Shown: positions 1 through 64,000 of the stretch, one piece after another
Numbering within the stretch: the stretch's first letter is position 1
Layout of the letters: the number at the start of each line of letters is the position of its first letter
Sequence record: NC_054908.1
DNA from: Escherichia phage vB_EcoM_DalCa
Length of the DNA: 64,000 nt
Reading direction: 5' to 3' (one strand)
The notes under the pieces: model-generated
What the model was told of the DNA's origin: nothing
Database searches by the model: none
What the model saw: the letters and a program-made list of their open reading frames with translations, nothing else
Program-made: the position numbers and the translations under genes

Positions 1-2178
1 TTAGGCCGCAAGGGCCTTCATAGTTTTAGCGATTTGAGAAACTTCATCATCACTTAAAGAGTTGCGATATCCGATGAAGTCGGAAACAATACGGAATTTC
101 TTGGTAAACTCAGCAACCATTTTATCACTGTTTTTTGAAGCATTATTTGATAATACATCAAAAAGATTAGTTACTGTCCAGATGTCATGACCGATGGTAT
201 CTTTTCCACCATTAAAATATACACCGCGCAATGAACTAACTATATTAGCAAGTCGTGTATATTCTTCAGAAACTTCATCTGTACTGAAGTACTTCATCAT
301 AAAATCTAGTTCAGGATACTTGATAATTTTATCAATATATCGTTGAGCTGAACTTGAATAACCTACGTACTTATCATAATCTACATCATCAAAAGCATCT
401 ACATATAAATCACGCAAAGCTTCAAAAATACATTGGCACTGACCGAGTTCTTTTACCTTTTTCTGTAAAAGCGGACGAATAACATAAAATTCATTAATGC
501 CAATAAGATTAGCCATACGAATCAAAATATTCATAGATGGATGACAAAGAGATGTAGTACCATCCATAGAGAAAATATCAGAACGATGCATATACGCTAC
601 ATAACCAGTAATTTCATCTGCTTCTGATGTGAGCGTAAATAATTCCTCTTTTTCCCAGCGCCCGTCTTTAATTTCAAACTTAAATGCTGTAGCAGCTTTA
701 GGACGAGGAGCTTTACTTTTAACTACCTTTGGAATATAGCTTTTAACTAAAGCTTCGATTTCTGACAAATAATGAATGTTAACTTCATCACTTTCAAACA
801 TCGCCATAATATCAGGGAGTAAATCAATCTGCGATTCTACTTCTGGGTTAATAAACAGAAGGCGTTCATTGTGATGAATATTTAAAGTGTTATTAAATTC
901 GCTATCATCTAACGCTCGTGCTAATCCACGAACAATATTAACACGATTTTTAATATTATCAATAACGATATTAATTTTTGTTGTATTAATACCAAACAGA
1001 CGATAACTTGATGCAACGGCTGAAGTTTCATGACTTTGCTTAATGCGCTTCAGTCGAGGGTCAAGATTTACTTCATACACAACTCCTGCATTACATAACT
1101 TATTGTCAGGTTCAAACATGCTCTGCATCTTTTTATATGACAGATTTTTAGTCGTGAATTTGACTGAATTACTAATCATATAATCTCGAGCAGAATATCC
1201 CATCTTCATCAATTCACGATATGTGTGACGAGGAGATGTAGATTCTTTAAATCGTTTTACATCTTCATTAAATGCTTTCTCACTGAGTTCTTTAACTCGT
1301 TCAATAATATTTTTACGAGTACGATCATCCAATGAAAGAGCTTCGCGTGATGGAGCAATATCAAGTGAACCCATTGGAAACTTAATGTAATTCACTTCAT
1401 TGCGGATGCTTAACCAGTTACGGTCTCTAATAACACCATCGATAGGATAAACAATACCACCATAGATAGCATACAATCCATCACGATCTGGCCAGTATCT
1501 TTCTGGATTTACGCCGTAATAGTCATCAAAATCCGGAAAATAATCAATTTCGCGGTCAAGACCATTAATGATAGCCAAATCTTTGAATGGTCGCATGATA
1601 TAAGAAACTTCATAAGCAAAGTTTCTAAAGTCTTTTTCTTCAACTGGAACTACGATTTCAATACCAGTTTTATCATCTGGACCCATTTCTTTTACGAATG
1701 TAGGTTTAATCTGTGGGCCATCACCATCCATGTAAGCTACATAACCACGAATTTCACCTTTATGATACGAAGTAATACTAAACGTATCAGTATAACTAAA
1801 CGGAGATTTAGAACCTAAACCAAATCCGCCAATAAAGTCATTAGATTCAGCTTTAGATGAACTGAAGTATGAATTATACAACCCAGGAGAATTATCATCA
1901 CCTTGAATATCAAAATCACTCATACCCGGACCAAAATCTCGACAAACAAATCGTGGGTCTAAACGTCCAGGAACTTGTATGATAAATTTTTCAGGATTTC
2001 CATTGAGAGCATGGGCATCAATCATGTTAGTAATCAATTCACGAACTACTGCGCGAATCTTGTTTGTATACAAATCAGATGACAGAATTTTAAATACTTT
2101 AGGATTTGCTGCGATGCTAAATGCTTTTGATTTAGAACCATTGCCAAGAATTGTTTCTTTTTCAGTGGTGATAATCAT
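1..2178 (-). CDS. rIIA: rIIA membrane-associated protein
   Basis: 725 aa ORF, same length and genome-origin position as T4 rIIA; stop codon at window positions 1-3. Confidence 0.88.
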
Positions 2179-2188
2179 AATTTCCTCA

Positions 2189-2392
2189 TTAATTCATATT
2201 ACGTTTAATAACTTCAGCAACTTCTAGCAGTTCATCTTTAGTTGCGGTGTCGGATTGAATTTTATCTCTAATATCTTTAAAGCGGTTTTTAAATTCTTCG
2301 GCTTCTCCCATATCGAAAAAGCGTTGAATGATTCTATATTCTCGATGAACTGCTTTATCAAAAAGTTCTAAATTTACTTTATATGATTTCAT
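2189..2392 (-). CDS. small protein upstream of rIIA (rIIA.1-like)
   Basis: 67 aa ORF immediately 5' of rIIA, same position as T4 rIIA.1. Confidence 0.55.
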
Positions 2393-2417
2393 TTCAATAT
2401 CCTCATTTGCCCAATTA

Positions 2418-2447
2418 ATTATACCACATCCTTGTGGTAAAGTAAAC
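2418..2447 (-). promoter_or_regulatory. T4-type early promoter for rIIA.1/rIIA
   Basis: minus strand GTTTAC, 18 nt, TATAAT. Confidence 0.6.
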
Positions 2448-4267
2448 TACTGGCTCATCCATTCTTTACGAAGGTCAGCATTATCTCCCATGAGCATTTC
2501 AAAAAGCTCTTTCCAGTTCTCAGGAAGTTTAACAACATCATATACTGGGTTTTGAATCATCTCACGATATTCAGATTTTTCCAAAGAGCCAAGTCCTTTA
2601 ATATAACGGATGCTATGTTTAGGTAGAGCATCTTTGGCACTCTCATATTCAGCGACTGTATAAAACCATTCTTGTTTTTTACCAATCTGAGCGATGATTA
2701 CAGGAGTTTTGACAAAACGAATTCGTCCTTGCTCAAACAATTCTGGCCAATTACTAAAAAATCCAAGCAGAGAAGGATAAATGCTTCCTAGGCCATCATG
2801 GTCAGCATCAGTCATAATAGCGATATTATGATAATTCAAGTTTTCAGCTTTTTCACCGAGAACTAATCCAGTGATTGCGCAAATATCAAATAGTTCTTTG
2901 TTTTTAAGCATATCTGCATAAGACATACCCCAACTGTTGAGAACTTTACCACGTAATGGATAACCACCGTGAAGTTCTTTATCACGAACATCAATAAGAT
3001 ATCCGATAGCCGAATCACCCTCAGTCAAGAAAAGAGTAGTATCAGCATCTTTACCACAAAGATTCGCTTTAATATGTTTATGAACCTTAGCTTTAGAAGC
3101 CTTTTTAGCTGCTTTAGTTTCTGCTGCTTTTTCTGCCGCCAATTTACGAGCCAAAGCAGCTTCAATAATTGGCATCAGAATTGCTTCATTATTCAAAATA
3201 GCACGTGAAATCTTTTTAGCGTCAAGTTGAATATGACTACGAATTTCGCCAAATGGAGAAGTCAAACGCTCTTTAGTTTGAGAATCAAATCGCATGTTTT
3301 TCATATCACGAACAAACATAACGATAGTCAAACATTCTTTGACACGCGCTTTAGTTACATCAATTTTGAACTTACGTTTGATTTGTGGAATAAGGTCTTC
3401 ACAAATATCATCCATAACACAGTCAATGTGATGGCCACCATTCTTAGTGTGAATGTTATTGACGTATGTTAATTGACGAAAACCATCCGGTGAACGACCA
3501 ACCGCAATAGAACAATTTTCTTGTTCTTGAACGATAGCATGCTCATCATATTGGCGTGCATATTTCTTAAAATTGCCCTGAACCTTTTTACCATTAAAGG
3601 TAAATTGAATATCAGGATAAACTACTGCAAGTGTCTGGAGACGGTCCAGTGTAATGTCAAGATAAACCTGAGACAGCTCATTAGTTTCAAATGACATAAA
3701 ATCAGGAATGAAAGTAACACGAGTTCCTTTCCATTTTCCAGGAATATCTTCCCATGATTTATTTTCCATGCCATTTGAACAACGAACTACAATATTATTT
3801 TGACCATCACCAGTTTCACCGACAAACATCACAGAAAAAATGTTTGTCAAACTAGAACCAACACCATTCATACCGCCAGTGACGCGTTCTTTATCATCAC
3901 CAAAGTTACCACCTGCTTTTGGAATAGTCCACGCAGCAACAGGACCAGGAATTTCTTCACCGGTAGGTGTTTTGACCATCGCTTGTGGAATACCACGACC
4001 GTTATCTTCAACTGTTACTTGATTGTTTTTAATAGTAACATTAATTTTATTTGCGAATTTAAACTTAGTACGAATACCTTCATCTACTGAGTTATCGATA
4101 ATTTCATCAATAAGCTTAACAAGACCAGGTACATACTGAACACTTTCCCATTTACCAAACAGAAAGCGCTCATGCATTTCATTAGCAGAAGAGCCAATAT
4201 ACATGCCACTACGCTTTTTGATATGCTCAATATCGCTCAGAATTTTAATTTCATTCTTAATCATCAC
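2447..4267 (-). CDS. 39: DNA topoisomerase II large subunit, unsplit gp39 (GyrB-like ATPase + Toprim)
   Basis: 606 aa; GHKL ATPase motif VEDNGRGIP, Toprim motifs EGDSA and IMTDADHDG in one continuous frame. Confidence 0.9.
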   Translation of the reverse strand: MMIKNEIKILSDIEHIKKRSGMYIGSSANEMHERFLFGKWESVQYVPGLVKLIDEIIDNSVDEGIRTKFKFANKINVTIKNNQVTVEDNGRGIPQAMVKTPTGEEIPGPVAAWTIPKAGGNFGDDKERVTGGMNGVGSSLTNIFSVMFVGETGDGQNNIVVRCSNGMENKSWEDIPGKWKGTRVTFIPDFMSFETNELSQVYLDITLDRLQTLAVVYPDIQFTFNGKKVQGNFKKYARQYDEHAIVQEQENCSIAVGRSPDGFRQLTYVNNIHTKNGGHHIDCVMDDICEDLIPQIKRKFKIDVTKARVKECLTIVMFVRDMKNMRFDSQTKERLTSPFGEIRSHIQLDAKKISRAILNNEAILMPIIEAALARKLAAEKAAETKAAKKASKAKVHKHIKANLCGKDADTTLFLTEGDSAIGYLIDVRDKELHGGYPLRGKVLNSWGMSYADMLKNKELFDICAITGLVLGEKAENLNYHNIAIMTDADHDGLGSIYPSLLGFFSNWPELFEQGRIRFVKTPVIIAQIGKKQEWFYTVAEYESAKDALPKHSIRYIKGLGSLEKSEYREMIQNPVYDVVKLPENWKELFEMLMGDNADLRKEWMSQ

Positions 4268-4316
4268 TTATCCTCGTTTGGTTTCGGGAATATTATACTC
4301 CGGTAATCATAAAGCT

Positions 4317-4334
4317 AAAGGCCCGAAGGCCTTT
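4317..4334 (-). terminator. GC-rich stem-loop with UUCG tetraloop (transcript sense)
   Basis: aaaggcccgaaggccttt on plus strand, before the gene 39 -10 region. Confidence 0.55.
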
Positions 4335-4606
4335 TATTTAAAACGAATAGTTGAATCCTTAAAGAACAGCCCAGAATATACTGTTCCTTCTACTTTCTGC
4401 CCGGTAGGTCCAATAGCACGAAATCCAGTATGCTGGAAATCATTTTCAGAGCAACCGAACCAGTTATATCCAGTGATTTCAATATTAGTAAACCCACTTG
4501 AAGACAAAACTTTGGTTGCATTATCAGCATCAGTACATCCTACTAAAGATACTGCTAATACTAATGCCGCGATAGAACGATTAACATATTTCATAATTTC
4601 ACTCAA
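4334..4606 (-). CDS. putative lipoprotein
   Basis: 90 aa ORF; hydrophobic signal sequence ending in lipobox-like LVGC; start may be the internal Met (MKYVNRS). Confidence 0.5.
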   Translation of the reverse strand: MSEIMKYVNRSIAALVLAVSLVGCTDADNATKVLSSSGFTNIEITGYNWFGCSENDFQHTGFRAIGPTGQKVEGTVYSGLFFKDSTIRFK

Positions 4607-4976
4607 ATTTAATGGCTTGAAGGAGACTAATAATTCTCAAGCGACTTCTTTCATCTTTAACCGTAAATGAAAGAGGGTCACCAGATTTCATAGTGATAGT
4701 GCATTCAAAATCAAAATCTTCAGGAACTTCTTCGAAGAAGTCAAATTCTTCATCATAAATTAGAACATTACTCTGAAAACTGTGAAGAATTTTTCCATCA
4801 TTTCCAGATGCTGTACTAATCATTGTAACGTTATTACCTTTCATATCTTCAACGATAAATTCGCTTGTAGATATTACATTACTAATAGAACCATTCCTAT
4901 AAATAGCAGAAAATAGATATTTCTTTTCTTCACCTTCGCGAATGCGATATTTCTTACCGATTTTAAACATAATCAC
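4599..4976 (-). CDS. hypothetical protein
   Basis: 125 aa ORF, co-directional, 8 nt overlap with downstream gene. Confidence 0.5.
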   Translation of the reverse strand: MIMFKIGKKYRIREGEEKKYLFSAIYRNGSISNVISTSEFIVEDMKGNNVTMISTASGNDGKILHSFQSNVLIYDEEFDFFEEVPEDFDFECTITMKSGDPLSFTVKDERSRLRIISLLQAIKFE

Positions 4977-5149
4977 CCTTTAAGTAAGTCGTAAAATCCA
5001 CCATTCACATGCTTAGGAGCAGAAACTAACCGAACAGCAATCCGATGACAATCAGGACATACATCAGTATCCCTTTCAGAAATTTTCTTGATTTTTTCGT
5101 ATTCTTTTGCGCAGTCTTTTGATTGACATTTATAATCATAAAGAGGCAT
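4973..5149 (-). CDS. FmdB-type zinc-ribbon small protein
   Basis: 58 aa ORF below the ORF-track cutoff; MPLYDYKCQSKDC...CPDCH pattern; ATG overlaps upstream stop (TAATTATG) and its stop overlaps next start. Confidence 0.5.
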   Translation of the reverse strand: MPLYDYKCQSKDCAKEYEKIKKISERDTDVCPDCHRIAVRLVSAPKHVNGGFYDLLKG

Positions 5150-5151
5150 AA

Positions 5152-5571
5152 TTATTCCTTAAAGTGAGCTTTCAACATCTGATACAAGGACCATGCCTGT
5201 TCATTATTTTCAATAGTAACTTTCATGATCGGGAATTCTGTGAAATCTTCTATTTGTTCTTGCTCTTCCTGCTCTTGTTCTTCAGCTGCCTGATATGGAT
5301 TTTCCACTTCATTAAAGAACTCAGCTTCGCTCGTTGAAAGCCAAATAAAATCTTCATCCAAAATATCTTTACCGGAGGATAACGCCAATCTTCCAGTAGA
5401 TGTCACAATTTTAGTAGGACGACCAAGATGGTCAATATCTATAACTTTAAAAGGTTCCATACCTAAACGCCGCGCATAGATTCCGTTATCAGTATGGTCT
5501 TTAATAAAATTTTCTTGAGCTTGTTTATTTTTAAATTGATACCATTTATTAACTTCAAATTTAATAGCCAT
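5152..5571 (-). CDS. hypothetical acidic protein
   Basis: 139 aa ORF with [10 protein letters not shown] acidic tract. Confidence 0.5.
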
Positions 5572-5789
5572 TAATAAATTTCCTTCCAGTAAGTTGTGCC
5601 ATCTTCAGTGATTTCACGGAATACACCATAAATTGGTTGTTTATCACCGACTTTCTCATATACATAAACCGAAGTCAAGTGAGTAAACTTGATAGTGTGT
5701 TCCTTTTGAACTACTACCAAATCTGGATCGAATAATACATCTTCAAATTCATCATTAGTGCAATTCTGAACAATTTTACGTTTCATCAT
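5571..5789 (-). CDS. hypothetical protein
   Basis: 72 aa ORF, 1 nt overlap with downstream gene. Confidence 0.45.
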
Positions 5790-5960
5790 AATTTCCTCAT
5801 TAATTGAACATTGGAGCGATGCGTTTCAGAAGAGTATCAGCGCACCTTTAACGAATTATCCATTTTATTCTTCAAGTTGTTTTCTGTATCAGTAGTTGAT
5901 ATTGATATAGTACCATAATCAACTACTGATGTATATAGTTTTATGAAAAAATTTTAAACT

Positions 5961-6452
5961 TTATGCATAGCGAGCTTTGCTATAGTGTTTAATCCAACTT
6001 TCAGGAATGACTTTGTATGTTCCTAAAAATACCGCGTTGTATAACTTAACGCCATCTTCTACCCATTGATCAGTAATGTATGCACACATAGCGCGAGTAC
6101 GCCGAGGAAGTGGTTGTCCACCTTCGGTAAATTCAAACTCATAAGGAGCAATGAACTTGATAGCTTGACCAAGTTTCCACTTAAAGTCTACACCTACATG
6201 CGAAGTATCAATCGTTTCAATTCCTTTAGCAGGAACAGCTTTCAAAAACGCAGGCTCAAGAAATTTCCATCGAACATAACCAAACTGGGGCTTAGACATT
6301 CCATCTTTAGCAATGATACGTACTTTTACTTCAGAATCTTCATCTTTAACACCGTGTTTAAGCTGAATGCTTACAACTTCGACCAATTTTCCTGCTGCTT
6401 TAGAACGGGATTTATCAGATACACGAGCAATTTCACCGATATTAATATTCAT
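5961..6452 (-). CDS. hypothetical protein, paralog of 6526..7074
   Basis: 163 aa; C-terminal ITDQWVEDGVKLYNAVFLGTYKVIP resembles C-terminus of neighbouring ORF. Confidence 0.55.
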   Translation of the reverse strand: MNINIGEIARVSDKSRSKAAGKLVEVVSIQLKHGVKDEDSEVKVRIIAKDGMSKPQFGYVRWKFLEPAFLKAVPAKGIETIDTSHVGVDFKWKLGQAIKFIAPYEFEFTEGGQPLPRRTRAMCAYITDQWVEDGVKLYNAVFLGTYKVIPESWIKHYSKARYA

Positions 6453-6525
6453 AATTATCTCTCACTTGTTAAAAAGATTTTATACTCCACAGGACCATTA
6501 TACTCTGGTCCCAAGAGTTTGTAAA

Positions 6526-7074
6526 CTAGCTTACACGAACATTAATCACTGCGCTACGAGGAACTACAGAGTATTCTCCAGCATGAACTACGTTCAGAAG
6601 TTCAACGCCATCTTCAATCCACTGGTCTGTTACCCAACCACAGATAGGATTATCAAAAGGACGACGGATAGACACAGCAGCACACAACAGGTCTGTAGGG
6701 TCTTGTTCTTCAACTTCTTGGAACAGGATGAACTCATCTTCATAAACCAGGTTTTTCTTTATTTTGTTATTATCTAACCGGCGACCGTGGATGACGTAAG
6801 ATTTGTCAAACCACTCACTTTTGGCAAATTCTTCAACAATAAATTCGCCTTCGCCAAAAACATCAGTCAGAGTTTTATGACCAGAAATCAAGGCATTAGT
6901 TTTAATTTTAGGTTCAACCAGTTTGTAGGTTTTGCCGATTTCAATAGCGGTAGTCATAGTAGGTTCCTTAATTTCCAGTGGTTTAACAGGGCATACATAA
7001 GTGCTTACAACATCAAAATCAATCAGTTTAGCTACCGGATTTGGTATGTATTCAGGATTATAATTAAATTTCAT
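6526..7074 (-). CDS. hypothetical protein, paralog of 5961..6452
   Basis: 182 aa; C-terminal VTDQWIEDGVELLNVVHAGEYSVVP. Confidence 0.55.
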   Translation of the reverse strand: MKFNYNPEYIPNPVAKLIDFDVVSTYVCPVKPLEIKEPTMTTAIEIGKTYKLVEPKIKTNALISGHKTLTDVFGEGEFIVEEFAKSEWFDKSYVIHGRRLDNNKIKKNLVYEDEFILFQEVEEQDPTDLLCAAVSIRRPFDNPICGWVTDQWIEDGVELLNVVHAGEYSVVPRSAVINVRVS

Positions 7075-7076
7075 AA

Positions 7077-7577
7077 TTATCTCATTTCAATAAAATCTAC
7101 GAGTTCAGCATGCGATTTGCGGAACATTACTTGGTGCCCACCAATGATAACTTCATCTTCAGGAACTTCGTATACAGCGAGATAAAATCCTTTAGAAGAT
7201 AATTCTTCCCGCTCTTCTCGTGTGAACCATCTCATCATATCATATTCACTAGCGAAAGCAAAATGATAAAGACCTATAAACCATCCTGGAATATGATATT
7301 CTACTCCAACATAATCTTTCTTGAACTTAGTATTAATTACTATATTAGCGTTTTTAACTAATAGTTTATCTTCGTGTGGTAAAGGAATTCTTTTATTATT
7401 ATCGCTATGATGCATAAAATTAGGTCTGTCATAACCTACGTGTAATAGCCACTCTTCGCTCCATGAATCTATTATACTCCTGTACGGCGTTATTTGAACA
7501 CAAAGATTTCGACGTATTGTTATAGCATCTTCATAATCAAGAATACTAAACGATGATTCAACACGATAAATTTTCAT
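7077..7577 (-). CDS. hypothetical protein
   Basis: ORF-track ORF 7077..7616; likely start at internal Met (MKIYRVESS) preceded by GAGGA; longer start would overlap the promoter at 7600..7634. Confidence 0.5.
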   Translation of the reverse strand: MKIYRVESSFSILDYEDAITIRRNLCVQITPYRSIIDSWSEEWLLHVGYDRPNFMHHSDNNKRIPLPHEDKLLVKNANIVINTKFKKDYVGVEYHIPGWFIGLYHFAFASEYDMMRWFTREEREELSSKGFYLAVYEVPEDEVIIGGHQVMFRKSHAELVDFIEMR

Positions 7578-7599
7578 TTTATTATCCTCAGTAGCTATG

Positions 7600-7634
7600 G
7601 TGTTATAATACCACAACTAACCGAGGAAGTAAAC
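7600..7634 (-). promoter_or_regulatory. T4-type early promoter
   Basis: minus strand GTTTAC then TATTATAA. Confidence 0.5.
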
Positions 7635-7640
7635 AACTTT

Positions 7641-8324
7641 TTATCGTTTTGTTGGAAGAGATAGAGGATCGCAATCTTCCTCTGACGGAGCATCTTCAAG
7701 ACCCATAGCATATCGCAAAGCATACTTCATCATCAGAATATCTTTCGCACAGTCATGAATAGAATCATGCGCAACGAATCCATCTAAAGTTCCTTTTGGA
7801 AGAGGACACGTGGTCATATCACGAACAAGCAGAAGTGCTTCAATTCTGGTACGAATATCACGCTGATTCCAGAATTTACATGGTTCTAACTTAAATGTGT
7901 CAAGCTCATTCTCAGAAACACCATTAAGACGTTGAATATCACGAATGAGATCGACTAAAATTGGAAAATCAAACGACATTCCACGGCACCAGCCTTGAGA
8001 TTTCCAAGGATCGATATTATGTGCATTGATGTAATCATTAAATTTTGCAATACCATCGATGGTGCTTACATCTTCATCTGATGGTGCAATATTTTTTCGA
8101 GCTTCAGGAGACTGATTTTTCCACCATTCGATAGTGCTTTTAGTAAAAAGACGATGTCCTTTTTGGCTTTTTAAATCAAATTTGATTTTAATGCCGCGTG
8201 AAACTAATTCATCAAATGTTTCAACTACTTCTGGGTTAGGGTCAAAAGCAATTACAGCTAAATCAATAACAGCTGCTTTTTCACCACTTCCCATTGTTTC
8301 AAAATCTATAATAAAATCAAACAT
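7641..8324 (-). CDS. dexA: exonuclease A (DEDDh 3'-5' exonuclease)
   Basis: 227 aa as T4 DexA; N-terminal DFETMG exonuclease motif; position upstream of dda. Confidence 0.85.
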   Translation of the reverse strand: MFDFIIDFETMGSGEKAAVIDLAVIAFDPNPEVVETFDELVSRGIKIKFDLKSQKGHRLFTKSTIEWWKNQSPEARKNIAPSDEDVSTIDGIAKFNDYINAHNIDPWKSQGWCRGMSFDFPILVDLIRDIQRLNGVSENELDTFKLEPCKFWNQRDIRTRIEALLLVRDMTTCPLPKGTLDGFVAHDSIHDCAKDILMMKYALRYAMGLEDAPSEEDCDPLSLPTKR

Positions 8325-8599
8325 TAAATTTTCCTTGCTAAATCGCGAATTTGACCTACAGTATAATCTTGAATATAAACTTTATTAATAGGTTCATCAA
8401 TAAATTTTGCCATAGATTCAATATCTTTTTGCATCTCTTCAAGACTGTATATTATCTTTAAAGCTTTTTCGCGAATAGTAATATTTTCAGGACCAGAATT
8501 TTTCTCAATGACAGCTTTAACATTTGTCATAAGAGATTTAAACTGTTGCAAACTTAATTCAATCATTAATAACCGCCTTATAAAGATGGCTAATTTCAC
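8324..8599 (-). CDS. hypothetical protein (dexA.1-like)
   Basis: 91 aa ORF; start uncertain. Confidence 0.45.
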   Translation of the reverse strand: MKLAIFIRRLLMIELSLQQFKSLMTNVKAVIEKNSGPENITIREKALKIIYSLEEMQKDIESMAKFIDEPINKVYIQDYTVGQIRDLARKI

Positions 8600-8819
8600 C
8601 TAAAATGTAATCACTGATTGTAACAGTTTTTACTTCACCACAAAAGAATTCTAACGCAATTAAATCTCGTTCAATTTCTTCTAATTGAAGCATTAACTTT
8701 CCAGATTCAATTTTTACATTTCTACGATTTTTACTATAAGCTATTTCATAAATTTCGCTCACTTTATCTTGAAGCAGATAAAACTGGTCTTTAGTTATTT
8801 CCACGAATAGCTTCCTCAA
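8559..8819 (-). CDS. hypothetical protein (dexA.2-like)
   Basis: 86 aa ORF. Confidence 0.45.
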   Translation of the reverse strand: MRKLFVEITKDQFYLLQDKVSEIYEIAYSKNRRNVKIESGKLMLQLEEIERDLIALEFFCGEVKTVTISDYILGEISHLYKAVIND

Positions 8820-9051
8820 ATTTAATTAGTAATTTACAGACACTTTCATCTAGTGTAATTACCGTATCTGTATTACTGTGATATGATTGTTTTTCAATTC
8901 GTTTAATTGCTAATATAGTATCACTTATAAGATAAAGCTTATGAAGGAGCTCAGCTCCTGTTACCATAACATCGAGATTATCTTGCTTATTAGTATGCTT
9001 CCTTATACCATCTATTAGACGGTTTAAATATTTTGAATTGATGTTAATCAT
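8791..9051 (-). CDS. hypothetical protein
   Basis: 86 aa ORF between dexA block and dda. Confidence 0.45.
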   Translation of the reverse strand: MININSKYLNRLIDGIRKHTNKQDNLDVMVTGAELLHKLYLISDTILAIKRIEKQSYHSNTDTVITLDESVCKLLIKFEEAIRGNN

Positions 9052-9057
9052 ATAGCC

Positions 9058-10377
9058 TCACACATAAAACACATCATAACGACCACGTGTTACACCAACA
9101 TAAAGAAGTTGTTGAGCTAATTCAGCATCTGCATAATGAATACAAGGCGTATAAATGAAAGCACGGTCTACAGACATACCCTGAGCTTTATGGAATGTTG
9201 ATGCAGGAAGTGCTTTCACTTTACTAAACTGTGATTTAGCATCCCAAAAATCACTCCATGGAGCTTTTCCGCCTTTGTTCCAATTTTTATAAGTTTCTGC
9301 CGTTTTACCTAAAAATAGGTTAAACTTATACAATTCTTCATCGGATGAAATTATTTTAATCTTTTCACGATAATATTCATCATCGCCGTAAGTTTCTACT
9401 GTTAAATCCCAATGACGAATTAGATATTCCCCAGGAACACCACGAGCTTTAACAAACGTTGATGTATACTCAGCTTCTATAATACGAACTAATTGTCCGT
9501 TATTAAAAATAATTTCTGATACAGGCTTTCCATCAATTTTATATGTTTTAATTAATGGTTCCTGCATTACAATAATTTCACCGACAATAAAATCTTTATC
9601 AGTTTCAAAAATCTTTTTACGAATAATGCTATTTAACTTGTCAACAGATTTATTCGTAAATGCCATTACGCGATTTTCAAACAAATCATCTAAAGATTTG
9701 ACGATTGAAAAATAATTTACCATAAAATCGCGTAAAGCGGTATCACCAGTAAATCCACGTACTCCATGCCCGTCAACAACTTTATCATAAATCCACTTAC
9801 CGTTACGAACGTCAGTAGCTACATCAATAATAGGAGCATTACTGCGTTTAACTTCAGTAAGTTCACACTGATAAAAATCTTTATGTGTAAAGAATGGACT
9901 GATATAAGCAGTGTTTTCTCCTGGGTCAACAGGTCTAATTTGCTTATTATCGCCTATTCCAATTATAGTACACCAAGGTGGGATAGTTGAAAGCAGAATT
10001 TTAAACAGCTTTCTATCATACATTGACACTTCGTCACAGATTAATACTCTGCATTTAGCTAAATCTGGTACTTCCTTCTGCTCAAAGAGGACATTTTCTT
10101 CATATGTTACTGGGTTAATTTTAAGAATACTATGAATAGTACTCGCTTCTTTCCCTGATAGTTTTGAAAGAATCTTTTTAGCTGCATGAGTAGGAGCTGC
10201 TAAAATAATACCAGTTTCACCCGTAGATATTAAAGCTTCAATGATGAACTTAGTAAGAGTAGTCTTACCGGTACCGGCAGGTCCATTAATAGTTACATGA
10301 TGTTTCTTTTCTTTAATAGCCTTCATAACAATGTTAAAGGCATTTTTCTGGCCTTCGGTCAAATCATCAAATGTCAT
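9058..10377 (-). CDS. dda: Dda SF1B DNA helicase
   Basis: 439 aa as T4 Dda; Walker A GPAGTGKTT near N-terminus. Confidence 0.9.
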   Translation of the reverse strand: MTFDDLTEGQKNAFNIVMKAIKEKKHHVTINGPAGTGKTTLTKFIIEALISTGETGIILAAPTHAAKKILSKLSGKEASTIHSILKINPVTYEENVLFEQKEVPDLAKCRVLICDEVSMYDRKLFKILLSTIPPWCTIIGIGDNKQIRPVDPGENTAYISPFFTHKDFYQCELTEVKRSNAPIIDVATDVRNGKWIYDKVVDGHGVRGFTGDTALRDFMVNYFSIVKSLDDLFENRVMAFTNKSVDKLNSIIRKKIFETDKDFIVGEIIVMQEPLIKTYKIDGKPVSEIIFNNGQLVRIIEAEYTSTFVKARGVPGEYLIRHWDLTVETYGDDEYYREKIKIISSDEELYKFNLFLGKTAETYKNWNKGGKAPWSDFWDAKSQFSKVKALPASTFHKAQGMSVDRAFIYTPCIHYADAELAQQLLYVGVTRGRYDVFYV

Positions 10378-10685
10378 CGTAAATTCCCTGCAATTGGTAT
10401 ACTAACAATACGCCCAGTATCTAAAATTCGCTGATATAATCTTTGCGTGTCTACGTCAGGCTTAACATGTTTAACTTCTATTTTATTAAACCAAAATTTA
10501 CGTGGAGTCTCAACTAATCTTGGAATTCCCTTACCTAAAGCTAGTCGATACTGCTCTTTAAGAGTAGTAAATACTTTATCAGCAATATTCCATTCAAAAA
10601 ATACAGCAGGACGATGTTCATCAAGCGGAACTGGCGCCGTAAATCCGTCTTTGTCTCGGTAAACTATCGCGTATACATAAACCAT
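10374..10685 (-). CDS. hypothetical protein (dda.1-like)
   Basis: 103 aa ORF, 4 nt overlap with dda. Confidence 0.5.
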   Translation of the reverse strand: MVYVYAIVYRDKDGFTAPVPLDEHRPAVFFEWNIADKVFTTLKEQYRLALGKGIPRLVETPRKFWFNKIEVKHVKPDVDTQRLYQRILDTGRIVSIPIAGNLR

Positions 10686-10686
10686 A

Positions 10687-11433
10687 TTATCCTCGGATAA
10701 GTTTAAAAATTGAACAATTTAGCGGGTATCCTCTTTTCAGTTTAAGTTTATCAATAAAAGACAAATTTTGATACCGCTCTACACCTTGAATAATTTTATC
10801 ACACATATCATATTGCATTTCTGCTTCTGACAACTTTTTCACAATTTTCCAATCCGAGCCTTTAAGAAGAACGTTCAGTTTAACAACTTCAGCGCCTTCT
10901 GCTATGCGAGAACCATCAATACGAGCTTTAAGTGCTATAATCCTTAGCTTAATGTCAGAGGTCTGTTTTGATTTAGAAAGCTGAGAAATGTGTTCAATTC
11001 GGTTTTCACGTTTTTTCTGTATAGCTTTAATTTGATTATAAGTCTTTTTGATTTTAGCCCATTTCTTTTCATCTAAATTTAGTTTATGAACTTTTTTCGC
11101 AGATGAACGACCAATTCGCAAAGCAAATAAATCACGCTTTTCAATCAACTCTTCTAAAGTATAATCAGAACGAAATGTATTATACTTTTTCTTTACTGCA
11201 ATAACATTCCCTTTAATGTATCCAACGTTATTATCAAAACGTTCTAATGATAATTTCTCTCCTTCAACACGATTATCAAAAGGTTCTCCTGAGTAAGCAC
11301 AAACTTTCTGATCTAAAATGTTCTTAATGTAATTGAAGTCTAAGTTAAAATCTTTAGAACGTCTTTTTGCAGATGCCTGGGTATGCTCTAGACGACGTTT
11401 AATTTTACGAATTTGGTTATTAGACAGCTTCAT
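10687..11433 (-). CDS. Srd-like protein (by size and position)
   Basis: 248 aa basic protein between dda.1 and modA, where T4 srd (about 250 aa) lies; assignment not sequence-verified. Confidence 0.5.
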   Translation of the reverse strand: MKLSNNQIRKIKRRLEHTQASAKRRSKDFNLDFNYIKNILDQKVCAYSGEPFDNRVEGEKLSLERFDNNVGYIKGNVIAVKKKYNTFRSDYTLEELIEKRDLFALRIGRSSAKKVHKLNLDEKKWAKIKKTYNQIKAIQKKRENRIEHISQLSKSKQTSDIKLRIIALKARIDGSRIAEGAEVVKLNVLLKGSDWKIVKKLSEAEMQYDMCDKIIQGVERYQNLSFIDKLKLKRGYPLNCSIFKLIRG

Positions 11434-11555
11434 ATTTTTCTCACATCTTACGGACGGTTAACTACTTATACTATAACATTTTTACTTTAACTTGTAAACA
11501 ACTTTATGAAAAATGCTTTAAAACTTTCATGGTATAATGAATCTAAGTCCTTCCA

Positions 11556-12158
11556 TTACAGATTAAATCCTTCAAAATCAAGAGTATAGATAGTGTATGT
11601 TGAATACTTTTTGTATTCATATCTATCTGCAATTCTAAATACACTTCCAGCTGGTATCATTACTTCTTGTTCATCTGAAACTAATTCCATATTACGATAA
11701 CGATGACTATCCGGAAACTTAAAGTTTGGATTGTATTCTTTACAGCGTAGAGCTTTTATAGCATACTCCTGGAAATTGAATACCATAGGAGCTTTGAATT
11801 CAAAAATAACTTGTGTGTTATACTCTAAACCGGAAGCAAAATGTAGAGCTATATTTTTATCATATGAAGCTGATACGACTTTATCAAATGTAATAATATC
11901 AATTCCTTGATTTAATACTTGTTTAGTCTCAGCTGGAACACCTCTCCAAAGAGGTTTATCGTTTGGAACCAAACGAGATTTGATTATTTCATTTAACCAA
12001 GAATGATCGTCTGGTTTATTAGTAATACAATGAATTAAAAGTTCAATTTCAGATAAATTAAACCCTTCAGAAAGTAATTCTTCACGAATAGAAGCACGCA
12101 CCGATGCATCCATTGATTTTATTTTAAAATCTTTTAGTTGCATTACTGAGTATTTCAT
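11556..12158 (-). CDS. modA: ADP-ribosyltransferase ModA
   Basis: 200 aa as T4 ModA; R-S-ExE motif elements (LWRGV, SDEQEVMIPAG). Confidence 0.75.
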   Translation of the reverse strand: MKYSVMQLKDFKIKSMDASVRASIREELLSEGFNLSEIELLIHCITNKPDDHSWLNEIIKSRLVPNDKPLWRGVPAETKQVLNQGIDIITFDKVVSASYDKNIALHFASGLEYNTQVIFEFKAPMVFNFQEYAIKALRCKEYNPNFKFPDSHRYRNMELVSDEQEVMIPAGSVFRIADRYEYKKYSTYTIYTLDFEGFNL

Positions 12159-12778
12159 TCAACTACCTCAATATCATAAACTTTAAATGTTCCAAATGAA
12201 TCGTGTAATTTTTCTTTTGAAATAGAAGTTATTCTATACTTTCCAATTGGAATCATCCATTCCTGTTCACGCACAATCATCATTAAGTTATCAGTACGTT
12301 CTGAATCTAATCCATCAGTATCTTCATATGTATACTTAAACTCAGTATTAGGAGAAGAAAGTATAATATCGCTGATATGGTCAGAATAATTAAAAGCTTT
12401 ATCAGTTTTTAAGCGAAGTACTATTTCAGTGAAATATTCAGCATAAGAAAAAGAACACGCTGTATGCAAACTAGTAGTAAATGAATCTACTCTGTTCGTT
12501 GAAAACACTTCTCCAACTTGTAAATCTTTAATGAGTTCTTTTGTCGATTTTGATATACCACGATATAGCTGATAAGGTGATTTAGTTAAATGCTTTTTAA
12601 TGATTTTATTCAACTGCCGATGAAGAGCTTCATTCTTTTTGGCTTCCATACATTGCCAAAGAACTGACTGCTCAAAGTCAGTAAATTTTTCACAGACTTT
12701 TTTATACATATCATATTGAAAATCAACGCTTTCAGCTTTTATAGATAACTGTTCAACATCTGCAAGATTAATAATCAT
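12155..12778 (-). CDS. modB: ADP-ribosyltransferase ModB
   Basis: 207 aa as T4 ModB; paralog of ModA with YRGIS and VREQEWMIPIG motifs. Confidence 0.75.
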   Translation of the reverse strand: MIINLADVEQLSIKAESVDFQYDMYKKVCEKFTDFEQSVLWQCMEAKKNEALHRQLNKIIKKHLTKSPYQLYRGISKSTKELIKDLQVGEVFSTNRVDSFTTSLHTACSFSYAEYFTEIVLRLKTDKAFNYSDHISDIILSSPNTEFKYTYEDTDGLDSERTDNLMMIVREQEWMIPIGKYRITSISKEKLHDSFGTFKVYDIEVVE

Positions 12779-12804
12779 GATAGCCTCCGTATACTTCAGA
12801 AGCT

Positions 12805-12834
12805 ATCATATCATCGTTAGAAAGGAAAGTAAAC
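12805..12834 (-). promoter_or_regulatory. T4-type early promoter upstream of modB
   Basis: minus strand GTTTAC, 18 nt, TATGAT. Confidence 0.5.
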
Positions 12835-12845
12835 AACTTTTTGAA

Positions 12846-13028
12846 TTATTTTGCCCAGGGAGCCCAAGGCGGAGGGTCAAGATGGTATGAAGCTAGTTCT
12901 TCTAGAAGAGCATCTGGGGCTTCAATTCCATAATTCTGTAATACTATACGGTACTCTTTCTTATAATCACTAGAATCATTCTGGTTATTCGTAGAATGAT
13001 TATCTTCTAACATCTCAAATAAATCCAT
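12846..13028 (-). CDS. hypothetical protein
   Basis: 60 aa ORF. Confidence 0.4.
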   Translation of the reverse strand: MDLFEMLEDNHSTNNQNDSSDYKKEYRIVLQNYGIEAPDALLEELASYHLDPPPWAPWAK

Positions 13029-13036
13029 ATTAATTC

Positions 13037-13507
13037 CTAGCGATAAAAACCAAATTGACGATTAGCTTCAATAATCTTTCTTTCTTCTTCGGACATTCTC
13101 CAGCGTAGTCCAACATCAAAATGGGCCCAGACCATCTTAACAAATGCATTTATATCTTTAATATCTTCAATAATGAATGTTTTACTTTTCGAAGGTTGAC
13201 TCGCTAATTTAACTTTATCATCTTCAAACAGGTCAAAAAGACCATATTCATGAGCTCTTTTATAGCCTTTAATAGTTAAAGCTTCAGAAGAAGAAAACGG
13301 TGAATCAGTATTCTGCAAAATATCTTCAGTATGCTTTATAATTAGAATAATATTTTCTGGATATTTTCTTTCTTTTATATCTTTAATTAAAAAATCCGGA
13401 TTTTCTGCTAAAGGAATAATTAATGAGCATTTTTTATCAAGTGTATTTACTGATTTACCTTCTTTAGACATGAATTCTACTGAATAATGTTTTGCTACTT
13501 CAATCAT
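13037..13507 (-). CDS. hypothetical protein
   Basis: 156 aa ORF. Confidence 0.5.
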
Positions 13508-13664
13508 GTGATTTCCTTTTGCCTACTAATGGACCATCGGGAATTTTGTTTTCCTGGATATATTTCTCATTTTCTTCCATCATTTTACTACCAATTTTAA
13601 GAAGCAAATCCAGTGCTTCATTTGCTTTAACCTTAGCTTCTTCTAACGTCATATCTTTGTTCAT
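13500..13664 (-). CDS. small hypothetical protein
   Basis: 54 aa ORF read by hand ([13 protein letters not shown]...); ATG overlaps upstream stop as ATGA. Confidence 0.35.
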
Positions 13665-13864
13665 GATTTATCCCCATAGATGTCTCTCATCAATTTAAGC
13701 GCTGAGCGCTCTAATTTCTTTTCTTTCTCAGCGCTAATCATTGATTTCATCCATTCTTCCGATTCGTTCTGCATTTCTTTATTTGCTTGTTCAACCCAAC
13801 CATCATCAATATACATTGAGTTTGGTCTATTGAACCATTCAAACATTTTCTTCAGAACTTTCAT
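13661..13864 (-). CDS. hypothetical protein
   Basis: 67 aa ORF. Confidence 0.4.
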
Positions 13865-14336
13865 TTGTTTTACCTAAAACAATAGTAGGATTATCGTCAA
13901 ATTCATGAATTTTTAGCAAATTTGGATGTAAACTATTCCATACAGAAGAAATAAAGTATGATAAAGCGTCTTCACTCGCAATTATAAATTTATTTCCTTT
14001 ATCTATTTTCCAACTATATAATGAATCGTACGAATAGAAAGATAAAGGTTTATCATTATATTGTTCTGCGCTAACATTAATGTATTCGGATTTAGTAAAT
14101 GCTTCAATTGCTCTAAATGGAATATTTGGCACAGTTTCAATAATACCAATCTTTTTAAGTTTTATTTCAGCATCTTCTGGAACTGGCATTGAAACGAAAT
14201 TTTCTACGAGATACATTGGGTCACAATAACCCTTATCAATCATTACGGCTACAGTAATTGGAACATCTTTAGCAAATGACATGCTATTACTGTTAATATA
14301 CATTTCAAACAAAATAGCTTCCATAATTTTCCTCAA
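13839..14336 (-). CDS. hypothetical protein
   Basis: 165 aa ORF in the mrh region of the T4 map. Confidence 0.5.
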
Positions 14337-14674
14337 TCACAAGACGTAGATGAACAACTAGAATCACAAGAACTTCCACATGAATCGCCTGCCCATACAT
14401 GAACAGGAACATTCGTATCATATGAATCAGAACTAGACTGTGTATTCTGCGTATTAGATGATGTAGTAGGTGTTGACCAGCGCCAAGGATTTTTATAATA
14501 TTCTTGGGCTTCTTCATAAGTCATAGTAACTGCTTCTACTGTTCCATCTCCCATATAAACATACTCAACTACAGTTAAAGGAAGGTAGTCATTTGAAATA
14601 GGAACTACACCTTCTCCGGGAGTCGTAGAGAAAAAATCCGTAAAGAAACTTTTAAACCAATTAAAGATAAACAT
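14333..14674 (-). CDS. hypothetical protein with Cys/Ser-rich C-terminal tail
   Basis: 113 aa; C-terminus [18 protein letters not shown]. Confidence 0.45.
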
Positions 14675-14880
14675 TACAAAAAGCCTCTCTTGAATTCGAC
14701 TTGCTTTTCACCATAATCATATCGAATCTCTGCATTAAATTCGACAGAACCATCTGCGTACATCATAAATGAATGCACAATAACTTCTGTAGACCATGGC
14801 TGTAATTCATATTTCTTCATTACATGTCGTGAAATGATAATATCTAAATCTTCATTCGGTTTAATCCAACGATTTAACAT
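14674..14880 (-). CDS. hypothetical protein
   Basis: 68 aa ORF downstream of promoter 14907..14936. Confidence 0.45.
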   Translation of the reverse strand: MLNRWIKPNEDLDIIISRHVMKKYELQPWSTEVIVHSFMMYADGSVEFNAEIRYDYGEKQVEFKRGFL

Positions 14881-14906
14881 AGTGCTCTCCTCTATAAGAT
14901 AATTCT

Positions 14907-14936
14907 ATTATACCATACTCATTTTGGAAAGTAAAC
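14907..14936 (-). promoter_or_regulatory. T4-type early promoter
   Basis: minus strand GTTTAC, 18 nt, TATAAT; just downstream of soc terminator. Confidence 0.6.
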
Positions 14937-14970
14937 CGGTAAAATGAAAAAGGACTCCCGAAGGAGTCCT
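14926..14970 (-). repeat. promoter-plus-hairpin module, copy 1
   Basis: ggaaagtaaaccggtaaaatgaaaaa + hairpin; near-identical copy at 55896..55939. Confidence 0.7.
14951..14970 (-). terminator. stem-loop terminator downstream of soc
   Basis: aggactcccgaaggagtcct; U-run on minus strand; followed by early promoter. Confidence 0.65.
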
Positions 14971-14977
14971 TGAATTA

Positions 14978-15214
14978 TTAACCATCTATTGATGTAGGCG
15001 TAAACATTGCAGCATTCTTAGTTTTCCAGTCAGCTGCATCAGAAACTACAGTAGAATATGCTGCCTTTTCAGAAGGAAAGGTCTGATAATGAGAATTTGC
15101 AATACGATGCTCGTTAGAATAGATTTCAAACGGAACAGAAACTTCCATACCTTTAACTTCTTTGCCTTCACCTGCTGGATGAGTAAAGGTCTTTATATTA
15201 ACGAAACCACCCAT
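14978..15214 (-). CDS. soc: small outer capsid protein Soc
   Basis: 78 aa; HYQTFPSEKAAYSTV segment matches T4 Soc from memory; followed by hairpin terminator. Confidence 0.85.
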   Translation of the reverse strand: MGGFVNIKTFTHPAGEGKEVKGMEVSVPFEIYSNEHRIANSHYQTFPSEKAAYSTVVSDAADWKTKNAAMFTPTSIDG

Positions 15215-15253
15215 AATAAACTCCTTTATTGTTTAATTACAGGTGTATTTATA

Positions 15254-15427
15254 TCAATCTTCAATGAAAACTTGTGCCAGGAATTCATGCTCATCTTGAA
15301 TTTGTTTATATAAAGCCATTACAGCATTTATGTTAGAGCTATCTACTTTAAGTTGATAAGCATACCACTCATGTAAATTAATTAAAGCTTTTTGACGTCT
15401 AATAAATTCTTCTTTGGATATTTTCAT
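15254..15427 (-). CDS. small hypothetical protein
   Basis: 57 aa ORF read by hand (MKISKEEFIRRQ...); ATGA overlap with upstream stop. Confidence 0.35.
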   Translation of the reverse strand: MKISKEEFIRRQKALINLHEWYAYQLKVDSSNINAVMALYKQIQDEHEFLAQVFIED

Positions 15428-15624
15428 TTTGAATGCTCTATAATTAATTTTAAGGCTTCTTCACTGACAAAAATTTCGTCAGGACCTTTTTCTACAACCC
15501 AATCAACCATACGAAGCTGATTAGAAAAGAGCTCACATACGAGCTCCTTGTCATAATCTTTAAATAGCTGGTCAATACGCTTCTTGCGGGCTTTCTTGAG
15601 CTGGCGTTTAAATAAACGAGCCAT
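15424..15624 (-). CDS. hypothetical basic protein
   Basis: 66 aa ORF downstream of gene 56. Confidence 0.45.
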   Translation of the reverse strand: MARLFKRQLKKARKKRIDQLFKDYDKELVCELFSNQLRMVDWVVEKGPDEIFVSEEALKLIIEHSK

Positions 15625-16142
15625 TAATATCCTCTGTCTTGACGAGCGAAGTTTTCAGCATTTTTCAGATAATAAAGTTTAAAGATTTCCTCAGCTGACA
15701 TTCCAAGAGCAATGAATTTATTCATGAAAAAGTGAAATTGATCAATCAGTTCAAATTTAATTTCAAGCTGATCTTCGGGAGATAAATCTTGAATTTTCTT
15801 GGATTGCATTTCAGAATAACGTTTCTTCCAAGGTTTCCATACGGCAGAAGCTTCTTTTTCACCATTACTCATACCACCAAGAGAAGTATATAGCTCGCGA
15901 GTTTCATCTGCGATATAATCGTCTTGGTTTCGCAACCAAGCAAGAACTTCTCCTGCAGTTTCAAGTGAATCAGGATGACGATTTGTTTCTGGTTTATCAT
16001 TAGCCAAACGAATCTGTAAAGACCGCTGCATATCAAGCATAACCTGCAATGGGTCAATATTGTGCATAATATTCTCAGCATATGCACGAGTTGCTTTATC
16101 AACACCTTCGATCAAATGAGCACATTCATTAAAGTGAGCCAT
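15624..16142 (-). CDS. 56: dCTP pyrophosphatase gp56
   Basis: ORF-track ORF extends to 16235 but internal Met (MAHFNECAHLIEG) gives 171 aa, matching T4 gp56, with AGGA RBS upstream. Confidence 0.85.
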   Translation of the reverse strand: MAHFNECAHLIEGVDKATRAYAENIMHNIDPLQVMLDMQRSLQIRLANDKPETNRHPDSLETAGEVLAWLRNQDDYIADETRELYTSLGGMSNGEKEASAVWKPWKKRYSEMQSKKIQDLSPEDQLEIKFELIDQFHFFMNKFIALGMSAEEIFKLYYLKNAENFARQDRGY

Positions 16143-16213
16143 TATTTTTCCTTTCAATTCATGGATTAATAGATTAATTATACAATAAATATATAAAGCA
16201 ATAAGGAGGACAT

Positions 16214-16414
16214 ATGGTACAAAAATTAATGGCACTTGTTAATGCCATCAAAGGTAATAAGAAACGTATAGCTTTTACTATTTCTGCTATGGTAGGAATT
16301 TTACTCTGGAACTTTATTTTATCACCAATTGCAATTGCGCATGGTGTTAATATTCCAGTAGTTACTCTTGATACATTCGTAGATCTAGCATTTGCTTTAG
16401 TTGGGTTAATTTAA
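16214..16414 (+). CDS. small single-pass membrane protein (plus strand)
   Basis: 66 aa ORF with AAGGAGG 4 nt before ATG; hydrophobic core; only convincing plus-strand ORF in window, in the 56-61 intergenic gap. Confidence 0.45.
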   Translation: MVQKLMALVNAIKGNKKRIAFTISAMVGILLWNFILSPIAIAHGVNIPVVTLDTFVDLAFALVGLI

Positions 16415-17439
16415 ATCTTGGCATATTTAGATAACCGCATTTTAGCCATTAACCCCTGGGCAATATTATTTTTCATATATTCCATAATTTGTTCAGGGGT
16501 TGCACCTTCCTTTCTAATCATATCATTAACATCTTTTGATTTCCAGGGAGATTTATCCCAAAACATAACCCTTTCTCCTGCATCAACTAATTTAGTCATT
16601 CGCTTGATAGTGTCAGGGTGACGAGGTTCATTATCTAAAACCCACACTCGTCTATCTTTAAATGGAATAACTTCTAGGTCTAATTGACCACCCGTAATAG
16701 CTATACCATTTTCAATAAAAAGCGAATCTATAGGTCCTTCTAGAACATATACATCACCATCTTTGACTCGTTCGACTCCATAGATTTTTGTTGCCTCAGG
16801 ATAAGCTTTGATGGTGATATATTTTTGAGGAGCATCTTTCTTTAATGCACGTCCTTGAAAAGACTCAGCTTTTCCGTTAGCATTATAAATTGGAATAACA
16901 AGACGAGGCTCAGGTGTTTCCTTTTTATATGTTCCTGGAGCTATACTATTAACTAATTTAGGCCATTCAGTTGTAAACCAAAGATATTTCCATTTATCCT
17001 TTGGAATACAACGAGCTTTTACATATTTTATAATTGGATGGTCTTCCGCCAATTTATCTAATCTGATGCATGACGGAAGAGATTTAATTATTTTCTTCTC
17101 AGGTTGTTTAGGAAGTTCTTTAGGTTTTTCTACTGGACGACTTTTACCTTTTTCTTTTCTTATTTCAAAGATATACTCACGATATAAATCAGGTTCAAAC
17201 TCCTTTAAATATATTCCGATTGGTGCATGATAGTTACAGTTATAACAATGAATATTTCCTTCATTATTATCGCCATAATACCATCCACGGGCTTTATTTT
17301 GATCGGTTTTTGAATCTCCACAAACGGGACATCTAAACCGTAATTTAAAAGTTGAACTATTATTTACTTGTGCGAATTTAGGTAAATGAGCCAATGCACG
17401 GTATGCAAACTCATTATCAATCCAAGGTATTGATGACAT
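16411..17439 (-). CDS. 61: DNA primase gp61
   Basis: 342 aa as T4 gp61; N-terminal zinc ribbon CPVCGDSKTD...CYNC; Toprim-like core. Confidence 0.9.
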   Translation of the reverse strand: MSSIPWIDNEFAYRALAHLPKFAQVNNSSTFKLRFRCPVCGDSKTDQNKARGWYYGDNNEGNIHCYNCNYHAPIGIYLKEFEPDLYREYIFEIRKEKGKSRPVEKPKELPKQPEKKIIKSLPSCIRLDKLAEDHPIIKYVKARCIPKDKWKYLWFTTEWPKLVNSIAPGTYKKETPEPRLVIPIYNANGKAESFQGRALKKDAPQKYITIKAYPEATKIYGVERVKDGDVYVLEGPIDSLFIENGIAITGGQLDLEVIPFKDRRVWVLDNEPRHPDTIKRMTKLVDAGERVMFWDKSPWKSKDVNDMIRKEGATPEQIMEYMKNNIAQGLMAKMRLSKYAKI

Positions 17440-17441
17440 TT

Positions 17442-17606
17442 TTACTCTTCTTTTTCTTTAGATTCCTCTTTTTTCTTTTTAGGAATCTGTTCAGGACCTT
17501 TATTTACTACAGCACCTGACGTTGTTCCAGTGGAGATATTTTCAGGATTACCACCTGAATCTCCAGCTACCATATCTTCTTTAATAAATTCTTTATATGT
17601 TTTCAT
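17442..17606 (-). CDS. small Lys/Glu-rich protein
   Basis: 54 aa ORF read by hand (MKTYKEFIKEDMVAG...), GAGG RBS. Confidence 0.35.
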   Translation of the reverse strand: MKTYKEFIKEDMVAGDSGGNPENISTGTTSGAVVNKGPEQIPKKKKEESKEKEE

Positions 17607-17607
17607 A

Positions 17608-17964
17608 TTAACCTCTATTCATAAAAGCATTAAAAATTTGGTCATCAATAGATGGTGCAGTAATATTTTCTGCATCATTTAGCAAATCATTAATTTCATC
17701 AGATAGCATAACACATGTACCTTTATTTCCTGTAATTGTTACTGCGCAATTACGAACGTTTTCTTTATTAAATTTTAGGTTAATATTTTCGTAATGAAAA
17801 TCCTTTAATGCTGAATATATTTTTAAAATAAAATTGTCTTTTACTACAATAAACCCAACCTCACTATTAAAACGTGGTTCATGGAAACTGTAATAAACCT
17901 TTTCATCTATAAAATCGTATGAAATTTTTTCCATTTTTAAATATGAAAATTCAGAACTATACAT
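17608..17964 (-). CDS. hypothetical protein
   Basis: 118 aa ORF between primase and sp. Confidence 0.5.
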   Translation of the reverse strand: MYSSEFSYLKMEKISYDFIDEKVYYSFHEPRFNSEVGFIVVKDNFILKIYSALKDFHYENINLKFNKENVRNCAVTITGNKGTCVMLSDEINDLLNDAENITAPSIDDQIFNAFMNRG

Positions 17965-17976
17965 ACTAACCTCTAA

Positions 17977-18270
17977 TTACTCACCTACCACTTCAGCGAT
18001 GATATTTTTGTTATTAAAGTTTTTATCGCAATACAGAACATAATTATACTGCATTACACCGCCAGACTTAAGCTGTTTTTGTACTTCAGCTTTCATTTCA
18101 GGACGATCGCGCTCAACAATATTCATAATATCCGCCTCAATTTGAGTTTCAACTTCAGTCTGATCTGCAGTCATAGACCATTCGCACAAATCTTTATCAT
18201 AACCTGCCATAGCAGGCTGAGTAGCACAAGAAGATAAAGCAAAAATTGTAGCAAAGATAAATTTTTTCAT
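17977..18270 (-). CDS. sp: Spackle periplasmic protein
   Basis: 97 aa as T4 Sp; signal peptide MKKFIFATIFALSSCATQPAMA. Confidence 0.8.
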   Translation of the reverse strand: MKKFIFATIFALSSCATQPAMAGYDKDLCEWSMTADQTEVETQIEADIMNIVERDRPEMKAEVQKQLKSGGVMQYNYVLYCDKNFNNKNIIAEVVGE

Positions 18271-18296
18271 GATAATCTCCTCAGTAGTTTATGTTT

Positions 18297-18328
18297 ATAT
18301 AGTATCTCAATTTCCAACAAAAGTAAAC
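18297..18328 (-). promoter_or_regulatory. T4-type early promoter upstream of sp
   Basis: minus strand GTTTAC then TACTATATAA. Confidence 0.5.
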
Positions 18329-18330
18329 AG

Positions 18331-18630
18331 TTATTTTAAAACTTCTGCGTAATCACATGTTACAAACTGTTTCTCTAGCTTAACGATCTTACGAAAATAC
18401 CTTTTACACTGACGAATCTGTCGCTTCGTAGGACGTACAGCAAACTTAATAAATTCCACTCGACCAAATGGAGGACTTTCTTCTGCTGGAATATCTAACA
18501 CCAATTCCCACGTATCTGAAATAAGTGCTTTGAATTGCGTATTTTTCCTGACGTTATACGGAGTAGGTTTAAATAAAACAATATGCATATTATCCTCGGC
18601 AATCCACTTCACACACTTTCTTGTCATCAA
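18331..18630 (-). CDS. hypothetical protein (61.4-like)
   Basis: 99 aa ORF between sp and dmd. Confidence 0.5.
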   Translation of the reverse strand: MMTRKCVKWIAEDNMHIVLFKPTPYNVRKNTQFKALISDTWELVLDIPAEESPPFGRVEFIKFAVRPTKRQIRQCKRYFRKIVKLEKQFVTCDYAEVLK

Positions 18631-18772
18631 TGAAAGCTTTAACTAATGCTTTATTAACTTCGGCATATTGAGTAGTAGCCCATTGAACGTCATCTTTCAT
18701 CATTGTAGTTTCTTTAGTAAACATGCTTTCATTCTTAAACCACCCCATAAAAACTACCTTTACCAATTCCAT
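18590..18772 (-). CDS. dmd: Dmd, discriminator of mRNA degradation (RnlA/LsoA antitoxin)
   Basis: 60 aa, matches T4 Dmd length and remembered sequence (MELVKVVFMGWFKNESMF...); directly downstream of gene 41. Confidence 0.8.
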   Translation of the reverse strand: MELVKVVFMGWFKNESMFTKETTMMKDDVQWATTQYAEVNKALVKAFIDDKKVCEVDCRG

Positions 18773-18800
18773 AACAATCTCCTCATTTAACCAACAAGAC

Positions 18801-18830
18801 TACTATACCATAGTCTTGTCAGCTTGTAAA
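18801..18830 (-). promoter_or_regulatory. T4-type early promoter upstream of dmd
   Basis: minus strand GTTTAC, 18 nt, TATAGT. Confidence 0.55.
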
Positions 18831-20258
18831 CTAAAATTTTAATTCATTTGCCAAAGCATCTAACTGAGCTCGAGTGGATTCATTTCTTTGATAGCGATTC
18901 TGCTCAGCCTGAATCTGTTGTGAACCTGCTACTTCACTCACTTCAGTTGGAGTAGAATCTTGTTCAATTTCTACCCATTTTTGATTTCCTTTTTGAACAC
19001 CCATCAAAAACTTATTCCACTTATTCTTATCACCATATCGTGATTTGATTTGCTTAATAAGTTGTTGTTCAGCAGCTGCTAGCTCCTCGGTTTCAATGAC
19101 CGCAAGCATAAAATCAGCTGTTGCTGGAAGACCAGCAGATTCTGCAATATCGCTCATGTTAACATCGGAAGAGTCCCAAGCTTGTTTACCAACCTGTGCT
19201 GCAGTCCAAAGAACAGTTTCGGTTTCAACAGCCAGAGCACGCAATTCCTCTGCGATAGCTTTAACAGTTGTGTAACTATTTTCTGAATAAACTCTAATAC
19301 GGCAAGATTTACAAATACCTAGATAGTCGACAATAATGATTGTTGGAACAAAATTCTTCTTGAGCTTTAATTCATTTAAAAGTGATCGAAATGTATTAGC
19401 GTCTGCTCCACCAGTAGGATATTGCTTAACGATTAAACGACCAAGGGTAGATTTCTCGCGCCATTTTTCCATTTTTCCTTTATACTCAGCGTAAGAAATA
19501 TGCCCGTCATCAATGTCATCAAGAGAAACATCAAGCATATTAGCATCAATACGCTTAGCACAGACTTCTTCTGCCATTTCCATGGAAATGTAAAGAACAT
19601 TGTGTCCGAGCTGCAAATAATCTGCTGCCAATGAACACAATCCTAATGACTTACCGACGTTAACGCCAGCCATTAAAACGTTCAGTGTTCCAGTCTCAGC
19701 TCCGCCTTTAGTAATTTTGTTTAGAATTCTGAGTTTAAATGGAACCTTACGAGCTTTATTCATATAAGATAGCCAACGTGCTTCGTAGTCATCCATCCAA
19801 TCATGACCAACGTAACTATCAAATGAAATAGATAATGCCTGGCGCATGATGTCAGGAATAGCACCAACATCTGGCATTTTCTTATTTCGTTTTTCCGGAG
19901 GAAGCTCAGCATTAGTTTGAATTTCGATTATTTTAGACGTAGCATTAAACATCGCCCTTTGCTGAACATATTTTTCTGTTTCTTTTATTAACCAACTGTG
20001 GTCTTCCGGAGAATCAGCCAGTTTTGAAATAAGTGTTTTTACACCAGAATATTCTGTTTCAGTAAATGAACTATTTTCTAATGCAACATTTAACGCATTA
20101 ATAGATGGAACGCTATGATACTCATTAACATGAGATTTAATTAATTTGAATGTATTTTTAGCTGGACCACTTTCAAAATATTCTGAATCCATATATGGCC
20201 AAACTTTTGAAAAATAAGCTTGATCAAATATGAGATGAGAAAGAATAATTTCTACCAC
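18831..20258 (-). CDS. 41: replicative DNA helicase gp41 (DnaB-like)
   Basis: 475 aa as T4 gp41; Walker A GVNVGKS. Confidence 0.9.
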   Translation of the reverse strand: MVEIILSHLIFDQAYFSKVWPYMDSEYFESGPAKNTFKLIKSHVNEYHSVPSINALNVALENSSFTETEYSGVKTLISKLADSPEDHSWLIKETEKYVQQRAMFNATSKIIEIQTNAELPPEKRNKKMPDVGAIPDIMRQALSISFDSYVGHDWMDDYEARWLSYMNKARKVPFKLRILNKITKGGAETGTLNVLMAGVNVGKSLGLCSLAADYLQLGHNVLYISMEMAEEVCAKRIDANMLDVSLDDIDDGHISYAEYKGKMEKWREKSTLGRLIVKQYPTGGADANTFRSLLNELKLKKNFVPTIIIVDYLGICKSCRIRVYSENSYTTVKAIAEELRALAVETETVLWTAAQVGKQAWDSSDVNMSDIAESAGLPATADFMLAVIETEELAAAEQQLIKQIKSRYGDKNKWNKFLMGVQKGNQKWVEIEQDSTPTEVSEVAGSQQIQAEQNRYQRNESTRAQLDALANELKF

Positions 20259-20267
20259 ACTTACTCC

Positions 20268-20630
20268 TTAAAAGAATTTAAACTTTTTCTTTGACCTTTT
20301 ATTGAATGCATCTTGCAGTTGCATTGTAATACATTTTTCTACATGAGGAGCTAACTCAGCTTTTCTTTCTTGGTCAAGAACAGCAAAGTCCATTACAACC
20401 TTTCCATCAACCCAATCCAGTTTAGTTACATACACTATATGTGTAGAACCATCTTCTAGTTTAATGACAATCTCCTGGATAACATTTTCCATGGCAGATT
20501 TAATTATCTTAAGAGACTCATTAAAAAGACGTTCTTTTCTTTCTTCTTCCCCCTCCGAAGAGGGGGATTCATCGATAATTTCTAGATCTAAATCTAAATC
20601 ATCTTTATTCATTAAATTCTTCCATATCAC
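20268..20630 (-). CDS. 40: gp40 head vertex assembly chaperone
   Basis: 120 aa ORF between uvsX and 41 as in T4. Confidence 0.65.
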   Translation of the reverse strand: MIWKNLMNKDDLDLDLEIIDESPSSEGEEERKERLFNESLKIIKSAMENVIQEIVIKLEDGSTHIVYVTKLDWVDGKVVMDFAVLDQERKAELAPHVEKCITMQLQDAFNKRSKKKFKFF

Positions 20631-21786
20631 TTAACTGTTCGAGGTCAGTTTCTAAATCAGCAGCTGATTTACTTTTACTTTCTGGAGATTTAAATTTTTC
20701 AACCTTTGAGTTAATCAATTCATCAACTTCAGCTTCAACAATTTCATTACTATCAATAGCACCTAACTGATAAGCACGTTTAATAGCATCTCGGAATGGT
20801 TGATGCTTAAATAAAGGACCCCAGAATGTAGTGCAGTTGGTATCTTTTGCACGCCAAGATTTTTCTTCGCGAATCATCTCGCCGGTTTCTTCATCAAGAA
20901 ATTCACGAGCATACCAACCATTTTTAGGTTTTACCACAAATCCTAATTCTAGAGCCATATCTAACAATCCAGAATAAGGATCGATACCACCGTCAAATTT
21001 AACATCAATAAAGAATTTACTTTTTTCTTTAACGGTACGAGATTTTTCTACATTTAGAACAAATTGATACCCCTGAAGATCAGAACCATCTTTAATCTGA
21101 CGCTTACCGATAATGAATACGGTATCAGCCGAATACATTACGCCTGTACCACCTGTCATCACGGTTTTACTAAACATTTCAATGGTTTCAATTGTATGGT
21201 TAACTGCAACACATGGAATATTTTTAATGCTAAAATAAGGAGTAACAATACGGAATAATGACTTCAGTGATTTAGCACGAGTCATATCTGCCACAGATTT
21301 TTCATTCAAGGCATCTTCAGTTTCTTTCTTAGAAGCCATATTACCAATTGAATCGATGAATACAATAACTTTTTCACCACGCTCAATAGTTTCAAGCTGA
21401 TTCACCATATCAATTTTCAGCTGTTCAACTGACTGGATTGGCGTATGAATTACTCGTTCTGGGTCAACTCCCATAGACTTAAGATAAGCCGGAGTGATAC
21501 CAAACTCTGAGTCATAGAACAAACAGATAGCATCAGGATACTTATTCAAATAAGCTGCTACCATTGTCAGTGACATATTAGATTTAAAATGTTTAGAAGG
21601 CCCTGCGAAAATAGTTAAACCAGACTGCATACCGCCATCAATCGCACCAGAAATAGCAATATTAAGCATTGGAATTTTTGTACGAATTACATCCTTTTCA
21701 TTAAAGAATTTAGATGTAGTCAGTTCAGCAGTCATTTTAGAAGTGGAAGCTTTAATCAAACGGGATTTTAAATCTGCAATAGACAT
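20605..21786 (-). CDS. uvsX: UvsX recombinase (RecA-like)
   Basis: 393 aa; N-terminus closely resembles T4 UvsX; RecA-like P-loop region. Confidence 0.9.
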   Translation of the reverse strand: MSIADLKSRLIKASTSKMTAELTTSKFFNEKDVIRTKIPMLNIAISGAIDGGMQSGLTIFAGPSKHFKSNMSLTMVAAYLNKYPDAICLFYDSEFGITPAYLKSMGVDPERVIHTPIQSVEQLKIDMVNQLETIERGEKVIVFIDSIGNMASKKETEDALNEKSVADMTRAKSLKSLFRIVTPYFSIKNIPCVAVNHTIETIEMFSKTVMTGGTGVMYSADTVFIIGKRQIKDGSDLQGYQFVLNVEKSRTVKEKSKFFIDVKFDGGIDPYSGLLDMALELGFVVKPKNGWYAREFLDEETGEMIREEKSWRAKDTNCTTFWGPLFKHQPFRDAIKRAYQLGAIDSNEIVEAEVDELINSKVEKFKSPESKSKSAADLETDLEQLSDMEEFNE

Positions 21787-21863
21787 TCATTTTTTCCATA
21801 GGCATCATTATATTTTCCTCACTGGTTAAAGATAGAGTAATTATAACACAATAAATTTAGGCA

Positions 21864-22706
21864 TTAATCAACTGCTATTGGATGAATAGCATTAAACTTA
21901 TGAAATGCTTCTGATTTTTCTTTACGCGAAACGCACATGCGAAGAACCTTTAATGGCTCGTCTTCTTCACCCAACGATTTTCGTTTTTCAATATTAGAAG
22001 TTTTCCAACGAGCTTGCTCTGGAAACTCTCTATTGATTTGCTCAAGCGCTCTATTATGTTTAGAATTACTACGAATTGAACTGCACCCTCCAGGAGCTTG
22101 TGCTTTTCCAGATACAACCAGATATTTGAACAAGGCCAAATGCGGATAACCTTGATTAATTAAATTGAGAAATGCATACATATCTTCGCACAAATCAATT
22201 TTTCCATACCCAATTTGTTCTGTCGTAAGTTTTCCAAGGTCATACCATGTATTCGTGAATCCATATGAATTTTCACGATAATTACCCCAAGATGAAGTAA
22301 TTTTAAAAATTGGTAGGCGAGCATGACCGTGATAATACCCACAATCCATGGCATCTTCGACGTATTGAATCAATTCATAGAACTGTTCACGAGTCAATTG
22401 ATTGACTTTATCCACACAACGACGATCATCTCTTTTTCGCATTGAACTCATACGAATAGTAGTATCATCGTCAATCATCCAGATTCGTTGACCTGCATAC
22501 ATATCAGTAATTGCTTTACGAGTACCGGCAATTCCATTAACATCATCAGGAATAGTTACAATTTTAGCTTTAGACCCATAGGCATCATAATAAGCTTTTT
22601 CTTCATGTTCACGTACTACGATATGAGGTTCATAATCAGTCGGAAACATATCAAGGGCAGAAACTGCCCCTACACGTTGATAGCTCGGAATTACGAATTG
22701 AATCAT
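21864..22706 (-). CDS. GT-A-fold glycosyltransferase at the beta-gt locus (possibly beta-glucosyl-HMC-alpha-glucosyltransferase type)
   Basis: 280 aa; N-terminal IPSYQR and DxD-like IDDDTT motifs; not similar to remembered T4 beta-gt (351 aa). Confidence 0.6.
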   Translation of the reverse strand: MIQFVIPSYQRVGAVSALDMFPTDYEPHIVVREHEEKAYYDAYGSKAKIVTIPDDVNGIAGTRKAITDMYAGQRIWMIDDDTTIRMSSMRKRDDRRCVDKVNQLTREQFYELIQYVEDAMDCGYYHGHARLPIFKITSSWGNYRENSYGFTNTWYDLGKLTTEQIGYGKIDLCEDMYAFLNLINQGYPHLALFKYLVVSGKAQAPGGCSSIRSNSKHNRALEQINREFPEQARWKTSNIEKRKSLGEEDEPLKVLRMCVSRKEKSEAFHKFNAIHPIAVD

Positions 22707-23344
22707 TTAAGTGCCTTACATTTATCAAAATGGTATCTTGTCATATTTGGCCCACGTCCTTTTAGTCCGCAATGCGGACATATTTTTTCTATCAAATTAT
22801 GAGGTTTTCCTTTACGATTTTTAGACATCGTTTCTTTAATTATTTTAGCTTTTTCTACGCCAAAAATTTCTTCATAAGTTTTACCAGAATTTTCCTTGGC
22901 TCGATTTATAATTCCATATGCCTGCTCATTTTTACCATACATTGGATTACCTTCGCCTTTCATTCTTTTAGAATGATCAGGACGCTTGATTCCACGAAAG
23001 GCATTTCCGCACTTATATCTTTCTTCTGGAGATAGTTTTTTACCGTACATTCCATTTAATTTGCCTGGAAAACTTCCTCCCCATGCTTCATTCTTTAAAT
23101 TATATGAATCCGGACAATTAGCAGCATCTAAACAAGTTAAAATAATTTCTTCAACCTGTCTAAACATTGGTCCTTCATATAATATTTCTTTATTAAAGGA
23201 TTTTATTCCATATTTCTTTTTAACATGTTGCCAAACTACACCCGAACCATCATAATTCGGGTTGTGACCATCATGACTTCCTATATACCACTTTTTAGTT
23301 TTAGGATGTTTATACTTATAAACATGCGGCACATTTACTTCCAT
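22703..23344 (-). CDS. GIY-YIG homing endonuclease (Seg-like)
   Basis: 213 aa; N-terminal VYKYKHPKTKKWYIGS GIY-YIG-like motif; NUMOD-like repeats GKKLSPEERYK, GNPMYGK, GKPHN; C-terminal CPHCG. Confidence 0.75.
   Translation of the reverse strand: MEVNVPHVYKYKHPKTKKWYIGSHDGHNPNYDGSGVVWQHVKKKYGIKSFNKEILYEGPMFRQVEEIILTCLDAANCPDSYNLKNEAWGGSFPGKLNGMYGKKLSPEERYKCGNAFRGIKRPDHSKRMKGEGNPMYGKNEQAYGIINRAKENSGKTYEEIFGVEKAKIIKETMSKNRKGKPHNLIEKICPHCGLKGRGPNMTRYHFDKCKALK
22703..23344 (-). mobile_element. free-standing homing endonuclease gene inserted between glycosyltransferase gene and gene 42
   Basis: HEG overlaps the upstream gene by 4 nt and gene 42 by 10 nt; no ORF lies here in T4 gene order. Confidence 0.65.
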
Positions 23345-24075
23345 TTTCCAGTATAATCCTTTTTAGCAATATGAGTCTCACCGGTGTTCCACCAATGGTC
23401 AACTAAATAAAACTGATTTTCGTACACATGAAGACTTCCAACGTTCCATATAATAGAACCTGCTTTATATTGCCGCGATGGGTCGCCTGCATTCAAATCA
23501 GATACTAATTTATCTAGTACGTATTTTTGCCAAGCATAATCATTACGATAGCCTGCCCAGCAATCATTGCTTCTCATGCTAACAACCGCATTGACTTTCT
23601 TATCACGAATCAGGTACTGTACTGTATTAGTACACATGAAATCTGACATACCATCTTTATTGTAGTCAAATTGCATGGATGGACGAGTATAAATCATGAT
23701 ACCACGTCGAGAATCAGGATTTTGACCAAGTTCAGCTAAACACATATCATACTGGGCATAGTTATCTTCTGACCAAATAGCCCAACCATAATTCGAGTTA
23801 ATTTCGCCTTTAGAAGATGCTACCTGCTGCCAAATCTTTGGTGTTTCACCTGGAATATCTTTAACAAACAAACTCTTAGATTTATACCATTCAAGTTCAC
23901 GCTGAATGTATTCATCATTAAGAGCGCCAAAAATAAACGGTTCATCTGCTACAAATGATGCGCCAATAATTTCAATAGTTTTAACACCGGTTTTATCAAC
24001 TACGAAATCTTTTTCTTTTAATGCAAGCCCCAAATGAAGACGGATTTCTTCAACTGTCATAGAGTCACTAATCAT
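23335..24075 (-). CDS. 42: dCMP hydroxymethylase gp42
   Basis: 246 aa as T4 gp42; thymidylate-synthase-like fold expected. Confidence 0.9.
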   Translation of the reverse strand: MISDSMTVEEIRLHLGLALKEKDFVVDKTGVKTIEIIGASFVADEPFIFGALNDEYIQRELEWYKSKSLFVKDIPGETPKIWQQVASSKGEINSNYGWAIWSEDNYAQYDMCLAELGQNPDSRRGIMIYTRPSMQFDYNKDGMSDFMCTNTVQYLIRDKKVNAVVSMRSNDCWAGYRNDYAWQKYVLDKLVSDLNAGDPSRQYKAGSIIWNVGSLHVYENQFYLVDHWWNTGETHIAKKDYTGKWK

Positions 24076-24082
24076 TTAAACC

Positions 24083-24232
24083 TCAATTGATACATTCATA
24101 TTTAACTTGTAACAGTAATAAACCCCACCCTATGATAAGAGTTGGAATCATAAGAGGAACCGTTACACTATAGTATATACTTATTATAATCATCAAGATT
24201 AAAAGCAACACTGCTATAATTTTGCTTTTCAT
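24083..24232 (-). CDS. small hydrophobic protein
   Basis: 49 aa ORF (MKSKIIAVLLLILMIIISIYY...), codon-checked; ATG overlaps imm stop as ATGA. Confidence 0.4.
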   Translation of the reverse strand: MKSKIIAVLLLILMIIISIYYSVTVPLMIPTLIIGWGLLLLQVKYECIN

Positions 24233-24480
24233 TCCTTCTCTCTGATGATAATTACCTGATTTGGCTGTGCAGACTTTTTAGTTTCACCCGCAATTGACCA
24301 AATAAATGTAATAAACCAACCAATAATTGACCAGTTAAACAGCAAAGATGTGAAAAAGATTCCTACTGTCGATTTTGACCCACGCATCAAGGCGATAAAC
24401 CATGGAAGCATGTATATAATAATAGCCAACACACCTGAAACTAAAACCATAAAAATTGAACCTGCTACTAAAGTTTCCAT
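24229..24480 (-). CDS. imm: Imm, immunity to superinfection membrane protein
   Basis: 83 aa as T4 Imm; two hydrophobic helices; position next to gene 42. Confidence 0.75.
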   Translation of the reverse strand: METLVAGSIFMVLVSGVLAIIIYMLPWFIALMRGSKSTVGIFFTSLLFNWSIIGWFITFIWSIAGETKKSAQPNQVIIIREKE

Positions 24481-24487
24481 GTTTTCC

Positions 24488-24868
24488 TCACTTAGTCAAA
24501 TTTTTTACACATGAATTATAAGAATTCACTACATACTCCATCGGAGCATTTTTACCTGTACGCCATTGGTAATTATTAGCCCAATTAGCCCAAAGCTCGG
24601 CGCAGTAGTTTTCAATTTTTTCTTCGCGTGTAATTACATCCGAATTACGATATGCTTGAGCAGATTCATCTGGACGAATAGCTTCGTCAAAATTCGCCTG
24701 CATTTGTTCTACTGTCTGTTTTGGAGCTTCTTTATAACACTTGACATTAGGATTATAAAACTTGCTTGAACAGTTTACAATTTTTCCTACATCAGACTGA
24801 TTTACTACCGGTCCTTGAGCTACACAACCAGTAAGACCTAATGCAATAACCAAAATAGCGATTTTCAT
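24488..24868 (-). CDS. putative lipoprotein
   Basis: 126 aa; signal peptide with LTGC lipobox. Confidence 0.5.
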   Translation of the reverse strand: MKIAILVIALGLTGCVAQGPVVNQSDVGKIVNCSSKFYNPNVKCYKEAPKQTVEQMQANFDEAIRPDESAQAYRNSDVITREEKIENYCAELWANWANNYQWRTGKNAPMEYVVNSYNSCVKNLTK

Positions 24869-24878
24869 AATAATTTCC

Positions 24879-25127
24879 TCAAATACAAGTAGTAATTACT
24901 CCAGTAGTGCTTACACAGATATTACCTAATTGAACACCCAGCGTTCCATTAGTATTCATATGAAGATTATCATCAATTTTTGTTGATACTTTACCATTCA
25001 TGTGAATAACAGTATTAGATTCAATCACATTCTGAGTATCATTTTCAACACTAACAAATGGAACTGCTGCTAATGCAACTAAACAAACTGCTAAGCATCC
25101 CATAACAATTTTCATTTTATTCTCCAA
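24879..25127 (-). CDS. secreted/periplasmic small protein
   Basis: 82 aa; N-terminal signal peptide. Confidence 0.5.
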   Translation of the reverse strand: MENKMKIVMGCLAVCLVALAAVPFVSVENDTQNVIESNTVIHMNGKVSTKIDDNLHMNTNGTLGVQLGNICVSTTGVITTCI

Positions 25128-25153
25128 ATCCGTATCAGTAGTTGATAGTTGTA

Positions 25154-25182
25154 TAGTACCATGGAAGAACAGTCTTGTAAAC
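25154..25182 (-). promoter_or_regulatory. T4-type early promoter
   Basis: minus strand GTTTAC, 17 nt, TACTAT; part of repeated module. Confidence 0.55.
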
Positions 25183-25269
25183 AGTTTTGTGAAAATTTTT
25201 TAGGGAATTCTAAAGGTCCAGAACCATCTGTTTTTCATAAGTATAGATTTATATTACTTGTATGAAAAA

Positions 25270-25285
25270 GGGACCCGGAGGTCCC
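25270..25285 (-). terminator. stem-loop downstream of gene 43
   Basis: gggacccggaggtccc, 6 bp GC stem. Confidence 0.55.
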
Positions 25286-25298
25286 TAGATTTATTCTA

Positions 25299-27995
25299 TC
25301 AGCCAAACAGGAAGTCTAACGAAGCTTTTTCTTCATAGTCCATACCTGCCGATTCACACATACCCGCAAGCGGTTTAACAAACGATTTTTGGAACAAAGT
25401 TGAGTAGTCAATCCAAGATAGTACATCAGAACGAATTTCTTTTGGAAGTTCTGTACCTGATGGCCAAGCAATGCACTTGTCACCAAATGGATTTCCTTCA
25501 CGCAATGGAAGGACCATTACTTTATTTCCATCCAAAATTGGAGCTACACCCAGACCACTAACAGCTCGACGATAAGTTAGCACACCACGAATATGGAACG
25601 GACATTTAAATCCTGGCCAACCTTTATCATCATATTTCGCTATATCGTTCGCAGTTTTTACTTCAGCAATAACTTTATAGTCAAGTTGACGATATTCTTT
25701 CTCGAAGTTCTTGTAATATTCTTGGACAGACTCTTCACCTTCCTGAAGAATACGACGAATACTTTCTTCGAGAGCTTCTTGGACCGCTTTAGGCGTTGAA
25801 CTCTGCTGAGTTTCCATACCCATGATTTTTAGATGTGGTTCAGCAAATCGCTTATCTTCCATATCATAAACGTTCAGAGCATAACGCTTTTTCGCTTTCC
25901 AAAATCCACCAACGCCCTTTGAACCAAGTGGAGGGCAAGAAATAGCTTCACGGTCCATATGCATCAGATGCTCGCGGTTATTCATATAATCACATAACTC
26001 ACGATATGCAACATCAATCATAGGTTCCATCTTTTTCTTACCGAACTGATTCATGAATTCAACTAAATCGTTCTGCTCTTTGAATCGGTCAAGACCAACT
26101 TTTTCAATAACTTTATCTACACAAACATATACCGAATCAGTATCACCTGCTGCGATGAAATCTTCACCATTAGTTCCGCACACTTTATTCAGATACTCAT
26201 TAATTTTACGAGCAATCCACTGAATACCAACTTGACCAAAAATTGTGATAGCAGTAGCATTTCGCAAATCATAGTAACGGAAATGAATATTACCAAGAGC
26301 ACCGTAAAGGCTGTTAATAAGAATTTTACGGTTCAGCTGATTTGTATTAGCAAGTGTAGCCGCTTTTTCACATTCCTCAATCAGACTATTGAGAACAGAT
26401 TCAGTATAATTCGATAGTTCATTTAAGAAATCATCACTGAACTTAACATATCGTTCAACTTCAGGTTTAGTTGAACAAGACCCTGCGCCTTTCATAATAA
26501 TCTTTTTAATAGCTTCGGCATTCATTTCTTCAGCGAACATTTTCTTTTTCCAATCTTTACGCTGGAAAAATACTTTAGCGATTTCCTTTGGAATGATACC
26601 TTCTTGATGCTTATCATACATCCATCCATTCGGAGAACAAGAATATTCATCACTCGGTTTAGGAGCTGTTCCTGCGATATATTCATGAATTGGATGAACT
26701 TTAAACTGACCACGAATAGTCTCAGGACTAATGTTAACCTGACGAATAATGCTAGGATACAGAGACGTCAAGTCAAAACTCATAATATATCGACGAGCAA
26801 TTGGTTTAGGTTCAAATACAAATGCACCTGGAAAACTTTGTTTAACGTGCGAACCTTGTTGAGGAATAACCTTATGTTCACCTTTCAATGAGTTAAAAAT
26901 AATAGCATCCCAGGTTTTAATAGGACTCATTACACCAGAAAAAGGCATTTTAGCGTAATAAGACATACTTAAAACTAGATCGATAAACCCGCGAATTTTA
27001 TCAATTGCTTGAACTGATTCTACGTCAATGATGTTATAACTAATATATCGTTGATGATTAGTCTCACGAAGTTTATTAATAGGACCATCGTACGGCAATT
27101 TACCTTTTTTGGTTTCGTGCTGAGCAACTGATTCCAAAGAGAATGATGGCAAATTAGTAAATGCGAATTTTTTGTACAAATCTAAATAATCAAGAATAGA
27201 TACGCCATCAATCGAATAAATTTCTTTGCTACCGTACATATTTTGAATTAGTTTAGATTTTACTCGACCGATTGGAGAGAAGCGTTTCATACTACGTTCA
27301 CCAAGAACCATTTTAACACGATTCATGATATACGGAACGTCAAATCCCTCAATATTCCAACCAGTAAAAATAGCAGGTCGTTTCTGTTCCCAGAGATTAA
27401 TATATTCCATGAGCATATCACGCTCATTATCAAATGGCATATAAATTACTCGGTCAAGAATTTCTTGAGGAACTTCATCACCACCTTCACAGTCAAGTTT
27501 AGCAGCTAACTTTGCATCCCATTTTGATACTGAACCGTACATTGAATTCAACAAATCAAAGACGTAAAAACGATCGTCAATTGAATCATAATGAGTGATA
27601 GCATCAATTTCATATTCCGCTTTCATTGGGTCAGGAAATTTATCGCCAGTAACCTCAATGTCACAGTTAGCTACACGAACAAATTTTCGGTCATAAACAA
27701 TTTCTGAACCATATGTATCACTGATATAAGCGAGTTTAAAATCGTTCATACCGAGAGCTTCGAGACCGATGTCTTCCATTCGTTTCATCCAATCTCGAGC
27801 ATCTTTCATTGATGGAAATTTTTGAGGAGCGCAGTTTTTACCATAAATGTCTTTGTACTTTGACTCTTCCTTACAATGTCTAAACATAGTTGGAAGATAT
27901 TCTACTTCACGAGTACGTTCCTTTCCGTTTTCATCAATATAACGTTCAACAATGTTATTTCCGACTGTTTCAATAGAGATATAAAATTCTTTCAT
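25299..27995 (-). CDS. 43: DNA polymerase gp43 (family B)
   Basis: 898 aa as T4 gp43; family B motifs (DxxSLYPS-like, YGDTDS). Confidence 0.95.
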   Translation of the reverse strand: MKEFYISIETVGNNIVERYIDENGKERTREVEYLPTMFRHCKEESKYKDIYGKNCAPQKFPSMKDARDWMKRMEDIGLEALGMNDFKLAYISDTYGSEIVYDRKFVRVANCDIEVTGDKFPDPMKAEYEIDAITHYDSIDDRFYVFDLLNSMYGSVSKWDAKLAAKLDCEGGDEVPQEILDRVIYMPFDNERDMLMEYINLWEQKRPAIFTGWNIEGFDVPYIMNRVKMVLGERSMKRFSPIGRVKSKLIQNMYGSKEIYSIDGVSILDYLDLYKKFAFTNLPSFSLESVAQHETKKGKLPYDGPINKLRETNHQRYISYNIIDVESVQAIDKIRGFIDLVLSMSYYAKMPFSGVMSPIKTWDAIIFNSLKGEHKVIPQQGSHVKQSFPGAFVFEPKPIARRYIMSFDLTSLYPSIIRQVNISPETIRGQFKVHPIHEYIAGTAPKPSDEYSCSPNGWMYDKHQEGIIPKEIAKVFFQRKDWKKKMFAEEMNAEAIKKIIMKGAGSCSTKPEVERYVKFSDDFLNELSNYTESVLNSLIEECEKAATLANTNQLNRKILINSLYGALGNIHFRYYDLRNATAITIFGQVGIQWIARKINEYLNKVCGTNGEDFIAAGDTDSVYVCVDKVIEKVGLDRFKEQNDLVEFMNQFGKKKMEPMIDVAYRELCDYMNNREHLMHMDREAISCPPLGSKGVGGFWKAKKRYALNVYDMEDKRFAEPHLKIMGMETQQSSTPKAVQEALEESIRRILQEGEESVQEYYKNFEKEYRQLDYKVIAEVKTANDIAKYDDKGWPGFKCPFHIRGVLTYRRAVSGLGVAPILDGNKVMVLPLREGNPFGDKCIAWPSGTELPKEIRSDVLSWIDYSTLFQKSFVKPLAGMCESAGMDYEEKASLDFLFG

Positions 27996-28055
27996 AGATA
28001 TTCCTTAGTTTATAGCCCGAGTTATTAGGCTCTTGATATATTATACTCCAAATAA

Positions 28056-28069
28056 GGGGCCGAAGCCCC
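28056..28069 (-). terminator. stem-loop between regA-side ORF and gene 43
   Basis: ggggccgaagcccc; UUCG loop on transcript. Confidence 0.55.
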
Positions 28070-28073
28070 TTGC

Positions 28074-28337
28074 TTAAATTAGTACTATTTGCCGGGTGAA
28101 AATTGTCAATCCATCTGCATTAATTGACTTAACGACTGCAGTAAAATGTTTTTGTTCTGGGTGAACTAATTTTTGAAATTCTACCTGAAATTTTAATTGG
28201 AGGTTTTCTGGTAAATCAAAAAGTGTTTCTGTTGCAGAAAGATTATATTTTTCTTTAAGAGACGCCATGTATTCTTGCGGAGTTATAGCAGTCATATTAA
28301 TTACCAATCGTATATTTAGGAACGAGTTTCCATTCAT
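28074..28337 (-). CDS. hypothetical protein
   Basis: 87 aa ORF overlapping regA 3' end by 41 nt; real start may be internal Met. Confidence 0.4.
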   Translation of the reverse strand: MNGNSFLNIRLVINMTAITPQEYMASLKEKYNLSATETLFDLPENLQLKFQVEFQKLVHPEQKHFTAVVKSINADGLTIFTRQIVLI

Positions 28338-28665
28338 GTTTTTGTTTAAAAGAAATAACTCGGAAGTTATTAGTTAAATCTTTCATAAAAGTTCTTTGAC
28401 CAGGAACGATTTCAATCAGTCCCCAATCTTCTAACAGCCATGCAATCGAATCACGACGAACTTCATCTTCTTCTGTCATTTCAACTTGACGGCCATCCAT
28501 ACGAAGCATTTCTTTAAAATGAACGATATAGTATAGTCCTTTTTTCTGAAGAATATGACAGGACTGATACAGAACTTTATCTTTATTATTAGCAATTCCC
28601 ATACGAGTCAAAGTTTCTTTTACTTTCAGAAAATCTTCAGGTTTTTTAAGAGTAATTTCAATCAT
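28297..28665 (-). CDS. regA: RegA translational repressor
   Basis: 122 aa as T4 RegA; position between 43 and 62. Confidence 0.8.
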   Translation of the reverse strand: MIEITLKKPEDFLKVKETLTRMGIANNKDKVLYQSCHILQKKGLYYIVHFKEMLRMDGRQVEMTEEDEVRRDSIAWLLEDWGLIEIVPGQRTFMKDLTNNFRVISFKQKHEWKLVPKYTIGN

Positions 28666-28666
28666 T

Positions 28667-29230
28667 TTACCATTCCAATGCTAGTTTTTTGAGTTGTTTC
28701 TGTTCTTTTACGTTCTTAGTCACTTCTTTCAAAAAATCATCCGTGACTAATCCTTTAAGTTCTTTTAATACTAAAGGTAGTTTTCCATTTTTAGTAAGAA
28801 TTGATTTATAGTTAATTGCATCATTTGTATTAACTTGATAACGCTTAGCAAGTAACTTAATAATCAATACTTCGGTGGAATCTTCAACTAGTTTTGCCCA
28901 TTTACCATATCTTTTACCACGAGGAACTGCAGCCATTAGATAATTAAAATGGGCTTCATCACTTAAGCCTGATCCAATTAAATTCATAGCATATACAGCT
29001 GGCATGCACTCTGGAAATTGTGATAATGCATTTTCAACCATGAATTTTGAATAATCTTTTTGAGCAATAGAGCATTTAGTTTTATTATTAATAGCTCCAA
29101 TTATTTCAAAAAACTCATTTTCAGCTTTTTCTTTAAAAGAATCAGCAGCGGATTGGACAGCTGTCCAATCTTTTGAATACCAAGCAACTTGATGCTCGTT
29201 TAATTGAATATCATCTTCAAATAAGCTCAT
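28667..29230 (-). CDS. 62: clamp loader small subunit gp62
   Basis: 187 aa from internal Met, matching T4 gp62; ORF-track start 29251 would overlap gp44. Confidence 0.8.
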
Positions 29231-29231
29231 A

Positions 29232-30191
29232 TCACTTCCACTGCATTTCACATGCTAACTGAATGAAAAGATAAGCTAAATGCAATTCAGTATTAGCTGC
29301 AATACCATGATACTGATTATTTTCGCCGACAATTTCGTACATACGAATAATACTCTGTGGAGTTACACGTGAATAGATTTCTTCGGCAAGTTTACCCACG
29401 AACCACGAATAATCGGCTGCATATTTTGGTGCTAAAGCTCTGAGTTGTTTAACATCTTTATTTTTGAGAGACTCAAGAACATCATCAATAGCACCACGAT
29501 CGTTAGTAACCAGTGATAAAATACCAGCATCCAAAACACCCTTAGATGAATAACTATCGAGCTCGCCAATAGTTTTACGAAAATCAGGAAAATTCTTTTT
29601 AACCAAAGCTGCTACAACTTTCATATCAGCTATAGCAATTCCTTCATGCTTGCAGATTTCAGTCAATCGACGAATCATCTGCTTCATCATTTCAATTTTA
29701 TCTTCATCAGTTGGTTGACCGAATGTAATAACTCGGCAGCGTGACTGAAGTGGTTTAATAATACCATCAATATTGTTAGCAGTAATAATAATACTACAGT
29801 TTGAACTATAAGCTTCCATAAAGGAACGAAGATGTCGCTGAGACTCTGCTAGCCCTGAACGGTCAAATTCATCAATAACGATTACTTTTTGACGACCATC
29901 AAATGAAGCTGCGCTGGCAAAATTAGTCAAAGGACCGCGAACGAAATCAATTTTACAATCTGACCCATTCACAAACATCATATCAGCATTTACATCATGA
30001 CACAATGCTTTTGCTACAGTTGTTTTACCTGTTCCTGGAGAAGGAGAATGAAGAATAATATGTGGAATCTTACCTTTACTTGTAATAGATTTAAAGGTTT
30101 CTTTATCAAAGGCGGGAAGAATACATTCATCGATAGTAGATGGACGATATTTCTGTTCAAGAATGTGTTCTTTTTCATTTACGGTAATCAT
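29232..30191 (-). CDS. 44: clamp loader large subunit gp44 (AAA+)
   Basis: 319 aa from Met MITVNEKEH; Walker [11 protein letters not shown]. Confidence 0.9.
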
Positions 30192-30226
30192 AATTTCCTC
30201 ATTCAAGTTTTAGTGTAAATTATAAA

Positions 30227-30238
30227 GGGCCGAAGCCC
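30227..30238 (-). terminator. stem-loop between genes 45 and 44
   Basis: gggccgaagccc. Confidence 0.5.
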
Positions 30239-30242
30239 TCTA

Positions 30243-30929
30243 TTAAAAATCGTGGGTAGAATCAGCTTCAAGAGCTACTACATAATTCGCGTGTTCACCT
30301 TCAAATTTAGCAGCACCTTGTTTACCTTTTGCCCAGAGCAGAAGTTTATAATTTCCTGGTTGCATTTTCATATTTGCCATATTGATAATGAAATTAAATG
30401 TATTTTCACCATCATAATCACCAAGAGTCAAAGAATATTTAACACGGGTCAGAGCAGAATCTTCTACTTTATTAAAACCGTTAATTACGATTTTACCTTC
30501 TTTTACCGTGATAGCAATTGTATCAATTTGCAGACCACGAGATACACGCAACAGTTGTTGAAGGTCTTCAGCTTTAATTTCAGTAACAACAGATGCTACC
30601 GGAAATGGAATTGGTTTATTAGGAGCAACTACTGTACTCGGATCGGCTGCTGGCCAAAAAATTGTTGAACGAGCATCAGCAATTTTAATATTTCCATCTT
30701 CTGACTGGGAAATTTCTGCATCATCATTAACTAGCGACAGAATACCGAGAAAACCGTTCAAATCGTAAATTGCTACATCAAAATCAATAACGTCAGAAAT
30801 ATTTGCTTCCGCGTAAGTTGTACCATTAACTGCGCGAGTCATAATAAATTGACCGGATTTAAGCATAATGCCAGAGTTAATAGTAGCGAAATTTTTCAAA
30901 ATATTCAGTGTATCTTTAGACAGTTTCAT
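30243..30929 (-). CDS. 45: sliding clamp gp45
   Basis: 228 aa as T4 gp45; position upstream of 44/62. Confidence 0.85.
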   Translation of the reverse strand: MKLSKDTLNILKNFATINSGIMLKSGQFIMTRAVNGTTYAEANISDVIDFDVAIYDLNGFLGILSLVNDDAEISQSEDGNIKIADARSTIFWPAADPSTVVAPNKPIPFPVASVVTEIKAEDLQQLLRVSRGLQIDTIAITVKEGKIVINGFNKVEDSALTRVKYSLTLGDYDGENTFNFIINMANMKMQPGNYKLLLWAKGKQGAAKFEGEHANYVVALEADSTHDF

Positions 30930-30984
30930 GTAATTTCCTTCAATTCAAATGAGATTTAATTTTATAACTAATTTAATAAAGCAA

Positions 30985-31374
30985 TTAACGATTAAAATCA
31001 GCCGCAATTGTTTCCGCAACAATTTGAGCAGCAACAATTAGACGTTCATCTGCATTACCACAATAATCATCTTCAAGGCGTTCACCACATGAAGTCATAA
31101 TAAATTTAGCACCGGCGTTTAGGGATTCTGTAGTATGTTTGCGCATTAGTTCAATCCATTTATTACTTACTTCACGATCGATAGCTTCATAATACGCATG
31201 ACGAGCAGGTGCAGATTTAATTTTATTCTGAATAACTTCCATTGCGTTATCAGAAAGAGACAAAACCCATGCGCGACGAATTTTATTTTGGTTTTGTGGA
31301 TTTGATTCAGAACGCACGTGTTTTGGCTGAATATCTTTTACATCAACAGTATAATTCACAGTAATTTTAGTCAT
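30985..31374 (-). CDS. rpbA: RpbA RNA polymerase binding protein
   Basis: 129 aa as T4 RpbA, position between 45 and 46. Confidence 0.65.
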
Positions 31375-31383
31375 AATACACCT

Positions 31384-31572
31384 TTAGTCATAATAATCAG
31401 TAACAGTCCAAGCTTCATTTCTATTGGACATTATTTTTGTATATTCTGCTTTAAATGCATTCCTAAGCATAGATTCAGTAACTATATGCTCTTCATTAGA
31501 AAAATTATTTCTCAGAATATATCGTTTTATTTCAGGAATAGTTAATAGATGCTGTCCAGTTGAATATTCCAT
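31384..31572 (-). CDS. hypothetical protein (45.2-like)
   Basis: 62 aa ORF. Confidence 0.45.
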   Translation of the reverse strand: MEYSTGQHLLTIPEIKRYILRNNFSNEEHIVTESMLRNAFKAEYTKIMSNRNEAWTVTDYYD

Positions 31573-31627
31573 GTTTTTCCTCCATAGAGATTATACTCTA
31601 ATAAATTAAAGCATAATCTCTTATAAA

Positions 31628-33310
31628 TTAAACCATTATAGTAAATCGACCAACTTTCTTCATTTGAAGATGCTGACCATATTCTTGCGGGTCATGGTCT
31701 TTATGCGAAATTATAAAAACATTAGTGTTTTTCATTGAATTTATAATATTAGCTACACCTTTAATACCTTCGGCATCAAATGACCCATCAAACACTTCAT
31801 CAAGAATTAATGTACTAATACTAACACCAGATACGATAGAAGCAATATCACGCCAAGTAAATAAAAGAGCAATATCAATTCGTGCCTTTTCACCTTCACT
31901 AAATGAAGCATAACTAAAATCTTCACGACCACGGGATTTAATTGTCTCATTAAATTCTTCATCTAATGTAAACACATAATCCGCTTCCATTATTTTAAGA
32001 TAATGGTTAATCTGCTTATTAAATAATGGAATGTACTTTTTAATAATAGCACCTTTAATACCAGAATCTTTGAGCATATCAGTCAAAATTCCTCGGTGGT
32101 ATTTTTCCATTACTAAATTAGTTTTTGTCTTAACAATTTTATCAAGTTCTTCTTGAAGCAGTGCTATTTCATCAGCATGGTCAATAAACTCAGAAGATGC
32201 TTTTTCTATAGCCGCTTTAACTTTTTTAGCTTTATCTACCGTCGTGATTAGAGATTGCTTTTTATTGCGAATATCATTTGCCAACGACTGCTGGGTTTTA
32301 ATATTATCTCGGTATTCATCAACAAGAACTTTTAAATTATCACGGTGTGTTGAAAGCTGTTCAAATGAATGCGTACATTCAGAAACTTTATCTTTAATTT
32401 TAGAAACAACTTTATCACCGGAACTTAATTGTGACAAACAGGTTGGACATAATCCACCTTCATGATACATATTAATGACTTTATTATACGAGTCAATTTT
32501 TGATTTAATTAAAAATGCTTCTTGACCGATTTTATTAAATGCATCAGTCGGGTCTTCATCTAAAACAATATTAACTAATCTTTCATTAGCTTCTTCTATT
32601 TCCGATTTTAGCGTTCTAGCTTCTTTTGCCAAATCATCATACATATTCTGCAGACGAGTAAGGTTGTCACCAGACAATTTTTTCTGGCGTTCAACGTTAT
32701 CATTATATATTTTAATTTGTTGGATAATACTATCTTTTTTAACATCAAGCACTTGGTTCTGCGAATTTAATTCACGTATTAGTGCTTTATTAAGCTTATC
32801 CATTTCAGCTAATGTTCCTACCTCAAGCAGGTCTTCCACAAGCTTTCTTCGTGCAGGGGTCGACAAACCCATGAAAGGGGTATACCCTGCTGTACCAAGG
32901 ACAACAATCTGCTTGAAACTGGCATATGACATTCCGATAAGCTGTTCAAATTCTGCTTGGAAATCTTTACTGCTGGCAGATTCATTAAGACGTGTACCGT
33001 TAACGGTGATTTCGAAAACGTTTGGTTTTTGTCCTCTTTTGATATAGTACTTTTTCTCATCATATTCCATCCACAGTTCAACTAAAAGTTCTTTCTTATT
33101 TGTGCTGTTTATTAATTGACCTTTCTTTACATCACGAAATGGCTTACCAAAAAGCCCAAATGTGATGGCTTCTAGCATAGTAGACTTACCACCGCCATTT
33201 CGTCCAGTAATAAGAGTTTTTTGAACCTTATCTAATTGAATGTCAATAGGATTTCCACCTACTGACATTATATTTTGATACCTAACTCGGTTTAGTTTAA
33301 AATTCTTCAC
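31628..33310 (-). CDS. 46: recombination nuclease subunit gp46 (Rad50/SbcC-like ATPase)
   Basis: 560 aa as T4 gp46; Walker A GRNGGGKST, central coiled coil, C-terminal signature region. Confidence 0.9.
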   Translation of the reverse strand: MKNFKLNRVRYQNIMSVGGNPIDIQLDKVQKTLITGRNGGGKSTMLEAITFGLFGKPFRDVKKGQLINSTNKKELLVELWMEYDEKKYYIKRGQKPNVFEITVNGTRLNESASSKDFQAEFEQLIGMSYASFKQIVVLGTAGYTPFMGLSTPARRKLVEDLLEVGTLAEMDKLNKALIRELNSQNQVLDVKKDSIIQQIKIYNDNVERQKKLSGDNLTRLQNMYDDLAKEARTLKSEIEEANERLVNIVLDEDPTDAFNKIGQEAFLIKSKIDSYNKVINMYHEGGLCPTCLSQLSSGDKVVSKIKDKVSECTHSFEQLSTHRDNLKVLVDEYRDNIKTQQSLANDIRNKKQSLITTVDKAKKVKAAIEKASSEFIDHADEIALLQEELDKIVKTKTNLVMEKYHRGILTDMLKDSGIKGAIIKKYIPLFNKQINHYLKIMEADYVFTLDEEFNETIKSRGREDFSYASFSEGEKARIDIALLFTWRDIASIVSGVSISTLILDEVFDGSFDAEGIKGVANIINSMKNTNVFIISHKDHDPQEYGQHLQMKKVGRFTIMV

Positions 33311-33570
33311 AAAAGATTCCTTTTAATGTATCTTTTAGACCATTCTATCATATCATCATAATCTAAAAAGTATTCATCAAATTCAGCCATGCAAACAACA
33401 CCTTGTGCTGTTTTTGATGTAATATAAATTATTCCAACATATCTAGAATCTTCTTCGGTATAATCAATATTTGCTATGAATTCATCATTAATGTCAAATG
33501 TCGAAAACTTCACAATATGCATCCTTAATACAAGATACAGCCATATCTCGTAATGATTTAGGTGTGTCAT
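33307..33570 (-). CDS. hypothetical protein (46.1-like)
   Basis: 87 aa ORF; overlaps next ORF by 77 nt, start uncertain. Confidence 0.4.
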   Translation of the reverse strand: MTHLNHYEIWLYLVLRMHIVKFSTFDINDEFIANIDYTEEDSRYVGIIYITSKTAQGVVCMAEFDEYFLDYDDMIEWSKRYIKRNLL

Positions 33571-33757
33571 TATCTAAAATGTTGAAGTTAAAAGATACAG
33601 CCCAGTCAGTGCAGACCGTAACCTTTTTAATACAATTATCTTCAACCTCTAGCGGTTCAAACCAATATTCAATAATTTCTTTATGACCAATATCATCTTT
33701 TACTTCGCATTCAAAATGCTGACTCATCATAACATTTTTAAATTCATCAAAAGTCAT
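33494..33757 (-). CDS. hypothetical protein (46.2-like)
   Basis: 87 aa ORF. Confidence 0.4.
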   Translation of the reverse strand: MTFDEFKNVMMSQHFECEVKDDIGHKEIIEYWFEPLEVEDNCIKKVTVCTDWAVSFNFNILDNDTPKSLRDMAVSCIKDAYCEVFDI

Positions 33758-34773
33758 TGTGTTGCCTCTACATATAACTGATTTGCATATTGAATAAGTG
33801 CTTCGCGATCAGAATCAGTGATGTCTGGAATTGCATTAATGTATTCTTCCATCAACGTCTGAAGAGGTTGAACTTCAACTTCTTCACTGTCATCTGACTC
33901 GACAGAGTTATCAATCTTTGACACAACTCGTAATGAATGCACAACTTTTTCTAGTTCAGATTCGAACTTCGTTAGATTTTTGTCTACTTCAGTTACTATA
34001 ACACGTACTGATAGATTTGTAAAATCTTTATAGTCAATTTTTCCTTTAAATGGATAATGAATTCTACGATGCCAGGTAGTATTGTTTGGAATAAATTCCA
34101 TTCGTTCTGTTTCTGTATCAAACATCCAGAACCCACGAGGGTCATTCTCGTCACCTGCAGTTAGTGTCCATGGTGTCCCAATATATCTGACGTTTGCAGC
34201 CTCAGAAATAGTATGGAAGTGACCAGACCACACTTCTTTATAAGTCTTAAGGAAATCAGGTTCAAGACCATGAGATTTCATTCCTTTATAAAAATAAAAT
34301 CCATTCAGTTCCCAGTGACCAACACAAAAAGAAGCAGATGAAGTTTTGATGTGTTCAAGAATTTCACCAGTATTTTCTTCACACATCCAAGGAATTAAAT
34401 CAATTAAACATCCGTCAAAATCTACTGTAGTAGGCTTATCATATACTTTAACATTAGGATATTTAGCCAAAAGCTCAGTAGAGGCATTTGGAGTTAAAGT
34501 ATTTTTAAAGTGCATATCATGGTTTCCTACAATAGTATGTAGGGTAATACCAGCATCATCAAGCATTTGAACTATTTCACGAGCAAACTCCATAGTTTTA
34601 TGCGTGATCGCTTTTCGCACATCAAAAATATCGCCGTATTGAATCCAGGTAGTAATTCCATTTTTCTTAGAATATTCTATTGCTTGTTTAATTCCATCCA
34701 ACTGAATGGATTGAACCCACTCATCATCAGCTTTAACGCCTAAATGCCAATCACCTAAATTTAAAATTTTCAT
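33754..34773 (-). CDS. 47: recombination nuclease subunit gp47 (Mre11/SbcD-like)
   Basis: 339 aa as T4 gp47; phosphoesterase motifs LGDWHLG, GNHD, GHWE. Confidence 0.9.
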   Translation of the reverse strand: MKILNLGDWHLGVKADDEWVQSIQLDGIKQAIEYSKKNGITTWIQYGDIFDVRKAITHKTMEFAREIVQMLDDAGITLHTIVGNHDMHFKNTLTPNASTELLAKYPNVKVYDKPTTVDFDGCLIDLIPWMCEENTGEILEHIKTSSASFCVGHWELNGFYFYKGMKSHGLEPDFLKTYKEVWSGHFHTISEAANVRYIGTPWTLTAGDENDPRGFWMFDTETERMEFIPNNTTWHRRIHYPFKGKIDYKDFTNLSVRVIVTEVDKNLTKFESELEKVVHSLRVVSKIDNSVESDDSEEVEVQPLQTLMEEYINAIPDITDSDREALIQYANQLYVEATQ

Positions 34774-34934
34774 ATATCAAGAACCGTCATTGAAATGCAA
34801 AATAAAATTATTGAAATAAATCCATCTGGAGTGCTAAAGAACCCAATCCAACATGCTCTAGTGAATAGATAAAATGCAAGAAAAAGTATCACATATCCAA
34901 GAAATATCATTATATCAAACTCCGTATAAAGCTA

Positions 34935-34950
34935 AAGGGCCGAAGCCCTT
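34935..34950 (-). terminator. stem-loop at 3' end of alpha-gt
   Basis: aagggccgaagccctt overlapping the stop codon. Confidence 0.55.
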
Positions 34951-36152
34951 TATTTTGTAATAATGTCAAACTGTTCTTTAAAACAGAAGCTTGAATCTTG
35001 GTGCTGATACAAAAATTCATATGCTTTTTCTCGCTCACGGTCATAAAGAGCTCGGTCAGATGACAGTTCTTTAATACGTTCAAATGTTGATTCCATATCA
35101 TTTTCATCAAACCAAATGATACCGCTATCATGCGAGGTCAAAGGAGTATTATCAACACGGAATTTTAAATTTTCGCCAGTAGATTTCCAAAATACCGGAA
35201 TTGTTCCACACGCGCCAAGCTCGAGATGAGTATATTCTAAAGAACGTTGTAGATATTTTTTATCCAACTTACTCAACTGATAACCAAAACCGGATTTACT
35301 CATACGTTCAAGCATTTCGCTATTTACATAACGGTCAAGAATTTGCGTTGGCAAATTAGGAGCAATTTTAATTTGGTCTACTTGATGAAGACGATAATAC
35401 TCGTATGGAATTCCTTTTTCTTTAATAGGAATGAACGCTGGAGAACGTTCCAGACCTTCCATAATAGTACTTAGTCCTGCAGGTTTAAGATGTTTTTCAT
35501 GAAAATCAAACATCTGATAAAAACCTTTCCATGTAGTCGTACGACCAATCCAACGGTTGATATTCATGTTAATTTCAGAAACATCTTTCCAGTAGGTTGA
35601 TCGAACCTTCGCAATATCCATCGGAGGCTGAAAGTTATATACTGTCGGTGCTTCTTCAATATCATCAAACAGAGAAACTGTTTCTGGATACCATTCTTTC
35701 ATCAGAACTTTATTAAAATCGCCATTATCAGAATGGCTAAAAATAACATCAGCTCGACGAACAGTTTCTTCTAATCCCAAATTTCGACGCAAAGAAAGAG
35801 AAGAATGGTCATGTTGATAAACTACAACACGAACCGAAGGTTTAATGTTATCAATAATTTTTTTATAGTTATTAATAGTGTCTTCTTCAACTGAAGTAAC
35901 AGGAACTGAATTGATAATTAGAATATCACAATCATTTACCAGCTTAAGTGTTTTATCGTATTCTTTTGCCAATAAAACCGGAATTGAAAATGATTTATAA
36001 TCATGTGCACAGTTACGAGTAAATGATTTATCTTTAGCATAAACCAAAGTTACTTCATGACCATTTTTAATAAACCAATCACGTTGCTCAAGAGAAAATT
36101 TAGTTACACCACAACCTTCAAGACCTCGAGCCATAAAAATACATACTTTCAT
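34950..36152 (-). CDS. agt: DNA alpha-glucosyltransferase
   Basis: 400 aa as T4 alpha-gt; N-terminus resembles remembered T4 AGT; position between 47 and 55. Confidence 0.8.
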   Translation of the reverse strand: MKVCIFMARGLEGCGVTKFSLEQRDWFIKNGHEVTLVYAKDKSFTRNCAHDYKSFSIPVLLAKEYDKTLKLVNDCDILIINSVPVTSVEEDTINNYKKIIDNIKPSVRVVVYQHDHSSLSLRRNLGLEETVRRADVIFSHSDNGDFNKVLMKEWYPETVSLFDDIEEAPTVYNFQPPMDIAKVRSTYWKDVSEINMNINRWIGRTTTWKGFYQMFDFHEKHLKPAGLSTIMEGLERSPAFIPIKEKGIPYEYYRLHQVDQIKIAPNLPTQILDRYVNSEMLERMSKSGFGYQLSKLDKKYLQRSLEYTHLELGACGTIPVFWKSTGENLKFRVDNTPLTSHDSGIIWFDENDMESTFERIKELSSDRALYDREREKAYEFLYQHQDSSFCFKEQFDIITK

Positions 36153-36204
36153 TTAATATCCTCTTTGTTTTGGTTTATTTTACCAAAATTTTATAAAGCA
36201 ATAT

Positions 36205-36220
36205 AGGAGCCGAAGCTCCT
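36205..36220 (-). terminator. stem-loop upstream of alpha-gt
   Basis: aggagccgaagctcct. Confidence 0.5.
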
Positions 36221-36395
36221 ATCCACATAATACGCCATACAGAGGCTCATTAGAACTTTTAAATTTTATGCGCTTATATTTTATAGTTCCTTCTGCTTTA
36301 GCTTTATCATGAGACGCTTTAAAGAGTCTCATCATTTCCTCTTTAGAGGAACGAATTTTATTATAATCTATTTCAGAAGTCTGGGTGTTCATCTT

Positions 36396-36602
36396 TCATA
36401 ACTGCCACCATTTTTTGACTTGATAAGAATCAACCCACACTTTCATATTAGGGTCTGCTCTTACAATAGGAGGATTAACTTCTTTAATTGAACTATCATG
36501 GTATTCTTTTTCAGAAATTTTCACACAAAGATGACCATTCAAAGATTCAGTAAATCCTGCATTAATTTTAAGACGCTTGAATTTTACGTGTGTAAGCATC
36601 AA
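36396..36602 (-). CDS. hypothetical protein
   Basis: 68 aa ORF. Confidence 0.4.
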   Translation of the reverse strand: MMLTHVKFKRLKINAGFTESLNGHLCVKISEKEYHDSSIKEVNPPIVRADPNMKVWVDSYQVKKWWQL

Positions 36603-36885
36603 TCATATCCTCAATTTGCGATCTAGTAGTCTTCCAAAGAATACTGATGAGTTCATCGTTATATGGCTGTTTTAGAATATCCCGACTTTTCTTGATAGCA
36701 TATTCGTATTGAGCAAAATTATTATTTTCAGCTGCAATCTGAGCGTGCTTATAAAGACGATTCAGTTCGCGTTTGTTTTTAGACAATAACTTATTTGCTT
36801 TTCTTTCTGCTTCAAGACGGTTCTTTTCTTCAATAGAAGAAATAAGCTTTTCCACTTCATCATTAATTTCGGGTTTATCAGTCAT
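36568..36885 (-). CDS. hypothetical protein
   Basis: 105 aa ORF. Confidence 0.45.
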   Translation of the reverse strand: MTDKPEINDEVEKLISSIEEKNRLEAERKANKLLSKNKRELNRLYKHAQIAAENNNFAQYEYAIKKSRDILKQPYNDELISILWKTTRSQIEDMIDAYTRKIQAS

Positions 36886-36886
36886 A

Positions 36887-37105
36887 TTATTTCTCTAATA
36901 TAAAATAAAAATCATCATCTGTTAAATGATACCTGTAATTTAATTCTACACCATTAGATTTAAAAGCGGTATCATACGGATTTTCTGGATCAATATCAAT
37001 GTCAAGAGCTAAAACTTCCCTGAGATACATTTTAAGTAAATAGGGAATAGCTTCAACTTCAGGTATTTCTTCCAAGAATCCGGAGAGGTTAATCGTTAGC
37101 CTCAT
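36887..37105 (-). CDS. hypothetical protein
   Basis: 72 aa ORF. Confidence 0.45.
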
Positions 37106-37652
37106 ATAAAAAATCCAAACTAGGAGAATCGTCTACAACACTTTTCTTTTCAGCCCCCGGTGTTCTATAGGTTGATTCTTCGTAATGCGTCATTTTATCA
37201 TAGATGTCTTGAATAAAAGTTTCATCTACTAACGCAACCATATCGTCGTCACGGCTGTCATAGACATTGTGAACGAAGTAACTATATTTCTTTGCAACTT
37301 CCTTACGTTCTTTTTTAATACGTTGGACGAATGCATTAAAACAAGCTTGAGTTATATACGCATGTGGGTTTTTATATTTCGTTTCATCAAAATTATGAAG
37401 CCCCTTAATAGAAGCTTCTATACCATCTGCAATCATTTCTTGTTTCCAAGACTGGGTGTATCCTGAAAAGTTGAAACGTTTAGATAAGCCTTCTGCAATA
37501 AGCATAATGGCTAATCCGATAGTATCATTCTGACGAACTACTTTATTTGGGTCTTTATTATTTGCTAATTCTGTTTTCCAATCAATAATAGCTTGTAAAA
37601 GCTCTTTATTGTTTACGTAATTATATTTAGGCTTAGTTTCTGACATTTTCAC
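37089..37652 (-). CDS. 55: late-promoter sigma factor gp55
   Basis: 187 aa, near T4 gp55 length; position after alpha-gt block. Confidence 0.85.
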
Positions 37653-37724
37653 CTCTTAGCTCAATTCATAGATCTATTATATCATAATATTTGAAGATCT
37701 ATCTTAAAGCATAGAGGATATCAG

Positions 37725-37994
37725 TTATCTAAGTAAACAGTATGCTTGGAACACTTTATCCATCATCTTTTTAAATTCATGAATATCTATATAATGACTA
37801 GTTAGATCAGCATGATATAAAAAGTCTAAAAACTTTTCATGTGTACTAGCATATTCGCTTTCATTTAATTCAGAAACATGGCTTTCCCAATATCCAACAC
37901 CAGTCTTATTTGGGAAAAATGAAATTTTCATGTATTGGTCAACATAGAAAATGCCATAATTTTCAATAGTAATAGAAATATTAATAAATTTCAT
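37725..37994 (-). CDS. hypothetical protein (55.x)
   Basis: 89 aa ORF. Confidence 0.45.
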   Translation of the reverse strand: MKFINISITIENYGIFYVDQYMKISFFPNKTGVGYWESHVSELNESEYASTHEKFLDFLYHADLTSHYIDIHEFKKMMDKVFQAYCLLR

Positions 37995-38206
37995 ACATTC
38001 ATCAACTTAGCCGCTTCAAGAGCTGCATCTAGTGAATCAAATTGGTCAACATATTCAATCAATTCGCCGTAATTAGCGTATAACCACCATTGACTGAATT
38101 CATATTCAAGGATAAATCCATTTCCCTCAATTTGAGTTAAACCAATGCCATTTGTATTTACTTCATATCCGGCAAGACGCAAATCGTTAATAAGAGCTTC
38201 GTTCAT
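37991..38206 (-). CDS. hypothetical protein (55.x)
   Basis: 71 aa ORF. Confidence 0.45.
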   Translation of the reverse strand: MNEALINDLRLAGYEVNTNGIGLTQIEGNGFILEYEFSQWWLYANYGELIEYVDQFDSLDAALEAAKLMNV

Positions 38207-38208
38207 AA

Positions 38209-38535
38209 TTATGCCTTAGTAATTTTCAGGTCAGCAAATTTTTTCTTGCGTTGATTTTTCATGCGACGAATAGTTTTATCGGAAATTTCATGCTTTTGAT
38301 AAGCTTTAGATTCTACACCAAAAGCTTTAACATCAAATTCTGACAAGATATATTGAACCAATAATTCACGGACAGTATTGCGTCCAATCTTCTGATCATT
38401 CTGTTTCATCATTTGATGAAGCTCTTTTTCCCATTTATCCAAAATTTGAGGAGTTACAATATCGCCTTTTTCTAACAAAGAAACTACTTTATCATATGCG
38501 TAAGAATTGATGGCGTTTTTAATTTGAATAGTCAT
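38209..38535 (-). CDS. hypothetical protein (55.x)
   Basis: 108 aa ORF. Confidence 0.5.
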   Translation of the reverse strand: MTIQIKNAINSYAYDKVVSLLEKGDIVTPQILDKWEKELHQMMKQNDQKIGRNTVRELLVQYILSEFDVKAFGVESKAYQKHEISDKTIRRMKNQRKKKFADLKITKA

Positions 38536-38574
38536 ACATTATCCTCAATTGCATTAAAATTTTATTATCCAAAA

Positions 38575-38588
38575 AGGGCCGAAGCCCT
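38575..38588 (-). terminator. stem-loop in 55.x region
   Basis: agggccgaagccct. Confidence 0.5.
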
Positions 38589-38788
38589 TAGCTAAACCGT
38601 TTGGCACCCTTCCAGCCTTCGTACATCATTGCAACTGATAATGACAAAGCTCCTTCGCATGCTGCATACTTATTATTCCAGAACCAATTTAGAAAAACTT
38701 CATCCTCAATACCATTGTGTTTCATGTTCTGGAAAAATTTGGCGCGTTCTTCAGCAATTCGCTGCGATAATTTAGATTCAGGATTCAT
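38588..38788 (-). CDS. hypothetical protein
   Basis: 66 aa ORF. Confidence 0.45.
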   Translation of the reverse strand: MNPESKLSQRIAEERAKFFQNMKHNGIEDEVFLNWFWNNKYAACEGALSLSVAMMYEGWKGAKRFS

Positions 38789-39004
38789 TTAAATTTCCCA
38801 ATTACCATTTTCATCAATAAATTTAATCCAGTCATTTACTGACCACTTGGTCGTATCGCCTTTTGGAGTAACATTTAAAGTATATAGCCCTTGCTTAAAA
38901 AGCATTCGCTTGATATTCATATTTTCCTCAGCTGTAACGATAGCACTCGTTTGATTTGCGCTTAGCAACTCGTTGAGAAATATTGTAATCAAAATCATCG
39001 TCAA
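38789..39004 (-). CDS. hypothetical protein
   Basis: 71 aa ORF; overlaps next ORF, start probably internal. Confidence 0.3.
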   Translation of the reverse strand: MTMILITIFLNELLSANQTSAIVTAEENMNIKRMLFKQGLYTLNVTPKGDTTKWSVNDWIKFIDENGNWEI

Positions 39005-39260
39005 TGTAAACTGATTTTTTCAACTTTCTTACTTCGCCGCGTAATTGACGATTCAATTCATTCTTAACCTCTGAATCAACACCCCGCATACGTCGCCATT
39101 TATCTGAGCGAAAAATGTTTTCAACCATATCTTTATGACTTACACCATCAGGAGCTTTACGCTTTCCGAAATAGTCATAATCACGTACTTTTAAATCTTT
39201 ACGACGATACGTTTTACCCATGGTGTTTAATTTCCTTAGCAACTGAACTAAATGCAACAC
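38928..39260 (-). CDS. hypothetical basic protein
   Basis: 110 aa ORF, Arg/Lys-rich; start may be internal Met. Confidence 0.45.
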   Translation of the reverse strand: MLHLVQLLRKLNTMGKTYRRKDLKVRDYDYFGKRKAPDGVSHKDMVENIFRSDKWRRMRGVDSEVKNELNRQLRGEVRKLKKSVYIDDDFDYNISQRVAKRKSNECYRYS

Positions 39261-39396
39261 GATCGCAAATCATGCGTTTATGTAACTTGAGTATAATATA
39301 GCAAACTTCAAAACTATTTACATGAGTAACACGAACAGCATTACCATTAATGAGATAATACTGTCCCTTTTTAATTTCTTTATCAACCACAACCAT
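39214..39396 (-). CDS. hypothetical protein
   Basis: 60 aa ORF downstream of promoter 39426..39455. Confidence 0.4.
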   Translation of the reverse strand: MVVVDKEIKKGQYYLINGNAVRVTHVNSFEVCYIILKLHKRMICDRVAFSSVAKEIKHHG

Positions 39397-39425
39397 ATCA
39401 ATTCCTCAAAGGCAATTCATGTGTT

Positions 39426-39455
39426 AATAATACCACAGTTTGAACTTGTTGTAAA
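39426..39455 (-). promoter_or_regulatory. T4-type early promoter
   Basis: minus strand GTTTAC, 18 nt, TATTAT. Confidence 0.55.
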
Positions 39456-39536
39456 CAACTTTGTGAAAATTATTTTAGGGAATGATAAGAAGGGAACGAT
39501 AGCTTAGAATGGTAATATACAGAATGTGAGAAAGAA

Positions 39537-39551
39537 GGGCCCAGAGGGCCC
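39537..39551 (-). terminator. stem-loop downstream of nrdH-like gene
   Basis: gggcccagagggccc palindrome. Confidence 0.5.
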
Positions 39552-39554
39552 GTC

Positions 39555-39878
39555 TTAGTCTTCTATGATATCTCTATCATATCCAAGTGAAATGAGAGTT
39601 TCTTTGAAGTGTTTAATGTTCTTTTGTCTAGAATCATTAATGAAAATGACAGGATACCGAATATTAAGAGATGTGAATCCGGCGCGTTTGGCAAGAGATA
39701 CAATCAGTGGACGATCATACTCAATCTTACCATTATTAGTAAGAACTTTATAGAAAGTAAAAGGAGCATTGAGCTCCTTTAGAAGTTTTGTAACTGATTG
39801 ACATCCAGGACAACGACCTACTTCATCTGGAATTCCATAGACTTCAATCTTATTCTTTAAGTTCGAGTTTTGTTCCAC
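39555..39878 (-). CDS. NrdH-like glutaredoxin
   Basis: CPGC redox motif in IEVYGIPDEVGRCPGCQSV; ORF-track ORF 39555..40007 has an implausible N-terminus, GTG start at 39878 with AAGGA upstream proposed. Confidence 0.55.
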   Translation of the reverse strand: MEQNSNLKNKIEVYGIPDEVGRCPGCQSVTKLLKELNAPFTFYKVLTNNGKIEYDRPLIVSLAKRAGFTSLNIRYPVIFINDSRQKNIKHFKETLISLGYDRDIIED

Positions 39879-40161
39879 GAGAAATAATTCCTTGGTAAGC
39901 CCAATAAGGAGGATTAACAGAATCCTCACCAGAGTTTTCTTCAGGAAAATAAACCTGGATAACGAAGCCGGATTCATCAAAGGTAAAATAAACCGTAGGC
40001 AGTTCACCTAACAATTCTGCACGAGCATTAATTTCTTCGAGATCTCGTTCACGTCCAGCCCAAAAACTAGGATTTAGACTACATTCGTAAAAATAATAGT
40101 CATTACCGAACATATCAAACCCCTTCCAACTCTCTACTACATACCGCTCAAAACTAATCAT
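39850..40161 (-). CDS. hypothetical protein
   Basis: 103 aa ORF. Confidence 0.45.
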   Translation of the reverse strand: MISFERYVVESWKGFDMFGNDYYFYECSLNPSFWAGRERDLEEINARAELLGELPTVYFTFDESGFVIQVYFPEENSGEDSVNPPYWAYQGIISRGTKLELKE

Positions 40162-40163
40162 AA

Positions 40164-40379
40164 TTAAGCCTTTTTATCAAGAACAGCATTCAGCTTGTTA
40201 GTAATTTTATCCAGACGCTCATTGAACTCACTAGAAGATAAGCCCTTTTCTGGAGAAATTAAACTAATCACGAAAAATATAGCAATAAAAGGAATAAGGA
40301 AAATAGCTCCAACTGCCATAAACAGAAAGAATGTTACAGTTGTAAGAAAATCAGCTAAACCTTTACGAAATTTATACAT
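40164..40379 (-). CDS. small membrane protein
   Basis: 71 aa with one long hydrophobic helix. Confidence 0.45.
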   Translation of the reverse strand: MYKFRKGLADFLTTVTFFLFMAVGAIFLIPFIAIFFVISLISPEKGLSSSEFNERLDKITNKLNAVLDKKA

Positions 40380-40494
40380 ATTTTACCCTTAATTGATTAA
40401 CCAAGCATTGATAAGCACTAAACTATATTGGGAATAAAATTCTGGACCAAAATGAAAAATCATATCATTTATAGTATCCATAATGTAATTCAAT

Positions 40495-40965
40495 TTAATC
40501 ATGTTTCCACACCCCATCGGTATTTGACCAAAGTCGCTGATTATCTGATCCTCGCCACAGCTTTTTAGTCGGAAGATTTTTCTCATACTTCCCATCAATA
40601 ATAACATCAACATATTTAAGCATTTCTAGTTGTTTAATATCTTCAAACTTATATCCTGTCCACAACCAAATGCTTTTATTGGGATAAAGATTTTTAATAG
40701 TTTGAACCACAGAGTGAATCACGTCTCTGTTATCAGGATAAAGAGGGTCACCTCCGGTTATAGTTAATCCTTCTATATAATCATTATTCAAACATTCAAT
40801 TAATTGTTCTAGTGTTTCACCAGTGAATGGAATACCATTTCTAGCATTCCATGTTGATTTATTATAACACCCTTCGCATTTATGCAAACAACCTGTAACG
40901 AAAAGAACGGTCCTGCAGCCAGGACCATTAACAAAATCGCAAGGATAAAATCTATCATAATTCAT
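40495..40965 (-). CDS. nrdG: anaerobic ribonucleotide reductase activase NrdG (radical SAM)
   Basis: 156 aa as T4 NrdG; CxxxCxxC cluster GCLHKCEGCYN. Confidence 0.85.
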   Translation of the reverse strand: MNYDRFYPCDFVNGPGCRTVLFVTGCLHKCEGCYNKSTWNARNGIPFTGETLEQLIECLNNDYIEGLTITGGDPLYPDNRDVIHSVVQTIKNLYPNKSIWLWTGYKFEDIKQLEMLKYVDVIIDGKYEKNLPTKKLWRGSDNQRLWSNTDGVWKHD

Positions 40966-42779
40966 TGGTGTTTAACCCTATGCATGATTTCTTTATTTTT
41001 GCCGAGATTAAATCCGCGTTCGTTCGGATTTCCCAAATAACCACATGTTCTTCTTATTGTGTTCATCTTTTTAGGATCAGTTTCTCCACAAATAGAACAA
41101 ACAAATCCGTTTTCAGTAGGAGTCATTTCATGGGTACTTCCACATGTAAAACATTTATCTACTGGCATATTAACACCAAAATAATCTAAATGTTGTGCAG
41201 CATAATCCCATACGGCCTCAAGACCCTTTAAGTTATTTTTCATATCAGGAAGTTCAACATAAGAAATGTGGCCGCCTGTCGCAATGAAATGATATGGTGC
41301 TTCGCGAGAAATCTTTTCAAACGGAGTAATATTTTCTTCTACTGAAACATGGAAACTGTTAGTGTACCAACCTTTATCGGTAACATCCTTTACACTTCCA
41401 TATTTTTCGGTATCAAGTTTACAGAAGCGATAACAAAGGTTTTCAGCAGGAGTAGAATACAAACTAAAAGCAAACCCAGTTCTTTCAGTCCACTGTTTAA
41501 GACGAGCATTCATTTTAGTTAAAATTTCCTGTCCAATATCACGACCGACAAGAATATTCAATTCGTGAATACCAATGTATCCTAGAGACACTGAACTTCT
41601 GCCATTTTTAAATAACTCAATTATATCGTCATCAGGTTTAAGACGAACCCCGAATGCACCTTCTTGGTAAAGAATAGGAGCAACAGTCGCTTTAACTCCT
41701 TTTAAGGAACTAATTCTACACATCAAAGCTTCAAAACATAAATCCATTCGCTCATTGAACAATTCAGTAAATTTCTGTTCATTGAACTGTGTTCCAATAT
41801 AAGAATCTAATGCGATACGAGGAAGATTCAGTGTTACAACACCGAGATTATTACGTCCATCAAGAATTTCATTGCCAGTCGAATCTTTCCATACGCTCAA
41901 GAAACTACGACAACCCATTGGAGAAACAGGAATAGATGAGCCGGTGATAGCTTTATTGTTCTTAGCCGAAATGATGTCAGGATACATTCTTTTGCTTGCG
42001 CACTCTAAAGCAAGCTGCTTAATATCATAGTTCGGGTCGTCTTTATAAAGATTAACACCTTCTTCAACGAACATAACAAGTTTAGGAAAAATAGGAGTTA
42101 TCCCATCACGACCGAGACCTTTAATACGATTTTTCAGAATTGCTTTCTGAATCATTCGTTCAGTCCAGTCAGTTCCCGTACCAAATGTAATTGTTACAAA
42201 AGGAGTCTGTCCGTTTGAACTAAAGAGAGTATTTACTTCATATTCATAAGCTTGGAATGCATCGTATACGTCTTTTTCTGTTTTAGATTGAGCATAATTC
42301 AACGCATCAGCGATTTGCCATTTTTCTGCATCTTCAATATGTTTTGCATAGGTGCGTTTAACATAAGGAGAAAGTACTTCATCTACATTCGCAAAAGTCG
42401 TTCCGCCATATTGATGGGAAGCAACCTGTGCAGTAATTTGTGCCATAATTGCAGTAGCAACACCGATTGATTTAGGAGTTTCAATCTGCGCATTACCGAG
42501 CTTAAATCCGTTCTCAAGCATTCCTTTTAAATCTACTAAACAGCAATTAGTAAATGGAAGAGCAGGGGAATAATCAATATCATGGAAATGAATAATTCCG
42601 CTTTCATGCGCTTTCATAATAAAAGACGGGACCATATTTTTGGCAATGTGCTTAGACACAATACCAGCCATAAGGTCCCGTTGAGTTGGAAAAACACGAG
42701 AATCTTTATTAGCATTCTCGTTTAAAAGGTCTTTATTAGTTTTATGAATCAATCCTTCAATTTCTTTTTCAATTGTCAT
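40962..42779 (-). CDS. nrdD: anaerobic ribonucleoside-triphosphate reductase NrdD
   Basis: 605 aa continuous ORF; C-terminal glycyl-radical motif RRTCGYLG and Cys-rich zinc site. Confidence 0.9.
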   Translation of the reverse strand: MTIEKEIEGLIHKTNKDLLNENANKDSRVFPTQRDLMAGIVSKHIAKNMVPSFIMKAHESGIIHFHDIDYSPALPFTNCCLVDLKGMLENGFKLGNAQIETPKSIGVATAIMAQITAQVASHQYGGTTFANVDEVLSPYVKRTYAKHIEDAEKWQIADALNYAQSKTEKDVYDAFQAYEYEVNTLFSSNGQTPFVTITFGTGTDWTERMIQKAILKNRIKGLGRDGITPIFPKLVMFVEEGVNLYKDDPNYDIKQLALECASKRMYPDIISAKNNKAITGSSIPVSPMGCRSFLSVWKDSTGNEILDGRNNLGVVTLNLPRIALDSYIGTQFNEQKFTELFNERMDLCFEALMCRISSLKGVKATVAPILYQEGAFGVRLKPDDDIIELFKNGRSSVSLGYIGIHELNILVGRDIGQEILTKMNARLKQWTERTGFAFSLYSTPAENLCYRFCKLDTEKYGSVKDVTDKGWYTNSFHVSVEENITPFEKISREAPYHFIATGGHISYVELPDMKNNLKGLEAVWDYAAQHLDYFGVNMPVDKCFTCGSTHEMTPTENGFVCSICGETDPKKMNTIRRTCGYLGNPNERGFNLGKNKEIMHRVKHQ

Positions 42780-43249
42780 TTTAAACTCTTTCTAAGCTGC
42801 TTCTTGAATGAAGCTATTAATTGTGTTTTGGTGTCAGATTCATTATATTCAAATCCTCTTTGAAGCATCTCAGCCATCATTTCCTCTTTTCCTAAACGAG
42901 AAAATTCCTTTGATTTATCTCCAACGAAGTTAGGGTGAATATTATTTTGGGTGTAATCGGATTTTAAATAAGTAAGTAAATTTTCTAACCATTCAAGATA
43001 ATCAACCCCTTGTCCCTTTAAGCCAGAACGATTAAATTTATGCTTCATTTGACCTTCTGCGGCATTGCAGAGATTACAAAGCAATCCACGTACCTTTCCT
43101 GCTTTTGGTCCATTTAATTCATGGTCATGGTCGAGGTGATTAGCTTGAACGTCAGGATTTAGTTCTCGTTGGCAAATTAAGCATTTACCATTTTGTGCAT
43201 CATAAAATTTCTGTTTTTCTTCTTTATATAATTTGCCAGTCAATAACAT
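42776..43249 (-). CDS. 49: endonuclease VII gp49 (Holliday junction resolvase)
   Basis: 157 aa as T4 gp49; zinc/His-Me region HLDHDHELNG...CNLCN. Confidence 0.85.
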   Translation of the reverse strand: MLLTGKLYKEEKQKFYDAQNGKCLICQRELNPDVQANHLDHDHELNGPKAGKVRGLLCNLCNAAEGQMKHKFNRSGLKGQGVDYLEWLENLLTYLKSDYTQNNIHPNFVGDKSKEFSRLGKEEMMAEMLQRGFEYNESDTKTQLIASFKKQLRKSLK

Positions 43250-43291
43250 AATAAAACCCTTACCTTAAATAGATAAGGGTATTTATTATTT

Positions 43292-43795
43292 TCAAGTATT
43301 GTAAAACATTTGATGCAATCGCTTATATTGCTGAATCATTCGGTCAGAAAAAGAAATTTGAGTTTCAAGCCATTCAATGTATTCTGCGGCAGCTTGCATC
43401 AGGTTACCTTCATAGCCATCGTTATTTTCTTGCGCAGCTAATTTAGCTAATGCGTATGAAATACGTTCACCTTGAAAATCGGCTTTAGGCTTCTGAACAA
43501 CTTGATTAGTTCGCTCTACAACTTCTTCAATTTCGCCATTTTCAACGGATTCAGTATTCCATAAGCACCAATACGTAATTGGCTTATCATAGATATTAAT
43601 AATCTTTCCGTCGGAAAGTTCAATTTCAATAATTCCAGTATCAGGCTCTATATCATCTTCACATTCTTTTGCAAGTTCACGAACTTTAAAGACAGTACCT
43701 GCACTAAGTTCCGGCCAGTAATTACACAGCCCTGTATCAGCACGATTAATTCTAAACCACTTATCTACTGTAATCATGTCCCATCTCCATATCAA
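43292..43795 (-). CDS. hypothetical protein (Pin-like by position)
   Basis: 167 aa ORF adjacent to gene 49 where T4 pin (about 161 aa) lies. Confidence 0.5.
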   Translation of the reverse strand: MIWRWDMITVDKWFRINRADTGLCNYWPELSAGTVFKVRELAKECEDDIEPDTGIIEIELSDGKIINIYDKPITYWCLWNTESVENGEIEEVVERTNQVVQKPKADFQGERISYALAKLAAQENNDGYEGNLMQAAAEYIEWLETQISFSDRMIQQYKRLHQMFYNT

Positions 43796-43900
43796 TTAAG
43801 TCATTTATCGTTGGTTCATTATATACTGTTTCTTCATCAGTGTAAACCGGTTCTTCCGGCTCTGGCTCTACAGTTTCCCATCTAGCCGCCCACCAAGGTT

Positions 43901-44221
43901 TTATAGCGTAATCCATTCTCGTACTATCTGAGTTACTACACGTTCACGGGGCTCGACTAGTTCAACAGTCGGAACTGCATAATACCAGTCAGAATGATAA
44001 GAACCTGACCGAGATTCATTTACCGCTACATGTACATTATGTTTTGGACTAAAGTAAACACACTGACGATATTGGCATTTACCATCTTGCACCCAGTCTT
44101 CTATTTCGATAGGTTTAAGATAGTCGGAAAAATCGAAATCATAGTTTTCCGAAAATGCATCATGGTCTTCAATAATTTCGCTCAGAACTGCATCAACATC
44201 TAATTTATTTTCAATAGTCAT
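43901..44221 (-). CDS. hypothetical protein
   Basis: 106 aa ORF. Confidence 0.45.
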   Translation of the reverse strand: MTIENKLDVDAVLSEIIEDHDAFSENYDFDFSDYLKPIEIEDWVQDGKCQYRQCVYFSPKHNVHVAVNESRSGSYHSDWYYAVPTVELVEPRERVVTQIVREWITL

Positions 44222-44231
44222 TTTTCACCAA

Positions 44232-44441
44232 TTAATTTCGCAATTTATTAAGTTCTTCATCATCAATCCAGGATTCTAGTCCTGATGGCAGGTCACATTC
44301 AATTTCCCAAAGAAGTTCTTCAATTTTCTGAAGACGATCTAGTTCTTCGGCTGGAATAGTAACCATTGACGGAGCTCGTGATACATTAATATCGTAAATC
44401 ATATTTACCCCAGTTTGACCATACAATCGCCGTATTTCCAC
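44232..44441 (-). CDS. hypothetical protein
   Basis: 69 aa ORF. Confidence 0.4.
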   Translation of the reverse strand: MEIRRLYGQTGVNMIYDINVSRAPSMVTIPAEELDRLQKIEELLWEIECDLPSGLESWIDDEELNKLRN

Positions 44442-44620
44442 TTAGAAATAGACTTTTCACCATTAGAATAATAAACTTCAAGTTTAGCACGATTATTTTT
44501 AATTTGAATAACCTTTGCTGTCATCAAAGTTCCATACCCATAATAAACTGCAACTTCATCACCTACATATACCGCGATTCCGCGGTAATCGTGAATATAG
44601 TCAGTTCCTTCGAGCATCAT
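44405..44620 (-). CDS. hypothetical protein
   Basis: 71 aa ORF. Confidence 0.4.
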   Translation of the reverse strand: MMLEGTDYIHDYRGIAVYVGDEVAVYYGYGTLMTAKVIQIKNNRAKLEVYYSNGEKSISKWKYGDCMVKLG

Positions 44621-44880
44621 TTAAAATATTCTCGCAGTTGGTCAAATCCACCAATATGACTTCCATCAGGAGCAAATACCTGGGGCATTGTCAAGCCGAT
44701 TTGAGTATCACGACCTAGTTTAGTTAGAAGCTCAGCGATTTTCTCATCATCAAAAACACCTTTTTCCGGCATAATGTTGATAAATTCAAACGGCTGTTTC
44801 TTCACGGTCAAAAGACGTTTTGCATTATCACAATACACACATTTATGGATGTTGCTATCATAACCATATACTTTAAACAT
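44617..44880 (-). CDS. nrdC: NrdC thioredoxin/glutaredoxin
   Basis: 87 aa as T4 NrdC; CVYC active site near N-terminus. Confidence 0.8.
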   Translation of the reverse strand: MFKVYGYDSNIHKCVYCDNAKRLLTVKKQPFEFINIMPEKGVFDDEKIAELLTKLGRDTQIGLTMPQVFAPDGSHIGGFDQLREYFK

Positions 44881-44881
44881 A

Positions 44882-45139
44882 TTATTCCTTAATTCCTAGT
44901 ACTTGTTTAAAAGTCTCGTCGTAATCAAGACTTTGGCCCGTTTGTTCTTTATGTTTGTATATAATATCACTTACTTCTGATAGCATATTTTTATATGAAC
45001 GAGTTAAAGCAGATTTAAGCACGCTGTATCTATCAGGAAATTTACCATGTTCATTATAATAAGCTATTGCTAATTCACGGACTGCCTTTTCAGCAGTCTC
45101 CATATATTCTTTACGCTTGGTCATTTTCTTCTCGGTCAA
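44882..45139 (-). CDS. hypothetical protein
   Basis: 85 aa ORF. Confidence 0.45.
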
Positions 45140-45407
45140 ATCGGTGTTTACAATGGCGACATTTATAACGAAGATTATTAGTCTGCCAATGAACTAATTG
45201 TACCTGTTCAGTACCGCATTCAGGACAATTAGGAACGTTTTTAGAAGCCCTTTCGCGACGCTTAACCATAGCCATAATGGCATCCCATGCTGGAGGTTTA
45301 AAATCTAAATCGTCAGTAACTAGCAGTCCTTTATCAAACCCAGCGCATGGAGTCCATTCAGGAAAATCTGAAGCTTCGGCAATATCTTCTAATAAACGCT
45401 TTTTCAT
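45111..45407 (-). CDS. zinc-ribbon protein
   Basis: 98 aa; CPECG...CRHCKHRF four-Cys ribbon. Confidence 0.5.
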
Positions 45408-46330
45408 TTCAGTACCTCAATAGCATCACGTAAACCATTTGCTTTGGCGGTTAAAGCCTTAAGAACTTTAGTATGCTCTTCAATCTGTTTTTCAACTTCA
45501 ATCAAACGAGCACTGAGATATTCGCGTTCTTCTTTCATAGTATCATTCCCACGATTGGGCTTTGGTGTAGGTTTAAATTCACTAGGGTCCTTTAATTTAA
45601 TAACAAATTTAGTTTCAAACAGTGAAAGACCATAATTCGTATTATCATCAAAGGATTTGACTACATCCATATCAGATAATAACGTACGAAGATTATAAGT
45701 CAAAGAACGAATCGTTTTATTATGTTTATTAGCTTCACACGGTTTCATATATGGAAGATTTTTATATATCTCATTCGGAGCGCAAACGATAATTGACAAT
45801 TCAAATTGTCCATTCTGGGACGATGGAATGAATTTAGCCGTAACCCAGTCTTTTACATTCACATTAATAGTACGGTTATCACCATGACAAAACAGTCTAC
45901 GAGAATGCTTAAAAAGCATATTCACGTTATTATTGAATTCGTGTGAAAATTCACTAGCAAATTTTTCTTTACTATTTTTAGAAAACCATTCTTCTAAATA
46001 AGTTCTTTTCACGTCATTAATAATATTAAATGTAACAACATTAGCATTTGATACATTAGTCTCAATGTAGCTTGGATACATAAATTTTTTAACATTATTA
46101 ACAGCTATCACAGAAGATAGTAATCGGGAACGTTTAAACCATTCAAGCAAATTGCCTAACGAATGAGAATACGCATTTTGTGTATCTTTACAAATATGGT
46201 TTTCCCATCCAATATAGTCTAAAAAATCACGAAGAATATTATTGATTACTGCTCTGTGTCCTATCTGATAATTACGATGTTTAGTAATAAGACTGTCAAA
46301 ATAATCAATATAATGTTTACGAGTTTTCAT
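45404..46330 (-). CDS. hypothetical protein with C-terminal coiled coil (array member 1)
   Basis: 308 aa; Pro/Lys-rich linker then about 50 aa heptad-like C-terminus. Confidence 0.5.
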   Translation of the reverse strand: MKTRKHYIDYFDSLITKHRNYQIGHRAVINNILRDFLDYIGWENHICKDTQNAYSHSLGNLLEWFKRSRLLSSVIAVNNVKKFMYPSYIETNVSNANVVTFNIINDVKRTYLEEWFSKNSKEKFASEFSHEFNNNVNMLFKHSRRLFCHGDNRTINVNVKDWVTAKFIPSSQNGQFELSIIVCAPNEIYKNLPYMKPCEANKHNKTIRSLTYNLRTLLSDMDVVKSFDDNTNYGLSLFETKFVIKLKDPSEFKPTPKPNRGNDTMKEEREYLSARLIEVEKQIEEHTKVLKALTAKANGLRDAIEVLK

Positions 46331-46382
46331 GTTCTTCTCACTTGGTTAATGATTTATACTCCGAGCCATCCTTGGCTTTAAA

Positions 46383-47381
46383 TTACTTAATTAACTGTAA
46401 AGCTTGTTCAAGACGATCCAGGCGATTAACAGATTCTTCCCAAATCCTTTTAGCCTGCTCATATTCTTTCTGCGCTTTATTAGAAATTTCTAGAACTTCT
46501 TTATAAGCTTTTTCTAATGCAATAACTTCTGGACGAATTTCTACCGGTTCAGGTGAATCATCAAGATTATCCATTAGTTCCTCAAGGGTAGTTTCTTCTT
46601 TAGGAGTATTCACAATTTCATCACATTTTTGTTGGTAAATTTCTTTATCAGTAGGTGAATAAGCACATTTCACTTCACGAAGGCTAATTATGAGTTTATA
46701 TCCTTCCCAACCGCATATATTTTTAAAAGGATATGTATGAATATTTTCTACTGTTTCCATACAAAGTAATGCGGTCTCTAACTGACGAGTTATATCACTA
46801 GCAATTGAGAAAAATTTATTAATATTCTTTTGGTTAGCGTTTGGTGTAAAAAATCCATAATTCACAAAAATAGCTACTTTATTTTCATCAAGCTCATATT
46901 CTTTTACGATAATCATATCAGAAGCCAAAGGATGAATTTGACGATAATCGCCATAACATAATTTAGAAGCTGATTTTAGAATTTGTCCTTTGAAAAGTCT
47001 GAAATTACTAATCCAACGACGAGTAAAAATATTCTCAGGGGCTTCTTTATTAAGATGATAAGAATTAACATCACCGAACCAATTATATCCTACTACATCT
47101 TTGGTTCGTTTAATTTCTTTCCCAAAATTACCAAGAATATCCCGATTAACCAAATATGAAAGAAGACGAGATCCTTTAAAGGTTTTCTTAATGGCATCTT
47201 TATTTGTACGACTAGAAATTTCATGAACTTCATGAATAAATTTGCCGGAAGAAACAATACTTGCATCAATATTATTGAGCCATTGATTGATAATAGAAAG
47301 AACACTATTTTGGCCAAACAGCGGTATAACTTTATCATCAATAACGCTATTGAATGATTTGATATATTCGTTACGAGTCAT
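46383..47381 (-). CDS. hypothetical protein with C-terminal coiled coil (array member 2)
   Basis: ORF-track ORF to 47411; start at internal Met (MTRNEY) with GAGGAG RBS avoids the promoter at 47410..47439. Confidence 0.5.
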   Translation of the reverse strand: MTRNEYIKSFNSVIDDKVIPLFGQNSVLSIINQWLNNIDASIVSSGKFIHEVHEISSRTNKDAIKKTFKGSRLLSYLVNRDILGNFGKEIKRTKDVVGYNWFGDVNSYHLNKEAPENIFTRRWISNFRLFKGQILKSASKLCYGDYRQIHPLASDMIIVKEYELDENKVAIFVNYGFFTPNANQKNINKFFSIASDITRQLETALLCMETVENIHTYPFKNICGWEGYKLIISLREVKCAYSPTDKEIYQQKCDEIVNTPKEETTLEELMDNLDDSPEPVEIRPEVIALEKAYKEVLEISNKAQKEYEQAKRIWEESVNRLDRLEQALQLIK

Positions 47382-47409
47382 ATTAATCTCCTCAGTAGAA
47401 AGTAAGAAC

Positions 47410-47439
47410 ATTATACCACATCCTTGTGGCGAAGTAAAC
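47410..47439 (-). promoter_or_regulatory. T4-type early promoter
   Basis: minus strand GTTTAC, 18 nt, TATAAT; near-identical to promoter at 2418..2447. Confidence 0.6.
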
Positions 47440-48458
47440 TAGTTCAGTGCATTTAGTGCGTTGTTCAGTTTAGAACGTTGCTTCGTGAGATTTTTGACTT
47501 TTTCTTGAGCTTTTTCTAGCATCTTTTCAGCTTCTAGCACTTCATTGGTCGCTTTAACGAGTTCATCATCTACTGCCTTGATAGACTTCTCAATCGCATC
47601 CGCGTGCCATTTTTCAACAGGTTTAAGACTCGGATTTTCAATAGGAAGAAAATTCACTTTATTGAATTTCCATGCATCTTTATTGCCTGAACTATACATC
47701 CAAAATTTAGGATCGTTTGATGAGTAATTAGATAAATTTAAGTTATCTTGCACTTCTTGCTTTTTCTCTTGCGGGACTTCATCCTTTCTCAAAAAATCGT
47801 ATTTAAATGAAACGATCATATCAAGTTCATATGTTGTTGTATGTTCCCAATTTCGCTCAAAACGAGGTAAAATCTTAGAATGAACAGCGGCAACAACATC
47901 CATATACTTAAATGCTTCTGTCAACTGCGATTTAAGGCATTCGCAAATTGAAAGAGAATTTTTTGTATTAGGTTTAAAGCTAATTCGTGCAGTTCTATTA
48001 TTTTCTTTTAATGGTCTTACTTCCATCTGAAGAGTATAACCATCAAATTTCAGGTTCTTTAAGTTAATGTCAGAACCTTTTAATCGACTAGCCGTCGACA
48101 AAATTTGCTTTAATTGTTTACGGAATAGAGCAATAAATCTCCATTCAAGACGATAATGATTTGGATTAAAAAATCCTGTTGATAAATCAACCTTACTCTG
48201 ACCAACGCCTTGAACAAATAGAGGATTTTTATAATCAATAGTTTTACAGAAATCGGTGAGCTGCTCACGAGCAGTCATTTGTGTAATATATCCCGCTTTA
48301 CTAAAATGACGTAACCATTCACTGCTATTCATATACTTAAAGTGAATATCACGATTAACTTTATCAGGGTCTAAATTATTTTCACACAAAAATGTCATAA
48401 CATCACGAGTATAGCTGGCATTACGAACCATATCTTCAATTTGAGAACGAGTTTTCAT
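47439..48458 (-). CDS. hypothetical protein with C-terminal coiled coil (array member 3)
   Basis: 339 aa; C-terminal EAEKMLEKAQEKVKNLTKQRSKLNNALNALN. Confidence 0.5.
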   Translation of the reverse strand: MKTRSQIEDMVRNASYTRDVMTFLCENNLDPDKVNRDIHFKYMNSSEWLRHFSKAGYITQMTAREQLTDFCKTIDYKNPLFVQGVGQSKVDLSTGFFNPNHYRLEWRFIALFRKQLKQILSTASRLKGSDINLKNLKFDGYTLQMEVRPLKENNRTARISFKPNTKNSLSICECLKSQLTEAFKYMDVVAAVHSKILPRFERNWEHTTTYELDMIVSFKYDFLRKDEVPQEKKQEVQDNLNLSNYSSNDPKFWMYSSGNKDAWKFNKVNFLPIENPSLKPVEKWHADAIEKSIKAVDDELVKATNEVLEAEKMLEKAQEKVKNLTKQRSKLNNALNALN

Positions 48459-48466
48459 AGTGTTCC

Positions 48467-49375
48467 TTAAGATTTAAGTAAATCAACAATTTTAATTAAC
48501 TTTTCACGCTCAGATTTAGCTTTACTACTCAATCCAGATAGTCTGAAAATTTCATCGTCATATTGTTGAATAGAAATATTCAGCTCTTCAATTTGCTTAT
48601 TAAAATAATCAATTTGTTCAGAATGTTTTTCATTACTACAAACTGGTACAGGTTTTGTAGGTAATTTAGTTGAACTGGATTCATCCGGGCGATAAATTAA
48701 AATACAACTTGAACCAATAGGACATTTTACACCAGACGAATATTCTAATGTTCCAGATTCTTTTAAAACTTCAAAAGCTAAACAGAGATGATGCCCCATA
48801 TTGACATAATCTGTAGAGTGAGCTCTGATATAATAATCATCGCCGCGAATACTAAATTTAAAGCATTTAAGGTCTTCTGTATTATTGGTCTTAAAAATCA
48901 TTTGTTTATCTAGACCTTTAGCTAATCGAGCGCCTAATGCTAATAATCGTCGTTGATTTTCCCACAAATCCGCAATCATTTGATCGAATGATAATTTCGG
49001 CATTAGTCGACCATAAAGGTCGTATCCTTTATTATAATTGCGAAGGATTTCACTCGCATTAATACGAGACAATGCTCCAATTTTATTAAGGGCTTTCATA
49101 ATGCGATTAGATAAACCCATTCCAGACCCGTTTGTTCGCTGTAAATGTTTTTCTAATCCAAATCCAATATCAACTTTAAACTTATCTAAAATTTCTGCAT
49201 GAACATCTCTGTCAATAACATTCAAATCCAAAGTTGGGTTAAATCTATGAAAAAATTTATCTGGCTCTCCACGACGAAGTACAGTCCATTCATTCAATTT
49301 TTTATTAACTAAAGATTTAATTACTGCATTGACATTATTAATTACTACTGACATATTTTCCTCACTCAATTTCAA
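48467..49375 (-). CDS. hypothetical protein with C-terminal coiled coil (array member 4)
   Basis: 302 aa; C-terminal coiled-coil-like segment. Confidence 0.5.
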   Translation of the reverse strand: MKLSEENMSVVINNVNAVIKSLVNKKLNEWTVLRRGEPDKFFHRFNPTLDLNVIDRDVHAEILDKFKVDIGFGLEKHLQRTNGSGMGLSNRIMKALNKIGALSRINASEILRNYNKGYDLYGRLMPKLSFDQMIADLWENQRRLLALGARLAKGLDKQMIFKTNNTEDLKCFKFSIRGDDYYIRAHSTDYVNMGHHLCLAFEVLKESGTLEYSSGVKCPIGSSCILIYRPDESSSTKLPTKPVPVCSNEKHSEQIDYFNKQIEELNISIQQYDDEIFRLSGLSSKAKSEREKLIKIVDLLKS

Positions 49376-49769
49376 TTTTACTAAATACGCAGAATATGAT
49401 GGAAAAAACTATATAAGCACCGCATACAGATTGAACTAATACCATTCCAAAGAACCAAACAATATTATCAAACAATGTCTGTTTTACGTCGAAAGGACGT
49501 AAACTTACAGTAATATTATCACCTTTTTCTATTGAAGAATACATCTCTGGTGAAATATATTCGCTAAATCTATAACCATCATTCAGCTCATATACAGCAA
49601 TAAACGATAAACTAGACCCCTTTCCTTGTGTTCCTGTAAAGGTATTAACTACAGTAACATCATAATCTTTATAATGCATATAATCATTAATTGCGTAATA
49701 ACCATATGCAATTACTATACATAAACAACATATCAATAAATTCAATCTTTTAATTATCAACTGTTTCAT
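49362..49769 (-). CDS. membrane protein
   Basis: 135 aa; hydrophobic helices at both termini. Confidence 0.5.
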   Translation of the reverse strand: MKQLIIKRLNLLICCLCIVIAYGYYAINDYMHYKDYDVTVVNTFTGTQGKGSSLSFIAVYELNDGYRFSEYISPEMYSSIEKGDNITVSLRPFDVKQTLFDNIVWFFGMVLVQSVCGAYIVFSIIFCVFSKIEIE

Positions 49770-49824
49770 AATAATCTCAATTAAAAGGGCTTAGAACCAT
49801 TATACCATCCTTGGTATAAAGCGG

Positions 49825-50352
49825 TTATGCGAGTACCGTCTTTAACCGTTCTTCAAACTTCCGAAGAGTATTTTGGCGTTCAGCTCTTTGCTTTTTGTAA
49901 GTTTCAATACGCTCTGAAATGAGAGTGTATCGTTCATTTACTGATTCTTTCATAAAATCAGGAATTTCACGAGAAGCTTTAATCTCATCAAATTTATCAA
50001 TAACAGCTTGCTCTTCAGCAATTAAGTTATCATACATCAAAATATCTTTCTTGATGAACTCAATATCTTCTTGAGTTACACGAGATAACTTAGATGCTTT
50101 ATCCTTTTTGTACTGTTCGTTAGTATCACGAGACCAATGTAATGTACGATTTTTATTCGTATTTTTGTAAATTTCTACAATACCAATCTCATCAATAATA
50201 ACGATCCAATTCCAACGGGATTTGTAAATTTGTCCTCCATCAACCGCGATTTCACCACCGATTGAGACATCATTAAAGAACTTGCTTTGAGCTTCAGATT
50301 TAAATTTACCATCATTGTAGTTTACTAAGTTGAAAATATCTTTAGCATTCAT
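49825..50352 (-). CDS. hypothetical protein
   Basis: ORF-track ORF to 50412; probable start at Met MNAKDIF with GGAGG RBS; C-terminal helical region. Confidence 0.5.
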   Translation of the reverse strand: MNAKDIFNLVNYNDGKFKSEAQSKFFNDVSIGGEIAVDGGQIYKSRWNWIVIIDEIGIVEIYKNTNKNRTLHWSRDTNEQYKKDKASKLSRVTQEDIEFIKKDILMYDNLIAEEQAVIDKFDEIKASREIPDFMKESVNERYTLISERIETYKKQRAERQNTLRKFEERLKTVLA

Positions 50353-50380
50353 TTTCTGTTCCTCCGTAGTTGATAGTTGT

Positions 50381-50410
50381 ATAGTATCACAGAGGAACAG
50401 TCTTGTAAAC
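50381..50410 (-). promoter_or_regulatory. T4-type early promoter
   Basis: minus strand GTTTAC, 18 nt, TACTAT. Confidence 0.55.
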
Positions 50411-50412
50411 AA

Positions 50413-50727
50413 CTAAAAGAAACTTCTTTCACAATTTTTTCCACTAAACCATGCGCTCACTGCTTTCTTAGTCTCAGGAGCAGTGTTATCCATAAACCAT
50501 TCAAAGGCAGCCTTTTTATGATTCTGGAGGGCTTCTCGGGCTTTAATCTGCTCACGGTCTATTAACACTAACATATGAGCCTTTCTTGTCACCAAGGGCT
50601 TCTTATGATTTTTTGAATACTCCCAATCATTTGTCCATCGCATCGTTGTTGCGAACTGAAATACTGCTTCTTTAATTTTAGTTTCGTAAATTTCACGAGC
50701 CTTTGAGTATAACATCATTACCTCCAT
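50413..50727 (-). CDS. hypothetical protein
   Basis: 104 aa ORF. Confidence 0.45.
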   Translation of the reverse strand: MEVMMLYSKAREIYETKIKEAVFQFATTMRWTNDWEYSKNHKKPLVTRKAHMLVLIDREQIKAREALQNHKKAAFEWFMDNTAPETKKAVSAWFSGKNCERSFF

Positions 50728-50815
50728 TTACCAGTTTAATTCTAGTCATTTTTTGATGGCAGTCCATATAATCTATTTCTGAACTGCCTTTTTATCTTAG
50801 AAGGCCTCTTATGAA

Positions 50816-51796
50816 TTATTTCAGAAGAGTAACCTCAGCGATTTCTTCCCAACCGTTTTTGTCGGTCATAATAAAGTCAGCAAGATAAAGTGCAGTACGC
50901 AGTGAAACATTGCGTAAACGATTAACATTAACTTTCATCCATGATAATGCTTTATAAGTTTCTTCATCAGAAAGACCGCGTTTTTGCATCATGTCAGTTG
51001 AAAGAATAACATCTTCAACCCTGACCATAATTTCTTCATTAGTGTGAACACCCAAATCCAAATAAACTGAGCGGGAAACTAATGCTTGTAAATGTGGAGC
51101 AAGTTTAGTACCACGGTCTAATTCGCGGTCAATGTCAACGTTTGTGATAAAAACAATCGTTCCTTTAAATTCAAACTCACGCTCAATGCCTTTTTCTTCT
51201 AAGTAAGAAGATGCGGTGCTCCAGCAGACTTTACGGGTCTCTCCGGTGTCCAGAGCAGCTTTCAGAAGATTAAGAATGTCCATATCAGAGAAAACATCCA
51301 CATCATCAATCAAAAGGACAGAATTCTCTTCACGATTATTCCAAAGCTGTTCATAAAGACCGATACCAGAGATTTTACCATTAATGCTTTTATATTCGAT
51401 GTATCCAATATCATTTGCTTTATTTAAAGCTTTATCTAAAGAATACGTTTTACCAATACCTGCTGCTCCAGAGATAATTAATGAACGAATGTTTCCGTTA
51501 ATAATACCATTCGTCATCATTCCCATAACATTAAATCTTTTATTAATGCGGGTTTTCATATCTTCATACGATTCTTTAACTTCTTCAACTTTTACACCAT
51601 CATATGAAATGTCTGATTTGTAAACCCAAACACCGCGACGCTTACCGTCAATTTCAACAAAAACTTTACCATCTCCTTGTGCATCTACCGGAGCATTATC
51701 TGGGAACCATTCACCTAAGAGCTCAAAAGTTCCAGAGATTTCTTTACCGAAGTAGATACCCTTATTGATAGTTACAGTTTTCATTTTATTCTCCAA
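50816..51796 (-). CDS. P-loop ATPase (AAA-like) of unknown function
   Basis: 326 aa; Walker A GAAGIGKT and Walker B-like LLIDDVD. Confidence 0.6.
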   Translation of the reverse strand: MENKMKTVTINKGIYFGKEISGTFELLGEWFPDNAPVDAQGDGKVFVEIDGKRRGVWVYKSDISYDGVKVEEVKESYEDMKTRINKRFNVMGMMTNGIINGNIRSLIISGAAGIGKTYSLDKALNKANDIGYIEYKSINGKISGIGLYEQLWNNREENSVLLIDDVDVFSDMDILNLLKAALDTGETRKVCWSTASSYLEEKGIEREFEFKGTIVFITNVDIDRELDRGTKLAPHLQALVSRSVYLDLGVHTNEEIMVRVEDVILSTDMMQKRGLSDEETYKALSWMKVNVNRLRNVSLRTALYLADFIMTDKNGWEEIAEVTLLK

Positions 51797-51820
51797 TTTT
51801 ACATTTGTTTTGATAGGGTA

Positions 51821-51850
51821 ATAATATCACACTACTACCCTGCTGTAAAC
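51821..51850 (-). promoter_or_regulatory. T4-type early promoter upstream of ATPase gene
   Basis: minus strand GTTTAC, 18 nt, TATTAT. Confidence 0.5.
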
Positions 51851-51853
51851 AAT

Positions 51854-52117
51854 TTATTTTAATGTTTGCCAAATTTTTACTGCTTCACGACGAGATACTT
51901 CTACAGCTCCAAGTTCTACAGCTTTTTGGCGTCGCCGAGCGTGTAAGTCATAATGTTTAATGCGTTTATCTTGAAACCAAGAACGTTTCATTCCTATTGC
52001 TTCTGCCATTTCGTGAAGCTCTTCAATATCTCCATCAGTGAACATATGACAATTTTTAGTTGGATGACCGCGAAGTTTCCATCCATGATTCATTAAAACA
52101 TCTACGTAAACTGTCAT
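51854..52117 (-). CDS. hypothetical protein
   Basis: 87 aa ORF. Confidence 0.45.
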   Translation of the reverse strand: MTVYVDVLMNHGWKLRGHPTKNCHMFTDGDIEELHEMAEAIGMKRSWFQDKRIKHYDLHARRRQKAVELGAVEVSRREAVKIWQTLK

Positions 52118-52263
52118 TGATTCTTCTCCAAATAAGTTTCGATAATTTTCTGGGCGAGATAAACCGCGTTATCTTCAGTTGCGTCTTCCAAGAAACTTTC
52201 AAAACACTCTGAAATTTCTTCTGTATCAATCAACTTTTTTACTTCAATTGGTGTAATTTTCAT
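52114..52263 (-). CDS. small hypothetical protein
   Basis: 49 aa ORF read by hand (MKITPIEVKKLIDTEE...), ATGA overlap with downstream start. Confidence 0.35.
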   Translation of the reverse strand: MKITPIEVKKLIDTEEISECFESFLEDATEDNAVYLAQKIIETYLEKNQ

Positions 52264-52299
52264 TTTGTTTTCCGTTTAAGTGTTTGTTTTGATAGTTGT

Positions 52300-52329
52300 A
52301 TAGTACCATAAAGCTTTATGCTTGTAAAC
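52300..52329 (-). promoter_or_regulatory. T4-type early promoter
   Basis: minus strand GTTTAC, 18 nt, TACTAT; directly after terminator 52359..52376. Confidence 0.55.
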
Positions 52330-52358
52330 AGTTTTGTGAAAAATTTTTGAAATAAAAA

Positions 52359-52376
52359 GGGAGCCCGAAGGCTCCC
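52359..52376 (-). terminator. stem-loop terminator downstream of nucleotidyltransferase gene
   Basis: gggagcccgaaggctccc followed by U-run and early promoter on minus strand. Confidence 0.65.
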
Positions 52377-52378
52377 TA

Positions 52379-53392
52379 TCATTTATAATAACTTCGGTGG
52401 TTTTCAAGATAGACCTTCTCAAGGAAGTCATCCCAGAAACTCATGTCTACTGTTTTAGGCATACCGTTCTTAGAAGCTTCAATAGATGCTGCTTCTACTT
52501 GATCGACCACATCTTCCAAAAACTCTTGAACCGTTTTAAATGGATGTTTACCCAACTTCACGTCGAGAATAAATGGAGCATCTTGGAGTGGATAAACCAA
52601 GTCACCAGTTTTGTAAATTTCCAATAGTTGGAGTCCACCACGGCAAGCATGACTCAGAGCTTTCCAGTCAATACCTTCATTGGCTTCGGCCTTACGAGCA
52701 CGTTCACCATATTCAGCATCTAATTTGTTCAGTGACTGCTTAAGCTCAATAAGAGAAAGCGTTGTCTGATATTTACGACCCAACACAGTGTAGAACGTTT
52801 GTGGGCCTGTTTTCTCATGATTATGGAACACCCATTCACAGAATTCGTTTTCTGGAAGACGATGCTTAATATCTTCAACTTTAGTGCGACGCTGCTTAAT
52901 AGAACCATCTTCTTGGTAATCAATCCACTGCTCAGGGATTTGATTAACTACTTTCAATACATCACGTAATGCAGCCAAACGAGAACCCTTGACACCGTAT
53001 TTAGAAGCTTGCTTGCGGACATATCCTAAATAGGATTTCATGTTAGTCGTATAAAAACGAGAACGGTTGTCTTGAATAAACTTCCACACATCAGGCAAAT
53101 CAGATTTAACCACTAGTTCAGGTGGAGTGTGAAGCATATCCAATGCTACAGTTTCACCATCTGCTGCTAATTTAAAGAAATATTTAAGACTGTATAGTTC
53201 ATGGTCAATATCATCTTTAGTGTTTTTAGATGATGTGTTGTTAGTGTTTTTACTCATGTGCTCTTTGACATTTCCGATAAGAATATCACGAGCAGGAGGA
53301 ACAAAAATTTCTTTAAAATCTACATCAGATTCTGGGGTAGAAGTTCCATAAAGATGACTACCAAAATAGCTTTTCATTACTGTTTTCATCAT
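52379..53392 (-). CDS. Pol-beta-superfamily nucleotidyltransferase of unknown function
   Basis: 337 aa; N-terminal GS-x9-DxD signature (YFGSHLYGTSTPESDVDF) and helical C-terminal domain. Confidence 0.6.
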   Translation of the reverse strand: MMKTVMKSYFGSHLYGTSTPESDVDFKEIFVPPARDILIGNVKEHMSKNTNNTSSKNTKDDIDHELYSLKYFFKLAADGETVALDMLHTPPELVVKSDLPDVWKFIQDNRSRFYTTNMKSYLGYVRKQASKYGVKGSRLAALRDVLKVVNQIPEQWIDYQEDGSIKQRRTKVEDIKHRLPENEFCEWVFHNHEKTGPQTFYTVLGRKYQTTLSLIELKQSLNKLDAEYGERARKAEANEGIDWKALSHACRGGLQLLEIYKTGDLVYPLQDAPFILDVKLGKHPFKTVQEFLEDVVDQVEAASIEASKNGMPKTVDMSFWDDFLEKVYLENHRSYYK

Positions 53393-53856
53393 TCAGCCTT
53401 ATATTCAATAACAGGACATACTTTAGCTTTACGAGCTTTTAAAAATTCAACGATAATCGATTTCTTGGGTTGAATAGGAGGTAAACCTTTATACGCCCTA
53501 TCAATATTTTCTATGTGTAAAGCATAATCCTTTTTCCATTTATAATCTTTATATTTTTCATGCAAATGTGCAGGAATAACAAATGAACCGATAATAAGTA
53601 AAACAACCAAAAGTGCAAGTATAAATGCCGATGGAAGAAGAGTCCATAAACTACCGAAAATAAGCCAACGTTGTAAGCTTTCTGCACAAATAATTGTTAG
53701 CCCTACGAGTATAGCACATCCAAAAATAGAAACGAAAAATGTAGGAATGGCAATAGACCAAAAATATGCGCATAGTGTCTTAGGTCGTTGCCATTCATCG
53801 TTAAACAATTTGAATAATTTATAGTGCCAAGAGTTTTCATTAATAACCATAATCAT
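53389..53856 (-). CDS. polytopic membrane protein
   Basis: 155 aa; about three hydrophobic helices; 4 nt overlap with nucleotidyltransferase gene. Confidence 0.5.
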   Translation of the reverse strand: MIMVINENSWHYKLFKLFNDEWQRPKTLCAYFWSIAIPTFFVSIFGCAILVGLTIICAESLQRWLIFGSLWTLLPSAFILALLVVLLIIGSFVIPAHLHEKYKDYKWKKDYALHIENIDRAYKGLPPIQPKKSIIVEFLKARKAKVCPVIEYKAE

Positions 53857-53858
53857 AA

Positions 53859-54380
53859 TTATCCTTTCATTGAAGGCGTAACGGTTGTTAAATACTTAAT
53901 CATAGCTTCAGCTTCTGATTTTGATAATGAAATTTCTCCATTGTTTTGACGAATAGAAATAAAATCCGGATGACGGTCACCACCAGCTTTTAAAACACAC
54001 ATATAAGTATCAGTTTCACCTTCAATATTTGAAATGATTGAAGCAGTTCCACATGAATGCGGTTTTTGATAAATCAATGCAGCTTTTCTTCCGCCATTTG
54101 ACTGCTCATAGGCTTTTAATACATCAAGCAAATCAGTTCTTTTATCAATAGCTAAAATGTTATTTTCATCTTCAATGTTAAATCCTTCGGATACTTCATA
54201 AAGTGTTACCCATAAATCACCAATGTCAATAACAGCATTTACTTTTCCACGGCTTTCAAGAGTATGACAAATTTTCTTGATTTCGTCATAACTCATTTTA
54301 ATAATATCATCTCCTTGACTAAGGAAGATGTCATTTTTAAATTCAACACGAATTAAACCGCTTCCACTTGAAATAAACAT
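53859..54380 (-). CDS. hypothetical protein, paralog of 54387..54932
   Basis: 173 aa; C-terminal motif SKSEAEAMIKYLTTVTPSM shared with neighbour. Confidence 0.5.
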   Translation of the reverse strand: MFISSGSGLIRVEFKNDIFLSQGDDIIKMSYDEIKKICHTLESRGKVNAVIDIGDLWVTLYEVSEGFNIEDENNILAIDKRTDLLDVLKAYEQSNGGRKAALIYQKPHSCGTASIISNIEGETDTYMCVLKAGGDRHPDFISIRQNNGEISLSKSEAEAMIKYLTTVTPSMKG

Positions 54381-54386
54381 ATTTCC

Positions 54387-54932
54387 TCACTTTGAAATCA
54401 TAGTTGGAATGACAGAATCAAGATAAGTCTTTAGCGCAATAGCTTCGTCTTTGGTAAATGTGACAATATGTGCTCGAAAATCATCAATTTGACGAATAGT
54501 TAAGACATCTCCATCTTCATAACATTTTGATACGTTTAAAACAGTTTCATCATTCTGATTGCAAGCGTTAGTAATAATAGCATTGCAATTTTTAAACCAT
54601 TTTAAACTATGTTTTCTTTCATTAGAATAATAAAAATATTTAATCTTATCTATAAAACTATCCCAATGGATAACTGATAAGCATATTGACTCGCTTTCAA
54701 TATTAAATCCTGGGCATGAAGAATAAAAATGAATTTTATGCTCATCATTAATGCTTACAATTTTATCAGTATAAGGATTTTCAATTTTGGTTAAATGAAT
54801 GATTTCACTAGGCGTAAAATACAGCATATCGTCTTCTTGTGTCAAACGATACATATTATTTACTTTTTCTATAGCCAATTCACCAAAAAGTGAACTAACT
54901 TCTAATACTAATCGTTTCGCCTCGCTCATCAT
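54387..54932 (-). CDS. hypothetical protein, paralog of 53859..54380
   Basis: 181 aa; C-terminal TKDEAIALKTYLDSVIPTM. Confidence 0.5.
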   Translation of the reverse strand: MMSEAKRLVLEVSSLFGELAIEKVNNMYRLTQEDDMLYFTPSEIIHLTKIENPYTDKIVSINDEHKIHFYSSCPGFNIESESICLSVIHWDSFIDKIKYFYYSNERKHSLKWFKNCNAIITNACNQNDETVLNVSKCYEDGDVLTIRQIDDFRAHIVTFTKDEAIALKTYLDSVIPTMISK

Positions 54933-55052
54933 TACATACTCCTCTGAATCATATCAATAATGTTGTTCACCAGATTATAAGTAAACATTGGGTAATTATA
55001 TTGAATCACCACATACACAACAAACAAAACTTTCATTCTCTTCTCCTTGGCA

Positions 55053-55082
55053 GTTGACAAGATTACTATATCATAACCTTGC
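55053..55082 (-). promoter_or_regulatory. T4-type early promoter
   Basis: minus strand GTTTAC, 18 nt, TATAGT. Confidence 0.55.
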
Positions 55083-55086
55083 CAAC

Positions 55087-55260
55087 TTGTAAACCATTAA
55101 ATGACGTTTTCGATAAAATTCTGAAGCTTTGTATGAGCATCAACCATGATTTTCATTTCTTCTTTAGCGAAAGCTGTACCTCTTTCCCGAGAAGAATACT
55201 CATAATCAGAAACTGCATTAGCATATTCTTCAATTAGCTTCATTAAAAACATCTGCTTTT
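55087..55260 (-). CDS. small hypothetical protein
   Basis: 57 aa ORF read by hand, TAATG overlap. Confidence 0.3.
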
Positions 55261-55454
55261 CAGTTTTCATTATTCCACCTAATCATTTCAAGATATTGAA
55301 CTAACTTAGCTTTAGATTTATCCAAATCCTTTTTAGCTGATTCTATACCATCGTATGAATATCCTTCACAATGCTCAACTGCTAATTGGTATGAATCTAT
55401 TTCAATATCACGTGCTAATTTAATGATTTTTTCAAACTGTTCGCGTGTTAGCAT
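55260..55454 (-). CDS. hypothetical protein
   Basis: 64 aa ORF. Confidence 0.4.
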   Translation of the reverse strand: MLTREQFEKIIKLARDIEIDSYQLAVEHCEGYSYDGIESAKKDLDKSKAKLVQYLEMIRWNNEN

Positions 55455-55456
55455 AA

Positions 55457-55696
55457 TTAAACTCTAGTATTATGATCGATAATTTCATCAAGAAACATAT
55501 CTAACGCTTCTAAAGCATTATCAACTTTAGCTTCAAGTTCATCAATGCCTTTATTTGCAATGCCTGACGAAAACCAAGCAAAGTCACTAAGTTCCTCGTC
55601 TGCTTTACGAATTAAAGCTACCAATTCTTTAATCTTATCCGCTTGTTCGATACTAATCATTATTCCACCACATATGAAAGAGAGAATATTGCACAC
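55457..55696 (-). CDS. hypothetical protein
   Basis: 79 aa ORF; start may be internal Met. Confidence 0.4.
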
Positions 55697-55848
55697 GCCA
55701 TGTGAGTTGCAACTTCATCACACATATTATAACGTTTCTTAAGAAGTTCTACAAGTTCTTCACTAGTAACTTCATCCATGTTGACGAAAAAATCACCATT
55801 AATGATGACGTAGATATTTCCTTCATGATTAAGTGCTTCAATTTTCAT
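55660..55848 (-). CDS. hypothetical protein
   Basis: ORF-track ORF to 55893; start at Met [10 protein letters not shown] with GAGGAG RBS, downstream of promoter 55877..55906. Confidence 0.4.
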
Positions 55849-55876
55849 GATGTTCTCCTCTTTATCCGATGGTTGT

Positions 55877-55906
55877 ATAGTACCACAGCTCAAACGGAAA
55901 GTAAAC
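55877..55906 (-). promoter_or_regulatory. T4-type early promoter
   Basis: minus strand GTTTAC, 18 nt, TACTAT; directly after terminator 55922..55939. Confidence 0.55.
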
Positions 55907-55939
55907 CGGTAAAATGAAAAAAGTCTCCCGAAGGAGACT
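55896..55939 (-). repeat. promoter-plus-hairpin module, copy 2
   Basis: first 26 nt identical to 14926..14951; hairpin stem differs by paired compensatory changes. Confidence 0.7.
55922..55939 (-). terminator. stem-loop terminator downstream of rI.-1-like gene
   Basis: agtctcccgaaggagact; same module as 14951..14970 with compensatory stem changes. Confidence 0.65.
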
Positions 55940-55943
55940 AATG

Positions 55944-56330
55944 TTATTCGAGGGAAAGAAGATACTTACTTTGGTAAAACATTCCAGTAATATCATCTAT
56001 CGTGCTTTGGATGGCTGGAGGCATTTCTTTATAAATGCTGTTAGATTGGTCTAGTATACGATCAATCATTTTAATTGTGTCGGTAGGAAGTTTACTGGCA
56101 TCTGGAATTGAAGGCGTGTATTTTCTACCAGAATACCCCAAATATTGCTCACCAAATTTATCAATCAAATCTGGTAACTCAGAGAAAATAAAATCGTATG
56201 CTTTGTGTCTAGCATAACTTTTAGTTTCAAAATGTGCAGAATGAAAATAAGCTTGTGCAGCCATTAATAAACCTAAGTATTCATCTGCCTTTGAAGGTTT
56301 TCCACTTTGTGAAAAGTCGCTGAATTTCAT
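55944..56330 (-). CDS. hypothetical protein (rI.-1-like)
   Basis: 128 aa ORF immediately downstream of rI. Confidence 0.5.
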
Positions 56331-56620
56331 TCAGTCTCCAATTTAATGTTCATAATTCTAGCGTATGATTGTGCCATCTCCGCGCCTCGTTCTATACATT
56401 CAAAATCAGAAGAGCACGGGTCATTTTTATAGGTCGTTCTCATAAAACTATAGAATTGTTCAGACGATTCTACGCTTTTATTTTCAAAAAGCATATAAAC
56501 GTGCCTAATACCAGATTCCATAAATTTATCAAAATGAGGATCGACATTCGCTTCAATCGATGGAGATAAAACAAATGACAATCCTAGCATGGCAAATAGT
56601 GCCGTTGCTTTTAAGGCCAT
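56327..56620 (-). CDS. rI: lysis inhibition regulator RI
   Basis: 97 aa as T4 RI; N-terminal signal-anchor MALKATALFAMLGLSFVLSPSIEA; position next to tk. Confidence 0.75.
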   Translation of the reverse strand: MALKATALFAMLGLSFVLSPSIEANVDPHFDKFMESGIRHVYMLFENKSVESSEQFYSFMRTTYKNDPCSSDFECIERGAEMAQSYARIMNIKLETE

Positions 56621-56681
56621 AAAGGCCTCCTATCATTTTTGTCCTGTATTTACTTTATGCCGATGCACGGCCTTAACTTTA

Positions 56682-56846
56682 TCAAGGTATTTTTTCAAAA
56701 TTTCGCAATCTAGTATAGTCTGCCGGAGATTGGTTGAGTGATACTTCTCGACGCAAAGCTGAAATAACATTTCCAACTTCCCTACGAATTTCATCTAATT
56801 GAAGCACAGTAAGATTGCGAAGTTGCTTTTCAGTTAATTGTAGCAT
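56682..56846 (-). CDS. small hypothetical protein
   Basis: 54 aa ORF read by hand ([12 protein letters not shown]...), AAAGGGG RBS. Confidence 0.35.
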
Positions 56847-56888
56847 ATATACCCCTTTAGTTAGATAAACCTATTTATAACTTTTGCA

Positions 56889-57470
56889 CTAACCGAGCTT
56901 TTTAGTTAATTCGTTCCAGTGTTTTCTACACAAAGAAACATAAATTTCATCACCAATACAGATTTGATTACCTTCTTTAACTGGTGTTCCATCTTCCATT
57001 AATCGAGCTGTCATAATAGCTTTTTTACCACAATGACAAACTGCCTTTAGTTCAATAAGTTTATCTGCAATCGCCAAAAGTTCTTTAGAACCTTCAAATA
57101 ATTTTCCAGCGAAATCAGTCCTTAGCCCATAAGCCATAACAGGAACATTATATGTATCAACAATTCGACTTAATTGATGCACCTGTTCAGTTTTTAAAAA
57201 CTGAGCTTCATCTACAAATACACAATGAATATCTTTTTGTGCTTCAGCCCATTTATAGAACTCAAAAATATCCATATCATCCGTAATAATATTCGCTTCC
57301 TGCTTAATTCCAATGCGAGAAACGACTTCACAGACAGAATCGCGAGTATCAATAGCAGGCTTAAGAACTAATACACCCATTCCGCGTTCTTTATAATTAT
57401 GTGCAGCAGTCAAAAGAGAAGCAGATTTTCCAGCATTCATTGCTGCGTAAGTAAAAATTAAACTCGCCAT
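56889..57470 (-). CDS. tk: thymidine kinase
   Basis: 193 aa as T4 Tk; P-loop YAAMNAGKSASLL and C-terminal zinc Cys pairs. Confidence 0.9.
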   Translation of the reverse strand: MASLIFTYAAMNAGKSASLLTAAHNYKERGMGVLVLKPAIDTRDSVCEVVSRIGIKQEANIITDDMDIFEFYKWAEAQKDIHCVFVDEAQFLKTEQVHQLSRIVDTYNVPVMAYGLRTDFAGKLFEGSKELLAIADKLIELKAVCHCGKKAIMTARLMEDGTPVKEGNQICIGDEIYVSLCRKHWNELTKKLG

Positions 57471-57479
57471 ATCACCTTC

Positions 57480-57665
57480 TTAAAGCATATTCACATAAGC
57501 TATTAATTCGTTTTCTTTCTTATCAAACCGATCAGCAAATTCTTCTTGCTGTTCGGGAGATAGCGGGCCGTATTCATCATAAAAGGTGTTTGCTTCTGTA
57601 TGCTCATCTAGAAGTTCATGGATAAGCTCAAACAATTTATCTTTTTGTTCTTTACTCAGACTCAT
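57480..57665 (-). CDS. hypothetical acidic protein
   Basis: 61 aa ORF. Confidence 0.4.
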   Translation of the reverse strand: MSLSKEQKDKLFELIHELLDEHTEANTFYDEYGPLSPEQQEEFADRFDKKENELIAYVNML

Positions 57666-57835
57666 ATATTAATTTCCAGGAGTTTTAAAATAATTCGCTT
57701 TTGCTTAAATATTTCCATAGTTAAATGACCAGTATCTTTTTGACCGATTCCAATGGCAAAACCTTTATTGACAGCGAGTTCAATTAAATTATCAATCTCA
57801 CGTAACACTTCATACTGTAACTCAAAACTATTCAT
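57662..57835 (-). CDS. small hypothetical protein
   Basis: 57 aa ORF read by hand, ATGA overlaps at both ends. Confidence 0.35.
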   Translation of the reverse strand: MNSFELQYEVLREIDNLIELAVNKGFAIGIGQKDTGHLTMEIFKQKRIILKLLEINI

Positions 57836-58044
57836 TTCGGTTTACCTTCTTTAACGAAATCTGGATAAGGATAAAATCCCGAATAAAATCCTTCACCTTT
57901 ATGATTGATGCATCCTTTATTAGAACAATAGCACCAATAATCGAAATCACAAGCCATTTCATCGTTGCATAAAGCAAAAACAACTGGCCATTTACACTTT
58001 TCACAATGGGCATTTTTAAGAATACTAGTTTGGCTCATAACCAT
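57832..58044 (-). CDS. Cys-rich small protein
   Basis: 70 aa; several Cys pairs (CEKCKW, CNDEMAC, CYCSNKGC). Confidence 0.45.
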   Translation of the reverse strand: MVMSQTSILKNAHCEKCKWPVVFALCNDEMACDFDYWCYCSNKGCINHKGEGFYSGFYPYPDFVKEGKPK

Positions 58045-58262
58045 GTAACCTTTAAGCAGTATTCTTCTACATGCTGTTTACGACCTTTCTTATCAATAAA
58101 GGTATATTCAACGAATGTTCCAATGTAGTCTTTATCTACATCATGCGGACTATTAATTGGACATTTAGTACGGCAAATGCGTTCCCATTGACGAATAATT
58201 ACTGCCTTATTCTTTGGGTCATATGGATGTGGATAATGTATATTCATAATAACGGTTCCCAA
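58035..58262 (-). CDS. hypothetical protein
   Basis: 75 aa ORF. Confidence 0.45.
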   Translation of the reverse strand: MGTVIMNIHYPHPYDPKNKAVIIRQWERICRTKCPINSPHDVDKDYIGTFVEYTFIDKKGRKQHVEEYCLKVTWL

Positions 58263-58711
58263 TCAACAATCACAATTTCTAATTTAGAGGAATATGTATC
58301 TAAAATCCCCTCAATAATATCCCAGTTCCCTTTACCTATGCCTGCACCAATCCTAGGCATATAGATTGTAGGTTTAATCAGTTTATTTTCACCAAACTCA
58401 TTTAATTCTAACATACAATTCATTAAAGCGGAATACTCAAAATTTGGCCCTGGTTGAAATTGAGTATAAAGGTTGAAGCAATACGCTTTATGAGTCCTAA
58501 AGTATTTTTCATAGACTGAGTAAGAACCGAGTTTAGTTACATCACCCCATTCAGTCTGTAATTTATCAGCTTCCAAAATTTTAGGGAAAGCTTTGGTTAA
58601 TTGACCCGCTACGCCTGAACCCATAGTATGAAAACAATTGCATCCATGCGCAATATTTTTACCTTCAGCGAAAAGGGCGACAATATCGCCCTTGATATAT
58701 TTTACAATCAT
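58244..58711 (-). CDS. macro-domain protein (ADP-ribose binding/processing)
   Basis: 155 aa; macro-like motifs NIAHGCNCFHTMGSGVAG and MPRIGAGIGKG. Confidence 0.6.
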   Translation of the reverse strand: MIVKYIKGDIVALFAEGKNIAHGCNCFHTMGSGVAGQLTKAFPKILEADKLQTEWGDVTKLGSYSVYEKYFRTHKAYCFNLYTQFQPGPNFEYSALMNCMLELNEFGENKLIKPTIYMPRIGAGIGKGNWDIIEGILDTYSSKLEIVIVDWEPLL

Positions 58712-59049
58712 CTAGTACTCAATCCTCGATTATAAGAATCTACTAAACGGTCAACCATTGAATGACAAGCGGCTTTATCTTTCTCCTCCGCAACTGAACA
58801 TTCTAAGGTATTCCACTTTTTAGCATATCGTTTTAACAATGTATCATTTTTGTATCTGCTTGATTTATCTCTTTCTCCGTCTTTATATGCATATATTAAT
58901 TTCTGCGCAAATTCAGCTTGGCATGCTTTATTTTTCCCGCAATAATCCGCTGCAGTACGGTTTACATACTCTCTAATTTCAGTATATGATGTATCTGCTA
59001 ACACAGAAAATGAAATTAATCCTATACATAAAACCAAAATTTTAGTCAT
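58708..59049 (-). CDS. secreted small protein
   Basis: 113 aa; signal peptide MTKILVLCIGLISFSVLA; four Cys. Confidence 0.5.
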   Translation of the reverse strand: MTKILVLCIGLISFSVLADTSYTEIREYVNRTAADYCGKNKACQAEFAQKLIYAYKDGERDKSSRYKNDTLLKRYAKKWNTLECSVAEEKDKAACHSMVDRLVDSYNRGLSTR

Positions 59050-59587
59050 TTACTATTTCCAAAAGTTTATTATTTTTAAGGTAATTAGCCTTTTCTAGGA
59101 CTTCAGAAGCATATTTAGAACCTGCTTTAACATTCCATCCCGAATTATAAGATGATATTGCTTTTCTTATATCACCCTTATGTATATTTAACCAATAAGA
59201 AAGTTCAATGTACGCCCAGGAAGCTGAATTGGACCGTTTATTCAACATTCTTTTTATTTCAGCATCGGTCATATTATAACCAAGTTCCTTGACTCTCGCT
59301 CGCATAGTAGGCAAATAATTTTGGAACATTCCATAGGCATGATGCTTTGGTTTAGATTTTAAATTAACTCCGGCAGAGCTTTCTTGCCACAAAATAGCAG
59401 CCATTATATGACCCAATCCGCTCTTATGGATGTTTTTGTGTGTTTTATATTTTCCATCCTTAGAAAATTGTTCCCCGAATTGATACGCGTAACGCATGTT
59501 ATCGAGTTGGACATTACTGAAAGTATGCTCGGAGCTATGTGCCATCATTGAAATGGCCAATAGACCAGCGAGTAGTGCTTTTCTCAT
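59042..59587 (-). CDS. secreted SLT-domain lytic transglycosylase-like protein
   Basis: 181 aa; signal peptide; SLT-like motifs WQESS, GMFQ, SYNSGW. Confidence 0.55.
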   Translation of the reverse strand: MRKALLAGLLAISMMAHSSEHTFSNVQLDNMRYAYQFGEQFSKDGKYKTHKNIHKSGLGHIMAAILWQESSAGVNLKSKPKHHAYGMFQNYLPTMRARVKELGYNMTDAEIKRMLNKRSNSASWAYIELSYWLNIHKGDIRKAISSYNSGWNVKAGSKYASEVLEKANYLKNNKLLEIVND

Positions 59588-59594
59588 GCTTACC

Positions 59595-60056
59595 TCATTG
59601 AGTTTTAATTACTGCTTTAGAAGCCTTTCCTGGTAAACGACGACTGTTGATAATTGCCATCCTACATTGAAGTGACGGGTCTTTGAACTTCGCGTTAGGT
59701 TTACAAACTGTAAATCCAAGCCAAAGATTTCCATCTGTGATTTCTAAACGTCCAGGACGATATTCAACCCCATCAATAAAATCCTCGTCAATGTCAGGAC
59801 GCGGAGGCATACTCAGGAATTCATTAACTTCTAAAACATGGTCTTTTATTTTATGGAATAATTCAAAAACATATGTCTCATCAATCTCCCGTTGAATTGC
59901 ACGATCAAGAAGATGTTGAGAATATTTTAGATGAAACGATGAGACTCCTGCTGCTTTTGATGCCTCACGAATCTCATTGTTAATTTGACGAAACTCCGAC
60001 TCAAAGTGACGACGAAGCTTATTTCGACGGATAAAAACTTCTGTATTGATAGTCAT
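59595..60056 (-). CDS. regB: RegB endoribonuclease
   Basis: 153 aa as T4 RegB; GAGGAG RBS; early promoter immediately upstream. Confidence 0.8.
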   Translation of the reverse strand: MTINTEVFIRRNKLRRHFESEFRQINNEIREASKAAGVSSFHLKYSQHLLDRAIQREIDETYVFELFHKIKDHVLEVNEFLSMPPRPDIDEDFIDGVEYRPGRLEITDGNLWLGFTVCKPNAKFKDPSLQCRMAIINSRRLPGKASKAVIKTQ

Positions 60057-60083
60057 GTTATTCTCCTCTTAACTGATAGAAAA

Positions 60084-60113
60084 ATTATACCACAGTCAAG
60101 AGGAAAAGTAAAC
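60084..60113 (-). promoter_or_regulatory. T4-type early promoter upstream of regB
   Basis: minus strand GTTTAC, 18 nt, TATAAT. Confidence 0.6.
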
Positions 60114-60115
60114 AG

Positions 60116-60394
60116 TTATTCTTTAAATCTAATCAATTTATTCATAGACTTTGAAACTTCTGCACGAACCTCATGTAGATTTTTGAGCTGTTCAAGACGC
60201 TGCTCATAGTAAGCAATTTCATCTTCTTCGAGACAGTCCTGTGAATCTTCTTTAAGATAACGTGCATAGTCCTGGAAAGCGTTACGAACTACTTCCTGGA
60301 AGTCATCAAGACTTTGAATTTTCTTAGGAGCAACAGATACACGACGAGGGGCAGTATAATACTCATAACCAAACCCTGCGCTTAATTGAGCCAT
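60116..60394 (-). CDS. hypothetical protein
   Basis: ORF-track ORF to 60436; internal Met start avoids overlap. Confidence 0.45.
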
Positions 60395-60660
60395 TAGTAT
60401 TTTTCCTCTAGTTGGAACACAGCACGACAAGCCCACATACTGGCTTCTTTGAGTTTCATTTTAGCAATAGTTAACTGATCGAGGCTTTCGGCGTAATTCT
60501 TCGCGAGTTCATCATCTTCACAGCTATCAAATGCTTCCCAGAATTCATCATATAAAGCATCAAAGATAAGCCCTAAACGAACTTCAGCATCTTTGATAGC
60601 ATTCACTTTACTGATTTTATCGTCAGTATGTGGTTTATAACCTTTAATGTCTTCAATCAT
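60394..60660 (-). CDS. hypothetical protein
   Basis: 88 aa ORF. Confidence 0.45.
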
Positions 60661-60874
60661 ATTTTACTTCCTCACCTGTTCCCAAATCATATTCAACTAA
60701 ACGAATAGGTTCATGAATGCCATATCCTTGAACAGAAATTTCTGTCGTAGGATAAATTCCATTAATATCACCCATGTTCCATGCTTCGTTAAATTGCTGT
60801 TCGCCTGAATTACTAAACCACTCGGCGAAAGCATTTAGCACATCTTCAGAACCTTCAATAATTATCTTTGCCAT
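60653..60874 (-). CDS. hypothetical protein
   Basis: 73 aa ORF. Confidence 0.45.
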   Translation of the reverse strand: MAKIIIEGSEDVLNAFAEWFSNSGEQQFNEAWNMGDINGIYPTTEISVQGYGIHEPIRLVEYDLGTGEEVKYD

Positions 60875-61236
60875 TACAAACTCTCGGTGAAGGTACGAGC
60901 GATAACGTCGCGCTGCTGTTCCGGAGTCAGAGAGTTAAAGCGAACTGCATAACCGGATACACGGATGGTCAGCTGCGGATATTTTTCCGGATGCTTAACT
61001 GCATCTTCCAGAGTTTCACGACGCAGAACGTTAACGTTCAGGTGTTGACCACCTTCAATTTTAACTGTAGGCTGTTGCTCAATTTCAATTTCACGGGCAT
61101 GCAAACCATAGAAAATTTCTGGGTCTACAAAAGAGTCCTCTTTAAAGGTTTTAGAGACAATAATTCGTGCTTGAATACCATCTTCAAAATAAATAGTACC
61201 TTTATGTGTGCCTTCAAGAATTTGATATGCTTTCAT
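60874..61236 (-). CDS. autonomous glycyl radical cofactor (GrcA/YfiD-like; T4 Y06I-type)
   Basis: 120 aa; C-terminal glycyl radical motif [29 protein letters not shown]; 3' half visibly GC-richer than surroundings. Confidence 0.8.
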
Positions 61237-61242
61237 ATAACC

Positions 61243-61569
61243 TCAATTAGAAAATAAATTTATCCAAGATTGTTCTTTAATTAAAAATGGCTCAGAATCA
61301 TATGCCATTAAACTCTGTGTGATTAGTCCTTTAAAAGGCCCATCAATAAATTCCATGGTAAAATATGGAATTTTATTCATTAGCCGTGCATTAGGAGCCG
61401 TGCACAAAACTCTGCATCCTTTGAATACGCCTTTTTGTAATTTGTATTGCTTGGGATAAAATTCGCTCAAAATGTTATTTTTTGCCAAAATTTCAAAATG
61501 ATTCACCAATTTATTTTTAATAGTTTTTGGCGAAAAATAAAGATATTCGAAAAGCTGAGTGTCTGTCAT
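61243..61569 (-). CDS. hypothetical protein
   Basis: ORF-track ORF to 61623; probable internal Met start. Confidence 0.45.
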   Translation of the reverse strand: MTDTQLFEYLYFSPKTIKNKLVNHFEILAKNNILSEFYPKQYKLQKGVFKGCRVLCTAPNARLMNKIPYFTMEFIDGPFKGLITQSLMAYDSEPFLIKEQSWINLFSN

Positions 61570-62108
61570 CATTGCATTCCGATTACGAAAAACTGTGGAC
61601 GAGTAATACCACCAATGCAACATTTAATATTACAGCAGCAGTGTACAGTGTCAATATGGACACTATAAATCTTATCCATATCAGGAGATTTGACAGGCTC
61701 ATCAATTATATACAAAATTCGCGAAAGCGATAAACCTCTGAACTTGCTTCCTTTATTACCAATAAAACTGCGCACAGAATCAGTAAATAAACGAAAACGT
61801 ATATCATCATTAGAATAACGCGAAAATTCCTTTTTAATATTATCTGCGGAAATTTTAGCGTAAGCTGAAGTATTAGAAAGAACAATAACTGTTCCACCGT
61901 CATACAACCAATTAGCGGCAAAATTAGTTACTGCAGTTGATTTACCAGATTGACGCCCACCATCTAGTCGAAGTGTACAATACTGTTTAAGTAAGTCTTC
62001 AAATGGCGGGATATATTCGTTTTTACAAATTTCTTCTACTCTAGCATCAGAATGGTGTGTAAAAGCATTCATCAGGGATAGATAAGGACCAGTTAAAAAT
62101 GTTCTCAT
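61569..62108 (-). CDS. P-loop protein of unknown function
   Basis: ORF-track ORF to 62156; start at Met MRTFLTG; Walker A-like GGRQSGKST. Confidence 0.5.
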   Translation of the reverse strand: MRTFLTGPYLSLMNAFTHHSDARVEEICKNEYIPPFEDLLKQYCTLRLDGGRQSGKSTAVTNFAANWLYDGGTVIVLSNTSAYAKISADNIKKEFSRYSNDDIRFRLFTDSVRSFIGNKGSKFRGLSLSRILYIIDEPVKSPDMDKIYSVHIDTVHCCCNIKCCIGGITRPQFFVIGMQ

Positions 62109-62253
62109 TTTGTTCTCTCTAGGTTTGGGCCATTCCATGGCGCATGAATTGTCCATTTCTGTATTTACCCATTACCGCACTTGGGCTCGACCTTATTACA
62201 GGTTGGCGGGAATCCCTCACAGAATCATGAGGTCCAGGTTATTCCCATGTTAT

Positions 62254-62670
62254 TTAAATGTAAATATTTTTGCCGTAATACTTATACCAGTGTGGCTTCA
62301 TTAAAATTTTTTCATCGAGTCGTTGTTGACTCAACTTAATAGCTGATTTGCATGGATTATAATCATTTTTCCATTCTACTGGAATATCGCTGATGTCAGG
62401 AACTTCAGTATCTTTTATACTGAACCCGCGTTTTAAGCATTCCGTTATAATGTCCGATTGACGCTTTCGCAAAAATTCTAACTTATCGTAAAAGAAAGTA
62501 ACATGACCAGAACCTAAAATAAATTTAGAAGATATTTTAAAATCTTTAACGCGCTTACCGTTTGCCACATGCTTACGAACTATACCAAAAACACGCGGCA
62601 ATTCACGGTATTCTGCGATTAAATGTTGATCAGCAAGTTCAGATACTAAAGTCAAATTAATACGAGTCAT
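62254..62670 (-). CDS. denV: endonuclease V (pyrimidine dimer DNA glycosylase)
   Basis: 138 aa; near-identical to remembered T4 DenV ([17 protein letters not shown]...WYKYYGK). Confidence 0.92.
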
Positions 62671-62694
62671 TTTATCCCTCCAAGTAACTGTGAA

Positions 62695-62725
62695 TATACT
62701 ATCACAATTCTAGGAGAAAGTAAAC
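62695..62725 (-). promoter_or_regulatory. T4-type early promoter upstream of denV
   Basis: minus strand GTTTAC then TAGTATATT. Confidence 0.5.
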
Positions 62726-62729
62726 AACT

Positions 62730-63260
<531 letters not shown>

Positions 63261-63716
63261 TTAAAAGAGGCTGTTCATTATTCGGTAAAGTGAAGGACCC
63301 ATCACATATTGCCACTGAGTACGAGGAATAAGAGCAAAAGCATCCATCTCTGGAATCATAACGCCATCTTTATTTTCAAAATAAGACTCGCAATGGCAAT
63401 TTCTAAACATCTCATGCTCTACTGGAATCGTATAATAAAATAACTGTAAGTCTTTATTACTAGAATATTTAAATACACCTAAGTCTTCTAGAAGGTCTGG
63501 ATTATAATCGATAAAACCAGTCTCTTCTGAGCATTCTCTTTTTGCAGCTTCCAGTGCATTCAAATCAGAACTTTCTACGCGGCCCTTTGGAATATCCCAG
63601 CGATGTGCCATCATTCCAGGCTTACGAGAACCAGTAACCCGACCCATAAATAAATCTTTATCTTCTGTCATAAAGATAATACCAGCTGATAGTGTTTTCA
63701 TTTTAATTTCCTGCAT
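63261..63716 (-). CDS. nudE: Nudix hydrolase NudE
   Basis: 151 aa as T4 NudE; Nudix box GRVESSDLNALEAAKRECSEETG. Confidence 0.8.
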   Translation of the reverse strand: MQEIKMKTLSAGIIFMTEDKDLFMGRVTGSRKPGMMAHRWDIPKGRVESSDLNALEAAKRECSEETGFIDYNPDLLEDLGVFKYSSNKDLQLFYYTIPVEHEMFRNCHCESYFENKDGVMIPEMDAFALIPRTQWQYVMGPSLYRIMNSLF

Positions 63717-64000
63717 TCAGTGATAAAGTTATTTAAATTTTGAGTATATTTCTTTTCATCAAAAATCTTTTGTTGTCTGCGTAAACGCCATGGCATTTCA
63801 ATGAACATACGCCATATTCCTGATAATACTGCTGCTGTAAAAATATTAACAAGTATAGTTAAAAGAACCCAATCTCCTATTCTGTCCATTGGATTTTTTA
63901 TAAAAAAGTAAAATACGAACGATGATATAGGAAGACTAATGATATACCACAGAAGAACCTTCTTATCTGTGAACCAATCAGCATTCGTTAACTTAGCGCG
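63698..64000 (-). CDS. membrane protein, possibly 5'-truncated at window edge
   Basis: ORF-track ORF 63698..63889 (63 aa); frame stays open upstream to position 64000. Confidence 0.4.
   Translation of the reverse strand, partial: RAKLTNADWFTDKKVLLWYIISLPISSFVFYFFIKNPMDRIGDWVLLTILVNIFTAAVLSGIWRMFIEMPWRLRRQQKIFDEKKYTQNLNNFITECRKLK

Follow-up and report, generated by a model that had tools for sequence, protein, structure and literature searches.

Gene vs.1 in the early region of a T4-like phage as a putative exported lytic transglycosylase-like protein

Introduction

The early region of T4-like phages raises a question at the locus between regB and vs: namely, whether an enzyme cutting the bacterial cell wall is encoded among the early genes and exported to the periplasm of the infected cell. 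T4 lysozyme, the product of gene e, is a GH24 hydrolase that has no leader and depends on the holin for access to the wall, and the tail lysozyme gp5 is a second such wall enzyme; to our knowledge, no place is established in the T4 infection cycle for an enzyme that cuts the wall early from the periplasm. In a stretch of 64,000 nucleotides of Escherichia phage vB_EcoM_DalCa (NC_054908.1; the window), an open reading frame at this locus had been read, from the sequence alone, as a secreted lytic-transglycosylase-like protein (the original prediction).

The similarity of the corresponding T4 gene, vs.1, to the SLT domain is already known. Indeed, it was published by Nolan et al. by 2006 (PMC1524935), corroborating earlier PSI-BLAST matches to lysozyme, and is present in GenBank annotations, where some records label the gene "vs.1: transglycosylase SLT domain-containing protein." Finding vs.1 in the window correctly re-identifies a gene that was already annotated, and adds nothing beyond the existing annotation. 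In our full-text literature search on vs.1, no enzymology, localisation or phenotype study was hit, and the comparative-genomics note of 2006 was the only functional one; the full-text search for P13311 hit unrelated papers only, and that for early periplasmic phage transglycosylases gave nothing apparently relevant. Two functional-genomics studies of T4 also hold no biochemical, localisation or genetic experiment on Vs.1 itself. Here, we have computed the gene identity, leader, fold, motifs and catalytic-residue conservation of vs.1, and ask what its product would do in the infected cell.

Results

Identity and neighbourhood of vs.1

The limits originally given for a protein of 181 residues coincide exactly with those in the ORF listing, on the minus strand (Table 1). 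The phrog_600 profile matches residues 1-178 of the product (E 5.6e-69), and the lone substitution is at position 72, where the window has Ala and the compared T4 record (UniProt P13311, T4p112) has Gly. With the same length, neighbours and strand logic as T4 Vs.1 (P13311, PHROG 600), and with a 2.3-kb stretch spanning the gene that is 98-99% identical to many Tequatrovirus records, the ORF is solidly identified by sequence as the Tequatrovirus gene vs.1 in a close relative of T4, effectively the same gene.

The original placement in the vs/regB early region was also borne out, with regB directly upstream and vs directly downstream. The genes follow the order of regB, vs.1, vs, tk.4 (macro-domain), tk.3 to tk.1, and thymidine kinase (tk) as in T4. 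Within the tk-denV early region, vs.1 is likewise flanked by regB and vs in RB69, Bp7, and F48. That the gene lies outside a lysis cassette is right insofar as it is beside regB and vs and not beside e, but e is itself among the early genes on the same strand, and the lysis genes of T4 are scattered and not grouped as a cassette.

Table 1. Features of the vs.1 locus, in positions of the window
Feature	Position	Strand	Remarks
vs (named valyl-tRNA synthetase modifier)	58708..59049	minus	immediately downstream of vs.1; phrog_1256
Overlap of vs.1 end and vs start	59042..59049	minus	8 nt, ATGACTAA; vs has no Shine-Dalgarno of its own
vs.1 coding sequence	59042..59587	minus	181-aa ORF, ATG start; 180/181 identical to T4 Vs.1
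Motif IV tyrosine, Y159	59111..59113	minus	invariant in the close-homologue and distant-subfamily alignments
Motif III, S146-Y-N-S-G150	59138..59152	minus	counterpart of A-Y-N-x-G; wide-family alignment
Motif II, G86-M-F-Q89	59321..59332	minus	counterpart of G-L-M-Q; G86, F88, and Q89 invariant in close homologues
Motif I, E69-S70	59378..59383	minus	E69, predicted catalytic acid, at the C-terminal end of helix 59-70
Predicted Sec signal peptide	59534..59587	minus	codons 1-18, MRKALLAGLLAISMMAHS; read from sequence; leader conserved across the family
GAGG Shine-Dalgarno of vs.1	59593..59596	minus	5 nt before ATG; overlaps the TGA stop of regB
regB endoribonuclease	59595..60056	minus	immediately upstream of vs.1, same direction; Pfam REGB_T4, E 1.4e-68
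Sigma-70-like promoter match	60084..60112	minus	TTTACT, 17 nt, TATAAT, extended TG; upstream of regB; consensus scan only
T4-type lysozyme e	62730-63224	minus, as vs.1	about 3.1 kb upstream of vs.1

Homologues of vs.1 were found in 2012 of the 50,697 phage records, in Straboviridae, Ackermannviridae, and Ounavirinae, and the ten commonest first words of the organism names of these phages are all Gram-negative genera or "Enterobacteria." In Ackermannviridae and Ounavirinae, the homologue is located amid early/DNA-metabolism genes and not amid structural or lysis genes. It lies near gp46 in Kuttervirus Cba120 and between rIIB, an nrdA-like gene, and polynucleotide kinase in Erwinia phage M7, while metagenomic relatives are surrounded by small early-type ORFs together with glutaredoxin and dCMP deaminase; in these contexts, therefore, the gene is consistently non-structural and outside the lysis genes.

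When 185,579 bacterial and archaeal species genomes were searched with peptide patterns of the T4 subfamily, no relatives were hit. A scan with a pattern of the distant subfamily, with one genome per species, gave 72 loci, mostly on the chromosomes of enterohepatic Helicobacter and Wolinella, where the relatives are of ~241 residues and lie beside housekeeping genes such as murI, rho, and glyS. The vs.1 family is hence not purely viral.

Fold and active site

SLT (PF01464) was the sole significant Pfam family for the vs.1 product, with a narrow pass (E 4.8e-5; 23.4 bits against the gathering cut-off of 21.3 bits). The match recurred in 26 of 29 homologues with identities as low as 41% (best E 1.3e-7). 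No NCBIfam model matched Vs.1. HMMER with the single Vs.1 sequence gave nothing significant among all PDB sequences, and the family profile reached only goose-type lysozymes there, weakly (E 0.31-3.1).

Absence of an SLT fold in structure prediction had been named at the outset as a result that would speak against the reading, and the AlphaFold model of Vs.1, which was built from the 29-sequence alignment (pLDDT 88.5, pTM 0.83), matches GH23 folds. Indeed, the best 30 Foldseek matches in the PDB were all GH23 enzymes, including MltD, a Ralstonia GH23 chitinase, goose-type lysozyme, Pseudomonas Slt, E. coli Slt70, LtgA, Cj0843, the phi6 P5 lysin, and the T7 core protein, with probabilities of up to 1.0, TM scores of ~0.45-0.54, and modest E-values (best 7e-3). 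Among the predicted viral structures of BFVD, vs.1 orthologues were followed by phage LT_GEWL proteins and internal virion proteins. The comparison with SLT domains, which had also been proposed, came out in part: hhalign of the vs.1 family aligned E69, in the register expected, with QES of E. coli Slt70 and IES of MltE, which contain the catalytic Glu of each enzyme, but the scores (E 0.33 and 0.15, respectively) are non-significant alone.

By the definitions of the four motifs of family-1 lytic transglycosylases, all four are present in Vs.1 (Table 1), as the original claim of SLT-like catalytic motifs had it. A profile search of 1.84 billion representative proteins retrieved 420 relatives at E ≤ 1e-3, and conservation was counted in 138 full-length representatives that were pairwise <50% identical and aligned to the vs.1 family model. 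A match of 2679 residues (P0091) in the representative search was discarded as spurious, being a repetitive protein with no SLT motifs. Among these divergent relatives, Glu69 and Ser/Thr70 were each kept in 138/138, and this argues strongly for an active enzyme and not a binding-only relic. The remaining groove positions were also well kept, namely G73 and G86 (134/138 each), Y147 and G150 (136/138 each), N148 (117/138), and Y159 (127 of the 128 aligned), while Q89 was replaced by His in about one third (51/138). Three further residues are specific to the family: W67 (115/138), E128 (119/138), and W132 (132/138).

In the loop from E69 to G86 (SSAGVNLKSKPKHHAY), no conserved Asp/Glu was found in either the close-homologue or the distant-subfamily alignment. 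Since a single catalytic Glu is followed by Ser with no conserved second acid in the following loop, "lytic transglycosylase-like" fits Vs.1 better than the "muramidase-like" of the original wording, which nonetheless was right in separating the protein from lysozyme e.

Export leader

A signal peptide had been claimed as well, and the N-terminus of Vs.1 has, by sequence heuristic, the look of a typical cleavable Sec leader: a positive n-region (MRK), an h-region of 13 residues (ALLAGLLAISMMA), and HS before the next Ser, so that A-H-S occupies -3 to -1. Cleavage after S18 is predicted to leave a mature protein of 163 residues (18.8 kDa, pI 9.65). Residues 1-20 of the model are of low confidence (pLDDT 53-54). 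The signal peptide was assigned by a manual rule and a hydropathy heuristic, by which an N-terminal hydrophobic stretch is present in 119 of 136 full-length family representatives (88%) versus 8 of the 73 ORFs of at least 100 residues in the window; most of the leaderless representatives look like truncated gene calls. Although the leader sequence drifts, the A-x-[SGA] cleavage pattern is kept in close homologues. In the distant phage subfamily, furthermore, two Cys residues are conserved, one directly behind the leader and the other close to the C-terminus, as would be expected of a periplasmic disulfide.

Expression

The start of vs.1 is directly preceded by TGAGGTAAGC, which includes the GAGG Shine-Dalgarno; this site has no GGAG (RegB) motif. 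The promoter match upstream of regB is a candidate early promoter from which regB, vs.1, and vs would be transcribed together, and the total of sigma-70-like matches in the region in the consensus scan is no more than expected by chance. A search for MotA-box-like patterns in the minus strand immediately before vs.1 gave no middle-promoter candidate.

Published T4 data are informative in this respect. In the supplements of a time-resolved omics study (PMC9697503), the RNA of vs.1 (P13311) is early and its protein kinetics are "middle," and the protein is listed there as detected by mass spectrometry during infection with rising intensity. In CRISPRi-ART (PMC11879866 supplements), vs.1 was "Semi-Fit" (0.81, p 0.099), being one of the five "Semi-Fit" T4 genes of "purely unknown function" (PMC11879866), and its neighbours regB and vs were "Not Fit." In transposon mapping by HIDEN-SEQ (bioRxiv 10.1101/2025.11.20.689424 supplements), vs.1 was classed as non-essential, with disruptions at 46 of the 52 TA sites.

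The neighbouring gene vs

Translational coupling of vs.1 and vs is likely because the start of vs overlaps the stop of vs.1 and has no Shine-Dalgarno of its own, and the overlap or abutment of the two genes is conserved in RB69, Bp7, and T4, and across four genera. The weak knockdown signal of vs.1 could also come partly from polar effects on the coupled vs.

The Vs protein is of note in its own right. Its N-terminus (MTKILVLCIGLISFSVLA, followed by DT) is signal-peptide-like, and its four Cys residues are conserved in full-length homologues of Mosigvirus, Dhakavirus (Bp7), and Marfavirus. Vs is modelled (pLDDT 74.6) as a bundle of four helices, in which each of the two hairpin turns carries a pair of Cys residues (37/43 and 84/95). 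Comparison of this model with PDB structures gave no significant neighbour, and identification of Vs with a known lysozyme inhibitor or Spackle accordingly found no support. N-terminally His-tagged Vs was reported to be insoluble in E. coli (PMC8076793). All of these features are surprising in a protein that would modify valyl-tRNA synthetase in the cytoplasm, and suggest that vs.1 and vs may encode a pair of co-made exported proteins.

Going further, the two genes might constitute an early periplasmic module, in which the transglycosylase is accompanied by a two-disulfide, four-helix Vs as its partner or brake. The leader-like N-termini of both proteins, the conserved Cys residues of Vs, the missing ribosome-binding site of vs, and the conserved overlap or abutment are in favour of such a module. 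Vs is found in 794 phage records, however, versus 2012 for vs.1, and most phages with vs.1 have no vs; there is also no sign of a physical link between Vs.1 and Vs. We consider the module quite unlikely. Vs as an obligatory partner of Vs.1 was rejected as a general rule, since vs.1 is by far the more widespread of the two and has no vs beside it in RB43, Cba120, or Erwinia phage M7. If true, the module would alter the wall of the infected cell and thereby superinfection, lysis-from-without or lysis timing, and the ORF named "valyl-tRNA synthetase modifier" would not be a simple cytoplasmic factor.

Discussion

The profile match, the fold, the conservation of the motifs and the leader, the synteny, and the published expression data support the reading of Vs.1 as an SLT/GH23 enzyme that is exported by Sec, has its gene in the early region, and is separate from lysozyme e. 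As a whole, the explanation that Vs.1 is an exported early lytic transglycosylase serving as an accessory wall-trimming enzyme appears probable. Its GH23 identity, taken alone, is somewhat more probable than that; catalytic activity and export, both predicted, are each less so, and confidence in any specific physiological role is low.

In terms of chemistry, Vs.1 might instead be a GH23 hydrolase, a goose-type-lysozyme-like muramidase or a chitinase-like enzyme, which would use water and a second acid and give no 1,6-anhydroMurNAc. Goose-type lysozymes are, after all, the only PDB sequences that the family profile reached, however weakly; the Ralstonia GH23 chitinase and ostrich g-type lysozyme are within the top five of Foldseek, and the well-conserved acid E128 as well as W132 fall outside the four canonical SLT motifs. 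In goose lysozyme, the loop behind the catalytic Glu carries auxiliary Asp residues; the corresponding loop of Vs.1 has no conserved Asp/Glu in either alignment, and, as judged on the alignment, a goose-type auxiliary acid is thus not seen in Vs.1. With the canonical E-S dipeptide invariant and the Pfam match being SLT, we regard a hydrolase as unlikely. The opposite possibility, that Vs.1 is catalytically silent and binds peptidoglycan or a periplasmic protein of the host or phage as a decoy, blocker, or regulator, would draw on the variable motif II with its replacement of Q89 by His. Binding-only derivatives of enzymes usually lose the catalytic residues, but Glu and Ser/Thr are kept in all the 138 divergent relatives together with other residues of the groove. 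An activity of Vs.1 has never been reported, and its knockout is of little effect (HIDEN-SEQ, bioRxiv 10.1101/2025.11.20.689424), both of which are compatible with a silent protein; even so, there is hardly any likelihood of one, in our judgement.

It is also conceivable that the leader is not cleaved but serves as a tether or SAR domain, with which Vs.1 would stay inactive at the inner membrane until freed on depolarisation, acting as an auxiliary or back-up endolysin. SAR domains are rich in Ala, Gly, and Ser, and one is used by the T4 antiholin RI; the h-region of Vs.1 is likewise rich in these residues, and such an arrangement would account for an early wall enzyme staying harmless. The h-region of 13 residues is short for a membrane span, however, and is followed by a good A-x-S cleavage site, with A-x-[SGA] in homologues. 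T4 e mutants are not known to lyse, so Vs.1 would be no substitute for e. The RNA of vs.1 is, furthermore, early and not late in the PMC9697503 supplements, and we find this possibility highly improbable. A holin-dependent or SAR endolysin was indeed rejected as an identity for Vs.1, considering the early RNA, the non-essentiality, the short h-region with a cleavage site, and the presence of e as the canonical endolysin.

Among the known systems, the catalytic domain of Slt70 and MltE/EmtA (Pfam SLT, CAZy GH23) share with Vs.1 the fold class by Foldseek and the E-S, G-x-x-Q, Y-N-x-G, and C-terminal Tyr motifs. Slt70 and MltE are periplasmic, as Vs.1 is by prediction, while the sequence similarity is marginal (23.4 Pfam bits and no HMMER match in the PDB). 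Vs.1 differs from them in a family-specific N-terminal helix and hairpin (residues 23-58) and in the conserved W67, E128, and W132. MltE is a lipoprotein and Slt70 has superhelical U/L domains; unlike these, Vs.1 is predicted to be soluble and has no such superhelical domains. VirB1, IagB/IpgF, EtgA, and P19 of plasmid R1 are composed of a Sec leader and one SLT domain in ~150-180 residues, and these enzymes of secretion, conjugation, and flagellar systems are thought to open local, non-lethal gaps in peptidoglycan. Their architecture is the same as that of Vs.1, and they would be the best analogy for an early non-lytic action; we claim no membership of Vs.1 in this group, none of them was among the matches of the PDB sequence searches with Vs.1 or its family profile, and, unlike in those systems, vs.1 has no adjoining gene for a transport machine.

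Phages themselves carry enzymes with which Vs.1 can be compared. The N-terminal domain of T7 gp16, phi6 P5, and the tail or tape-measure LT_GEWL proteins, which are among the Foldseek/PHROG matches, have the same GH23 fold. These virion-borne transglycosylases are leaderless parts of large structural proteins and are delivered from outside at entry, whereas Vs.1 is small, leader-bearing, and early-encoded and hence would act from within the infected cell. A virion-associated transglycosylase was accordingly rejected for Vs.1, which stands alone, has a leader, and is flanked by regB, vs, the macro-domain gene, and tk. Lysozyme e is also made by the phage and acts on the same polymer in the same infection, but Vs.1 is of a different fold family, is predicted to be self-exporting, and is not required for lysis or plaques.

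Returning to Vs.1 as an exported early lytic transglycosylase, we infer export, the cleavage site, the transglycosylase chemistry, and the physiological role as follows. Before replication, the gene would be transcribed along with regB and the genes further downstream, its own GAGG site serving for translation; the product would then be exported by Sec, and removal of the 18-residue leader would give a basic, single-domain periplasmic protein of 18.8 kDa. Its GH23 "SLT" fold would work as a lytic transglycosylase, in which Glu69 at the helix end would protonate the MurNAc-beta-1,4-GlcNAc bond and the C6 hydroxyl of MurNAc would close the 1,6-anhydro ring, and the glycan strand would thereby be cut without water.

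Because it is made minutes after infection and is dispensable for plaque formation, Vs.1 is considered to be an accessory enzyme, which would make limited nicks or trims in the host sacculus and would not be the lysis enzyme. Indeed, given that Vs.1 is dispensable and, to judge from e mutants, cannot replace e, its action must be limited. One point against this explanation is that early production of an active enzyme of this kind would appear hazardous to the phage, and the present results offer no account of how its activity would be kept in check. The likeliest gain would be conditioning of the wall in the infected, non-dividing cell, which may ease expansion of the envelope and make the later lysis faster or cleaner; alternatively, Vs.1 might act on other phages attacking the same cell. 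With non-essentiality and a weak fitness signal as the functional data, these roles in wall remodelling and superinfection are guesses.

Conclusion

In conclusion, vs.1 ranks with the more broadly conserved of the accessory genes that large virulent phages of Gram-negative bacteria carry. A role of Vs.1, if shown, could add a step to the T4 cycle, be it envelope conditioning, phage competition, or release of muropeptides, and how T4 would profit from such an enzyme in the periplasm early in infection is a real question that lends itself to experiment.

Conserved residues and relatives of Vs.1

In the family alignment of Vs.1 (window 59042-59587, minus strand), the predicted exported lytic transglycosylase, with its full-length relatives, we noticed three family-specific residues that lie outside the four canonical SLT motifs: W132 is kept in 132 of the 138 relatives, E128 in 119 and W67 in 115. 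E128 could be a second acid with a role in either catalysis or substrate binding.

Relatives in the Vs.1 family, about 241 aa long, are encoded on the chromosomes of Campylobacterales, enterohepatic Helicobacter and Wolinella among them. Two of these loci were examined for their neighbours: namely, the relative in H. pullorum adjoins murI, rho, and a two-component system, and that in H. cinaedi adjoins glyS. At these two loci, the neighbours are housekeeping genes and do not look prophage-like. Also, among the phage relatives of Vs.1, a distant subfamily, represented by alignment A3 (P0137, P0144, P0197, and others; loci L005-L008), is encoded in phage-like contigs alongside glutaredoxin and dCMP deaminase. 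Its aligned members have a conserved Cys residue right after the leader and a second one near the C-terminus, and this pair probably forms a disulfide joining both ends of the protein.

Genes and translation signals around vs.1

Features of the vs.1 and denV-e regions and chromosomal loci of Vs.1 relatives
Feature	Position	Strand	Remark
tk.4	window 58244-58711	-	product has a macro domain (Pfam Macro, at E 2.9e-6) and matches phrog_335, labelled "phosphatase"
vs	window 58708-59049	-	annotated valyl-tRNA synthetase modifier
GAGG	window 59593-59596	-	vs.1 translation-initiation region; without GGAG
GGAG	window 60063-60066	-	regB translation-initiation region; AAGAGGAGAATAACATG
denV	window 62254-62670	-	
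lysozyme e	window 62730-63224	-	
Chromosomal Vs.1 relatives	L016:6001-6726, L052:5938-6663, and about 70 more loci (L012-L083)		

The start of vs overlaps the stop of vs.1 by 8 nt without a Shine-Dalgarno sequence of its own, and the end of vs in turn overlaps tk.4 by 4 nt. The N-terminus of Vs, MTKILVLCIGLISFSVLA|DT, resembles a signal peptide, and the predicted mature protein (95 aa, 11.0 kDa) has four Cys residues kept across genera; in the predicted structure, a four-helix bundle, the hairpin turns carry the Cys pairs. Such features are unexpected in a cytoplasmic factor, and on sequence and modelling Vs looks like an exported protein.

Elsewhere on the same strand, denV is directly followed by lysozyme e (window 62254-63224), whereas in T4 the internal-protein genes ipII and ipIII are interposed between the two.

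In terms of translation initiation, GGAG, the cleavage motif of RegB, is present in the initiation region of regB itself. Since the corresponding region of vs.1 contains GAGG in the absence of GGAG, translation of vs.1 may be spared RegB cleavage at its ribosome-binding site.

Follow-up and report, generated by a model that had tools for sequence, protein, structure and literature searches.

A segment of the T-even phage gene vs.6 is identical to Escherichia coli grcA and has probably been overwritten by host DNA more than once

The DNA analysed here, referred to as the window, is a stretch of 64,000 nucleotides from Escherichia phage vB_EcoM_DalCa (NC_054908.1). One of its open reading frames, vs.6 (Table 1), lies in the gene order denV, vs.8, vs.7, vs.6, vs.5, vs.4, vs.3, regB, vs.1, which is the order annotated in T4, RB69 and e11/2, with GAGG 5 nt ahead of its ATG and a stop codon that overlaps the start of vs.5 as TAATG. 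At the DNA level the gene is 100% identical to its counterparts in phages Pinarejo and REP3, 99.2% identical to that of T2 and 93.4% identical to vs.6 of RB69, and its product differs from T4 Y06I at only 2 of 120 residues (Q54P and R73H), the window copy having the wild-type Arg73. The reading frame is the orthologue of T-even vs.6 (T4 Y06I), a known GrcA/YfiD homologue, and the first-pass annotation of this DNA was right in stating that T4 carries such a homologue and that the gene itself is not new. A scan for sigma-70 promoters and terminators around vs.6 gave 10 promoter-like sites with 9.9 expected, and an Rfam search of the window returned no match.

Table 1. Coordinates of vs.6, its three segments and the second glycyl-radical locus of the window
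Feature	Position in window	Strand	Details
vs.6 (T4 Y06I) coding sequence	60874..61236	-	120 aa + stop; ATG to TAA; from the ORF list
Phage-type 5' part of vs.6	61059..61236	-	gene nt 1-178, aa 1-59; AT-rich; distant homology to GrcA residues 28-66
Host-identical core of vs.6	60890..61058	-	gene nt 179-347, from the third base of I60 to T115; matches E. coli grcA nt 200-368 at 169/169 bases
Phage-type tail of vs.6	60874..60889	-	gene nt 348-363, F116-T-E-S-L120 + stop; 5/5 codons synonymously different from E. coli grcA
Gly95 codon of the RVSGY motif (aa 92-96)	60952..60954	-	from alignment with 6OWR and with PFL residues 697-759
NrdD, anaerobic class III ribonucleotide reductase	40962..42779	-	Pfam NRDD 1.3e-171 and Gly_radical 1.3e-25
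Presumed NrdG activase	40495..40965	-	adjoins nrdD; cysteine-rich N-terminus

Our results show that the vs.6 product is a small stand-alone protein (of the class of about 14 kDa) dominated by a C-terminal glycyl-radical domain with the RVSGY motif. Pfam Gly_radical (PF01228) matches residues 60-101 (E 2.5e-18), and the match to PHROG 1209 is full-length (residues 1-120 of 121 model positions, E 5.7e-63). The best solved structure for the protein is that of E. coli YfiD/GrcA (PDB 6OWR, E 9.3e-42), in which residues 28-127 of YfiD align with residues 22-120 of the phage protein, and the next best is the last 63 residues of pyruvate formate-lyase (PFL). Gly95 corresponds to Gly734, the residue that bears the radical in PFL, and in E. 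coli GrcA it is aligned with Gly102, the latter number being taken from the alignment offset. On the NCBIfam model TIGR04365 the protein scores 154.9 bits (E 1.2e-45, model positions 25-126), compared with 233.9 bits for E. coli GrcA, and it stays below the curated equivalog cut-off of 170 because its N-terminal half has diverged. The best name for the product is phage homologue of GrcA, and not GrcA. PFL proper (PflB/TdcE), an enzyme of about 760 aa with the active site Cys418/Cys419, was also considered as an identity for vs.6 and was rejected, since the match covers no more of PFL than its final 63-65 residues (TIGR01255 positions 680-744; PDB 1H16 residues 697-759). The name 'pyruvate formate-lyase' given to vs.6 in several phage records is a misnomer, and annotators should be aware that many phage records label vs.6 either in this way or as 'hypothetical protein', names that are wrong or uninformative.

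PFL is cut by oxygen at Gly734, the site of its glycyl radical (PMC8683613). Both YfiD and T4 Y06I have been described as receiving the radical from PFL-AE, binding to cleaved PFL and restoring its activity, in the case of Y06I in vitro (Wagner et al. 2001, cited by PMC8683613). Residues 61-127 of YfiD are structured and fold in the same way as PFL 693-759, and residues 1-60 are disordered and aid binding and radical installation (PMC8683613). Given the literature on Y06I, from which it differs at 2 of 120 residues, the window's protein would be a spare part for oxygen-cleaved host PFL. It would be activated by host PFL-AE (PflA) and take the place of the C-terminal glycyl-radical domain of the cleaved enzyme, and in this way it may keep the conversion of pyruvate to acetyl-CoA and formate running in infected cells at low oxygen. 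Nolan et al. (2006) go no further than noting the Pfam Gly_radical match of vs.6 and guessing at a role in nucleotide metabolism.

Comparison with E. coli grcA divides vs.6 into the three segments of Table 1. Gene nt 179-363 (60874..61058) are 97.3% identical to grcA nt 200-384 (E 2e-81), and this match is present in every one of the 5426 complete genomes of E. coli. At the protein level, vs.6 residues 61-120 and GrcA residues 68-127 are identical at all 60 positions, in agreement with the match of roughly 60 C-terminal residues that had been proposed from the sequence at first sight. All 5 nucleotide differences in this stretch are confined to the last 5 sense codons, with one synonymous change in each, and the core ahead of them has none of about 42 synonymous sites and none of 123 nonsynonymous sites changed. 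In grcA the core begins with the last base of codon 67, ends with codon 122 and so comprises nearly the whole structured glycyl-radical domain. The 5' part is of another kind: where it can be aligned, its nucleotide identity to grcA is 48.7% and its pS is 0.70, which means that synonymous sites are saturated, and the encoded protein has 35% amino acid identity to GrcA over 40 aa (E 5e-6).

Both edges of the core are statistically supported. At the 5' edge, a maximum chi-square test places the breakpoint after gene nt 178, between window positions 61058 and 61059 (chi2 100.7, permutation p <= 2e-4), which is within 2 bases of the boundary near 61060 suggested by the first-pass annotation and shows that divergence from host grcA is not uniform along the gene. 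At the 3' edge, the tail has 5 differences in 13 coding nt and the core has 0 in 169 (Fisher p 8e-7). The annotation had let the GC-rich, host-like stretch reach 60874, and this part of it has to be corrected, as the last 13 coding bases are phage-type. The patch is a conversion tract inside the gene, with an edge on either side, and it ends short of the stop codon.

Base composition changes along with divergence. GC content is 0.337 in nt 1-178 and 0.497 in nt 179-347, while the window mean is 0.344 (sd 0.039 for 185-nt windows), and the GC-richest 185-nt windows of the whole 64 kb are those over the 3' stretch of vs.6. GC3 rises from 0.20 in the 5' half to 0.46 in the 3' half. The visible GC shift that had been pointed out in the 3' half, and the phage-like composition and divergence that had been attributed to the 5' half, were both borne out by calculation. 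When the whole window was compared by megablast with 5,426 E. coli genomes, 60874..61058 was the sole E. coli-like DNA in 64 kb, and its one secondary E. coli match was to pflB, at 80.6%. The gene combines an abrupt, statistically supported change of divergence and composition with an identifiable donor, as is expected of intragenic recombination.

To identify that donor, the core was compared with grcA from 80 bacterial species, largely with one genome per species. E. coli matches at 169 of 169 positions and Escherichia sp. MOD1-EC7003 at 167 of 169, whereas the best grcA from outside Escherichia (Citrobacter amalonaticus and Trabulsiella) matches at 155 of 169, and those of Salmonella, Klebsiella, Enterobacter, Yersinia and Serratia are about 82-88% identical. 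Many genera encode the same 60 GrcA residues yet do so with different DNA, and genera with an identical protein differ at 8-17% of the bases of the tract. Therefore, the match between vs.6 and E. coli is a signal carried by synonymous sites and not a by-product of protein conservation. The match of the core is specific to Escherichia. Composition alone, that is, a GC-rich patch arisen by chance, was rejected as an explanation because of this E. coli-specific synonymous identity, and pflB was rejected as the donor because it is 80.6% identical to the patch, compared with 100% for grcA.

The direction of transfer was from host to phage. The tract sits within a full-length grcA in all 5426 E. coli genomes, and in the locus that we retrieved grcA is flanked by ung and eamB. 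The GC and GC3 of the tract are host-like, and grcA identities among bacteria track bacterial relatedness.

The patch is not private to the phage in the window, but occurs in about 637 records of Tequatrovirus and Mosigvirus, including T4 and RB69. With E. coli grcA as the query, 751 phage records were matched, about 637 of them at 95% identity or more over the alignment; this set includes Tequatroviruses isolated on Yersinia and Shigella. Among the matches listed, which include T4 (98.4%) and RB27, the T-even alignments start at grcA nt 200 in nearly all records. The proposal of a recent recombination with host grcA holds in that the tract is host-derived (169/169 identical bases, 0/42 synonymous sites changed); what does not hold is that it was a recent event private to this phage.

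Comparison between phage genera shows how young the tract is with respect to the phages that carry it. Identity between the window and RB69, a Mosigvirus, is 83% in vs.8, 74% in vs.7, 72.5% in vs.5 and 73% in vs.4, but within vs.6 it is 89.9% in the 5' part and 98.8% in the core. Against a second Mosigvirus copy of vs.6, that of L089, there are synonymous differences at 12 of 36.7 sites in the 5' part and at none of the 42 sites of the core (Fisher p 4e-5), and the cores of both the window and L089 are the E. coli sequence. These contrasts indicate that the tract is far younger than the phage lineages carrying it. Part of the identity of cores across genera could stem from phage-to-phage spread of one converted allele.

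Complete phage genes were compared in a small sample of about 12 T-even and 4 Jiaodavirus copies. In the 11 T-even copies tabulated, the core differs from that of E. coli mostly by private variants. Of 9 distinct phage core variants, two (192 A>G and 219 T>C) coincide with the sole two polymorphisms that the tract shows in the three E. coli alleles that we retrieved, in which they are represented by an O157:H7 strain and by HS30-1, and both alleles recur in further genomes listed. The probability of such an overlap by chance is, by our estimate, about 3e-4 when every base change counts as possible and about 0.02 when the count is restricted to third-position transitions. Recurrent third-position mutation could also account for the sharing of 192 A>G and 219 T>C with E. 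coli. The states of the vs.6 tail vary among T-even phages: all four combinations occur at the adjacent sites 357 and 358, the tail of OES_C-2 is E. coli-like but for one site, and states of the GAG/AGT type are common to all T-even copies, to varying extent.

A parallel case was found in phages of Klebsiella. K. pneumoniae grcA nt 202-369, for which the reference came from a PLSDB plasmid entry that is in fact a chromosome, has 95-98.2% identity to 106 phage records, almost all of them Jiaodavirus of Klebsiella with genomes of roughly 166 kb. A grcA from a Klebsiella sp. MAG gave just 90-92% when used as the reference, a value that understates the match in comparison with K. pneumoniae. The vs.6-type genes of four Jiaodaviruses (Nispero, PSE-D1, KPV15 and PhiKR8) were examined. 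Their 5' halves are phage-type, with 73% nucleotide identity to the 5' half in the window, and the junction lies at the same base as in the window. The 169 nt after the junction match K. pneumoniae at 159-165 positions, compared with 148-150 for E. coli, and GC rises across the junction from 0.365 to 0.54-0.58. In addition, these genes carry the Klebsiella GrcA residues LLDAVEH (in place of LEDAVKH) and have a phage-type tail, ACA GAG GCA TTA. The patch has been taken from at least 2 independent donor species, E. coli and K. pneumoniae, at the same position of the gene. No patch of Salmonella type was found, and no phage matches Salmonella grcA above 88%.

With tracts of both E. coli type and K. 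pneumoniae type, there has been more than one independent exchange, and it is likely, from the patterns of variation described above, that several separate events took place within E. coli phages. The single recombination that the first-pass annotation implied was correct as to an exchange with the host, but the exchange looks repeated in view of the cross-genus comparison, the E. coli alleles shared with phages and the K. pneumoniae-type patch of Jiaodavirus.

Other phages carry grcA homologues in different states. RB16 and RB43, which are E. coli phages, and the Klebsiella phage KP15 have 55-56 of 56 domain residues identical to those of the host, with a DNA identity of 81-84%; RB16 encodes the host-identical 56 residues at 84%. 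These three appear to represent older conversion events that have since drifted toward phage codon usage. The grcA-like genes of CC31/PG7, T5-like, Aeromonas and jumbo phages are plainly diverged. Among E. coli phages with grcA homologues, RB16, RB43, RB49 and T5 show 73-84% identity and no recent patch, which indicates that conversion by the host is not universal.

Taken with these comparisons, the sequence evidence makes it quite probable that vs.6 is an old, full-length phage homologue of grcA whose structured-domain segment has been overwritten repeatedly by host grcA through gene conversion. During infection, homologous recombination of phage DNA with the host chromosome would replace vs.6 nt 179-347, the DNA of the conserved domain having stayed similar enough to host grcA to permit this. 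Once a tract is in place, its 170 bp of perfect homology would ease further conversion, and the segment could be reset to the allele of the current host. The edges of the tract would be the points where pairing becomes impossible. The 5' edge would lie where it does because phage and host are only about 49% identical upstream of it, and the last codons of vs.6 would seldom be converted and keep old phage states because homology ends at the stop codon. The phage would retain its own version of the N-terminal half, which is disordered. As for selection, a host-identical domain would be sure to fit host PFL and PFL-AE, and this may be useful after host shifts. We also lean, with less assurance, towards the broader view that in virulent T4-type phages vs.6 is a lasting hotspot for conversion from host to phage, at which a segment of about 170 bp is repeatedly reset to the allele of whichever host strain or species the phage grows on.

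Repeated conversion has to be weighed against a history of one or two conversions only, from E. coli once and from Klebsiella once, followed by spread of the segment or of the whole of vs.6 among co-infecting T-even phages, with the host rarely acting as donor. T-even phages recombine freely, and such exchange between phages could be reflected in the identity of 89.9% between the window and RB69 in the 5' part of vs.6, compared with 72-83% in the flanking genes. The four combinations at 357/358 are likewise as expected from recombination among phage alleles, and the tail states of the GAG/AGT type held in common by all T-even copies fit the same history. However, the contrast between genera of 0/42 synonymous differences in the core with 12/36.7 in the adjacent 5' part means that spread must have moved the core alone. 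Moreover, the variants found in phages fan out from the sequence of E. coli and do not form nested phage clades, two of them match alleles segregating in E. coli, and at least 2 donor species are required anyway. We regard so small a number of conversions as rather unlikely, and repeated overwriting by host grcA remains the preferred reading.

The remaining explanations are much less probable. A single ancient acquisition in the T-even ancestor, with identity held by purifying selection alone, would agree with a domain protein that is near-invariant across Enterobacteriaceae and many phages and with a 5' junction that is the same in all phages examined. Selection on the protein, though, does not freeze synonymous sites: genera with the same protein differ at 8-17% of bases, and RB16 reaches no more than 84% DNA identity although it encodes the same 56 residues. 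The tract also matches E. coli specifically, and the genes flanking it have diverged by 17-28% between two phage genera that share it, which leaves an ancient acquisition very improbable. Less probable still is that the DNA moved from phage to E. coli, or that it is an artefact such as host reads in an assembly. An identity of 97-100% gives no direction by itself, and we found no specific support for either of these possibilities; against them, the tract is host-like in GC and GC3 and continuous with the rest of grcA in 5426/5426 E. coli genomes, grcA lies between ung and eamB in the retrieved locus, and bacterial sequences follow relatedness. The mosaic is moreover in frame in more than 600 independently sequenced phage genomes, T4, T2 and RB69 among them.

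The gene of T4 itself has the same neighbours and the same mosaic as that of the window, and the identity of its tract to nt 200-384 of E. coli grcA is 98.4%. The two phages differ in the tail, where the window vs.6 has 5 differences from E. coli and T4 has 2, so that the tail in the window is the more phage-like. E. coli GrcA (6OWR) resembles the window protein as a small stand-alone protein whose C-terminal 60 residues, including RVSGY, are identical and are encoded in part by 169 nt of identical DNA; the window protein differs from it in being phage-encoded, in being 7 residues shorter, in having an N-terminal half that is 35% identical and in the AT-rich 5' half of its gene. In RB16/RB43, KP15, CC31/PG7 and T5-like phages a variable N-terminal part is likewise joined to a conserved glycyl-radical domain, but their DNA is 73-84% identical to any bacterial grcA tested, with partly phage codon usage, and any host patch in them is old.

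Zeidner et al. reportedly described, in 2005, intragenic recombination between host and phage in cyanophage psbA and psbD. For these genes, host-phage intragenic recombination, patchy G+C content and statistically supported exchange of segments have been documented (Sullivan et al. 2006, PMC1484495). As in vs.6, a host-derived metabolic gene on a T4-like phage has exchanged segments between host and phage copies. Unlike psbA and psbD, vs.6 has an unambiguous donor, direction and pair of edges, with 100% identity to a named host species; its patch agrees with a structural domain boundary, and the same segment has been replaced from two host genera. The vs.6 gene and its biochemical role are already known, and conversion is a process of a known kind, as in cyanophage psbA. 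Our full-text literature search found no description of the vs.6/grcA mosaic at the nucleotide level, and an earlier mention of DNA identity between T4 and yfiD is possible.

The window also holds a second glycyl-radical enzyme, NrdD, which provides functional context and lies outside the mosaic. Class III reductases use formate as their reductant, and PFL is the source of formate in the cell. Preservation of PFL by the vs.6 protein might in this way supply formate to the phage NrdD for dNTP synthesis at low oxygen.

As an example from nature, vs.6 is an unusually clean case of host DNA having entered strictly lytic phages, which degrade host DNA, probably by homologous recombination. If the hotspot reading is true, the tract would be a readable record of recent host history, and the degraded host chromosome would regularly recombine into lytic phages wherever about 170 bp of homology exists. 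If conversion is recurrent, the PFL spare part would be kept adapted to the host by copying and not by mutation and selection, and T4 combined with a marked grcA could serve as a simple assay of gene flow from host to phage. Recurrent conversion would also make the tract a marker of the usual host of a phage lineage. Tequatroviruses isolated on Yersinia carry the E. coli tract, and one 'Salmonella' Jiaodavirus carries the Klebsiella tract.

The type of host-derived sequence in vs.6, that is, whether its 169-nt 3' tract resembles the grcA of E. coli or that of K. pneumoniae, mirrors phage lineage rather than isolation host. PSE-D1, which belongs to Jiaodavirus but bears the label of a Salmonella phage, has a K. 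pneumoniae-type tract (164/169 identical bases), and Tequatroviruses isolated on Yersinia carry an E. coli-type tract (96.8-97.3%). The K. pneumoniae grcA used as reference could be obtained from PLSDB, a plasmid collection, since chromosomes are filed there as plasmids. Several of its entries are entire bacterial chromosomes or large chromosomal pieces, CP125156.1 (5.37 Mb), NZ_OL790696.1 and NZ_CP141089.1 being examples among others.

Two individual copies of vs.6 deserve comment. In the reference copy of T4, a nonsynonymous substitution within the host-type core (CGT to CAT) turns Arg73, in phage numbering, into His; the residue is Arg in the ten other tabulated T-even copies and, at the matching position, in all bacterial GrcA sequences among the matches listed. 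Position 219, the third base adjacent to this change, also varies, both in E. coli and in three of the phages. In Klebsiella phage KPV15, a frameshift in the 5' half divides vs.6 into two annotated CDS, and the K. pneumoniae-type 3' tract is whole despite it (165/169); the split is either a sequencing error or the mark of a truncated gene encoding barely more than the radical domain.

Coordinates of the features discussed (L165 and L170, fetched phage loci carrying vs.6; the others in the window)
Feature	Coordinates	Strand	Remarks
vs.4 ORF, 88 aa	60394..60660	-	Pfam Acb2/Tad1 hairpin domain, E 3.2e-18
NrdD and adjoining ORF, presumed NrdG	40495..42779	-	Pfam NRDD 1.3e-171 for NrdD
vs.6 of T4	L165:1322-1685		reference copy
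vs.6 of KPV15	L170:1322-1683, NC_055715.1		two annotated CDS

Among 185-nt stretches of the window, those that follow the vs.6 tract in GC content (GC 0.48-0.49) lie at about 19060..19260, within a 475-aa ORF (18831..20258, minus strand), and at about 43846..44030, and megablast against E. coli genomes found no similarity to either. The nrdD gene of vB_EcoM_DalCa appears to lack an intron, because Rfam detected no RNA family, group I introns included, anywhere in the window and the reading frame, with its Pfam NRDD match, is unbroken over 605 aa. The second gene downstream of vs.6 is vs.4, and the phage proteins that give its Pfam family its name, Acb2 and Tad1, are anti-defence nucleotide sponges.

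Follow-up and report, generated by a model that had tools for sequence, protein, structure and literature searches.

An empty internal-protein slot and an apparently chimeric promoter-hairpin cassette between e and denV in Escherichia phage vB_EcoM_DalCa

In bacteriophage T4, the genes of two internal proteins, ipII and ipIII, lie between denV and the lysozyme gene e. The first-pass annotation described internal proteins as injected anti-restriction factors encoded at a variable locus, a description borne out by published work: two variable loci exist, and Ip1, Ip2 and Ip3 inhibit a different GmrSD type IV enzyme each (of the CT596, ECOR21 and ECOR17 types, respectively), without cross-protection (PMC12373910, PMC9391042). 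What, then, occupies this place in a T4-like phage in which denV and e stand side by side, how did such a junction arise, and which internal proteins might the virion still carry? We address these questions in a 64,000-nucleotide stretch of Escherichia phage vB_EcoM_DalCa (NC_054908.1), hereafter the window, which is a segment of a T4-like (Tequatrovirus) genome and has rIIA as its first gene.

The e/denV junction and its counterpart in T4

The genes framing the locus are all encoded on the minus strand and are readily identified. Upstream of e lies nudE (63261..63716), encoding a Nudix hydrolase (Pfam PF00293) with 93% identity to T4 NudE. The e gene itself (62730..63224) encodes a T4-type lysozyme of 164 aa that is 97% identical to its T4 homologue, matches Pfam Phage_lysozyme PF00959 at 51.7 bits (cutoff 22.3) and keeps the catalytic residues E11, D20 and T26. 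It is followed by denV (62254..62670), whose 138-aa product, the pyrimidine-dimer DNA glycosylase endonuclease V, falls within Pfam Pyr_excise PF03013 (E 1.4e-13; 51.5 bits, gathering cutoff 23) and retains both Thr2 and the catalytic Glu23. The stop codon of e and the ATG of denV are separated by exactly 59 bp (62671-62729), a gap too small for any ORF; these coordinates confirm the first-pass reading that denV directly abuts e at this distance, with no internal-protein gene between them.

DenV is a mosaic allele, with 77.5% identity to T4 DenV, as against 97% and 93% for the neighbouring e and NudE products; 25 of its 31 differences from the T4 protein fall within residues 72-138. A single contig, that of a 97.5% relative, encodes the exact 151-aa NudE, no recorded protein is identical to vs.4 of the window, and a 47-mer specific to the window had no exact match in IMG/VR. 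On the far side of denV, the gap to vs.8 measures only 97-145 bp. The GC-richer intergenic stretch within it (62157-62253) was considered as a candidate structured RNA and rejected, as it folds no better than shuffled sequences (z 0.41), and an Rfam search of window positions 61000-64000 gave no match at E<=1.

The first-pass annotation placed both ipII and ipIII at this site in T4, and correctly so: the order denV-ipII-ipIII-e is found in both NC_000866 and X04567, with denV at 64939-65355, ipII at 65416-65718, ipIII at 65834-66415 and e at 66503-66997 of NC_000866. Over this region (T4 64939-66997) the flanking genes, their order and their strand are shared with the window. Alignment by blastn matched window positions 59316-62674 to T4 62000-65359 at 93.3% and positions 62681-64000 to T4 66454-67774 at 95.4%. 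The intervening 1094 bp of T4 (65360-66453), which hold both ip genes, have no counterpart in the window, placing the breakpoints at 62674/62681 in the window and 65359/66454 in T4.

A promoter-hairpin cassette upstream of denV

On the minus strand, the sequence between e and the ATG of denV is AGTTGTTTACTTTCTCCTAGAATTGTGATAGTATATTCACAGTTACTTGGAGGGATAAA. A pattern search and the homologous cassette in record OL960581 identify GTTTAC at 62720..62725 (minus strand) as the −35 element of a T4-type early promoter, and an extended −10 element, TG-A-TAGTAT, is located at 62696..62704 on the same strand (TG at 62704-62703, TAGTAT at 62701-62696), so that the layout of the promoter is GTTTAC-N15-TGATAGTAT. 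The pattern GTTTAC-N15-TGNTANNNT has 16 matches in the window against 0.11 expected from shuffles, every one of them (16/16) on the minus, early-transcribed strand. Written in full as GTTTAC-TTTCTCCTAGAATT-GTGA-TAGTAT, the spacer site has the sequence of a T4-type early promoter (σ70, Alt/Mod-tuned), the consensus used being GTTTAC(N14)gtggTAttaT, quoted in OL960581 from Miller 2003. That record, of phage SA20RB, labels the homologous cassette behind e a T4 early promoter, with an overlapping terminator-like hairpin. A generic σ70 scan (TTGACA/TATAAT) did not flag the spacer promoter because the site scores 8/12 against those hexamers. Both the T4-specific pattern and the annotated homologue thus uphold the earlier proposal that the gap contains an early promoter, which, judged by its sequence, would be active early after infection.

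The promoter is overlapped by an imperfect hairpin (62675..62719, minus strand), predicted by RNA folding, whose loop holds the −10 element and whose 3' arm includes the Shine-Dalgarno sequence of denV. The predicted fold has an energy of −18.9 kcal/mol and a z-score of −4.0, and none of 200 shuffled sequences folds as well. The Shine-Dalgarno sequence, GGAGGG, can be read directly at 62676..62681 (minus strand), 5 nt upstream of the ATG, and these same 6 nt are unaligned to T4 on either side, making them the crossover zone of the comparison above. The same architecture recurs in seven other cassettes from T4, T6 and ZCEC14 (z −1.5 to −6.4), with stems that differ in sequence. In T4 and its relatives, a cassette of this design stands before every gene of the interval: first GTTTAC, then a hairpin whose loop contains the −10 element. 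In the cassettes of denV and regB, the Shine-Dalgarno sequence is located in the 3' arm. As in the window, e is directly followed in T4 by the same early promoter cassette, hairpin and −10 element overlap, and denV has its Shine-Dalgarno sequence in a hairpin 3' arm. T4 differs in that ipIII and ipII each stand behind a cassette of their own, within the additional 1094 bp, and in that its denV-proximal cassette has another stem sequence.

This is the design of the promoter-early stem-loop (PeSL), at which recombination has been proposed to shuffle genes in T4-type phages (Arbiol 2010, PMC2839356; Comeau 2014, PMC4122927). PeSLs recur within a genome and flank variable ORFs of hyperplastic regions, where a role in insertion, deletion and replacement has been proposed; five IP differences were reported between phages PST and T4 (PMC2839356; PMC4122927). 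Set against the PST/T4 PeSL consensus TTTACW-N17-TAYWAT (PMC4122927), the spacer reads TTTACT-N17-TAGTAT and agrees at 11 of the 12 specified positions. It shares with PeSLs the overlap of an early promoter by a stem-loop and a location at a gene border that differs among close relatives, since it lies exactly at the breakpoint of ipIII-ipII presence and absence. It departs from them by a single base of the −10 hexamer (G for Y at position 3), and recombination at this site is proposed from comparative structure. We regard the spacer as a probable promoter-hairpin cassette of the PeSL kind.

With such a cassette, denV would have an immediate-early promoter to itself. Read-through transcripts from e could fold the hairpin and thereby mask the denV ribosome-binding site, while transcripts starting ~7 nt after the −10 element would lack the 5' arm and leave that site free. 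A more doubtful possibility is that the chimeric cassette has re-wired denV as a promoter-gated switch, in which an ipIII promoter is fused to the denV ribosome-binding hairpin; if so, read-through from e would yield no DenV, and translation would be confined to transcripts with a start inside the hairpin. Both the promoter activity and the masking of the Shine-Dalgarno sequence are predictions.

Prevalence of the junction and internal proteins elsewhere

The junction is widespread. Of 538 phage records matching a 241-bp query centred on it, 238 cover at least 80% of the query as a single piece, and tblastn detected IPIII in 261 records and IPII in 198. All 10 contigs that encode this exact DenV, human-gut metagenome assemblies among them, have the 59-bp spacer, and in 12 relatives the spacer is identical in 10 and carries one substitution in the other 2. 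Over window positions 61500-64000, phages vB_EcoM_G2540-3 (MK327944.1), G9062, JK08, HP3 and CM8 are 99.6-100% identical to the window and UPWr_E4 is 98.5% identical, and each has the same 59-bp spacer and DenV protein. Among the phage records searched, window positions 1-25000 reach at most ~97% identity to any one, and the last 11.7 kb (52254-64000) reach 97-98.3% in the best relatives. The last 2.5 kb of the window are 100% identical to MK327944.1, a pattern typical of Tequatrovirus mosaicism.

Gene content at this interval varies extensively. The order is e-ipIII-ipII-denV in T4, e-ip4-vs.8 without denV in T2 and AugustSocin, e-regB in T6, e-denV-ip4 in ESh18, e-ipX-denV-ip-ipIII in G3F10, e-ipIII-orf-denV-ip in JS98 and e-ipII-denV-ipIII in TG1. 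Across the Tevenvirinae, ip genes and denV are shuffled at this e-to-vs.8 hotspot, and the window has the minimal form of the interval that keeps denV. As in the window, ipII and ipIII are both naturally absent from T2 and T6 (see also PMC12373910). These phages differ from the window in that Ip4 follows e in T2, which lacks denV, and T6 has regB directly after e; the window keeps denV and vs.3-vs.8. Since the empty junction is already present in about 240 sequenced phages, it is ordinary, and the empty e/denV slot is a common and already known polymorphism, at a hotspot that is itself known. That ip genes vary among T-even phages has been documented since 1994. The first-pass observation is real and its interpretation sound, and on its own it adds little to what is on record: the anti-GmrSD roles of Ip1-3 were shown between 2007 and 2025, and the exact junction is found in hundreds of deposited genomes.

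Public records often misannotate the ip genes and their neighbours. The Ip4 gene of T2 (AP018813.1, 62429-62902) is labelled "valyl tRNA synthetase modifier", ipII and DenV of ZCEC14 are labelled "ssDNA binding protein" and "TraG-like protein", and lysozyme e of G2540-3 appears as "baseplate hub subunit and tail lysozyme".

The first-pass annotation had proposed a search of the remaining genome for ORFs with a capsid-targeting (CTS) N-terminus. Carried out within the 64-kb window, a scan of the ORFs for the CTS motif (MKT[YF]xEF...E) returned gene 61.1 alone, which falls outside the internal proteins, and no ip gene. Likewise, a tblastn search of the window with eight Ip families gave no match at E<0.1, and nothing apart from the N-terminus of gene 61.1. 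The gene 61.1 homologue (17442..17606, minus strand) encodes 54 aa and begins with MKTYKEFIKE, the T4 version beginning with MKTFKEFIKE. This ORF was considered as a compensating Ip and rejected, because gene 61.1 is carried by T4 itself and is conserved in 1227 records.

Gene 61.1 has features of its own. The 1227 T4-like records that contain it include Aeromonas and Acinetobacter phages, and of the four residues (positions 4, 7, 8 and 10) on which capsid targeting and processing by gp21 reportedly depend, none is missing from its N-terminus. Residues 2-38 align with residues 57-93 of the T4 major capsid protein gp23 (43% identical, pairwise E 1e-8), a stretch of gp23 that presumably spans its maturation cleavage site. 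The gene 61.1 product could be a packaged or protease-processed peptide, a possibility for which we found no literature.

The ipI locus would lie about 6 kb past the end of the window. This hyperplastic locus, between 57B and trna.4, is a second site at which ip genes are swapped (Repoila 1994, as cited in PMC12373910). It resembles the e/denV site in being flanked by promoter-hairpin cassettes, and members of phrog_3499 occur at both; it differs in lying outside the window. Between 57B and trna.4, every one of the 12 same-junction relatives has one CTS gene or two, encoding a 77-aa phrog_8111 protein, an 85-aa phrog_3499 protein or IPI itself. In three of the relatives, a 187-aa CTS protein (MKTYAEFLTEAAKLPSE..., phrog_2280, "unknown function") is encoded between the tRNA cluster and e.8. 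Its gene, at ~5357-5940 of their stretches, marks a third CTS-gene site, and PHROGs gives phrog_2280 no internal-protein label. Because CTS genes are present at the ipI locus of all 12 relatives, the injected repertoire of the phage is, by relatedness, likely to be different rather than absent. This agrees with the first-pass prediction of a different injected-protein repertoire, in that the same-junction relatives, on whose relatedness to the phage the agreement rests, have other CTS proteins instead of IPII and IPIII.

Origin of the junction and its consequences

Alignments of the spacer to its counterparts in other phages revealed two kinds of match. The first ~50 nt match the e/ipIII cassette of T4 and the e/ip cassette of AugustSocin (alignments A1 and A2), and the last ~15 nt (TTGGAGGGATAAAATG), containing the denV ribosome-binding region, correspond to the denV side, the 3' end matching the denV-proximal cassette of ZCEC14. 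On these alignments, the 59-bp spacer (62671..62729, minus strand) is best read as a single chimeric promoter-hairpin cassette in an empty ip slot: the −35 and −10 elements, like the inner stem, appear to derive from the e-proximal cassette, and the outer 3' arm (GGAGGG) and the ATG context from the denV-proximal one. The crossover can be located to a zone of ~10 nt. In ZCEC14, the cassette of the window lies between ipII and denV, directly upstream of denV, and the same cassette precedes ipIII in T4, ip4 in AugustSocin and denV in both ZCEC14 and the window.

Taken as a whole, these results are best explained by a model in which the phage is a Tequatrovirus whose e/denV ip slot was emptied by recombination between cassettes, and we consider this model probable. 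In ip-bearing relatives, the cassette copies before each gene of the interval are short direct repeats. A genome with the cassette at both places would carry ~50-bp direct repeats around its ip genes, and homologous or microhomology recombination between the two cassettes would then remove the ipIII-ipII block and leave exactly the hybrid found in the window. The loss would have taken place in the ancestor of a now widespread lineage. No genome with two fully identical flanking cassettes was found. If the model is correct, the locus is a clear-cut case, found in nature, of genes lost between repeated promoter-hairpin cassettes.

The cassette model permits gain as readily as loss, and the empty e/denV junction might instead be ancestral, T4-like phages having gained ipIII-ipII through insertion of promoter-bounded cassettes; the window would then display an unoccupied insertion site and no deletion scar. 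The uniformity of the sequence in 12 relatives and its frequency (238 records) are in keeping with this alternative, as is the variation of gene order in nearly every lineage examined, from which it follows that insertions clearly occur. However, ipIII and/or ipII adjoin e or denV in Dhakavirus JS98, Tegunavirus TG1, Moon and Klebsiella phages, and their occurrence next to these genes in distant genera argues that ip genes in the interval are old. Loss is for this reason favoured over non-acquisition, a direction that depends on the presence of ip genes at the interval in other genera, where horizontal gain is possible. Moreover, the spacer looks like a hybrid of two cassette types and not like a single pristine cassette. 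We therefore regard both an ancestral junction and its corollary, a site without a deletion scar, as unlikely.

The ip genes might also have moved instead of being lost, to a site downstream of denV, to the tRNA cluster or to the ipI locus, so that an IPII/IPIII-like repertoire would be kept. Such positions are indeed used in other phages: Ip4 is encoded downstream of denV in ESh18 and ipIII downstream of denV in G3F10 and TG1, three relatives encode the 187-aa CTS protein close to their tRNA region, and either hotspot can hold members of phrog_3499. Against relocation, the eight-family tblastn of the 64-kb window yielded nothing but the gene 61.1 N-terminus, and the gap between denV and vs.8 measures no more than 97-145 bp. 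Across records, IPIII was found by tblastn at 263 places in 261 records and IPII at 198 places in 198 records, and the 12 same-junction relatives, over ~10 kb on each side, contain other Ip families only, without IPII or IPIII; relocation is on this evidence quite improbable. Hardly credible at all is an assembly artefact, in which short reads from two similar cassettes were collapsed and the ip genes dropped. The flanking cassettes are similar repeats, so that a collapse is conceivable in principle, but they measure only ~50 bp, less than a sequencing read, and the identical junction is present in 238 independently sequenced phage records as well as in metagenome contigs.

Other cassettes and duplications in related phages also attest to the mobility of this region. 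ZCEC14 (OP168898.1) contains, at positions 4100-4252 of its stretch, a duplicate of 46-50 codons of the denV 5' end, of a T4-like allele, which sits between an ip gene and ipIII and looks like a recombination relic in the ip array, a trace of exchanges anchored in the interval. The early promoter-hairpin cassette upstream of regB (GTTTACTTTTCCTCTTGACTGTGGTATAAT; window 60084-60113, minus strand) is the cassette that lies directly after e in T6. The T6 deletion seems to use repeats of the same kind, since the regB cassette follows e and the whole vs.3-denV block is gone. Beyond recombination between cassettes, a more speculative extension, which we hold to be possible but doubtful, is that the promoter-hairpin repeats of the e-vs.8 interval might be an integron-like exchange system and the chimeric cassette a promoter-gated denV switch. 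The ip genes and denV might then be swapped as units, at measurable frequency in mixed infections.

What would the loss of ipII and ipIII mean for the phage? IP-null T4 is viable, and loss of IPIII leads to a smaller burst size (review PMC9026906). T4 without ipIII does not grow on ECOR17 (PMC9391042), and T2 and T6 are without Ip2 and are rescued by a supply of Ip3 (PMC12373910). The window encodes a dCMP hydroxymethylase (gene 42, 23335-24075), an alpha-glucosyltransferase (alpha-GT; 34950-36152, PF11440) and, at the position of T4 beta-gt, a 280-aa glycosyltransferase with a weak TAGT match (21864-22706). Because alpha-GT and a second glycosyltransferase are encoded, the phage DNA is expected to contain glucosylated hmC, and GmrSD attacks such DNA, gentiobiosyl-hmC included (bioRxiv 10.64898/2025.12.06.692756). 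From the published work we infer that the virion cannot deliver Ip2 or Ip3, a conclusion that depends on the rest of the genome, beyond the window. With both missing, GmrSD enzymes of the ECOR21 and ECOR17 types should restrict the phage, unless Ips encoded at the ipI locus cover them. The predicted GmrSD sensitivity is relevant to the choice of T4-like phages for therapy cocktails.

The window resembles T2 and T6 in encoding alpha-GT together with a 280-aa second transferase in place of T4 beta-gt. It thus combines a T2/T6-like sugar set with denV, a gene that T2 and T6 lack at the e-vs.8 interval.
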